From: an uncultured Bacteroidales bacterium
GTDB taxonomy: Bacteria > Bacteroidota > Bacteroidia > Bacteroidales > CAZSJF01
Reading direction: 5' to 3'
NCBI GenBank assembly: GCA_964606705.1
Contig: CAZSJF010000003.1
Coordinates: 1 to 35,314, forward strand
Length of the DNA: 35,314 nucleotides
The position numbers and the translations under genes were made by a program. The notes below the pieces were generated by a model. It made no database searches. It was not told the DNA's origin and worked only from the letters and a program-made list of their open reading frames with translations. Below, in pieces: positions 1-35,314 of the stretch; position 1 is the first letter of the stretch; every line of letters begins with the position of its first letter.

Positions 1-170
1 TGTGTTGGGTGTGTTTGGTGTGGTTTTTTGATGCCAAGATTTGAAATGGGATTAAAAAACGGTCAAGTCCTTCACTTTTGCATTTTCAAAGGGCAGAAAA
101 TGTTCGGAAAACAATTTGATGGTGACGAAAGAAATAAATTAGTTGACATCTTACTTAACAAAAACATTAA

Positions 171-518
171 TTGACTTTGACAGAAGAAATAAAAAACCAG
201 CTTTGCAAAATCATCAGAGGTCAACTGGAATTAGGAAAGACCAGAAATGAAATCATTGATTCATTATCCATGAAGGGATTTCATGTTAATGATATTACTG
301 AAGCCTATGATTTATGTAATACCGAAGTTCAACATAAGAAAAACAAAGGAGCTGTTGCATTCCTTGTTCTCGGGCTGGTGATGTTGTTAGTATCCATCAC
401 AACATGGGGAATATCATTCGGCAACTATTACTACGAAGAGAGATATTACTGGTGGGGAGGACTGGTGGGAGGAATATTTTTTAGTATTGTCGGATTGATA
501 AAATTTAATAAGAAGTAA
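171..518 (+). CDS. hypothetical small membrane protein
   Basis: 115-aa ORF not overlapped by a longer ORF. It has a soluble N-terminal ~60 aa, then two hydrophobic helices (AVAFLVLGLVMLLVSITTWGI; WWGGLVGGIFFSIVGLI). The start is TTG at 171 and the first ATG is codon 34, so the 5' end is uncertain. Confidence 0.4.
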   Translation: MTLTEEIKNQLCKIIRGQLELGKTRNEIIDSLSMKGFHVNDITEAYDLCNTEVQHKKNKGAVAFLVLGLVMLLVSITTWGISFGNYYYEERYYWWGGLVGGIFFSIVGLIKFNKK

Positions 519-545
519 TTTTCCCGGTACCTGGGGTTATGAAAA

Positions 546-2792
546 CTATTCCACAATGGTATTATGCGAAGCATTTAACCCCCACATTGTCCAGCCTGTA
601 ATGGTTTTATCAAGAGTATTTATTGATATAAGTTTTCCGTTATTATTACCCACGTATATCCATCCGTCACTGACAACAGGTTCTGTGCAGAAATCAGCAT
701 CGGTGGGGAAAGATTTTATTAGTTTTCCGTCTGAAGGGTTATAAATCTGTATTTCGCCGTTTGGTGCTGCAACTATTAATTTACCTCCTGCAATTACCGG
801 CATTACTGTTGTTTCATCATATTCCCCGTTAAGCATGTCAGACCATATAATAGAGCCGTCTGCAGGGCTTGAACAGATAAGGCGGTTTCCGATAATGTTA
901 TAATTTTTACCGCTGTAATAAACGGGGCGGCTGTCATTGAATTTCATGGTTACGCTTGCCGACTCGCCTGATATTTTTTCATATAATATTTTGCCTGAAA
1001 TTTCAGGGACCTGCTTTATTAATTTCAGTTTCTTATCATCATATATTGCCATAACTTTTTCCATGCTGTCAGGTTTCTTCTTTACAATCACAAAAATCTT
1101 ACCTTCTGCAACAGTGGGCGGTGTCAGAGCATAAGCTGCATCTGCTAAGTTCAGCATATCACCTGATTTTTCATCAAACTGATACAGTCTTCCCGACATT
1201 GTGGTAAGGTAGACTTTTCCGGAGGCGATTACCGGACATGCCAGAACTTCGGTGTCAATCCAGTTCTGCCATAATATTTTACCTGTTTTCAGGTCAAATG
1301 ATATAAGCACAAATTTATTTCCCGATTTATTATCTGGTGTATAAACAACAAGATCGTTGGGATAAACAGCAAATACTTTTCCGTTTGCAACCGATGGTGT
1401 TGAATAAATATAAGGGCCGAGCCATTTTGACCACAGTAAGTTTCCGGAATTTATATCTATCGCATATAAAGTACAGGACTCGGTATTTACAAGTACGACA
1501 TCCGAATCGCATACAGCCGAAGAAGCTCCGTTCTCAGCTAATTCCACACCCCATAAATTTTTGCCTGTCTTGGAATCGAAGCCGTAGAAATCAGGTGAGT
1601 AATATTCGTCACTCATGAATAATTTGTTTTTATATATAGCGGGAGAATTTGTTACTCCGCTGCTGTCAAAATCTATTTCAAAACCATTGTTTTTTCTTTT
1701 TATTTTCTTTTCATCAAAACCTATTCGTTTTATAGATACTTCCATAAATTCCGTTTTAAATCCTTTCATATCCCTTTTAGCCGTTCTGTAATGGTTCTCT
1801 ATTTTTTCCGAGCCCATATACTGGTATTCCACCTCAGTTGTGTGCAGGCTGGCATAATCGGTTTTTGTATAATCAAGAACATCTGCATCGCGTTCATACT
1901 GAAAATGGATATTGTATTTTTTCTTTTTGGGAACAAGAAATGCCGCTACGCCATTTTCGTTTGTCATTGCAGTATAGACTGTATTTTCGCCCATTACATT
2001 AAGATAAACTTTTTCGTTCAGCAGCGGTTTGCTTTCCAGGTCGGATACGAGAATATGTATGAAAGTCCTTGCAGATGTCGGGCCTGCATTTTCGGGCAAA
2101 ACCTGGCGGATAGTATCGTTTTTTATTGTCTCACTGACAATTGTCGGCGTATAGCTTAATCCTGCGGAAAGACTGAGGCCGGGACTCATATATAAAGTAT
2201 TAATAGGAAAGAAATTTTCAATGTCGTCAAAACCGACAGAATAATTATTGTTGAAAGGTACAATAAAATAAACCTTACCTTTTTCATTTGTTGCGGAAAC
2301 ATAAACTTTGTTTATTTTTTTGCATAACAGCCTTATAGGGTAATTTTTTAAAGGCAGGTTTTTATCGTTAAATACTGCAAGCTCGACGGATATTTCTGAT
2401 CCGGATGGCTCTGCAGATGAGGAATAATTCTGTTTAATAGTATCAGGAGCACTTATATTGCTGTTTGCAGACGGGTCATATTTTATTGTTTTCACTACGG
2501 CGCCTGAATATTTCGAAGGAATAACTATCTCAGAATGGTTTGGCTTATCGCTGAAATTAACAGTATAGGTTTTACCGGGTTTTACGACAAATGAAACTTT
2601 TCCTTTGTTATCTGAAACCCCTTTAAGCTGCGATGCATCATCTTTTGCCGTTAAGTCGATCTCAGTGTAAAGAACAGGTTCATTATTGCTGTTCACAATC
2701 TTTATAAATAAATTCACCTTGTCAATATCGTAACTCTGGGAATAAATAATTGTATTAAACAATAACAGTGTGCTTAAAAAAAATATTCGCAT
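546..2792 (-). CDS. secreted protein with N-terminal carboxypeptidase-regulatory-like beta-sandwich repeats and a C-terminal PQQ-like/BamB-like beta-propeller
   Basis: 748-aa ORF with signal peptide MRIFFLSTLLLFNTIIYSQS. The N-terminal half has repeated units ending in GKVSFVVKPGKTYTVNF, GKVYFIVPFNNNYSVGF and NGVAAFLVPKKKKYNIHF. The C-terminal ~370 aa has recurring blades such as SGNLLWSKW..STPSVANGKVFAV, TGKILWQNW..CPVIASGKVYLTT and DGSIIWSD..MPVIAGGKLIVA. There is no T9SS C-terminal domain. Confidence 0.65.
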   Translation of the reverse strand: MRIFFLSTLLLFNTIIYSQSYDIDKVNLFIKIVNSNNEPVLYTEIDLTAKDDASQLKGVSDNKGKVSFVVKPGKTYTVNFSDKPNHSEIVIPSKYSGAVVKTIKYDPSANSNISAPDTIKQNYSSSAEPSGSEISVELAVFNDKNLPLKNYPIRLLCKKINKVYVSATNEKGKVYFIVPFNNNYSVGFDDIENFFPINTLYMSPGLSLSAGLSYTPTIVSETIKNDTIRQVLPENAGPTSARTFIHILVSDLESKPLLNEKVYLNVMGENTVYTAMTNENGVAAFLVPKKKKYNIHFQYERDADVLDYTKTDYASLHTTEVEYQYMGSEKIENHYRTAKRDMKGFKTEFMEVSIKRIGFDEKKIKRKNNGFEIDFDSSGVTNSPAIYKNKLFMSDEYYSPDFYGFDSKTGKNLWGVELAENGASSAVCDSDVVLVNTESCTLYAIDINSGNLLWSKWLGPYIYSTPSVANGKVFAVYPNDLVVYTPDNKSGNKFVLISFDLKTGKILWQNWIDTEVLACPVIASGKVYLTTMSGRLYQFDEKSGDMLNLADAAYALTPPTVAEGKIFVIVKKKPDSMEKVMAIYDDKKLKLIKQVPEISGKILYEKISGESASVTMKFNDSRPVYYSGKNYNIIGNRLICSSPADGSIIWSDMLNGEYDETTVMPVIAGGKLIVAAPNGEIQIYNPSDGKLIKSFPTDADFCTEPVVSDGWIYVGNNNGKLISINTLDKTITGWTMWGLNASHNTIVE

Positions 2793-2936
2793 AAATTTTG
2801 TGTTTAAGATTTTTAAATGAGAATTATGCTATGTGGTTTTAATCTTGTGCAAATTTAATACTTTTATACAAAAGATATATAGTAATGTTTTTTTATTATT
2901 TTTGTATAGCTGTTAAAATTATAAATCATATAAATT

Positions 2937-3812
2937 ATGAAATCAGGTAATAAAAAATCAAATGATTTAAAAAACAGGTTAAAGTCATACTCGGCAGTAG
3001 CTGGCGGGCTTGCAGCTTTTGCACCAATAGCAGGTGCGCAGATAGTTTATACAGATTTAGATCCTGATGTTAACATATTAGGGTCCACATATTTCCTGGA
3101 TCTGAATAATGATGGCGATAAAGAGTTTTATATTTTTCAAAATCATTTTGTTGGCACTGACATTGTTTATTCTATGGATGCAGTAATGGTAAATTTTTAC
3201 GATGATGATAATAATAAATTTTTGATTGATTTATTCCCTTTTGGTACATCATATTTTAATTTAGTACTTGCATTGAATCAAGGTGACACAATTGATAATA
3301 ATCAAACTATATGGGATTCACATGGTATGTTGAATGCTCAGGGGACGCACGAGTCATTGCCTCTTGATCTTGGCCACTGGCGGGGAGTTTCAGATAAATA
3401 TATAGGATTCAGGTTTCACATTGGTTCTAATGTGCATTATGGCTGGGCCAGATTATCTGTTAATGCGGGCGCTTCTTTCGCAACCATAAAGGACTATGCT
3501 TATAACAGCGATCCCGATAGTATAAATAGTTTTATATTGGCCGGGCAAACTATTGTTGGGTTAAATAATCATTCTGCCGATAATGAATTTAATGTATACT
3601 CTTTTAATAAAAAACTTGTTGTTGAATGCGAAAACGAAAATGTGAAAAATACAGTAATAAGCATATTCAATACCACGGGTCAGGAAGTAAAGCAGATACA
3701 GATCAATAATAAGAGGACTGAAATAGATATGAACGATATTACATCTGGCATTTATCTTGTGAGGTTGATGAATGAGAACGGTACTTTTTCCAGGAAAATC
3801 AGTATTAATTGA
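2937..3812 (+). CDS. T9SS C-terminal-sorting-domain cargo protein, tandem paralog 1 of 3
   Basis: 291-aa ORF with a signal peptide that has a long basic n-region (..LKSYSAVAGGLAAFAPIAGA/QIVYTD). It has a DLNNDGDKEF calcium-loop-like motif and the conserved blocks LALNQGDTIDNNQ, GHWRGVSDKYIGFRF and HYGWARLSV. The C-terminus (SIFNTTGQEV..GIYLVRLMNENGTFSRKISIN) is typical of type A T9SS CTDs. Confidence 0.75.
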   Translation: MKSGNKKSNDLKNRLKSYSAVAGGLAAFAPIAGAQIVYTDLDPDVNILGSTYFLDLNNDGDKEFYIFQNHFVGTDIVYSMDAVMVNFYDDDNNKFLIDLFPFGTSYFNLVLALNQGDTIDNNQTIWDSHGMLNAQGTHESLPLDLGHWRGVSDKYIGFRFHIGSNVHYGWARLSVNAGASFATIKDYAYNSDPDSINSFILAGQTIVGLNNHSADNEFNVYSFNKKLVVECENENVKNTVISIFNTTGQEVKQIQINNKRTEIDMNDITSGIYLVRLMNENGTFSRKISIN

Positions 3813-3853
3813 TTACTTTTGCAACAATGTAAAGAATAAATTATAAAGAAAAT

Positions 3854-4726
3854 ATGAGTAAAACAAATGCCAAAAAATCAATAGATTTAAAAAGGAAGAT
3901 AAAAGCATATTCAGCAATAACTGGCGGGCTTGTAGCTCTTACACCAATGGCAAATGCGCAGATAGTTTACACAGACATAGAGCCGGATACCAGTATTACT
4001 GAAATAGATTCTACCTATTTATTGGATTTGAATAATGATGGTATTAAAGATTTTGGAATAATGCAATTGTTTAAAGAAGAAACATCGCCGGTGGCTTCTC
4101 TAGAAGAATTAGCATTATTTGATTCTATTGGTGATAATAAAGTTTTAGTTGATTATTTGCCATTTGGTACATCGGTTGGAAATTTCGCGCTTGCATTAAA
4201 CCAGGGTGATACGATTGACAACGACCAGGTAATATGGAAAACTTATTGCGTTTTACAAGCTGCCGGTACATACAATTCAGCCCCTGCCAATATCGGGCAT
4301 TGGGGAGGTGTTTCAGATAAATATCTCGGATTTAAATTTGATATTAGTTCCACTTGGCATTATGGCTGGGCAAGATTATCTGTTAATACAGAAGCTACCG
4401 TTGCAACTATAAAAGACTATGCATACAACACTGTTGCCGATGAAATGATATTGGCAGGACAAACTGTAGTAGGAATAAATAATATACCTGCCGGCAATGA
4501 ATTTGATGTTTACTCTTTTAACAAAAAAATGGTTGTTGATTGCGGAAACAGAGATATGAAAAATGCCACCTTAAGTATATTCAATACTGCAGGGCAACAG
4601 GTGAAACAATTGCAGATTAACAGCAGGAGAACGGAAATAGAAATGAATGATACTCCGGCTGGTATCTATTTTGTAAGGTTAATGAATGAAAATGGTACTT
4701 TTTCCAGAAAAATAAATATCAATTGA
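3854..4726 (+). CDS. T9SS C-terminal-sorting-domain cargo protein, tandem paralog 2 of 3
   Basis: 290-aa ORF that is collinear with 2937..3812 and shares its conserved blocks. The C-terminus is SIFNTAGQQV..GIYFVRLMNENGTFSRKININ. Only 41 nt separate it from the previous gene. Confidence 0.75.
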   Translation: MSKTNAKKSIDLKRKIKAYSAITGGLVALTPMANAQIVYTDIEPDTSITEIDSTYLLDLNNDGIKDFGIMQLFKEETSPVASLEELALFDSIGDNKVLVDYLPFGTSVGNFALALNQGDTIDNDQVIWKTYCVLQAAGTYNSAPANIGHWGGVSDKYLGFKFDISSTWHYGWARLSVNTEATVATIKDYAYNTVADEMILAGQTVVGINNIPAGNEFDVYSFNKKMVVDCGNRDMKNATLSIFNTAGQQVKQLQINSRRTEIEMNDTPAGIYFVRLMNENGTFSRKININ

Positions 4727-4753
4727 AAGGTTTTTTGATTATTTTTACATGAT

Positions 4754-5620
4754 ATGAAAAAATCGGACAATAGTAAATCAAATGATTTTAAGAACAGGCT
4801 GAAATCATATTCATCAGTAGCTGCGGGACTTGCAGCTTTCACCCCGGTGGCAAATGCACAGATCATTTATACAGACATAGACCCTGATGTCAATATCTCA
4901 AACTCTTCTTATTTACTGGATTTGAATAATGACGGCACTGAAGATTTTCGAATTACTCAGAATGGCAGTAGTTCTTATTCAATGGATGGGGTTGCTGTAT
5001 ATGCTTACCAAAGCAATGCAAATAAATTGCTGATTGATAAAATCCAGTTTGGTTATTATAGTTATAGTGTAAATGCGGCTCTTGCATTGAATCAGGGAGA
5101 TACAATTGATAATAATCAACCTATGTGGGGTGCATTCGGTGGTTTGAATGCTCATGGCATATATAATTCAGCACCTTTGGATATTGGCCATTGGAAAAGT
5201 CTTTCAGATAAGTATATTGGATTTAAATTTGTAATTGATTCTGATCTGCATTATGGCTGGGCAAGATTAAATGTTACCCCTGATGCTACTAGTGCAACGA
5301 TTAAAGATTATGCATATAACAGTATTCCCGATGAAATGATAATGGCAGGACAGACTGGCAGTGCCGGAATAAACAAATATTCTGCCGGCAATGAGTTTAA
5401 TGTATACTCTTTTAATAAAAAATTGGTGATTGATTGTGGGAACAGTGATATAAAAAATACTGTTGTAAGTATATTCAATACCACAGGACAGCAGATAAAA
5501 CAAATGCAGATTAACAGCATGAGAACAGAAGTAGATATGAGTGATATTCCATCTGGCATTTATTTTGTCAGATTAATGAATGAAAACGGAATTTTTTCCA
5601 GGAGAATCAGTATTAATTAG
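4754..5620 (+). CDS. T9SS C-terminal-sorting-domain cargo protein, tandem paralog 3 of 3
   Basis: 288-aa ORF collinear with the two preceding genes. The C-terminus is SIFNTTGQQI..GIYFVRLMNENGIFSRRISIN. Only 27 nt separate it from the previous gene. Confidence 0.75.
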   Translation: MKKSDNSKSNDFKNRLKSYSSVAAGLAAFTPVANAQIIYTDIDPDVNISNSSYLLDLNNDGTEDFRITQNGSSSYSMDGVAVYAYQSNANKLLIDKIQFGYYSYSVNAALALNQGDTIDNNQPMWGAFGGLNAHGIYNSAPLDIGHWKSLSDKYIGFKFVIDSDLHYGWARLNVTPDATSATIKDYAYNSIPDEMIMAGQTGSAGINKYSAGNEFNVYSFNKKLVIDCGNSDIKNTVVSIFNTTGQQIKQMQINSMRTEVDMSDIPSGIYFVRLMNENGIFSRRISIN

Positions 5621-5654
5621 ATGTTAATGAAATCAGGTTTATAAGATTTTGGCA

Positions 5655-6653
5655 TCATTCAATCAGGACTTTTTCAATCTTTATATTATCTCTGTCAGTA
5701 AATTTTAAGAAATACATTCCTTTGGGATAACTGCTTATATCTATCTGCCTTTGATTATTTCCTGTTAACCTTTCCCTGAAAATGATTTTTCCTTCGGTGT
5801 TGAATATTTCCAGATCAGCATCTTTGTCTGTAAATACATTAATTATACCGCCAGATGGATTCGGGTATATGGAAAAATACGTGTCTTTATTATCAGGAAT
5901 ACTTGTACAGGTGTCAACAGTAACAACAATATTATCACTGTCTGTATGGCCCATAAGTTGAACAGTTACTGAATATGTTGTAGTTGCAGTAGGTGTTTCT
6001 GTTATCTGATATGTAGTAGCTCCTGTATTCCATGAATAACTGCAGCCTACGTCCCCTGCCGTCAAAATAATTGAATTCCCTGAACATATTGTAGTGTCAG
6101 GACCCAGATCAGCGTCATTATTAATAACAGTTACAAAAACAAAATCATCATCCGAGCAGCCTTTATTGTCTGTTGCTGTTACTGTATAGATTGCAGATGT
6201 AGATGGTTTTACCATTATTGCTGAATTTGATTCTCCTGTATTCCACAGATAAGTGCCGTCAACACCGGCACCACTTGCCATTAAGAATGCATTACATGAA
6301 GGATTTTTACAAATTGTCTGTTCGCTTCCTGCCTCGGCAGTTGGTAAAGAATTAACGGTAACAACAACTTCATCACTTGCTGTGCAAGAAGATTCAGTGG
6401 TTATGGTTACCGAATAAGTTGTAGTGATTGTGGGGCTGACAGTTATTGTCGGTGTTGTTGCGGATGTACTCCATTGGTAATACAACACAAATGCCCCGCC
6501 ATTTGCGATTAATGTTATTGTGTCGTTAAGGCAGACAGATGTATCCGGACCTAGATTTACCTGGCATAGTGCCAGTGGTTCCTGAGACTGTCCCCATGTA
6601 ATAAAATTACACGTCAGGAAGATAATACATAGCAATAATTTAAGTTTTTTCAT
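5655..6653 (-). CDS. T9SS cargo protein with three Cys-bracketed Ig-like repeats
   Basis: 332-aa ORF with signal peptide MKKLKLLLCIIFLTCNFITWGQ. It carries three ~75-aa repeats of the form C..(I/L)(T/M)ASGG..Y.W(S/N)TG....I.V.P..TTTY.VTV....C...D.V.VTV. The CTD is IYPNPSGGIINVF..LEIFNTEGKII..GMYFLKFTD. Confidence 0.7.
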   Translation of the reverse strand: MKKLKLLLCIIFLTCNFITWGQSQEPLALCQVNLGPDTSVCLNDTITLIANGGAFVLYYQWSTSATTPTITVSPTITTTYSVTITTESSCTASDEVVVTVNSLPTAEAGSEQTICKNPSCNAFLMASGAGVDGTYLWNTGESNSAIMVKPSTSAIYTVTATDNKGCSDDDFVFVTVINNDADLGPDTTICSGNSIILTAGDVGCSYSWNTGATTYQITETPTATTTYSVTVQLMGHTDSDNIVVTVDTCTSIPDNKDTYFSIYPNPSGGIINVFTDKDADLEIFNTEGKIIFRERLTGNNQRQIDISSYPKGMYFLKFTDRDNIKIEKVLIE

Positions 6654-6749
6654 AGGTCAATTTTTTATTTCAATGCAAAATTAACTTAAAAAATAATACT
6701 AATCAATAGCTATAAATAGTTGGTTTTGTTTTGTGGCTGAAATAAAATA

Positions 6750-6850
6750 GGGGCACTACGTATTGGGGCACTTCGATACTTCGGCCACGCCTGCCAAAGT
6801 ACTTTGTACGGCGGGCAGGCTCCGCTCAGTATCCTCAAGCGTAGTGTCCC
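6750..6850. repeat. GC-rich nested imperfect palindrome (REP/MITE-like structured intergenic element)
   Basis: The outer arms GGGGCACTACG (6750-6760) and CGTAGTGTCCC (6840-6850) pair with one G/A discrepancy. The middle arms are GATACT (6775-6780) and AGTATC (6829-6834). The inner arms are GCCTGCC (6789-6795) and GGCAGGC (6814-6820), enclosing the perfect 12-nt palindrome CAAAGTACTTTG (6795-6806). It shares the words GGGACACT, ACTGAGCGGAG and TCGAAGTG(T)CCC with the hairpin at 20661..20690. Confidence 0.6.
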
Positions 6851-6869
6851 AAGTACAATATGCAGTTTT

Positions 6870-8240
6870 TTAATGGTATAATCTTACGAATTTCCTGTTA
6901 TACATTAAATTTTCTTCAGGTGATGTAATATTTAAAGAGTAAACACCTTGTGGTAAAGTATTCACAGGTAATATTATGGTGTGCTTTCCTGAAGGGAAAT
7001 CGGATATTTGTTCGCTTATTTTTTGCCCGACAATATCATAAACAATAAATGCCAGTTTTTCCGGTTTCAGCAGGTTGATATCTATATGCAGTTCCTGATC
7101 CACCGGGTTTGGATAAAGATCACTTATAATGGAACTTTTTAAATGGTTGTCATTTATAGAATTGTTAGGGAGCATGATGATGTCAGCATCATATTTGTTG
7201 CTTTGAAGGTATATAGACGTTGCATTACCCCAGTCCGGAACATTTCCGAAAAAGGTAGGAGAGTATTCACCGTAATGAATGGAGTTTTCAGTTAATATTA
7301 CTTTAACTTTATAATAAGCTTCCATTATATTGAAGAAATAAAAATATCCTAAAGTGTCAATAATAAAACTGTCAAGAGGCTCAGTTTCTATATCACTCCT
7401 GTAAAGGTATGCTTTCCCGTAGTCAATAGGGAACAGGTCGGCGAATACCTGTCCGCCTAAAAGAATCCAGCAGTTATATGTGGTTGCAACGACTATCTCA
7501 TCATAATCGGTGCAGCCATTTATGTCTGTTACTGTTACGGTATAGGTAGTTGTAACATCAGGATATACATTAATATACTCGGTTGTATCTTGTGTATTCC
7601 ATAAGTATGTTTCGCCGCCTGAAGCGGTGAGGGTAATTGTATCCCAGTTGCAGATTGTTTGGTCTAATCCTGCATTAGCAGTTGGCGGTGGATATACATA
7701 TACGAAGATAGTATCTTCATCTGAATTTAAACATATATTTTCTGTTACCGTTACAATAAATGATGTATCTGTTGCCGGTGATACGGTGATGGATGCCGTC
7801 GTATCCCCTGTGCTCCATGAATATTCTGTTCCTCCTGAGGCTGTAAGTATTATGTCCATGCTTTTGCATGTTGACGTGTCACCCCCTGCATCGGCTGTTG
7901 GCATGGGATTTACGTATATAATGATTATATCACTGGCAGTACAACTATTATTATCTGTAATTGTAACTGTATATGTTGTCGTTACTGTTGGATATACAGA
8001 TATAGTATTAGAATCTAATATTGTTGTATCAGTACTCCATTTATAATCTATTGGATATTGTGTTGAATCTGTAACAGCATTCAGAAAAACTTCCTGTCCC
8101 GGGCAAATGGGGTCACCAAGGGAATCGTAAGATGAAAATATAGTAACGTTGCACTGTGACCATGCTATGCCTGCATTTAACATGAAAAATATAAATAGCA
8201 GTAATTTGATTGTCCGGTTTCTTTTGAGAGCTTCTTTCAT
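6870..8240 (-). CDS. T9SS cargo protein with three Cys-bracketed Ig-like repeats plus a beta-sandwich domain
   Basis: 456-aa ORF with a signal peptide (LLLFIFFMLNAGIAWSQ). It has three repeats of the same family as 5655..6653, for example ILTASGGTEYSWSTGDTTASITVSP and TLTASGGETYLWNTQDTTEYINVYPDVTTTYTVTVTDINGC. The CTD is LYPNPVDQELHIDI..VYDIVGQKI..GVYSLNIT. Confidence 0.7.
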   Translation of the reverse strand: MKEALKRNRTIKLLLFIFFMLNAGIAWSQCNVTIFSSYDSLGDPICPGQEVFLNAVTDSTQYPIDYKWSTDTTILDSNTISVYPTVTTTYTVTITDNNSCTASDIIIIYVNPMPTADAGGDTSTCKSMDIILTASGGTEYSWSTGDTTASITVSPATDTSFIVTVTENICLNSDEDTIFVYVYPPPTANAGLDQTICNWDTITLTASGGETYLWNTQDTTEYINVYPDVTTTYTVTVTDINGCTDYDEIVVATTYNCWILLGGQVFADLFPIDYGKAYLYRSDIETEPLDSFIIDTLGYFYFFNIMEAYYKVKVILTENSIHYGEYSPTFFGNVPDWGNATSIYLQSNKYDADIIMLPNNSINDNHLKSSIISDLYPNPVDQELHIDINLLKPEKLAFIVYDIVGQKISEQISDFPSGKHTIILPVNTLPQGVYSLNITSPEENLMYNRKFVRLYH

Positions 8241-8314
8241 ATGTCGGATAAATTATCGGGTAAAGTTATAAATTTTATCATTCATTTTACAATTAAAATT
8301 TTGATTTTTAATCT

Positions 8315-8349
8315 AAAAAGGACAGCATGGTAAAATCCACACTGTCCTT
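8315..8349 (-). terminator. putative intrinsic terminator downstream of 8375..9754
   Basis: On the minus strand the sequence reads AAGGACAG-(16-nt loop)-CTGTCCTT followed by TTTAG. The stem is 8318-8325 paired with 8342-8349. The sequence is identical to the copy at 10057..10095, but the U-tract here is shorter. Confidence 0.45.
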
Positions 8350-8374
8350 ACGAACTAAGTTAAATTAATGGAAA

Positions 8375-9754
8375 CTATTTTACAAACTTCTTGATGATAG
8401 ATTCGTTGCCAAATGTAGCTCTTACAAAATATATTCCACTTGGCAATTCACTGATATTCATTTTTACAGTGTTTTGTCCGCTGTTAACAGAGTATATTTC
8501 ACTGAATACAACCTGACCGAATAAATTCAGTATCTGTACTTCTGAATTTGAACTTCTTTCGGTTGTTATATCAATATTCAGATTATCTGTTGCAGGGTTC
8601 GGATATACATTGATAAACCTTTCGGCTTGTTCAATATATTTGATGCCGGTTGTAATATCTTCCTGCTTGACATATATAAGTCCTCCAAATACATAGTTAG
8701 ATTTATTACAATTGATTGTTAATGTAACGTAATATGCTCCTGCAATGTCTATATGATAAGTTGCAAAAAGATATGTATATGTAATGGTGTCAGTTTCCTG
8801 CATTATTAACCATACAACTGTAATATCGTTTGTCTGGTTTGTTATTACCTGCTGGATGAAAAATGTGTCAATAGCACCTTCCAGACATGTATCTATAGTA
8901 TAATTCAGCGTATCATTCAGGATTATGTTGCCGACAAAAATGTTTTCACAGTAGGTGTCATAACATGTGTCCATTCCGGATGCTATGCTAAGGCATACTT
9001 CATATACCCCGTCATTGCTGAAGAAATGAATCGGATTCTCTTCGTTCGAGTTACTGCCGTCACCGAAGTCCCAGGAATAAAAATTATCAAGACTATCTGA
9101 ATAAAATGATGTATTATAGAATTGATATTCATAATTACCTATAATATCATAAATAAATGAAGCTTCACAATTAAATAAAGAATCTTCATTTTCATAAACA
9201 CTAATCCATGTACAATAGGAGTCGCTGCATAATGTATCTCCAAGGTCAATGTTGTAAACATTCAGGCATACATTATAAAATCCATTTGTGTTATAAATAT
9301 GAACAGGATTTGTTTCTGAAGAATTGCTGCCATCACCGAAATCCCATGAATATGTGTTCTGGCTTCCATTCTGCGGGCCATAAAATGTGTATTCCGAAAT
9401 CCCTGTGTGGTTATAATCGAAATTGGCATGACAACATACATTTTCAACAGTAACAACAACATCATCAGAGGCGGTGGAACCACCATCAGTTGCTGTAACT
9501 GTATATGTAGTGGTTGTTGTTGGAGTTGCTAGAATATTATATGTGGTTTCTCCGGTATTCCATTGATATTGTAATGGCGCCATTGAGTCTGTTACCTGCA
9601 GCCAAGTTGACTCACCATTACAAATAGTCTGGTCTTCTCCTGCATTAACAGTACATTGTGACCATGTAAATCCGGTATTAAACATTAAAAATGTAATACC
9701 TGCAATCATAAATCTGACGGCTTTTTTCAATTTGAGGGTTTTTTTTGTTTTCAT
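8375..9754 (-). CDS. T9SS cargo protein: one Ig-like repeat, two PKD domains, unknown domain, CTD (short paralog)
   Basis: 459-aa ORF with the signal sequence MKTKKTLKLKK..FLMFNTGFTWSQ. The PKD hallmark occurs twice (YSWDFGDGSNSSETNPVHIY; YSWDFGDGSNSNEENPIHFF). The CTD is VYPNPATDNLNIDI..VQILNLFGQVV..GIYFVRATFGNESIIKKFVK. Confidence 0.8.
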   Translation of the reverse strand: MKTKKTLKLKKAVRFMIAGITFLMFNTGFTWSQCTVNAGEDQTICNGESTWLQVTDSMAPLQYQWNTGETTYNILATPTTTTTYTVTATDGGSTASDDVVVTVENVCCHANFDYNHTGISEYTFYGPQNGSQNTYSWDFGDGSNSSETNPVHIYNTNGFYNVCLNVYNIDLGDTLCSDSYCTWISVYENEDSLFNCEASFIYDIIGNYEYQFYNTSFYSDSLDNFYSWDFGDGSNSNEENPIHFFSNDGVYEVCLSIASGMDTCYDTYCENIFVGNIILNDTLNYTIDTCLEGAIDTFFIQQVITNQTNDITVVWLIMQETDTITYTYLFATYHIDIAGAYYVTLTINCNKSNYVFGGLIYVKQEDITTGIKYIEQAERFINVYPNPATDNLNIDITTERSSNSEVQILNLFGQVVFSEIYSVNSGQNTVKMNISELPSGIYFVRATFGNESIIKKFVK

Positions 9755-9810
9755 AATTTTAATTTTTTTTAGTTAAACAATTTTTTAATTACTTTTTCTC
9801 TTTTATTAAT

Positions 9811-9838
9811 AAGACAAGATGAAAATGAAAATGGTTGC
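9811..9838 (-). promoter_or_regulatory. ECF-type promoter motif, site A (proximal promoter of 8375..9754)
   Basis: The minus strand reads ATGCAACCATTTTCATTTTCATCTTGTCTTATT. The motif ends about 58 nt upstream of the ATG at 9754. It is the same motif that lies upstream of the ECF sigma gene (site D). Confidence 0.55.
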
Positions 9839-9850
9839 ATGGGAAAAAAA

Positions 9851-9930
9851 TAGCTGGTATTAAATATGGCCATAATATCTGCAATCATTAATTTTATTGA
9901 CTTTTGCCTTTTTAATTCTTTTGTTTTCAT
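9851..9930 (-). pseudogene. 5' remnant (signal-peptide stub) of a third PKD-cargo paralog
   Basis: The minus strand from the ATG at 9930 encodes MKTKELKRQKSIKLMIADIMAIFNTSYFF. This aligns with the signal peptides MKTKKTLRLKKSIKLMIAGVALIFNTGLTW and MKTKKTLKLKKAVRFMIAGITFLMFNTGFTW of the two full genes. Homology then breaks and the sequence runs directly into promoter site A. The stub retains its own 5' leader (AGTTGAACAATA, compare AGTTAAACAAT) and its own promoter site B. Confidence 0.6.
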
Positions 9931-9977
9931 GATTTGAAAAATTTTAGTTGAACAATAATTTATCTGTTCTTTTCAAT

Positions 9978-10005
9978 AAGACAAGATCAAAATGAAAATG
10001 GTTGC
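9978..10005 (-). promoter_or_regulatory. ECF-type promoter motif, site B (upstream of the gene stub, distal tandem promoter for 8375..9754)
   Basis: The minus strand reads ATGCAACCATTTTCATTTTGATCTTGTCTTATT. This differs from site A at one position. Confidence 0.5.
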
Positions 10006-10056
10006 ATGGGATTTATTTTTATTGATTATTTTTCGTGCAATTGTTAAATTTTTTAT

Positions 10057-10095
10057 AAAAAAAAAGGACAGCATGGTAAAATCCACACTGTCCTT
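10057..10095 (-). terminator. intrinsic terminator downstream of 10121..12142
   Basis: On the minus strand the sequence reads AAGGACAG-(16-nt loop)-CTGTCCTT followed by a run of T (the A-run 10057-10065 on the plus strand). The stem is 10064-10071 paired with 10088-10095. Confidence 0.6.
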
Positions 10096-10120
10096 ACGAA
10101 CTAAGTTAAATTAATGGAAA

Positions 10121-12142
10121 CTATTTTACAAACTTCTTGATGATAGATTCGTTGCCAAATGTAGCTCTTACAAAATATATTCCACTTGGCAATTCACTGA
10201 TATTCATTTTTACAGTGTTTTGTCCGCTGTTGATAGTATATATTTCGCTGTATACAACCTGTCCGAATGAATTCAGTATCTGTACTTCCGGATTTGAGCT
10301 TTTTTCGGTTGTTATATCAATATTCAGGTTATCTGTAGCAGGATTCGGATATACACTAACATATTTTTCAGTTTGTTTTATATACTTAATTCCGGTTGTA
10401 ATGTCTTCCTGATCAATAGAAATAAGTTTTCCGCATACATAAGTATATTTAGCACAGTTGATGGTTAATGTAATATAGTATACCCCTGCACTGTCTATGT
10501 GATATTCTGCAAAAAGATAAGTGATACTGTCATTTTCCTGCACTATTGCCCAAATAATTATTACTTCAGTTGTCTGGTTTGTTATTACCTGTTGGACGAA
10601 GAATGTGTCAATAGCATCTTCCACACATGTATCCAGAGAATAATTTATTGAATCATTTGGAATTATATTTCCGACAAAGATATTTTCACAGTAATAATCA
10701 GTGCATGAATCTATTCCGGATACAATACCAAGACATACTTCATATACTCCGTCATTAGCGAAAACATGAACAGGATTTTCCTCGTTTGAGTTACTGCCAT
10801 CGCCAAAGTCCCAGAAATATTCATTGTTAAGACTATCTGAATAAAATGATGTATTATAGAACTGATATTCATAATTACCTATAATGTCATAAGCAAATGA
10901 AGCTTCACAATCATTAAATAAAGAATCTTCGAAAGCGCCAATCCATATACAATAGGAATCGCTGCATAATGTATCTCCGAGATCAATATTGTAAACATTC
11001 AGGCATACATTATAAAATCCGTCTGTATTATAAGTATGGATGGGGCTCAATTCCGCAGAATTGCCTCCGTCTCCGAAATTCCATGAATATGTATTCTGAT
11101 TCCCTGTCTGAGGGCCGCTAAAGGTGAATTCCAGTATTCCGCTGTGCTGATACCCGAAATTAGCATGACAACATATGTTTTCAACAGTAATTACTATTTC
11201 ATCAGAAGCAGTGGAACAGCCATCTGTAGCTGTGACTGTATATGTAGTAGTTGTTACTGGAGTTGCGAAAATAGCATAGGTAGTTGCTCCGGTATTCCAT
11301 ATGAATTGTAACTGTGACATGGAGTCTCCTACCTGGAGCCATGTTGATTCGCCATTACAGATAGTCATGTCTTCTCCTGCATTAACTATTATCTGATCTG
11401 CCAGTATTACAGTAACTTCATCTTTATCAGTACAGCCGTTGCCGCTGGTTACTGTTACTGTATATACCGTTGTCTCAGTAGGATTAACAGTGATGGAAGA
11501 CGTGGTCTGTGCTGTACTCCATAAATATGTGGTACCGCCGCTTGCTGTTAATGTTGCTGTTTCGCTGACACATATATATTGATCTGCTCCTGCATTAGCT
11601 GTTACACCAGGGAGTATAGTTACAACAACCGCGTCATCATCAATACAGCCGTTTGCTTCTGTAACTGTTACATAATAAGTTGTTGTAACATTAGGGCTGA
11701 CCACTATTGACTGAGAAATTTGCATGGAGTCACCCCACTGATAAGTTATTCCTCCAGTAGCTGTCAGTGTTACGCTGTAACCGCCGCATGTTGTTAAATC
11801 TGCCCCTGCATTTGCTGTGGGTAATGCGCTGACAATAACAACAACTTCATCTGTTGCACTGCAGGCACTCAGGTCTGTAAATGTAACTGTATATGTTGTT
11901 GTTACATTCGGATTTACCAGTATATCCTGAGTTGTTTGGGCAGTACTCCAAAGGTAAGTTCCTGTGGCAGAATCTCCCGGTAGGGCTGTTAAAATAAAAG
12001 CATTGCCCTGACATATACTAATGTCCTGCCCGACATCTACGCTGCACTGAGACCACGTTAACCCAGTGTTAAAAATAAGCGCAACACCGGCAATCATTAA
12101 CTTAATTGATTTTTTCAATCTGAGTGTTTTTTTTGTTTTCAT
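10121..12142 (-). CDS. T9SS cargo protein: four Ig-like repeats, two PKD domains, unknown domain, CTD (long paralog)
   Basis: The ORF track gives 10121..12169 from a TTG start. The ATG at 12142 (MKTKKTLRLKK..) matches the start of the paralog. There are four Cys-bracketed repeats, for example TLTATGGITYQWGD and TLTASGGTTYLWSTAQTTSSITVNPTETTVYTVTVTSGNGC. The PKD motifs are YSWNFGDGGNSAELSPIHTY and YFWDFGDGSNSNEENPVHVF. The CTD is almost identical to that of 8375..9754. Confidence 0.8.
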   Translation of the reverse strand: MKTKKTLRLKKSIKLMIAGVALIFNTGLTWSQCSVDVGQDISICQGNAFILTALPGDSATGTYLWSTAQTTQDILVNPNVTTTYTVTFTDLSACSATDEVVVIVSALPTANAGADLTTCGGYSVTLTATGGITYQWGDSMQISQSIVVSPNVTTTYYVTVTEANGCIDDDAVVVTILPGVTANAGADQYICVSETATLTASGGTTYLWSTAQTTSSITVNPTETTVYTVTVTSGNGCTDKDEVTVILADQIIVNAGEDMTICNGESTWLQVGDSMSQLQFIWNTGATTYAIFATPVTTTTYTVTATDGCSTASDEIVITVENICCHANFGYQHSGILEFTFSGPQTGNQNTYSWNFGDGGNSAELSPIHTYNTDGFYNVCLNVYNIDLGDTLCSDSYCIWIGAFEDSLFNDCEASFAYDIIGNYEYQFYNTSFYSDSLNNEYFWDFGDGSNSNEENPVHVFANDGVYEVCLGIVSGIDSCTDYYCENIFVGNIIPNDSINYSLDTCVEDAIDTFFVQQVITNQTTEVIIIWAIVQENDSITYLFAEYHIDSAGVYYITLTINCAKYTYVCGKLISIDQEDITTGIKYIKQTEKYVSVYPNPATDNLNIDITTEKSSNPEVQILNSFGQVVYSEIYTINSGQNTVKMNISELPSGIYFVRATFGNESIIKKFVK

Positions 12143-12189
12143 AATTTTCTCCTTTTTTTGGTTAAACAATAGATTTTTATTTTAATGGT

Positions 12190-12217
12190 AAGACAAGGTT
12201 AAGATGAAAAAGGTTGT
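12190..12217 (-). promoter_or_regulatory. ECF-type promoter motif, site C (upstream of 10121..12142)
   Basis: The minus strand reads ATACAACCTTTTTCATCTTAACCTTGTCTTACC, about 48 nt upstream of the ATG at 12142. The -35-like element is ACAACC rather than GCAACC. Confidence 0.45.
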
Positions 12218-12276
12218 ATGAAATATTTTTTTTGTTCATATAATTCTGTTTTAATTCCTACACATGGAATTTTGTA

Positions 12277-13746
12277 TCAGAATGTCAGGTAAACACTAGC
12301 CCTGACACCCAATGAATAAGGCTTTTTACTGATATTGCTGTCTGAATAAAAGGATTTGAGGTAATACTTAAATGTAGGCTCTAATGCGAAACTTATAATA
12401 GGATTTATCTGATATCCCAATTCTGCCGAAGCCATCAATTGCCAGTTGGTCTTTACCAGATTTGAATTTTCCTTTTCAACATTTAATATCAGCCATTCGG
12501 CATTTCCTGTAATTTCGGGTTCTGCTTTATCAAGTAAGATATTCAGGTTAAAACCTGCCCTTGCCGTGAGGAAAAACCTGCTGCCAAAATATTTTTTGTA
12601 ACCGGCAGTAAAAGGAATACTCAGATAAGTGAAACTGTTTTCTGTAACCTCATTGGTTGTGTGTTCAACAGAATCGTAAACATTTTTAACAGAACCGTAG
12701 TAATTAGTTGTTGAATCCCAAGGGTAAGAAACGGAATCGACATCAAAATATGAGCCGATCAGGTCGTTTGACATATATTTTATAGTGTTGTTAATATTTT
12801 CCTTTGATCTGAATAATCCGATGCCTAACTGGAAAACAAATTTTGAGTAAGTATAATTTGCAGTGATTCCAAGTATATTTCCTGCAGTTGTTTTGTTAGT
12901 GTCAGAAAGGTTATAAATGAAATCTTTTGTGTAATGGAGGCCATAATAAAGTTTTGAACGGCTTATATTTGCTGATTCATTCTGTGTAGTGTTAGTTGTT
13001 ATATTCCCGGCAGTGTTGTCTTGTGGTTTCTGGTTGATATCCGGTATTGTGATGTTTGTATCAGCAGTAGTAATATTTTCAACAGGTGTATTATCTGTTT
13101 GCTGATTATTTTCCGGGGTAATGGGATTATTTTCAGTAACTTTTGATTCAGGAATGAATTCGTTTACTTTTTCCGGTTCATTTGTCTTGTTTTCTGTTTT
13201 TTCAGCAAAGAAGATATTTTTATTTACTTTATTCTTTGTGGTGGTTTTTTCAGATTTGTCTGCAGTATTTTGTTCTTTTATTTTAGTTACAGCAGTAATA
13301 TTTTTAACATTATTATCTGTGGACTTTTCTTTATTGTTATTTATAATAATGTTTGATTTTTTAACAGGATTTATATTATTGGTGTTATTATTTCCCGTAT
13401 TGTAATTTGTTATTTCATTTTTGCTTTCCGTTTTAGCAGCAACAGGTACGTTTCCGGTATTATCTTTTGAGTCTTTTATTTTATTAATATGAGTAGCAGA
13501 AGTTGTTTTAGGGGTGATTGATTTTTTATTCAGGTTATTATATATGAAAAATGCACCTGTAAATACTGAAACGACAGCAATTGTTGTAAAGTACGATAAA
13601 TTATTGGAAAAAAAGCCTCCTATCCTGGGAGTTCCGCTGTCTTTAATTGCGGAGCGTATATTTGCCCAGGCATTATCCGACGGCTGCAGATTCAGGTTAT
13701 CTATAGCCTCGTTGTACTTTTCTATCAATCGGTCTTTTTTACTCAT
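12277..13746 (-). CDS. putative anti-sigma factor / trans-envelope protein: short cytoplasmic N-terminus, one TM helix, long N/T/K-rich linker, C-terminal OMP-like beta-barrel domain
   Basis: 489-aa ORF whose ATG overlaps the stop of the ECF sigma gene by 4 nt (13743-13746). The TM helix is FTTIAVVSVFTGAFFIY (aa ~52-69). A low-complexity segment spans aa ~75-262. The C-terminal ~225 aa have alternating amphipathic strands and end in a terminal aromatic residue (..SLGVRASVYLTF), like outer-membrane beta-barrels. There is no HxxxCxxC zinc anti-sigma motif. Confidence 0.5.
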   Translation of the reverse strand: MSKKDRLIEKYNEAIDNLNLQPSDNAWANIRSAIKDSGTPRIGGFFSNNLSYFTTIAVVSVFTGAFFIYNNLNKKSITPKTTSATHINKIKDSKDNTGNVPVAAKTESKNEITNYNTGNNNTNNINPVKKSNIIINNNKEKSTDNNVKNITAVTKIKEQNTADKSEKTTTKNKVNKNIFFAEKTENKTNEPEKVNEFIPESKVTENNPITPENNQQTDNTPVENITTADTNITIPDINQKPQDNTAGNITTNTTQNESANISRSKLYYGLHYTKDFIYNLSDTNKTTAGNILGITANYTYSKFVFQLGIGLFRSKENINNTIKYMSNDLIGSYFDVDSVSYPWDSTTNYYGSVKNVYDSVEHTTNEVTENSFTYLSIPFTAGYKKYFGSRFFLTARAGFNLNILLDKAEPEITGNAEWLILNVEKENSNLVKTNWQLMASAELGYQINPIISFALEPTFKYYLKSFYSDSNISKKPYSLGVRASVYLTF

Positions 13747-14318
13747 ATAATTACTTCATTTAATTTTAAAATTTTGTCCTGCAAGATCTTTCTTGCTCTT
13801 GAAAATTGTGATTTTGAAGTATTTTCTGATATATTGAGTTCTTCTCCTATTTCTTTATGAGTGTAGCCCATTGAATAAAGGTTAAAAACCATCCTGTATC
13901 CTTCCGGGAGTTCATCTACTAATTTTATTATTTCGTTATGTGATAATTTGTCGACAGCATCTTCGTCGTTTATTTCATATTCCCTTATATTGCCTTCATA
14001 TTCGCCTGTACTATCAATCTCTTCACTCTGGGAATATTTCTTGTTTTTATGATAAAAATTGATAGCTGTACGTGTCATAATACGTCTTACCCACCCCTCA
14101 AGCGAGCCTTCGAACTTGTAAGTACCCAGGTTGTTAAAGACCTGAATAAAACCTTCCTGTAAAACATCTTCAGCTTCCATTTTGTTTTTTGTAAAACGAT
14201 AACATACATTTAACATCTTTGAGGCAAATTGCTTGTACAACTGCTCCTGGCACTTTAAATCCCCTTTCAAACACCCTGTCACGAGGTGCTTTTCTTTATT
14301 TAGCAAAAAGTCAAGCAT
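13743..14318 (-). CDS. RNA polymerase ECF-type (group IV) sigma-70 factor
   Basis: 191-aa ORF. The region 2 signature is EDVLQEGFIQVFNNLGTYKFEGSLEGWVRRIMTRTAINFY. The region 4 HTH is LPEGYRMVFNLYSMGYTHKEIGEELNISENTSKSQFSRARKIL. There is no region 1 or 3. Confidence 0.9.
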   Translation of the reverse strand: MLDFLLNKEKHLVTGCLKGDLKCQEQLYKQFASKMLNVCYRFTKNKMEAEDVLQEGFIQVFNNLGTYKFEGSLEGWVRRIMTRTAINFYHKNKKYSQSEEIDSTGEYEGNIREYEINDEDAVDKLSHNEIIKLVDELPEGYRMVFNLYSMGYTHKEIGEELNISENTSKSQFSRARKILQDKILKLNEVII

Positions 14319-14337
14319 AAATGCCTTCTAAATATTA

Positions 14338-14365
14338 AGACAAGATAAACAAAAAAATGGTTGCA
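14338..14365 (-). promoter_or_regulatory. ECF-type promoter motif, site D (autoregulatory promoter of the sigma/anti-sigma operon)
   Basis: The minus strand reads ATGCAACCATTTTTTTGTTTATCTTGTCTTAAT and ends about 20 nt upstream of the sigma ATG (14318). Confidence 0.55.
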
Positions 14366-14397
14366 TCAAAGTTAAAATAATTTTTTTATTCCCTGAC

Positions 14398-14424
14398 GCA
14401 ACCTTTTTTGACCCCGGGCATCTA
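14398..14424 (+). promoter_or_regulatory. ECF-type promoter motif, site E (upstream of 14465..15952, divergent from site D)
   Basis: The plus strand reads ACGCAACCTTTTTTGACCCCGGGCATCTATTAA. The spacing is GCAACC-N17-TCTA, and the motif ends about 41 nt upstream of the ATG at 14465. Confidence 0.5.
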
Positions 14425-14464
14425 TTAAATAAAACCGGATTATTAACCTTAAATTTTTTAAATC

Positions 14465-15952
14465 ATGAAAACAAAACAACTTTTATTGACAGCAGTGATA
14501 ATGTGTGCTGTATTCAGCATAAAATCACAGACTTATTATCCTTTCATCAGTGATAATAAAATATGGTCAATTGTTAACGGCAATGGGTGGTATGGTTATG
14601 CAACAGATTTTACCAAACTTGACGGGGATACTGTTATAGATGGTAAAGACTATAAATTTATATATCATTGTTATGAACCGTCAATGATGAACTGGGACAA
14701 AGATGAGTACTCTTTTATCAGAGAAGATATAGATAACAAACGTGTTTATACATATAATGACAGCAGTGAAGTACTTTTATATGATTTTTCATTGATGCCG
14801 GGAGATTCATTTTATACAGGAACTCCTGATTATGAGACAGGTGGCGATTCTTTATATGCATTTGTCAAAACTGTCGATTCAGTTCTGATACATGGTGTAT
14901 ACAGAAAAAGAATAATTTTTGATACATTATTCAATGATGGTGTTTTTAATGAAGTATGGATTGAAGGTTTGGGAAGTTTAACAGCTCCCTTTGCACCGTT
15001 TGTTAATCTTATTAACTATTCTATTGTTAATGGTCCGTGGTCATACCTGATATGTGTAAAAGAAAATGATAATATGATATATCAGAATTCTAATCAAGGA
15101 AGTTGTTATGTCAATACTAATATTTTTGCTTACCATCCTTTTATCAATGTTTTTGATGAAAAAATATGGGTTGTAGGGATTAGCTCATGGTGGAATTCTA
15201 CCGTTTACTATAAACTTGAAGGAGATACAATAATAAATAGTAAGAATTATAAATTTATTTACACTACACTTGACTCAACATTTACAAACTGGACTAAAAA
15301 TGAAGAAGGTTATATAAGAGAAGATGTTAATACCAGACGTGTTTATGAATACTGTAATGATGGATATGAAAGGCTCTTATATGATTTTTCCTTAATGCAG
15401 GGTGATTCATTTTATAATGGATGTAAAGATGATCAGACAGGAGATTCTCTTTATACAACTGTTGATAGTATTGATTATGTCTGGATAAATGGGGCAAATT
15501 GTAAAATAATAAACGGCAATATTATTGAAAGTATAGGAAACACAGGCTATCCGTTTTTTGTAGCTGATGGATATGGCTATTGTATGATGATTTTCGACTG
15601 GTATCCATCTTTATTATGTGTAAAAGAAAATGGCAATACGATATATCAGAATCCTGATTATGGTGTTTGTTATTTTGGCAATACATCCGTTAAGGAAATC
15701 AAAGACGATGAAAATACAGTTAGAATATATCCAAACCCTTCATCAACTTCTGCAACAATTACCATATCGGATGAACAAAACAGGTATAATGAAATAAAAG
15801 TTCTTGACATACAGGGTCAGGTTGTGAAAAGGGATATTATTAATGACAATACATATATCCTTAACACATCTGATATGATTCCGGGTATGTATTTCATTTT
15901 TATAAATGACAATAAAGATAATGTACTGAAAAGTAAGATTATTGTGGAATAA
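14465..15952 (+). CDS. T9SS cargo protein with an internal tandem duplication of a ~190-aa module
   Basis: 495-aa ORF with signal peptide MKTKQLLLTAVIMCAVFSIKSQ. Module 1 (aa ~24-216) and module 2 (aa ~223-404) share Y(Y/H)PFI..KIW, KL(D/E)GDT(V/I)I(D/N).K(D/N)YKFIY, IRED(I/V)..+RVY.Y, LLYDFSLM.GDSFY.G, L(I/L)CVKEN.N.IYQN and CY(V/F). The CTD is RIYPNPSSTSATITI..IKVLDIQGQVV..GMYFIFIND. Confidence 0.75.
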   Translation: MKTKQLLLTAVIMCAVFSIKSQTYYPFISDNKIWSIVNGNGWYGYATDFTKLDGDTVIDGKDYKFIYHCYEPSMMNWDKDEYSFIREDIDNKRVYTYNDSSEVLLYDFSLMPGDSFYTGTPDYETGGDSLYAFVKTVDSVLIHGVYRKRIIFDTLFNDGVFNEVWIEGLGSLTAPFAPFVNLINYSIVNGPWSYLICVKENDNMIYQNSNQGSCYVNTNIFAYHPFINVFDEKIWVVGISSWWNSTVYYKLEGDTIINSKNYKFIYTTLDSTFTNWTKNEEGYIREDVNTRRVYEYCNDGYERLLYDFSLMQGDSFYNGCKDDQTGDSLYTTVDSIDYVWINGANCKIINGNIIESIGNTGYPFFVADGYGYCMMIFDWYPSLLCVKENGNTIYQNPDYGVCYFGNTSVKEIKDDENTVRIYPNPSSTSATITISDEQNRYNEIKVLDIQGQVVKRDIINDNTYILNTSDMIPGMYFIFINDNKDNVLKSKIIVE

Positions 15953-15993
15953 CAAATAATAAATTATTAATCATTTCATTTAAAGAAAAGGAT

Positions 15994-16344
15994 ATGAAAA
16001 AAATTTTGTTTTTGGCAATTATTACAGTTATAACCATTGTGAGTTGCAAAAAGGATAATGTTGACAACAGGTCAACACTTAAAAAAATGTACAGGGAATA
16101 TAAAAACGGAGAGATTGATGAATGCAAATACAACGGTGAGGTTGTTTATACTGCATGCCTTAATGCTTATGACGCAGGGACCATAGTATATGACGAAGAC
16201 GGTAATAAAATCGGAACGTGCAATTATGCATGGGGGCCTGTTGAATCTATTTGCGCGCAATTACAGGATTATGAAGTGATTTATCGCTGCAAAAATCACA
16301 TTTCAGGGCAACCTCCTGTTGACAAGTACAAACTGGGTAATTGA
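15994..16344 (+). CDS. small Cys-rich lipoprotein, function unknown
   Basis: 116-aa ORF with a lipobox (ITIVSC/KKD) and five further Cys residues. It lies 41 nt downstream of 14465..15952 with no promoter motif or hairpin between them, so it is probably co-transcribed. Confidence 0.55.
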   Translation: MKKILFLAIITVITIVSCKKDNVDNRSTLKKMYREYKNGEIDECKYNGEVVYTACLNAYDAGTIVYDEDGNKIGTCNYAWGPVESICAQLQDYEVIYRCKNHISGQPPVDKYKLGN

Positions 16345-16384
16345 CATAAAAAACGAAATTATTGTTGAAAAATTAATATTTAAC

Positions 16385-16411
16385 GCAACCTTTTTTAATT
16401 CAAATCATCTA
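16385..16411 (+). promoter_or_regulatory. ECF-type promoter motif, site F (upstream of the serpin gene)
   Basis: The plus strand reads ACGCAACCTTTTTTAATTCAAATCATCTACTAA. The spacing is GCAACC-N17-TCTA, and the motif ends about 40 nt upstream of the ATG at 16451. Confidence 0.5.
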
Positions 16412-16450
16412 CTAATTAAAAACGAGTTATTAATTTAAAAACTAAAGATT

Positions 16451-17695
16451 ATGAAAACAATAAAAATCATATGGAGTGTTATCATAGGAATAGCATTTCT
16501 GGCAGTTTCCTGCGAAAAAGTGCCTTCACCCGGTACAGGTAAAAACATAACCGATATAGGCAATATTAAAAAATCATTGATTAATTCAACAAATGCCTTC
16601 GGGTTTGAATTTTTCAAAAAAGTAAATGACAGTGAAAGTGGTAATGATACCAATATCCTGATTTCTCCGGTGAGCGCATCAATAGCTCTTGCAATGGCTT
16701 ATAATGGTGCTGACGGCACTACAAAAGAGGCCATGGGGCAGACTCTTAAACTGAACGGCCTTAGTGTTGATGAAATAAACAATTCATATAAAGCACTGAT
16801 GGAGTTATTGTCGGCCTCAGGTCCGGATATTACAACAAATATTGCCAATTCAATATGGTATAGAAATACTTTTTATATTATTCCTGATTTCTTAAATGTA
16901 AATACTGATTATTATAATGCTGAGGTAACGCCTCTTGATTTTAACGATCCTGACAGCAAGGACATAATAAATAACTGGGTTGCACAAAAAACAAATGATA
17001 AAATAACAGAAATTATTGATGGCATTCCTCCTGATGCAGTTATGTATCTTATTAATGCTGTTTATTTCAAAGGTATTTGGAAATATGAATTTGATGAGGA
17101 TAAAACGTTTGAAAGCGATTTTTTTATGGAAAACGGAAATACGGCTCCTGTATCAATGATGATCCAGAAAGGGATTTATAATTATTATTCCAATGATGTG
17201 TTCAGTGCCCTGGAATTACCATACGGAAATGAAAAATACAGCATGATTATATTACTCCCGAATGAAAATAACAAAGTCAATGATGTGATCAATTATCTGG
17301 ATAATGACAGCTGGGATTTATGTATGGAAAATTTTCATGCAATAACAGACAGCATGTATATATATATACCTAAATTCAAATTCAGATATGAAAAAACACT
17401 GAACGACATTTTAACAGATATGGGTATGGGTATTGCTTTTAGTTCTGACGCTGACTTTTCAAAAATAAATCCGGTAGCAGGCTTATTTATTTCAAATGTT
17501 AAACAAAAAACTTATATAGAAGTTAATGAGCAGGGGACAGAAGCTGCTGCGGTTACTTCTATAGAATTTGGTACTACCAGTGCTTTTGAAAATATATTCT
17601 CTGTGAACAGGCCATTTGTTGCCGCAATAGTTGAAAAAAGCACAGGCACAATTCTTTTTATAGGTAAGATCAACAAGCCTGTTATTTGTGGATAG
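16451..17695 (+). CDS. serpin-family protease inhibitor, predicted lipoprotein
   Basis: 414-aa ORF with a lipobox (IAFLAVSC/EK). The serpin core motifs are NILISPVSASIALAMAYNGADGTTKEAM, INNWVAQKTNDKITEII and YLINAVYFKGIWKYEFD. The reactive-centre-loop hinge is EQGTEAAAVT, and the C-terminal signature is FSVNRPFVAAIVEKSTGTILFIGKINKP. Confidence 0.9.
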   Translation: MKTIKIIWSVIIGIAFLAVSCEKVPSPGTGKNITDIGNIKKSLINSTNAFGFEFFKKVNDSESGNDTNILISPVSASIALAMAYNGADGTTKEAMGQTLKLNGLSVDEINNSYKALMELLSASGPDITTNIANSIWYRNTFYIIPDFLNVNTDYYNAEVTPLDFNDPDSKDIINNWVAQKTNDKITEIIDGIPPDAVMYLINAVYFKGIWKYEFDEDKTFESDFFMENGNTAPVSMMIQKGIYNYYSNDVFSALELPYGNEKYSMIILLPNENNKVNDVINYLDNDSWDLCMENFHAITDSMYIYIPKFKFRYEKTLNDILTDMGMGIAFSSDADFSKINPVAGLFISNVKQKTYIEVNEQGTEAAAVTSIEFGTTSAFENIFSVNRPFVAAIVEKSTGTILFIGKINKPVICG

Positions 17696-17721
17696 AAGAG
17701 AGAAGAAGATATTATAGATAT

Positions 17722-18720
17722 TTATTGTCCTTTTATCTTTTCTTTAAGTGCGATAACTTTTTCCCTGGCATTATTAAAAAATCTGAAGCGGTGTTTCTCT
17801 GAGACACCGCTTATTAATGTTGATTTCTTTATAAATCCTTTCAGCCACAGTTCGGTTTCATCACAAAAAGCGGCATTTGTGGTAAACATGCTGTTAAAAG
17901 TGTAATTACGCAGGAAAACGGTTTTTATGCCGTCTGTTTTCACAAGGATACAGTTGTTTCCTATATCTACATCACTGTTATATACGTAATAATTATTTTC
18001 ATATCCTGCAACGGAAGCTTTTGTGGAATGCTCTGTCTCCTGTTGTATGTTTTCAAGTAATATAATCAGTGCATCACACAGATTAACTGCATCATCCTTT
18101 GTCGTAAATAATCCTGATTCATAATAGTAGTCAATCTGTTTTAAGGTGCTGATGATTGTAAGGTCGCTCCATATCTCAATGCTTGGTATTTTGGAATAGA
18201 CCTCAAATATCTGTTTGCCTTTTTCTATCAGGTCTTTATCTACCAGAGAAGGGGTGTATTTTTTATCTTCAAGTTCCGGCACATTAAGAGTGGACTTCAT
18301 CCAGTAAAACATTTTGAAAATGCCTAATTCCTGGAATTTAAACTGGTGAAAAATGGGAATATCCGCCGCCGCATAAATAATTTCTTTTTCTTTTGCGCTT
18401 AATATTCTTTTCAATGCATTGAGCAGATCCGTAATATAATCATTAAAACTTTCTGTGTTGCTGAGAAACCGATTGTAACTGAAGTTTACAACACCTGTCT
18501 CACTTGTACAAAATGAATCAAAAGAAATTTTATAGCGCTCGCATATTTTAATAATCTCGTCAATTGTAAACGAAGTTTCTCCTCTTATACGCCTGTATGC
18601 ACTGTCATTGCTTACACCAAGCAGATCGGCCAGTTCGTTGACAAGAGAATAGTTTTTGGGAAGAGCTGTTTTTATACGGTCGATGAATTTTTGCTGATTG
18701 CTTGTATTTTCCTTTTGCAT
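17722..18720 (-). CDS. helix-turn-helix transcriptional regulator (BetR-like N-terminal HTH plus ~270-aa uncharacterised C-terminal domain)
   Basis: The ORF is open to 18870, but I place the start at the ATG at 18720 (MQKENTSNQQKFIDRIKTALPKNYSLVNELADLLGVSNDSAYRRIRGETSFTIDEIIKICERYKISFDSF). The HTH then sits at the N-terminus. The extra 50 codons overlap palindromic and direct-repeat DNA that looks like an operator region. Confidence 0.6.
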   Translation of the reverse strand: MQKENTSNQQKFIDRIKTALPKNYSLVNELADLLGVSNDSAYRRIRGETSFTIDEIIKICERYKISFDSFCTSETGVVNFSYNRFLSNTESFNDYITDLLNALKRILSAKEKEIIYAAADIPIFHQFKFQELGIFKMFYWMKSTLNVPELEDKKYTPSLVDKDLIEKGKQIFEVYSKIPSIEIWSDLTIISTLKQIDYYYESGLFTTKDDAVNLCDALIILLENIQQETEHSTKASVAGYENNYYVYNSDVDIGNNCILVKTDGIKTVFLRNYTFNSMFTTNAAFCDETELWLKGFIKKSTLISGVSEKHRFRFFNNAREKVIALKEKIKGQ

Positions 18721-18786
18721 AAAAATATGGGGTAAAGCCTTAAATGACAGAGTATTTTTATGCAATATACAATAATAATTCCGGAT

Positions 18787-18807
18787 AATTTGCAAAAAAT
18801 GCAAATT
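18787..18807. promoter_or_regulatory. candidate operator: perfect palindrome AATTTGCA-N5-TGCAAATT
   Basis: The perfect inverted repeat is 18787-18794 with 18800-18807. The 11-mer AAAATGCAAAT (18796-18806) recurs exactly 50 bp away at 18846-18856. The site lies in the divergent region between the HTH regulator (17722..18720) and the membrane protein gene (18960..19424). Confidence 0.4.
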
Positions 18808-18959
18808 TCTTTTCTGTTCGTAATTCATCCTTTCAATTTTTTCAGAAAATGCAAATCCAAAAACTGCCATAGTGGTTATCCGTTTTGAATGGCCTGAAGG
18901 CAGTAGTATCTTTACATCATCAAACCGAAAAAATGTTTAACAATTAAAAACAAAAAATT

Positions 18960-19424
18960 ATGAAAACAAAAATTAAAATTAAAATTATTCACTGGATACC
19001 ACGTATCCTGTGTATTTCAGCAATTCTGTTTCTCGGTGTATTTGCTTTTGATTCATTTGCTCCGGAGCTAAGCATGAAACAACAGATAATAGGATTTCTT
19101 ATGCACCTGATTCCAAATTTTGTCCTGCTCCTTGCTCTTATTATCGCATGGAAACGGGAACTGACAGGAGGAATAATATTTGCAGTTATAGGAATTCTGA
19201 TGATGACTTTTTATATCTGCAGATGGCATATGTCAGCTGTGAATATATGGGCAATAGTTACTCTTTTGACTATTCCATTCCCGTTTATACTGGTGGGCTT
19301 TTTATTCATTCTTAGTTATTATATGAAGAAGAAACAATCAAAGCCTATCATTTCAAAGGAAGCAATAAATGGTGCTGAACATACTGAAGGTAGCCAGGTT
19401 TACGAAAACTTGTTTTTTTTCTGA
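18960..19424 (+). CDS. hypothetical integral membrane protein (about four TM helices)
   Basis: 154-aa ORF with hydrophobic segments ILCISAILFLGVFAF, FLMHLIPNFVLLLALIIAW, GGIIFAVIGILMMTFYI and IWAIVTLLTIPFPFILVGFLFIL. Confidence 0.55.
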   Translation: MKTKIKIKIIHWIPRILCISAILFLGVFAFDSFAPELSMKQQIIGFLMHLIPNFVLLLALIIAWKRELTGGIIFAVIGILMMTFYICRWHMSAVNIWAIVTLLTIPFPFILVGFLFILSYYMKKKQSKPIISKEAINGAEHTEGSQVYENLFFF

Positions 19425-19520
19425 AAATGATATCCCTGAAAGATCAAACTTAGAACTTTCTGTGACTTTATTTTTTTATGTATAAATAAATTGTAGTATA
19501 AATTTTAAAATTAAAAAACG

Positions 19521-20636
19521 ATGAAAACAAAAATGAAAAAAATCAGAAACACAATGTTATGCCTTATCATAGGAATAAGCTGCATGACGACAAATGCACA
19601 ATCGCACAAAAAAGTTGCCGGAGTGCTTAACATTTATTCCAAAGATGTCGGAATTACAAGTGCCCAGATGGGCAACCTTCTCCGCGGTGAAGTGGAAAAA
19701 ACAGACAGCTTTGATGTTATTGACAGGTTTGATATTGAATATCTTATCAAACAAAAAGAACTGAATCCCGATTGCAATAGCAAATTATGCCTTGTGGAAA
19801 TAGGTAAAATAATCAATGCGGATAAGATGTTTTTCGGTAGTGTTGAACTTGTGGCTCAACAGATCATTGTAACATTAAAATTAATTGATGTAAAATCAGG
19901 TGTTGTGGAAAAGACACAGGTTAATGAATTTCTTAACCTGCCTGCGGAAATTAAAAATATGCTCAATATCACTGTCAGCGAGATGTTCGGATTAAAAGTT
20001 GATGAAATATTAAAATCCAGGCTGACACAGAAATATAATTATGATAATGCTATTAATAATCCTAAAGTTGAGAAGCTCAATTGTTCGGGTACAAGAATGG
20101 GCGCTGCTTTTTACACAGGGGATTATGCCAAATTGATATCAGCAGCAAAAAATAAAGGAGGTTATGACGGATATCCTGCTATGTACCAATTCGGATACCA
20201 GTTTGAACAGCAATATCTAAATGAAGGTAATTTTCAGGCTTTGTTTGAATTCATACCTATGATCACAGGGCTGGACCAGGGTTTGTGTATCCCGAGCTTC
20301 ACCATCCTGAATGGGTTAAGAAATAACAGGAATGGATTTGAATTTGCATGCGGGCCTACATTTTTTATAGGCAGGATGGCAAGAGGATATTATCAGGAAG
20401 GGGAGTGGCACCTGACAAGTGAGTGGGGCAATGACAGTCTCAGAAATCCTTATGAAATTGTTTACAGGAGCGACAGCAGGGGATTGCCGCAGCTTTCCAC
20501 AGGGTTTATATTCGCCTTCGGGAAGACGATCAAATCAGGCAATCTGAATATCCCTGTCAATGCTTATGTTATCCCTCATAAGGATGGCCTGCAGATTGGT
20601 GTGTCATTCGGATATAATTCAAAGAAAAGGAAGTAA
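19521..20636 (+). CDS. hypothetical secreted protein or lipoprotein
   Basis: 371-aa ORF with a signal sequence containing Cys (LCLIIGISCMTTNAQS). The N-terminal ~130 aa weakly resemble small periplasmic CsgG/LpoB-type domains (VAGVLNIYSKD...FDVIDRFDIEYLIKQKEL...CLVEIGKIINADKMFFGSVE...VTLKLIDVKSG). The C-terminal half is beta-rich. Function is unknown. Confidence 0.5.
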   Translation: MKTKMKKIRNTMLCLIIGISCMTTNAQSHKKVAGVLNIYSKDVGITSAQMGNLLRGEVEKTDSFDVIDRFDIEYLIKQKELNPDCNSKLCLVEIGKIINADKMFFGSVELVAQQIIVTLKLIDVKSGVVEKTQVNEFLNLPAEIKNMLNITVSEMFGLKVDEILKSRLTQKYNYDNAINNPKVEKLNCSGTRMGAAFYTGDYAKLISAAKNKGGYDGYPAMYQFGYQFEQQYLNEGNFQALFEFIPMITGLDQGLCIPSFTILNGLRNNRNGFEFACGPTFFIGRMARGYYQEGEWHLTSEWGNDSLRNPYEIVYRSDSRGLPQLSTGFIFAFGKTIKSGNLNIPVNAYVIPHKDGLQIGVSFGYNSKKRK

Positions 20637-20660
20637 ATGTGTATTGACTTTTTGAATTAA

Positions 20661-20690
20661 AGGGACACTGAGCGGAGTCGAAGTGTCCCT
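20661..20690. repeat. GC-rich hairpin, minimal member of the same repeat family as 6750..6850 (possible terminator of 19521..20636)
   Basis: AGGGACACT (20661-20669) pairs with AGTGTCCCT (20682-20690), giving a perfect 9-bp stem around the loop GAGCGGAGTCGA. It lies 25 nt after the stop at 20636. No U-tract follows. Confidence 0.55.
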
Positions 20691-20734
20691 TCAATAATCA
20701 TCCAAAATATAAATTATTAAAAAATAAAAAATGT

Positions 20735-21295
20735 ATGAAAACACTTATAATAATGCCAATTGCAATGATAATCCTGCTGATTGTTTCATTGTCGTCTTAC
20801 ACTCAGACGCCGGTGATTATCAAAACATTAAATGTTAATATTTATTCAGCTGAGAAATATGAGTCTTCAAAGCAGAATATACTTGCACTGATAGATTCCT
20901 GCAAATGCCAACTCATATCTATGAGTGAAACGAAGACTGATAATAAGAATCAGAAAATTACTATTGAACTGGCTGTAAATGACGGATGTTTTAAGAAGAT
21001 CGACAAACACCTGACGGAACTGGGTTATATAAGTTTTAAAAATATAAAAACTGAGGATAAAACAGCTGAAATGGATACTGCCGGCATCAGTAAAGACATT
21101 GTTTTTCTGAAAGAGAATAAATCAGGGTACGAGGGACAACTCGCAAAACTGAAACCTGACAGTGAGTTATACGGGCAACTGTGGCAGAAAAAAACAGATA
21201 TAGAAACACAGATATATGAGAAGGAAAAAATGCTTGCTTCGGCCAGAATAAAAATAACGGCCCCTCATAAAATGCAGATTACAATATGTGAATAA
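20735..21295 (+). CDS. hypothetical secreted protein, DUF4349-like pattern with coiled-coil C-terminus
   Basis: 186-aa ORF with the signal MKTLIIMPIAMIILLIVSLSSYTQ. It consists of an alpha/beta N-domain followed by a heptad-like segment (EGQLAKLKPDSELYGQLWQKKTDIETQIYEKEKMLASA). The family assignment is weak. Confidence 0.45.
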   Translation: MKTLIIMPIAMIILLIVSLSSYTQTPVIIKTLNVNIYSAEKYESSKQNILALIDSCKCQLISMSETKTDNKNQKITIELAVNDGCFKKIDKHLTELGYISFKNIKTEDKTAEMDTAGISKDIVFLKENKSGYEGQLAKLKPDSELYGQLWQKKTDIETQIYEKEKMLASARIKITAPHKMQITICE

Positions 21296-21420
21296 TACCA
21301 ATTCTTAGCATAAAATAGTCCAAACTATCTTGTGCTTAGAAGTGGTTAATGCCGATGTTATTATGTATAGCGTGATTGATCATATTGTAGATAGGACTAT
21401 TTCATAATAGCCATTGGTAT
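21295..21420. repeat. 126-bp element bounded by nested inverted repeats
   Basis: ATACCAAT (21295-21302) pairs with ATTGGTAT (21413-21420), and AAAATAGTCC (21312-21321) pairs with GGACTATTT (21394-21402). The element starts at the last base of the stop codon of 20735..21295 and lies upstream of the terminator at 21434..21487. Confidence 0.4.
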
Positions 21421-21433
21421 AAAAAGAATACTG

Positions 21434-21487
21434 AACGAATGGGTTGAATGAATAAAATCAGAAAATATATCAACTCATTCGGTTTTT
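21434..21487 (+). terminator. putative intrinsic terminator for 20735..21295
   Basis: CGAATGGGTTGA (21436-21447) pairs with TCAACTCATTCG (21470-21481), giving 12 bp with one G-U pair and a 22-nt loop. It is followed by GTTTTTC. Confidence 0.45.
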
Positions 21488-21532
21488 CTCTTAAAATAAA
21501 CATCTATTTAAGGGTGCGGGCTTCAGCTCAAA

Positions 21533-23404
21533 CTACTGAACTATAACTCTTACCTCTTCAGAAAAATCCCTGTTTGATACTTTAATAAAGTATAATCCTT
21601 CGGGTAAGTCAATCTGGATGTCAAATTCATCCTTCTTTTCTGTTTGGCGCATTAGTTTTCCGTCCTCGTCATATATATTTACTGATACTTTACCATAATT
21701 CTGTTTAACGTGTAAGCAATAACCACATATTACCGGGTTAGGATAAACTTCAAAACAACTTCTGGAACTATTATTTATTTCAGCTATATTGGAATAGGTA
21801 TATTTACCATCAAAGTCTATTTGTTTCAATCTGTAATAAGAAATACCCTTTAAAGGGTTATCATCAGTTACCTGATAATTTTTGACACTATTGCTGTTAT
21901 GCGCCCCCTCCAGTGTTGAAATAGCATGGAAATTAACCGCATCTGAAGAACGTTCAACTGTAAAATAATCATTGTTTGTTTCTGTTGCCGTTTTCCATGT
22001 TATTTCCGTAACACCGTCTTTCAGTATTGCATTAAAATCAATCAGTTCTATCGGTAAAGGCTCTTCAAGTTCAAACTGAAAATTATTCAGTATAGGCAAT
22101 CTGTAACCTTCCCACCATGTGTTCATTGTCCTTACATCACCAAAGTTTGTACTCCAGCTATGACCATTTGAAAGAGAACCGTCGACATTAACAGTACCAC
22201 CTGAAAAATTTGAATCATCCCAGTACAATTGTGCCTGCCCTGTCATAGGACGAATTCTGTTTACAATATAACCATCCAGATGTGTTTCAGGGTCATATAA
22301 CGGAAAATGTGTTACTCCTGATGCAAATGAAGAAGTTATTACGACAACAGGAGTGGATGCATCAACATAATTACCAAAGCCATCTTTTCCGTCCCACATA
22401 ATTGTATCCGGTCCTGCATTTACATACTGAACCATGATAACATCTTTGGTCCCGGACTGGTATCCGGGTATGCCGTTCAGATCAATAATCATTTCAACAG
22501 TGCCTCCGACTGACATGTTTATTGCAAACAAAACTGTATCCTGATAGTATGGGGTTCCGATTACTTGTAAATTTTGAATTATCTGAGGTATCTGTCCTGA
22601 AGGATAAACAGTTGAATCGGGATCATTCAGGAAAATCTTATACTGCGGCCTTGTTGAATTTCCTGCAACAGATTTTCTGTTCTCATTGTTGCCATATGGT
22701 GTATTGCCAGGCCCTGTACTATTGCAGGATATAACAAATCCGTAAGGCTGAATACCATTCATATCAAGTTCTGCAACATATCCGTCATCAGTATAAACAT
22801 AAAAACTGCCATTATACCTGTTATCATATGAACGTGTATTCAGATCCCAAGCATAAGACCATAATCTGCCGGGAATAGGAACATTATCTGCATTTACTAC
22901 TGTCAGGTCGAATAAATCAAAATGGTAGGCACTTGACAATGTGGTTGTAAATTCAATATAAAAATCTCCTGTTGTAGCCGGAGTGAATAAAAAAGGGTTA
23001 TATCCGTTTGCAGGAGAGCCGCTTATTTTAGGTCCTGCAACTGCCTGATCGTATGTGCTTATATATCCGGTACCTGAAGAAGGAACAGATGTTCTGGCAT
23101 AAACAACATTTCCTGCAGGGTCTTTGATCCTGAATGTAGAACTGCCGCTGCCTACATGCTGAAAGCCAAAATATACTTTTTCATTTGTATTTGAAATGTG
23201 AAAATATAATCTGTGTAAAGGATCTGAATTTGATTCTAATGCGAATGGCCTGCCCTGATCATTAATCTGCAAATTCCCATAATCAGAAGATGTGGGCCTG
23301 AATTGTTTAGTCCCTTCGGATATCAAGACATTTACTTGTGTTAATAATAAAAAAACAACCAGAAGTAAATTTTTCAAAATTTTTATTTCAAAAGTTGCTT
23401 TCAT
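21533..23404 (-). CDS. large T9SS cargo protein, function unknown
   Basis: 623-aa ORF with a signal sequence (LLLVVFLLLTQVNVLISEG). It has a beta-sandwich module before the CTD (IELIDFNAILKDGVTEITWKTATETNNDYFTVERSSD..YYRLKQIDFDGKYTYSNI). The CTD is VYPNPVICGYCLHV..VNIYDEDGKLM..GLYFIKVSNRDFSEEVRVIVQ. Confidence 0.7.
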   Translation of the reverse strand: MKATFEIKILKNLLLVVFLLLTQVNVLISEGTKQFRPTSSDYGNLQINDQGRPFALESNSDPLHRLYFHISNTNEKVYFGFQHVGSGSSTFRIKDPAGNVVYARTSVPSSGTGYISTYDQAVAGPKISGSPANGYNPFLFTPATTGDFYIEFTTTLSSAYHFDLFDLTVVNADNVPIPGRLWSYAWDLNTRSYDNRYNGSFYVYTDDGYVAELDMNGIQPYGFVISCNSTGPGNTPYGNNENRKSVAGNSTRPQYKIFLNDPDSTVYPSGQIPQIIQNLQVIGTPYYQDTVLFAINMSVGGTVEMIIDLNGIPGYQSGTKDVIMVQYVNAGPDTIMWDGKDGFGNYVDASTPVVVITSSFASGVTHFPLYDPETHLDGYIVNRIRPMTGQAQLYWDDSNFSGGTVNVDGSLSNGHSWSTNFGDVRTMNTWWEGYRLPILNNFQFELEEPLPIELIDFNAILKDGVTEITWKTATETNNDYFTVERSSDAVNFHAISTLEGAHNSNSVKNYQVTDDNPLKGISYYRLKQIDFDGKYTYSNIAEINNSSRSCFEVYPNPVICGYCLHVKQNYGKVSVNIYDEDGKLMRQTEKKDEFDIQIDLPEGLYFIKVSNRDFSEEVRVIVQ

Positions 23405-23560
23405 TTTAAAAATTTTTATTAATTTTGTTAAAACTTTAAATTATACATTAATCTATTTTATATACCAATATACGAAATTTTTTACTAAAAGTCAAGTATT
23501 TCGGGATAAATTTTATATTTAAGACCAAATAGCTACAAAAAATTTAAAAACATTAATTTT

Positions 23561-24022
23561 ATGGAAAATAGTAATACAGACAAAATTGATCTTGAGATAA
23601 TCTCGATCATGTTGAAAAATGCAAAAATCACTTACACTGAAATAGCAGAGAAATTGAACATTTCAGTAAGTACTGTTCATGTAAGGATTAAAAAACTTGA
23701 AAATTTGAACATAATAAAAGGATTTAACCTTAACGTGGATTTTGCAAAACTGGGATTAAAATTAACAGCTTTTATCGGATTTATTATAGACCCCAAAGCA
23801 TATAAAAGCATTGCCTCTAAACTACTGCAGATTAAGGAAGTAGTGGATTTCCATTATACTACAGGCAAGTATCATTTGTTTGCCAAGATAATCTGTCGTG
23901 ATACAGATCAGCTCAGAGAAATTTTACAGGAAAAAATAAATATAATTGAAGGGATTGAAAAAACAGAAACTACGATTTCTCTCGGGGAGGTACAATTATT
24001 AAATAGAGACATATCTGTTTAA
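23561..24022 (+). CDS. Lrp/AsnC family transcriptional regulator
   Basis: 153-aa ORF. The N-terminal HTH is DKIDLEIISIMLKNAKITYTEIAEKLNISVSTVHVRIKKLENLNIIKGF, and the C-terminal part has the length and pattern of an RAM/ACT-like domain. Confidence 0.85.
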   Translation: MENSNTDKIDLEIISIMLKNAKITYTEIAEKLNISVSTVHVRIKKLENLNIIKGFNLNVDFAKLGLKLTAFIGFIIDPKAYKSIASKLLQIKEVVDFHYTTGKYHLFAKIICRDTDQLREILQEKINIIEGIEKTETTISLGEVQLLNRDISV

Positions 24023-24063
24023 GTAACATTTATATGCATTTATAACCGCAAATATTTATATTT

Positions 24064-24630
24064 ATGAAGACAATAAAACCGTTGTTGAGCCTGCCTGTCA
24101 TTTTACTTATGGTATTTATATTGTCATGCAATAATGACAAAAAGAACCTTTCACTCATAACTGAAAGGATACAATATGATGTGTTTATTAATACCATTGA
24201 TTCTAACAATTTAGGATGGTGGGTGCAGAATATTGAGGGTGTTAAACGTGAGAAATTTGTGAAATCAATATTAGATATTGCCGCTTCCGGAAAAGTTAAA
24301 GCTTACGATTATAACAATGACCCTCTTACTGTTAATGATGTGAAATCAATATTATGTGAAATAGACAGTGTTCAGCTTCAGAGGCCTTATCCTCCGTATG
24401 AAGAATATGATACCATATTGAAAAATGAAGTTATGGTAAATGATGTTGTTAAGGTCAGATTCATGGAAGAATGGTATATGGATGACAAGAACCTTCAGAT
24501 CAACAAAAAGGTGGCTGGTATAGCCCCTATGGTTAAGAGTTTTGCTCCTGACGGGACTTTCAGAGGGTATAGGTTTTTATTCTGGTTGTATTTTGATAAG
24601 GACTATCCTGCAAAGATAAAGACTGATTAA
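24064..24630 (+). CDS. hypothetical lipoprotein
   Basis: 188-aa ORF with a lipobox (LMVFILSC/NNDKK). I recognise no family. Confidence 0.5.
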   Translation: MKTIKPLLSLPVILLMVFILSCNNDKKNLSLITERIQYDVFINTIDSNNLGWWVQNIEGVKREKFVKSILDIAASGKVKAYDYNNDPLTVNDVKSILCEIDSVQLQRPYPPYEEYDTILKNEVMVNDVVKVRFMEEWYMDDKNLQINKKVAGIAPMVKSFAPDGTFRGYRFLFWLYFDKDYPAKIKTD

Positions 24631-26133
24631 TTATTTGGTCTGTGTATATTTATCAGAAGCAGAAGGATTCATGATTACCTGTACATAATTATCCTTGCTA
24701 AGGTAGTTTACAGCAGCCTCTTTGATATCCTGATCGGAAACATTAAGCATATCTTTGTAATAGTTTTTTATCGGCAGCACTTCTTCATTATTGAAATAAA
24801 CAGATTCCATTTTAGACATCCAGAATTTATTGGTTCTTAAGCCTATCTGCCTTTCCTTTATCAGACCTTCTTTAGCTGCATCGAGGTCTTCCTCGCCAGG
24901 TCCGTTTTTCTGTATGTTCAGGATTTCTTTAAAAACGGTTTTTGAAATCTTAACTGCATTTTTCGGTGCACAGGCATAGGATATTTCAATGGAATATCTT
25001 GCGTCAGGGAACTGTTTTGTGTCGGCAGTCACCTGGAGGTCGGAAATGTCTTCCTGGTTTGCCTGTATGGACTTAAGTATCTGTGCAGAGAGATAATTTG
25101 CCATTATCCGGATACTTAAATTATTTTTAGTACTCCATTGGAATTTGCCCGACATGATGATTGAAGCTGTACTTTTCTGTTCATTGCCGATGTTAATTTC
25201 TACCTCCTTGATCCCTATCGGAAAATCATCAGGGATTCTTTCCCAGTTTTCTTTTTTATCATTAACAGGAAGGGTCCCAAGATAAGTTTCAATCATAGGT
25301 GTGATTTCATTGATATTGAAATCGCCCACAATAAAAAAGTTAAAATCCGATGCATTGGCAAATCTTTCCTGATATATGTTATAAACATCATCAATGTTAA
25401 TATTTTCAATATCCCTGTCCTTTGGAATAACAACAGAATTTGTTTTTCCCGCAGCAATTATTTTGTTCAGCGTATCATTGAATAATGCCACAGGATTTGA
25501 ACTGTTCAGATTTATTTCTTTTTTCTTGTCGGCTGTAAATTTTTTCAGGGCTTCGTCATCTTTACGCGGCTGAGTGAAATACAAATATGTCAGTTCCAGT
25601 AAAGTTTTGATCTCTCCCGTAGAAGAATTACCATTAATACCTTCTTTAATATCATCTATCCACGGTGTGATTTCCACCTTTTTTCCTTCCAGTTTTTCTT
25701 TCAAAGCAGAACTTTCATATTTTCCTATGCCGCTTCTTTTGATAATATCCGGGGAGAAATATGCAGTAATCTGCTTTTCCGGAGTATATACAGAATATCC
25801 ACCTAGACTATATGCAGACAGGAGTACTTCATCTTTTTTCAGGTCGGTATTCTTTAATACAACTTTTACCCCGTTTCCTAACGTCAGTTCGGTGAAACCT
25901 AAATTAACATCGTCTTTTCTGTTGACGACTTTTGACCCTGCAAGACTTTCAGTTACCAGTCCGGCTTTTTCGATATACTGATCAGACAACTGCTCTGTAA
26001 TAGCAGATATCTGATTTTTAGCAGCAGCCGAATCATTTGGTTTCTGTTCATTAGCACTGGGTCCCTGAGCATTGATGTCAAAAAATATAATACTAATGCA
26101 TAAGGCAGATAAAAAAATACGGATTGTCTTCAT
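24631..26133 (-). CDS. M16 (pitrilysin/insulinase)-family non-catalytic homologue, equivalent to the C-terminal half of PqqL-type peptidases
   Basis: The ORF is open to 26169, but the likely start is the ATG at 26133 (MKTIRIFLSALCISIIFFDINAQG signal). The M16 C-terminal-domain pattern is present (FANASDFNFFIVGDFNINEITPMIETYLGTLP; ..EEDLDAAKEGLIKE..). The translated product contains no histidine at all, so it cannot carry the HxxEH zinc site. Confidence 0.6.
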   Translation of the reverse strand: MKTIRIFLSALCISIIFFDINAQGPSANEQKPNDSAAAKNQISAITEQLSDQYIEKAGLVTESLAGSKVVNRKDDVNLGFTELTLGNGVKVVLKNTDLKKDEVLLSAYSLGGYSVYTPEKQITAYFSPDIIKRSGIGKYESSALKEKLEGKKVEITPWIDDIKEGINGNSSTGEIKTLLELTYLYFTQPRKDDEALKKFTADKKKEINLNSSNPVALFNDTLNKIIAAGKTNSVVIPKDRDIENINIDDVYNIYQERFANASDFNFFIVGDFNINEITPMIETYLGTLPVNDKKENWERIPDDFPIGIKEVEINIGNEQKSTASIIMSGKFQWSTKNNLSIRIMANYLSAQILKSIQANQEDISDLQVTADTKQFPDARYSIEISYACAPKNAVKISKTVFKEILNIQKNGPGEEDLDAAKEGLIKERQIGLRTNKFWMSKMESVYFNNEEVLPIKNYYKDMLNVSDQDIKEAAVNYLSKDNYVQVIMNPSASDKYTQTK

Positions 26134-26218
26134 AAAACCCCCGCTTTGATCAAGATTAATATTATTCAATTAGCTGTTATTACGGAAGTTTTGCTTATTT
26201 GGTTACAAAAAACAGTTG

Positions 26219-27274
26219 TTATTGTTGGTCAGATGTTATTGCCGTCTGCTGCAGAATTTCTTCTAAACCTGTTAAATCTATTCTGCAGTCAGCAGTAAAG
26301 ATATTTTCCACAGAGCCGACAGGTTCGGAAAAGAATGCATAGTACTTATGCCGGAAAATGGAAGAAATATTAAAATATACATCGTCCAGATGTTTGTTTT
26401 TGATCTTCAGCGGGTTACTGTGGATCTCGACCACAGTGGACCCCAGTGGCATAAACATCATATTTACAAGGGCGGCGCCATGTTGTGCTACCAGTATTTT
26501 TACATTTTTCATAATACCTATCTGCTCCTGCAAGGACATGTTTTCAAAGTCAACCACAGAGAATCCATATTTCTGCATCAACGATGATGCCTCATCAAAG
26601 TTCACGATCTTACGGCGCCCTGTTCTTTTTACAAAAAGCCTTTCCGGCGATTCAACATGCAGGTTCAGATCGTTATAATGCTTTAGCACCTTATCTCTCA
26701 GTTCGAGTATCACTTCCGGATCATGCTGGCCACCCCATCTTACAAGGCTTGGCAGGGCAAGCCTTTTTACGAATAAAAGCCTGCCGTAAGGCACCAGTTT
26801 GTAATTGCTGATTCCAAGTAATGATAAAGAGTCCTTGATATATCTCAGTTCTTCCATATCTTCCTGAACAATTATCAGAGTGGTGTCTTTTTTAACCTTT
26901 TCAAGAATAAGCAGCCTGGTGAGAGATTCAAATATCCAGTGGAAATAATTGATATATGGCTGATATATAACTGAATACACGCCATCATCAGGAAGCCGCA
27001 TTTTATTTTTTTTCCCCCACCTGGTGATATAACTGAATAATACCGTTTTAAAGGCAGGGTAAAAATATAATTTCCTGTAGGTCTTATAATCGTAACAGCT
27101 CTCCTTTATATACCGGAGATTGCGTATGACAATGCCGTTATATGAGACATGGCAATTCTTTAAAAACAGGACTTTCTGGTCCCGGTAAATATAATGTGTG
27201 TTAAAATATTTCTGCAGTTCAGGCGGAATCTTCGGATAATTAACAGGTAAAGGGGTGTTGACTGTCTTTGGCAT
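26219..27274 (-). CDS. glycosyltransferase family 61 / DUF563-like protein
   Basis: 351-aa ORF with no signal peptide. The C-terminal motif ILVAQHGAALVNMMFMPLGSTVVEI matches the G.HGA.L.N..F.....V.E. signature of GT61/DUF563 enzymes. Confidence 0.55.
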   Translation of the reverse strand: MPKTVNTPLPVNYPKIPPELQKYFNTHYIYRDQKVLFLKNCHVSYNGIVIRNLRYIKESCYDYKTYRKLYFYPAFKTVLFSYITRWGKKNKMRLPDDGVYSVIYQPYINYFHWIFESLTRLLILEKVKKDTTLIIVQEDMEELRYIKDSLSLLGISNYKLVPYGRLLFVKRLALPSLVRWGGQHDPEVILELRDKVLKHYNDLNLHVESPERLFVKRTGRRKIVNFDEASSLMQKYGFSVVDFENMSLQEQIGIMKNVKILVAQHGAALVNMMFMPLGSTVVEIHSNPLKIKNKHLDDVYFNISSIFRHKYYAFFSEPVGSVENIFTADCRIDLTGLEEILQQTAITSDQQ

Positions 27275-27283
27275 TTCTTAAAT

Positions 27284-28132
27284 TTATTTATTCAAAATAC
27301 AACGAACTGAAAAACCATCTTTTTTACTACCTCCATTTGAATATATTTCATGATTATTTATATACAATGTCCATCCAGTATAAAAATCCATTTCAGATGC
27401 CCAAAAGCCACCCATGCTACCGAAATCTTTAAATCTATAATCTCTTCCATCTCGCCAGCCGCTATAAAAAATATTAAACCCTAAAGTGTCAGATTTTATC
27501 AAACTGTTATATGCATTATTACCGGCACCACCAACGTAATTTAATAATGTGTCAAATTCTTCCTTTAAAGGCAAATGTGAGCCTGCAGGGCATATATGTT
27601 GAGCTGTATACCAATTATAAAGCCTTCCATATTTTTTGCAGCTGTCCTCACTATTATTATAACACCCGCTTGTATTTGAATTAGGTAAAGTAAAATTCAA
27701 ATTTTCTGCCATCCATGTCTGGCTGCCTATTTTTACTATTCTATATTTTTTGCAATCTCTTTCATCAGTATAATAGATATCTGTATCCGCCAGTTTTAAA
27801 TCTACTTTGTATTCAAAACTTGTATCTGCAACTTTACATGCATCCTTAGATACATCCCATATGATCTTCTTTCCACTTCCTCCCGGGATATTTTTTCCGA
27901 TATTGCCGGATAACCCTTTTAAAGCTTGTGTCCAGTTACTGTCATTTGACGAATAATATAATTCCACATTATATTCATATTTGCATTTCTTCTCAATAAT
28001 ATCATAAGTAACTATTACATTTTTACTTTGCTGCTGAATATGTACATTCTCTGCTTTTTGAGAAAAACACGATAGAGATATTAATAAATAAGAAGTAATA
28101 TTAAACAGATTCATATTTTTATAAATAATCAT
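27284..28132 (-). CDS. secreted protein with C-terminal FISUMP (Fibrobacter succinogenes major paralogous) domain
   Basis: The ORF is open to a TTG at 28153, and ATG candidates lie at 28132 and 28114. The signal is ..NLFNITSYLLISLSCFSQ. The FISUMP pattern is DERDCKKYRIVKIGSQTWMAENLNF..GRLYNWYTAQHICPAGSHLPLKEEFDTLLNYVGG..GFNIFYSGWR..GGFWAS..GFSVRCI. Confidence 0.7.
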   Translation of the reverse strand: MIIYKNMNLFNITSYLLISLSCFSQKAENVHIQQQSKNVIVTYDIIEKKCKYEYNVELYYSSNDSNWTQALKGLSGNIGKNIPGGSGKKIIWDVSKDACKVADTSFEYKVDLKLADTDIYYTDERDCKKYRIVKIGSQTWMAENLNFTLPNSNTSGCYNNSEDSCKKYGRLYNWYTAQHICPAGSHLPLKEEFDTLLNYVGGAGNNAYNSLIKSDTLGFNIFYSGWRDGRDYRFKDFGSMGGFWASEMDFYTGWTLYINNHEIYSNGGSKKDGFSVRCILNK

Positions 28133-28165
28133 TGAGAGATACGAATTAATCAAAAGAGACGTTTT

Positions 28166-29425
28166 TTATTTATTATTTATTCTATTAAGAATATATTTCA
28201 GCATATCTTTATGTATCATAAAATCTATCATCTTCAGTTTTACATAATCTTCATGAAAGAAATAGTACCCGAAATTTTCACTGCTTTCACCGCAGTTACG
28301 CGAACTTGAACCGGAATCTTTCATTAAAAACCAGTTTTTGCCATTTTTCTCCGTATATCCTACAATATGCAATCCGTGATCATCCCCTGTGGTACTATTG
28401 CTATATCTGAACTGGCGCGCATCTTCATCAATATAATCGGAGGGTATGTCAAAAGTAGGCACAATTGCCGCCTGGACAGAAGGATCCAGCCCTGCTTCGG
28501 AAACATCGCCGCCAACAGCTACAGTATAACCATTCTTAACGGCATTTTTTAAAATATCCATAAATATATCAAGCGGTATATTTATATATTCTTTGCTATG
28601 CCACCAGTTATCAGGAACATCATATTCCACCATTGTGAAATACGGATCCTCTTTCAGAGAAATTACATCATAATAATCGTTAAGGTTTAATTTCAATACA
28701 TCGTTCAGGTATTCATCCGGTGTAATTTCTTTACCGTCAGCAAAAATTTTATCCGGCGCCCGCCCCATATAGAACTCCACAATAGACTTGATGGTTGTAA
28801 TTACCCTCTCTTCATCCCATTCATTATTTTTTTTAACAGAGTTCAGATATGAATTCATTTCTTCAAGCATTTTTGTATGATCGTGGAACTTCTGCCCAGG
28901 CTTGAGCCCTGTATAATCTTCTTCAGGGACAATACCATATAATTTCCATATGCGCGGGACTGCATTTCCTTCAGAGCCTTCATCAAAAAGGGAATTACCT
29001 CTTTCCCGGACAAAACGCTTTGCTTTTTCAACGTATTCCCAGTAAACTGTATACATTTCCGAGAGTTTTACTTCTTTTTTATACAGGCGGTAAACTTCCG
29101 ATTCAAAAAACGAAGTGGCGGAAAAACTCCAGCAGGTACCCGTATTGCCTTGTGAAATCGGTTTGTTACGCCAGCATGAAGTGAACTGGCTCACGGAGTT
29201 AGGAATATCCTTATCACTAAAATCAACTTTAAAGTGTTTTTCGGCAGGAGTATCTTTTTTGTCTTTAACTTCAAATTCTTCAATACCTTTCAGTATGGAA
29301 TTCTTATAATAACCCGCTTTATCCTCTTTAAAAACACCCTTGTCTTTTATTGTGTCCTGTGCTGACAAGTAGTTTGTAAATACCACCAATGATATTACAA
29401 AAAATATAAACCCACATTTTCTCAT
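28166..29425 (-). CDS. secreted C1-family (papain-clan) cysteine peptidase, aminopeptidase C/bleomycin-hydrolase-like
   Basis: 419-aa ORF with signal MRKCGFIFFVISLVVFTNYLSAQ. The catalytic Cys context is NQGNTGTCWSFSATSFFE, the His context is GDDHGLHIVGY, and this is followed by NWFLMKDSG (Asn/Trp). Confidence 0.75.
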   Translation of the reverse strand: MRKCGFIFFVISLVVFTNYLSAQDTIKDKGVFKEDKAGYYKNSILKGIEEFEVKDKKDTPAEKHFKVDFSDKDIPNSVSQFTSCWRNKPISQGNTGTCWSFSATSFFESEVYRLYKKEVKLSEMYTVYWEYVEKAKRFVRERGNSLFDEGSEGNAVPRIWKLYGIVPEEDYTGLKPGQKFHDHTKMLEEMNSYLNSVKKNNEWDEERVITTIKSIVEFYMGRAPDKIFADGKEITPDEYLNDVLKLNLNDYYDVISLKEDPYFTMVEYDVPDNWWHSKEYINIPLDIFMDILKNAVKNGYTVAVGGDVSEAGLDPSVQAAIVPTFDIPSDYIDEDARQFRYSNSTTGDDHGLHIVGYTEKNGKNWFLMKDSGSSSRNCGESSENFGYYFFHEDYVKLKMIDFMIHKDMLKYILNRINNK

Positions 29426-29451
29426 AATACTTTTAAATTTATTTTTGAAAA

Positions 29452-30264
29452 TTATTTCATTTTTTTCAAATGTTTGTTTCCTATCAACGATTTTATCTGT
29501 GTAATGGCAATGCTATTTAGATGTTTTAATCGTTCGCTTTGTTCCAATCTCTGGTGAATTAAAACGGCATTGATACTTTCCATATTTGATAATACAACTA
29601 ATTGCTCAATCGTTGCAGTATCACGAATATTACCCTCTTGTTTTGGGTTTTCATCACGCCATTGTTTAGCGGTCATACCAAACAAAGCGACGTTCAGTAG
29701 ATCGGCTTCGTTAGCATACACAAAATTTATTTGTTGTTTGCTTAATTCTTTCGGAATTAATTTTTCTTTGATGGCATCTGTATGAATGTGGTAATTCACT
29801 TTAGCCAAAGTACGTTGCAAGTTCCATTCTAATTTTAAACGGTCATTCTCGTCTGATTTTAACCGTTGAAACTCTTTGATAAGATAGATTTTGAATTCGG
29901 CACTTACCCACATACCAAATTCAAATGCAATATCAGGATGAGCATAAGTGCCCCCATAACGACCCGTAGTGGCTTTTAATCCCACAGCATTTGTTTTTTC
30001 TTCCCATTCTTTTACACTTATCTTATAATTGTTTAATCCTGCCTGACTTTTAATTATGGCGAATTCGCCATAATTAAAACAGGGGTTATAAACACTTTCC
30101 CAAATACCAAGAAATTCAACGGTGTTACGATTTCTGAGCCAATCAGCAATAAAAAAATCACCATCTTTGGCTTTGAGCATATCAGTTAAAGAGATGTAAT
30201 CAGTATCGTTTTGTTTAATGATTGTTATCTCAATTCCCTTTACTGTAATTGTTTTATTTTTCAT
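29452..30264 (-). CDS. KilA-N domain-containing protein
   Basis: 270-aa ORF. The N-terminal part, ITVKGIEITIIKQNDTDYISLTDMLKAKDG..WLRNRNTVEFLGIWE..GRYGGTYAHPDIAFEFGMWVSAEFKIYLIKEFQRLK, is the KilA-N DNA-binding fold pattern common in Bacteroidota and phage proteins. Confidence 0.8.
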   Translation of the reverse strand: MKNKTITVKGIEITIIKQNDTDYISLTDMLKAKDGDFFIADWLRNRNTVEFLGIWESVYNPCFNYGEFAIIKSQAGLNNYKISVKEWEEKTNAVGLKATTGRYGGTYAHPDIAFEFGMWVSAEFKIYLIKEFQRLKSDENDRLKLEWNLQRTLAKVNYHIHTDAIKEKLIPKELSKQQINFVYANEADLLNVALFGMTAKQWRDENPKQEGNIRDTATIEQLVVLSNMESINAVLIHQRLEQSERLKHLNSIAITQIKSLIGNKHLKKMK

Positions 30265-30317
30265 TTTTTATTGCCAAATTTTATCGGTATGTAGATTCAA
30301 GTAATAACTGCAACTTA

Positions 30318-30788
30318 TCAAAAGAACTCCATATTCTGTTTTGCAGTTATTTTTTCGCAGTAATGGCATCTCAGTTTAAGGTCTTCCTTGGATATTACGC
30401 TGAATTTAGTACTGACCTTTTCTACATTGGTTACGCAGTTGGGGTTAATGCATTTGACAAATTTGACAATGTTGTCAGGTATTGTGACTTTGTTTTTCTC
30501 AACAACCTTGAAATTTTTGATGACAATAAGTGTGGCAGTGGGGGCAACCAGGGCTATCTTGTTCATTTCCTCCGTCTCAAAATACTTATCCTTGACTTTA
30601 ATAATACCCTTCTTGCCATATTTCTTGCTTTCAAGGTTTGTGCCGAAAAGTATAAGGTTTTCAAACCTGTCAAGGTTGAGAATTCTTATAACCTGAAACA
30701 GGCTTTTAGGAGGAATATGGTCTATTACTGTTCCGTTTTCAATTGCTGAAACTGACAGTTCTTTTCTGAGTTCTTCTTTTTTTTCCAT
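30318..30788 (-). CDS. pyrI: aspartate carbamoyltransferase regulatory subunit
   Basis: 156-aa ORF. The motifs are IENGTVIDHIPP and the C-terminal zinc cluster CINPNC...CHYCEK. Its ATG overlaps the pyrB stop (TAATG). Confidence 0.9.
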   Translation of the reverse strand: MEKKEELRKELSVSAIENGTVIDHIPPKSLFQVIRILNLDRFENLILFGTNLESKKYGKKGIIKVKDKYFETEEMNKIALVAPTATLIVIKNFKVVEKNKVTIPDNIVKFVKCINPNCVTNVEKVSTKFSVISKEDLKLRCHYCEKITAKQNMEFF

Positions 30789-31696
30789 TATTTTAATCCC
30801 AGTATTGAAGTTAATAATGCTTGTCTCACATAAACGCCATTCAGCGCCTGTTCAAAATAATATGCTTTTTTATTATCATCAACATCTTCATTTATCTCGT
30901 TAACACGGGGGAGGGGGTGCAATATTTTCAGGTTGTCTTTTGAACCTGCAAGCATGCTGTCCTTAAGAATGTAAGCATTTTTCACTTTTTCATATTCCAT
31001 AGGGTCTGAAAAACGCTCTTTCTGTATCCTTGTCATATAAATAACATCCACTTTAGGTATAACTTCTTCCAGCCCGGTATATTGATGATAATTAAGCTTT
31101 GTTTCTTTTATATGAATTTTGACATAACTGGGCAGTTTCAGTTCCAGAGGAGAAACAAGGTGAAAGGTGCAGTTGAACTGGCATAAGGCAATCACAAGCG
31201 AATGTACTGTCCTTCCGTATTTCAGGTCTCCTACAAAAGCAACGTTGAGGTCTGTCAGCTTTTTCTGGGTTTTTCTTATGGAGTACATGTCCAGCAATGT
31301 CTGTGTAGGGTGCTGGTTTGCCCCGTCGCCTGCATTGATAACAGGGACAGATGAAACCTCGCTTGCATAACGCGCACTGCCTTCTACAGGGTGGCGCATC
31401 ACTATCAGGTCGGAATAGTTGGCCACGGTCTTGATAGTGTCCTTGAGGGATTCCCCTTTTTTCACACTTGAAGAAGATGCGTCGGCAAAGCCTATGACCT
31501 TGCCTCCGAGCATACTTACAGCACTTTCGAAGCTGAGCCTTGTCCTTGTCGAAGGTTCAAAAAATAATGAAGCAATAACGTGATTTTCCAGAATTTTCTG
31601 CTTTGGCTTCTTTTCAAATTCCTCTGCAATGTCCAGAATTTTCAGCTGTTCTTCTTTAGTGTAATCACTGATTGATACTAAACTTTTATTTTTCAT
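30788..31696 (-). CDS. pyrB: aspartate carbamoyltransferase catalytic subunit
   Basis: The motifs [19 protein letters not shown] and ILHPLPRV are present. The ORF track starts at a TTG at 31729 inside a terminator hairpin, so I use the ATG at 31696 ([12 protein letters not shown]). Confidence 0.92.
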
Positions 31697-31712
31697 CTTA
31701 CATAATATTAAT

Positions 31713-31739
31713 AAAAAAGGCAACTTCAACAGTTGCCTT
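31713..31739 (-). terminator. intrinsic terminator / possible attenuator between the cpgS-like gene and pyrB
   Basis: The minus strand reads AAGGCAACT-GTTGA-AGTTGCCTT followed by TTTTAT. This is a perfect 9-bp stem (31717-31725 with 31731-31739), a 5-nt loop and a 6-T run. It begins 6 nt after the stop at 31745 and ends 16 nt before the pyrB ATG. Confidence 0.7.
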
Positions 31740-31744
31740 CAAAA

Positions 31745-33100
31745 TCATTTACAACAATCACAGCTCCCTTTTACCAGGTTGTGTTTTTTTACAAAATCAA
31801 ATATTATTTCTCCCAGTTCCGGCCTTCCTATTTCCTGCAGGTCATAAAATACCCTTGTATTGGGCTTGTTGATCTTGATTATCCTGTTTAAATCTATCGG
31901 GGTTCCTATGATTACAGATTCCGCATCGGAGTTATTTATGGTTTTTTCGAGGTCTTTAACCTGTTCATCTCCATATCCCATGGCAGGCAGTAAAGTTCCT
32001 ATATTAGGATATATTTTAAATGTCTCAGCTAATTTGCCTACAACAAAAGGCCTCGGGTCAACAAGTTCTTTTGCCCCGTACTTCTTTGCTGCAACAATAC
32101 CGGCACCTATTTTCATTTCACCATGTGTCAGGGTGGGGCCGTCTTCAACAACAAGCACCCTCTTTCCTCTGATAATAGAAACATCTTCAACACTGATGGC
32201 AGAGGCTGCATCAACAACAAGAGCTTTTGGGTTTACTTTTTCTATGTTCATTCTCACTTGTTCTATATTTTCAGGGCTGGCAGTAACCATTTTATTGATG
32301 ACAACAACATCTGCAAGCCTCAGTGTAACTTCTCCGGGATAATAGCTGAGTTCATGCCCCGGCCTGTGAGGGTCAACAACAGTAATCATCAGGTCGGTCT
32401 TGTAAAACGGAAAGTCATTATTTCCTCCGTCCCATACAATAACATCGGCTTCCTTTTCAGCTTCTCTAAGTATAGCTTCATAGTCAACACCGGCATATAT
32501 GACATTCCCCCTGATAACATGAGGCTCATATTCTTCCATCTCTTCTATCGTGCATTTGTTCTTTTTCAGGTCATCAACAGTTGCAAACCTCTGCACTTTC
32601 TGTGCAACAAGGTCTCCGTATGGCATTGGATGGCGTATGGCGACAACTTTAAGCCCGCAGTCCATGAGCAGTTCAATAACCCTTCTTGAGGTCTGGCTTT
32701 TTCCGCACCCTGTCCTTACAGCACCAATGGCAATTACAGGCTTCGTGCTTTTTACCTGGGTGTCTTTCGTCCCCAGCAGCATAAAATCTGCACCGGCTGT
32801 ATTAACAATAGCACTGACACCCATTACCTTGCTATAAGTAACGTCGCTGTATGAAAATACACATATATCTGCTTTCAGGTCTTTAATGAGCTTTTGCAAT
32901 TCTCCTTCTGCATAAACAGGGATACCTTTGGGATAAAGTTTACCGGCTAACTCCGCAGGATATTTTCTGCCATCAATATCAGGAATCTGGGCGGCAGTGA
33001 AAGCAACTACATTATATTCCTCATTGTCCCTGAAATAAGTATTGAAATTATGGAAATCTCTTCCGGCAGCACCTATGATAATAACATTTTTCTTTTTCAT
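31745..33100 (-). CDS. cyclic 2,3-diphosphoglycerate synthetase-like P-loop protein (often annotated as GTPase)
   Basis: 451-aa ORF. The N-terminus MKKKNVIIIGAAGRDFHNFNTYFRDNEEYNVVAFTAAQIPDI and the Walker-A-like GAVRTGCGKSQTSRRV, followed by IRHPMPYGDL, match my recollection of bacterial cpgS homologues. This was not verified by search. Confidence 0.5.
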   Translation of the reverse strand: MKKKNVIIIGAAGRDFHNFNTYFRDNEEYNVVAFTAAQIPDIDGRKYPAELAGKLYPKGIPVYAEGELQKLIKDLKADICVFSYSDVTYSKVMGVSAIVNTAGADFMLLGTKDTQVKSTKPVIAIGAVRTGCGKSQTSRRVIELLMDCGLKVVAIRHPMPYGDLVAQKVQRFATVDDLKKNKCTIEEMEEYEPHVIRGNVIYAGVDYEAILREAEKEADVIVWDGGNNDFPFYKTDLMITVVDPHRPGHELSYYPGEVTLRLADVVVINKMVTASPENIEQVRMNIEKVNPKALVVDAASAISVEDVSIIRGKRVLVVEDGPTLTHGEMKIGAGIVAAKKYGAKELVDPRPFVVGKLAETFKIYPNIGTLLPAMGYGDEQVKDLEKTINNSDAESVIIGTPIDLNRIIKINKPNTRVFYDLQEIGRPELGEIIFDFVKKHNLVKGSCDCCK

Positions 33101-33298
33101 TTTCCGGCTGTTTTAAAAGTTTAATAGAATGAATCATTTTTTTTAGTACCACAAATATACAAGTTTAAGTTTTTATTCCAATAATTAATATATGCTTTTA
33201 ATTTATTGAATATGGTAAATAATTGGTAATCAATAAAATAAAGCTTATATTTTATCTATGCTTAATTATTTTTTATAACAATAGAAAAAATTAAATGA

Positions 33299-33385
33299 AC
33301 CACAATAGGCACATAGGTCACAGAGGAAAAACACATAGGTTGGATTCTATGTGAAAAAACTATGTGTCCTATATGTCTATGTGGT
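33299..33385. repeat. imperfect ~87-bp palindrome built from CACATAG/CTATGTG words (REP/MITE-like)
   Basis: The left arm is AACCACAATAGGCACATAGGTCACAGAGGAAAAACACATAGG. The reverse complement of the right arm is ACCACATAGACATATAGGACACATAGTTTTTTCACATAGA. The centre is near 33343. It lies in the divergent region between 31745..33100 and argS. Confidence 0.55.
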
Positions 33386-33471
33386 AAAGGACTTACAGTT
33401 GCTCCAAAAAATATTTAAATGAATTATAAAAAAATGTTTTAAATTCGTAATCAAAATAAGGTCAAATATAT

Positions 33472-35256
33472 ATGATTGAAGAGAAAATAACAGGTAAAAC
33501 CATTGAGGCTTTAGTAAATCTTTATAATCACGACAAAAAAAAGGTAAAGTTATCATTACAACTGCAGAAGACCAGGCCTGAATTTGAAGGAGATATAACC
33601 TTACTGACTTTCCCGCTGACTCCCGTCTCAAAGAAATCACCGGAACAGACTGCCGCAGAAATCGGCGATTTTCTGAAAAAAGAAATACCTGAAATAAAAT
33701 CATTCAATGTTATCAAAGGTTTTTTAAACCTGGTTATAGATGAAACCTACTGGCTCGATTTCTTTGCTAAAACCCATACTGATAAAGGCTTTGGAAACAA
33801 AAAAACCGGTAAATCCAAACCTGTGGTGGTAGAATTTTCTTCTCCAAACACAAACAAACCTTTGCACCTCGGGCATATCAGGAATAACCTTCTGGGCCAT
33901 TCAATAACTGAAATACTTAAAGCCAACGGAGAAAATGTCGTAAAAGTAAACCTTGTAAACGACAGGGGTATCCATATATGCAAGTCCATGCTGGCATACA
34001 TGAAATGGGGAAATGACAGCACTCCTGAATCCACAGGATTTAAGGGTGACCACTTTGTCGGCAATTACTATGTGATGTTTGAAAAAGAATATAAAAAACA
34101 GGTTGAAGATTTAGTAAAGCAGGGCAGGACAGAGGAAGATGCAAAAAAACAGGCTCCTCTGATAATTGAGGCTCAGGAGATGCTGAAAAAGTGGGAAAAT
34201 AATGATAAAGATATAAGGGCATTATGGCAAAAGATGAATGGCTGGGTTTATGATGGTTTTGAAAAAACATATAAAAGATTAGGCATTACTTTTGACAAAA
34301 CATATTATGAATCCAAAACCTATTTGTCAGGTAAAGAAATCGTGGAAAAAGGAGTGTCAGGCAATATTTTTGCAAAAAAAGATGATGGCTCCGTATGGGC
34401 AGATATGTCTGATAAGAATATGGATGAAAAACTGCTTCTCAGGGCTGACGGCACTTCCGTATATATAACACAGGATTTGGGCACTGCAAAGCAAAGATAC
34501 GACGAGTATGATGCAAAGAACCTTATTTATGTTGTCGGCAATGAACAGAATTATCACTTTGAAATATTAAAAATAATCTTACAGAAGCTGGGATATGAAT
34601 GGGCTGATAAAATATACCACCTGTCATACGGCATGGTGGAACTGCCCCACGGAAAGATGAAGTCACGCGAAGGTACAGTTGTTGATGCTGACGACCTGAT
34701 TGAAGAAATGTATAAAACAGCTTATGAAACAACAAAACAACTTGGCAAAACTGATGATTTTTCTGAACAGGAAATGGGAGAGTTGTCTAATAATATAAGC
34801 ATGGGAGCCCTCAAATACTTTATACTGAAAGTTGACCCTAAAAAAAACATGCTCTTTAACCCTGAAGAATCTATTGATTTCAATGGCAACACAGGCCCGT
34901 TCATACAATACACCCATGCACGCATCCAATCTATTTTAAGAAAATCAGGTTCGGAGAAAATACAGTTCAGTAAGTCCGGTATTTCCATACTGAAAAAAGA
35001 AAAAGAAATCATAAAATTACTTTATGAATTTCCCGAGATGGTTTCTTCTGCCGCAGAGAGTTACAATCCTGCAGTAATAGCAAACTATGTTTACGAACTG
35101 GCAAAAGAATATAATCAATACTACCAGGAAACCCCCATTCTTAAAGAGGAAAATAAAGATATATCTGCTTTCAGGGTGATGCTGTCATCATTTACAGGTG
35201 ATGTAATAAAAAAATCCATGAAATTACTGGGTATTGAAGTGCCAGAGAAGATGTAA
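33472..35256 (+). CDS. argS: arginine--tRNA ligase
   Basis: 594-aa ORF. The class I HIGH motif is SSPNTNKPLHLGHIRNNLLG, the KMSKS-equivalent is GKMKSREG, and the C-terminal anticodon-binding (DALR-type) region is YVYELAKEYNQYY. Confidence 0.92.
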   Translation: MIEEKITGKTIEALVNLYNHDKKKVKLSLQLQKTRPEFEGDITLLTFPLTPVSKKSPEQTAAEIGDFLKKEIPEIKSFNVIKGFLNLVIDETYWLDFFAKTHTDKGFGNKKTGKSKPVVVEFSSPNTNKPLHLGHIRNNLLGHSITEILKANGENVVKVNLVNDRGIHICKSMLAYMKWGNDSTPESTGFKGDHFVGNYYVMFEKEYKKQVEDLVKQGRTEEDAKKQAPLIIEAQEMLKKWENNDKDIRALWQKMNGWVYDGFEKTYKRLGITFDKTYYESKTYLSGKEIVEKGVSGNIFAKKDDGSVWADMSDKNMDEKLLLRADGTSVYITQDLGTAKQRYDEYDAKNLIYVVGNEQNYHFEILKIILQKLGYEWADKIYHLSYGMVELPHGKMKSREGTVVDADDLIEEMYKTAYETTKQLGKTDDFSEQEMGELSNNISMGALKYFILKVDPKKNMLFNPEESIDFNGNTGPFIQYTHARIQSILRKSGSEKIQFSKSGISILKKEKEIIKLLYEFPEMVSSAAESYNPAVIANYVYELAKEYNQYYQETPILKEENKDISAFRVMLSSFTGDVIKKSMKLLGIEVPEKM

Positions 35257-35314
35257 TACTGGATATTCCGAGCAAAGTAGACCACCTATTCCGCAGCAAA
35301 CTGTGCCACCAAAA

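Follow-up and report, generated by a model that had tools for sequence, protein, structure and literature searches.

An ECF21-type sigma/anti-sigma module and its probable local regulon of T9SS cargo and serpin genes in a Bacteroidota MAG contig

The window, by which we mean the whole 35-kb MAG contig that was analysed, includes a sigma/anti-sigma gene pair flanked by T9SS cargo genes and a serpin gene, and the features that concern us are as follows.

8375..9754, minus strand: cargo A, 2 PKD domains and Por_Secre_tail, paralogue of cargo C (Pfam; repeats D1-D3)
9769..9930, minus strand: 53-codon stub ORF, translation MKTKELKRQKSIKLMIADIMAIFNTS... (repeat D13)
9803..9842, minus strand: promoter A, ahead of cargo gene A; -35 9838->9833, -10 9815->9810; 28.4 bits
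9970..10009, minus strand: promoter B; -35 10005->10000, -10 9982->9977; 27.0 bits
10121..12142, minus strand: cargo C, Ig_7/PKD domains and Por_Secre_tail (Pfam; translation)
12182..12221, minus strand: promoter C, ahead of the cargo gene at 10121-12142; -35 ACAACC 12217->12212, -10 GTCTTA 12194->12189; 25.0 bits
12277..13746, minus strand: putative Dma-type anti-sigma, 489 aa (family alignment, HMM, hhalign)
13743..14318, minus strand: ECF sigma, group ECF21 (Das-like), 191 aa (Pfam, TIGR02937, BLASTP)
14329..14368, minus strand: promoter D; -35 GCAACC 14364->14359, -10 GTCTTA 14341->14336, sigma ATG at 14318; 26.9 bits
14394..14433, plus strand: promoter E; -35 GCAACC 14398-14403, -10 ATCTAT 14420-14425, N17; 24.6 bits
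14465..15952, plus strand: cargo E, 495 aa, Por_Secre_tail (Pfam; repeats D5, D10, D11, D17)
15994..16344, plus strand: small putative lipoprotein, 116 aa (weak DUF6970 match, Pfam)
16381..16420, plus strand: promoter F, ahead of the serpin; -35 16385-16390, -10 ATCTAC 16407-16412, N17; 23.7 bits
16451..17695, plus strand: miropin-like serpin, 414 aa (Pfam Serpin 378.8 bits)

Translation and Pfam searches uphold the gene calls made for cargo, sigma and serpin in a preliminary description of this DNA. Cargo C comes straight after the anti-sigma gene and is likely to start at ATG 12142 (MKTKKTLRLKK) rather than at TTG 12169, and intrinsic terminators follow both cargo A (8349->8318) and cargo C (10095->10064). 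The stub ORF reads across promoter A and by its translation appears to be a remnant of the signal-peptide end of a paralogue. Within cargo E a stretch of some 200 aa is duplicated, and no homologue of it was found in any of the related loci collected; no terminator was detected between it and the small lipoprotein ORF, and the two are probably co-transcribed. The serpin carries the signal of a lipoprotein (..LAVSC) and a hinge of the inhibitory type (GTEAAAVT), both shared with Tannerella forsythia miropin (10.1101/2025.09.05.674453), which is also the nearest solved structure (5NCS, E=3.7e-87), and by analogy with miropin it may lie at the cell surface.

The sigma has Sigma70_r2 and r4_2 as its only Pfam domains and scores 100.5 bits against TIGR02937 (cut-off 42.9). 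In BLASTP its nearest reference proteins are ECF21_1280, which is BT_4720/Das1 (35% identity, E=6e-41), and ECF21_2825 (E=1e-37), with only E=1e-14 for ECF03_1198, and what had been called simply an ECF sigma is thus placed in ECF21. Its stop overlaps the start of the anti-sigma gene by 4 nt. The anti-sigma begins with some 45 aa that resemble a sigma-binding segment. A single hydrophobic helix follows at about residues 52-70, then a disordered tether rich in N, T and K, which spans roughly 75-255, and the C-terminal domain, whose last residues are ...YLTF, resembles an OMP beta-barrel. The window protein itself gave no direct Pfam match, but OMP_b-brl_2 is matched by 11 of 17 members of its family (best 4.4e-9), the family alignment matches Dma1/BT_4721 with a probability of 93.7% (hhalign, E=1.9e-7), and an N-terminal HMM of the family matches the gene after the sigma in 45 loci. 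The homology to Dma1 and the four-part Dma architecture agree with the earlier pairing of this gene with the sigma, and suggest that its product is a Dma-type anti-sigma. It would then be dual membrane-spanning, hence "Dma" (Pardue 2024), a topology proposed here from homology to Das1/Dma1 and EcfO/Reo. In relatives from the Sphingobacteriia, barrel and anti-sigma are encoded by two neighbouring genes.

With regard to the promoter sites, all six read exactly as first described, in sequence and in coordinates, and they are real and far above chance. The reported spacing of 17-18 nt between the boxes also holds, with N18 in A-D and N17 in E and F, as does the 14 nt between AAGACAAG and GGTTG(C/T) in A-D. 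The window has four matches to CAACC-N18-TCTW, namely A-D, against 0.57 expected and with none of 100 shuffles reaching four, and the matches to CAACC-N17-TCTW are E, F and one coding site. A 40-nt weight matrix whose 35 training sites all come from other genomes, where they precede sigma orthologues, and which contains nothing from the window, recovers exactly these six sites at 23.7-28.4 bits, A being the highest; the next best scores 13.3 and no further position on either strand reaches 14 bits. When the window was shuffled 200 times (first-order Markov), just one shuffle contained a site of 23 bits or more. All six are intergenic and in the same orientation as the next gene, with the -10 element ending 19-56 nt ahead of the start codon, and the matrix scan found no site at the other T9SS cargo genes of the window, as had been noted. 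The housekeeping Bacteroidota -7 box (TAnnTTTG) was not found upstream of A, B, C, E or F, and is present upstream of the neighbouring non-regulon cargo genes with starts at 2937, 3854 and 6653.

The sites are not six independent observations. In a repeat search of the window A-D form one four-copy family (D4), B being a tandem duplicate of A (93% identity over 42 nt, 167 nt apart) and C belonging to the paralogue of A, and E and F form a 58-nt repeat pair (D14, 74% identity) in which promoter and leader are duplicated together. Counted by descent, the sites come to some three independent lineages (A/B/C, D and E/F). Between the starts of the back-to-back sites D and E there are 65 nt.

The pairing of motif and gene extends well beyond this contig, as does the autoregulation proposed earlier, since GCAACC-N18-(G/A)TCT precedes sigma orthologues across Bacteroidota. 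CAAC[CT]-N18-TCT lies within 150 nt upstream of the sigma in 26 of 65 loci, with N18 every time, and over 80 sigma loci 52 of the 58 matches of at least 18 bits are just upstream of, and co-oriented with, the sigma, which confirms an autoregulated ECF promoter. Promoter D, which has counterparts at the same place and in the same orientation in orthologous loci, is accordingly the predicted autoregulatory promoter of the sigma/anti-sigma operon. There are 99 matches of at least 18 bits in 1.39 Mb, 63 preceding an ECF sigma, 22 a serpin and 5 a T9SS CTD gene, with no gene assigned to the other 9, several of which are ORF miscalls. The link of the sigma to cargo recurs in relatives, where sigma, Dma and a PKD/CarboxypepD_reg/Por_Secre_tail cargo gene follow one another at gaps of 3-21 nt in at least 12 loci, and in locus L019 a T9SS cargo gene has its own ECF21-type site in front.

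The serpin link recurs as well. Using a matrix that contained no serpin loci, and counting co-oriented sites of at least 15 bits within 200 nt, we find a site at 23 of 77 metagenomic serpin orthologues (about 30%) as against 4 of 925 other genes (0.4%). A divergent ECF21 sigma lies 180-460 nt upstream of the serpin in 19 of the 52 loci whose upstream sequence extends to 800 nt or more, and is followed by a Dma gene in most of those 19 that reach far enough, a layout also seen with independent gene calls in L162. The site is kept with no sigma nearby at the serpins of L093, L127, L130, L148, L160 and L164, and in L068 a NigD-like gene lies just downstream of a serpin predicted to be under ECF21 control. 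That only about 30% of the serpin orthologues have a recognisable site weighs against the explanation that we favour, namely that an ECF21-type (Das/Dma) module for cell-envelope signalling is encoded here along with its local regulon, which we consider likely.

The preliminary description proposed one dedicated sigma for cargo and serpin genes, and while both links hold, its singleness is in doubt. Two sub-types can be told apart among the six sites. A-D agree with the type of promoter found in the cargo-linked clade, with which the window sigma clusters (log-likelihood ratios +2 to +10 bits, +8.4 for C), whereas E (-7.0) and F (-16.7) are of a sub-type, ACGCAACC...CATCT, here with N17, that elsewhere accompanies a different, serpin-linked ECF21 clade; leave-one-out classification was correct for 84% and 94%. 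E and F could thus depend on another ECF21 paralogue, encoded outside the window. On this account, which we regard as possible but doubtful, the local sigma reads A-D, the serpin-associated paralogue mainly reads E and F, and cargo E, the small lipoprotein and the serpin are beside the window sigma through rearrangement or cross-talk. It would fit the distances of the window sigma, which are smaller to cargo-linked (0.43-0.52) than to serpin-linked orthologues (0.53-0.58), and the frequency of several ECF21 systems in Bacteroidota, with tandem pairs in L001, L015, L020 and L050, Dma1-3 in Bacteroides thetaiotaomicron (PMC10927553), and dma3 strongly induced in the transcriptomes of dma1 and dma2 mutants (10.1101/2025.09.27.678952). 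However there is no second ECF21 gene within the 35 kb, and the 65 nt between the back-to-back D and E compares with 49-67 nt in sigma/serpin pairs elsewhere. Furthermore single serpin-linked systems (L105, L151, L084, L107) mix GTCT and ATCT between their sigma-side and serpin-side promoters, and vary in the base 5' of GCAACC, and this indicates that the sub-type positions are not strict specificity determinants.

The duplications raise the question of whether the sites are simply leftovers of local gene and promoter duplication with no shared regulatory function, given that A, B and C precede paralogues or a stub, that A has a tandem copy, B, at 167 nt and that E and F share 58 nt at 74% identity. 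We think this very unlikely, as the gene behind D is unrelated, both boxes are conserved while the spacers differ, all six sites are picked out by a matrix from distant genomes, where sigma identity is 43-57%, and the motif precedes serpin and sigma orthologues on dozens of unrelated contigs. It is even less probable that the motif is bound by a non-sigma regulator such as the HTH protein at 17722-18870: this HTH_3/BetR-like gene (Pfam) does adjoin the serpin, but has a homologue in none of 160 related loci carrying the motif, which is asymmetric, bipartite, strictly co-oriented and of fixed 17/18-nt spacing, as expected of a promoter, and matches the promoter used experimentally for ECF21.

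That promoter, Pecf21_up4014 (AGGCAACC-N18-TCTATATC; Rhodius et al. 2013, PMC3817407, Supplementary Table 1), has the same -35 core, T-rich stretch after the -35, TCT -10 element and spacing as the window sites, so the motif agrees with the group promoter, and its GGCAACC-N18-TCTA scores 18.2-18.6 bits with our 40-nt matrix. It is a synthetic-biology part from upstream of a sigma gene, from which no regulon was derived (PMC3817407). Tested in E. coli, it responded to one ECF21 sigma, ECF21_2825, with an induction of only about 3-fold, and was not induced by ECF21_1280/Das1 (0.5-fold; PMC3817407 supplement), and this weak response counts against our preferred reading.

The closest known systems are Das1/Dma1 (BT_4720/BT_4721) and Das2/Dma2 of B. 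thetaiotaomicron, where, as in the window, one operon encodes an ECF21 sigma and, after it, an anti-sigma made up of N-terminal sigma-binding segment, transmembrane helix, long disordered tether and C-terminal beta-barrel; such systems are confined to Bacteroidota. The window anti-sigma matches Dma1 at the C-terminus (hhalign E=1.9e-7) and the sigma has 35% identity to Das1. The Das1 regulon comprises BT_1287, NigD1 and NigD2, with outer-membrane vesiculation as phenotype (Pardue et al. 2024, PMC10927553), unlike the T9SS cargo and serpin predicted here, and the words 'promoter', 'serpin' and 'T9SS' are absent from the searched text of both Dma papers (PMC10927553; 10.1101/2025.09.27.678952). 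EcfO/Reo of Bacteroides fragilis, as summarised in PMC10927553 (citing Ndamukong 2013), pairs a sigma of the ECF21 family with an anti-sigma orthologous to Dma1, whose N-terminus sequesters the sigma; the likeness is by description, and that system, unlike ours, is linked to oxidative-stress fitness.

ECF sigmas are tied to T9SS in other Bacteroidota also. PorXY-SigP controls type IX secretion in Porphyromonas gingivalis (PMC4800418), SigP being ECF228 (PMC7826278), and the 'CGT' ECF motif SM6 is described for Flavobacterium psychrophilum (PMC9723704). Both of these control T9SS machinery genes, whereas the predicted window targets are cargo. SigP is stabilised by PorX and, unlike the window sigma, lacks an anti-sigma, and the SM6 -10 element is CGT, as against (G/A)TCT. 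With regard to miropin, no description of its regulation was found in the literature searched.

A comparison can also be made with FecA/FecR/FecI, in which an outer-membrane barrel signals to an inner-membrane anti-sigma and an ECF sigma is released. The window system differs in having no TonB-dependent transducer and no FecR domain, and its barrel is of the 8-10-strand OMP_b-brl_2 type and fused to the anti-sigma.

In the mechanism that we propose, the sigma (13743-14318) would be kept inactive by the cytoplasmic N-terminal end of the anti-sigma (12277-13746), which would be anchored in the inner membrane, with its tether passing through the periplasm to a barrel in the outer membrane. A signal arising at the outer membrane or in the surroundings of the cell would lead to proteolysis of the anti-sigma and free the sigma, interaction and release being modelled on Das1/Dma1 and EcfO/Reo. 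RNA polymerase with the sigma would then begin transcription at GCAACC(A/T)TTT-N-(G/A)TCT(T/A) promoters, some 6-8 nt past the -10 element. Promoter D would give positive feedback on the sigma's own operon, C and the tandem B and A would drive the two PKD/Ig T9SS cargo paralogues, E the cargo gene and small lipoprotein, and F the miropin-like lipoprotein serpin, with E and F presumably read by the local sigma rather than by a paralogue.

The sites, their family identity, the fact that they are conserved ahead of sigma and of serpin orthologues, and the cargo operons of relatives have been established in silico, and the regulon interpretation of the preliminary description is supported at that level. 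Its suggestion that the wiring had not been described holds in part: the ECF21 sigma/anti-sigma family and promoter have been described (Rhodius 2013, PMC3817407; Pardue 2024, PMC10927553; also Staron 2009 as cited in PMC10927553), so that sigma, anti-sigma and promoter machinery were already known, and it is the target set, T9SS cargo and a miropin-like serpin, that appears to be new for such a module.

The preliminary description had placed a bipartite motif upstream of six start codons in the window, and the six sequences it quoted, here sites A to F, are matched exactly. Its gene assignments agree with Pfam, which finds PKD/Ig cargo paralogues, an ECF sigma factor, a Por_Secre_tail protein and a serpin. 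The genes concerned are as follows.

8375-9754, minus strand: cargo A, PKD/Ig and Por_Secre_tail (PF18962, 67.1 bits, cut-off 27), preceded by sites A and B
10121-12169, minus strand: cargo C, PKD/Ig and Por_Secre_tail, paralogue of A (PF18962, 61.3 bits, cut-off 27), preceded by site C
12277-13746, minus strand: anti-sigma factor, in an operon with the sigma factor
13743-14318, minus strand: sigma factor, preceded by site D
14465-15952, plus strand: cargo E, Por_Secre_tail protein (PF18962, 48.7 bits, cut-off 27), preceded by site E
15994-16344, plus strand: small cysteine-containing putative lipoprotein, 116 aa (signal ...IVSC, weak DUF6970 match), no terminator 5' of it
16451-17695, plus strand: serpin (PF00079, 378.8 bits over 365 aa), preceded by site F

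A repeat search groups A to D as one four-copy family, and E and F as a 58-nt pair with 74% identity. CAACC-N18-TCTW occurs four times in the window, each time at one of A to D, against 0.57 expected and with none of 100 shuffles reaching four, while CAACC-N17-TCTW finds E, F and one coding site. We scanned the window with a 40-nt weight matrix made from 35 sites 5' of sigma orthologues in other genomes and containing no window sequence.

Scores of the six sites in the matrix scan of the window (site, score, spacer)
A, 28.4 bits, N18
B, 27.0 bits, N18
D, 26.9 bits, N18
C, 25.0 bits, N18
E, 24.6 bits, N17
F, 23.7 bits, N17

Besides these, no position on either strand of the window exceeds 14 bits, the runner-up with either spacing having 13.3 bits, and sites of at least 23 bits were present in only 1 of 200 Markov shuffles of the window. 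Since a matrix derived independently from other genomes singles out A to F, the motif observation is confirmed.

The Bacteroidota housekeeping -7 box, TAnnTTTG, was not found upstream of A, B, C, E or F. Non-regulon cargo genes with starts at 2937, 3854 and 6653 do have it, at a distance of 23-33 nt upstream. A single -7 box (TAACTTTG, 14374 to 14367, minus strand) abuts the -35 element of promoter D, and could be a basal sigma-A promoter of the sigma/anti-sigma operon.

With regard to the sigma factor, its 191 aa contain PF04542 and PF08281 only, as in ECF (group IV) members of the sigma-70 family (about 170-220 aa), and TIGR02937 gives 100.5 bits (cut-off 42.9); solved ECF structures give at most 60 bits each. 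The ECF group, which the preliminary description had proposed to determine, is ECF21, as assigned by BLASTP to ECF03 and ECF21 reference members. These members are from the ECF library tabulated in the supplement to Rhodius et al. 2013 (PMC3817407).

BLASTP matches of reference ECF sigma factors to the window sigma
ECF21_1280 (BT_4720): 35% identity, E=6e-41, 124 bits
ECF21_2825: 33% identity, E=1e-37, 115 bits
ECF03_1198: E=1e-14, 55 bits

ECF03, the 'RpoE-like Bacteroidetes' group, is rejected because the match to ECF21 is far stronger (6e-41 against 1e-14). Thousands of homologues at 50-58% identity are found in Bacteroidota MAGs, and those with names are from Bacteroidota throughout, the sole exception being from a MAG labelled Janthinobacterium (L076; L numbers are comparison loci from other genomes).

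The ECF21 promoter Pecf21_up4014 of Rhodius et al. (PMC3817407) reads ...AGGCAACC CTTTTTCATCCGGCTTCG TCTATATC..., in which 18 nt separate GCAACC from TCT, and has 18.2-18.6 bits with the window-free matrix. Site D, which ends 18 nt 5' of the sigma ATG, is of the same form, as are the sites at orthologous loci. Among 80 genomic loci containing sigma orthologues (43-57% identity) there are many in which (A/G)TGCAACC(A/T)TT...(C/G)(A/G)TCT(T/A) can be seen by eye shortly 5' of the sigma start codon. CAAC(C/T)-N18-TCT lies no more than 150 nt upstream of sigma in 26 of 65 loci, the spacer being 18 nt every time. Judged by this conservation the window motif is a promoter-like element found 5' of sigma genes across the ECF21 family, which is what autoregulation predicts.

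[quoted passage not shown] The window anti-sigma, of 489 aa, appears to have the same layout. Its gene is adjacent to that for sigma, as for a Dma, and lies on the same strand, with a 4-nt overlap at the sigma stop codon. The N-terminus, which is putatively sigma-binding, has a conserved motif, D..L....EP...VW..I, and a hydrophobic stretch, and an HMM for it matches the gene after sigma in 45 loci. Residues 75-255 or thereabouts are N/T/K-rich, of low complexity and unalignable among homologues, as is appropriate for a tether; the 17 homologues from the loci can be aligned only at the N-terminal motif and helix and over the final 230 or so residues. The window protein itself has no direct Pfam match. 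Eleven of the 17 family members match OMP_b-brl_2 (PF13568), with BLASTP values for the window protein against them of 1e-35 to 1e-9, and the family profile aligns with Dma1 (hhalign, E=1.9e-7). The window protein ends in an aromatic residue; a single-sequence AF2 model of its C-terminus (pLDDT 32.7) was too poor for use. By homology the C-terminus is predicted to be an outer-membrane beta-barrel. On the sequence data, sigma and anti-sigma form a Das/Dma (ECF21) system whose motif is the known promoter of the group, and neither system nor promoter is new.

There are variants of this architecture. The fused Dma is split in Sphingobacteriia-type loci (L009, L012, L014, L018, L025, L030, L032, L043, L044, L051, L066, L071, L074 and L079), where separate adjacent genes encode an anti-sigma of about 255 aa, with N-terminal motif, helix and tether, and a barrel of about 270 aa that bears a signal peptide; the barrel HMM matches three of the separate genes only weakly (5e-7 to 7e-5). 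At about 6.1 kb in L028 there is a 347-aa ORF that is matched by the sigma query as well as by the HMM for the anti-sigma N-terminus; it may represent a sigma/anti-sigma fusion, as in Dma3 of B. thetaiotaomicron, or an ORF-calling artefact.

The control of bacterial serpins is, to our knowledge, essentially undescribed. The window serpin has the hinge GTEAAAVT, with the small residues at P12-P9 of inhibitory serpins, and is predicted to be an inhibitor. Its closest PDB entry (E=3.7e-87) is miropin, a surface lipoprotein thought to shield Tannerella from host and bacterial proteases (10.1101/2025.09.05.674453). We also scored 80 metagenomic loci that contain serpin orthologues (42-56% identity) with the matrix, which was trained without serpin loci. 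Of 77 serpins, 23 have a co-oriented site of at least 15 bits no more than 200 nt upstream, as against 4 of 925 other genes, and at 18 bits or more the figures are 19 of 77 and 1 of 925. A divergent ECF21 sigma gene lies 180-460 nt from the serpin in 19 of the 52 serpin loci with at least 800 nt of upstream sequence, followed by a Dma gene in most loci that reach far enough. Several such pairs have back-to-back sites with starts 49-67 nt apart (65 nt for D and E in the window), and the same arrangement, with sites of 23.9 and 21.5 bits, is present on a 6.2-Mb contig (L162) having independent gene calls and Pfam labels. Some serpins have a site and no nearby ECF21 sigma, as in the complete genome CP070687 (L164, 22.8 bits).

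Among the sigma loci, L068 contains a divergently oriented serpin gene, closely related to that of the window, whose 21.6-bit site lies 41 nt 5' of it. Directly 3' of it (3751-4416, minus strand) is a gene for a NigD-like lipoprotein (NigD_C, 28.7 bits), and as NigD1 and NigD2 are known Das1 targets in B. thetaiotaomicron it ties the serpin-type systems to the published regulon. In L087, L088, L107 and L120 the Dma gene is followed by one for a conserved lytic transglycosylase with an SLT domain (about 300-336 aa); we found no evidence in serpin-linked loci for its being a regulon member.

The other recurrent arrangement is sigma, Dma and T9SS cargo in that order with gaps of 3-21 nt, in at least 12 loci, the cargo having PKD, CarboxypepD_reg and Por_Secre_tail and being homologous to the window genes; L019 has a separate 22.2-bit site 5' of a T9SS cargo gene. 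In 1.39 Mb there are 99 matrix matches of at least 18 bits, 63 being 5' of sigma, 22 of serpin and 5 of T9SS cargo genes, with 9 having no assigned gene. The pairing of motif and gene, for which the preliminary description had suggested looking in related genomes, recurs for all three. Both conserved layouts are united in the window, the serpin side on the plus strand and sigma, Dma and cargo on the minus strand.

Cargo A, C and E each have Por_Secre_tail and an N-terminal signal peptide, as do type-A cargo of the T9SS. There are nine T9SS cargo genes in the window (including 5655-6653, 6870-8240 and 21533-23404), and the motif is upstream of only three. The three tandem paralogous cargo genes at 2937-5620 on the plus strand (291, 290 and 288 aa), which have near-identical C-termini, have no ECF21 site. 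Cargo E has no Pfam domain besides the CTD, and an internal tandem duplication of about 200 aa (14615-15673, period about 597-600 nt, 72-83% DNA identity). No homologues of cargo E, the small lipoprotein or the HTH gene at 17722-18870 were found in 160 related loci.

C and A are each followed on the minus strand by a terminator, an identical 32-nt hairpin with a 13-bp stem and then a T-run (10095 to 10064 for C, 8349 to 8318 for A), so they are separate transcription units, each with its own promoter. The hairpins are in a 300-nt duplication (8315-8614 and 10061-10360) that is 94% identical, against 78-79% for the rest of the two genes, which suggests recent gene conversion of the 3' ends. Site B is in a 167-nt tandem duplicate of promoter A and the first codons of a paralogue (9769-10009, minus strand), and the resulting 53-codon stub ORF (MKTKELKRQKSIKLMIADIMAIFNTS...) runs across promoter A, so gene A probably has B and A as tandem ECF21 promoters. 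No terminator was found between E, the small lipoprotein ORF and the serpin, so that E as well as F may drive serpin transcription.

The promoters fall into two sub-types, (A/G)TGCAACC...(T/C)GTCT for the cargo-linked sigma clade and ACGCAACC...CATCT for the serpin-linked clade, with 84% and 94% of sites correctly classified in leave-one-out. The window sigma clusters with the cargo-linked clade, apart from the serpin-linked sigmas, and A to D lie 2 to 10 bits towards the cargo type, whereas E and F are of serpin type, by 7.0 and 16.7 bits respectively. A second ECF21 paralogue elsewhere in the genome could thus serve E and F. We think this rather unlikely, as the back-to-back layout of D and E is the typical one, and the two divergent promoters of single serpin-linked systems (L105, L151, L084 and L107) combine GTCT with ATCT and differ in the base preceding GCAACC. 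The serpin-linked sigmas are no closer to Das1 than other clades are, and we do not treat them as its orthologues. Four loci (L001, L015, L020 and L050, about 5.2-11.7 kb) have two tandem ECF21 pairs, each sigma being followed by a Dma and a PKD cargo gene lying between the pairs; the promoter of the first pair is TGCAACC-N18-TGTCT and that of the second GGCAAC(C/T)-N17-(C/T)GTCT, and the specificities may be diverging within one locus.

Much of this is known already: the ECF21 group and its promoter, the Dma architecture, and ECF control of T9SS machinery. The last is documented for SigP/ECF228, which targets por/T9SS machinery genes, has no co-encoded anti-sigma and is stabilised by PorX (PMC4800418, PMC7826278), and for the SM6 motif of F. 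psychrophilum (PMC9723704). The window sigma is set apart from the SigP/ECF228 type, as described, by its architecture, having a Dma, and by its predicted targets, cargo and serpin; there is no PorX or PorY within the window. SM6 differs from the window motif in the -10 element. Only in 2024 was ECF21/Dma recognised as a new class of trans-envelope regulator (PMC10927553). The one regulon mapped so far, that in Bacteroides thetaiotaomicron, has three genes, and no signal is known for the class. The preliminary description was aware of no earlier account of such wiring of an ECF sigma for T9SS cargo, and in the searchable literature, which excludes subscription-only papers, we found no prior description of ECF21/Dma control of either. 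What appears to be new is a conserved output set, T9SS cargo and serpin, for a known kind of system.

Beyond the existence and conservation of the sites, we infer how the system may work. By homology with Das1/Dma1 and EcfO/Reo (PMC10927553), the Dma N-terminus would keep sigma sequestered at the inner membrane until a signal, either at the outer membrane or from beyond the cell, led to proteolysis of Dma. The sigma so released would transcribe its own operon from D and the target promoters. That a protease inhibitor is conserved in the regulon suggests proteolytic damage to the cell surface as a possible Dma signal in this branch of Bacteroidota. A fuller version, to which we give little credence as yet, is that Das/Dma is a protease-attack sensor in a widespread uncultured branch of Bacteroidota: foreign proteases would cut the surface-exposed Dma barrel or tether, and the released ECF21 sigma would turn on a surface miropin-like serpin and replacement T9SS surface proteins. 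If true, this would be the first physiological signal named for the Dma family.

The window and about 40 related loci indicate that outside the gut Bacteroides the ECF21/Dma machinery has repeatedly been wired to two outputs, a protease inhibitor of miropin type, frequently encoded in a divergent gene pair whose promoters lie back to back, and T9SS-secreted PKD surface proteins. There is now a rule, at the level of sequence, by which ECF21 regulons can be predicted in any Bacteroidota genome, as well as a first way into the regulation of bacterial serpins, and a testable guess that some Dma proteins sense proteolytic damage at the cell surface. The main interest is as a lead to the Dma signal and to serpin regulation.
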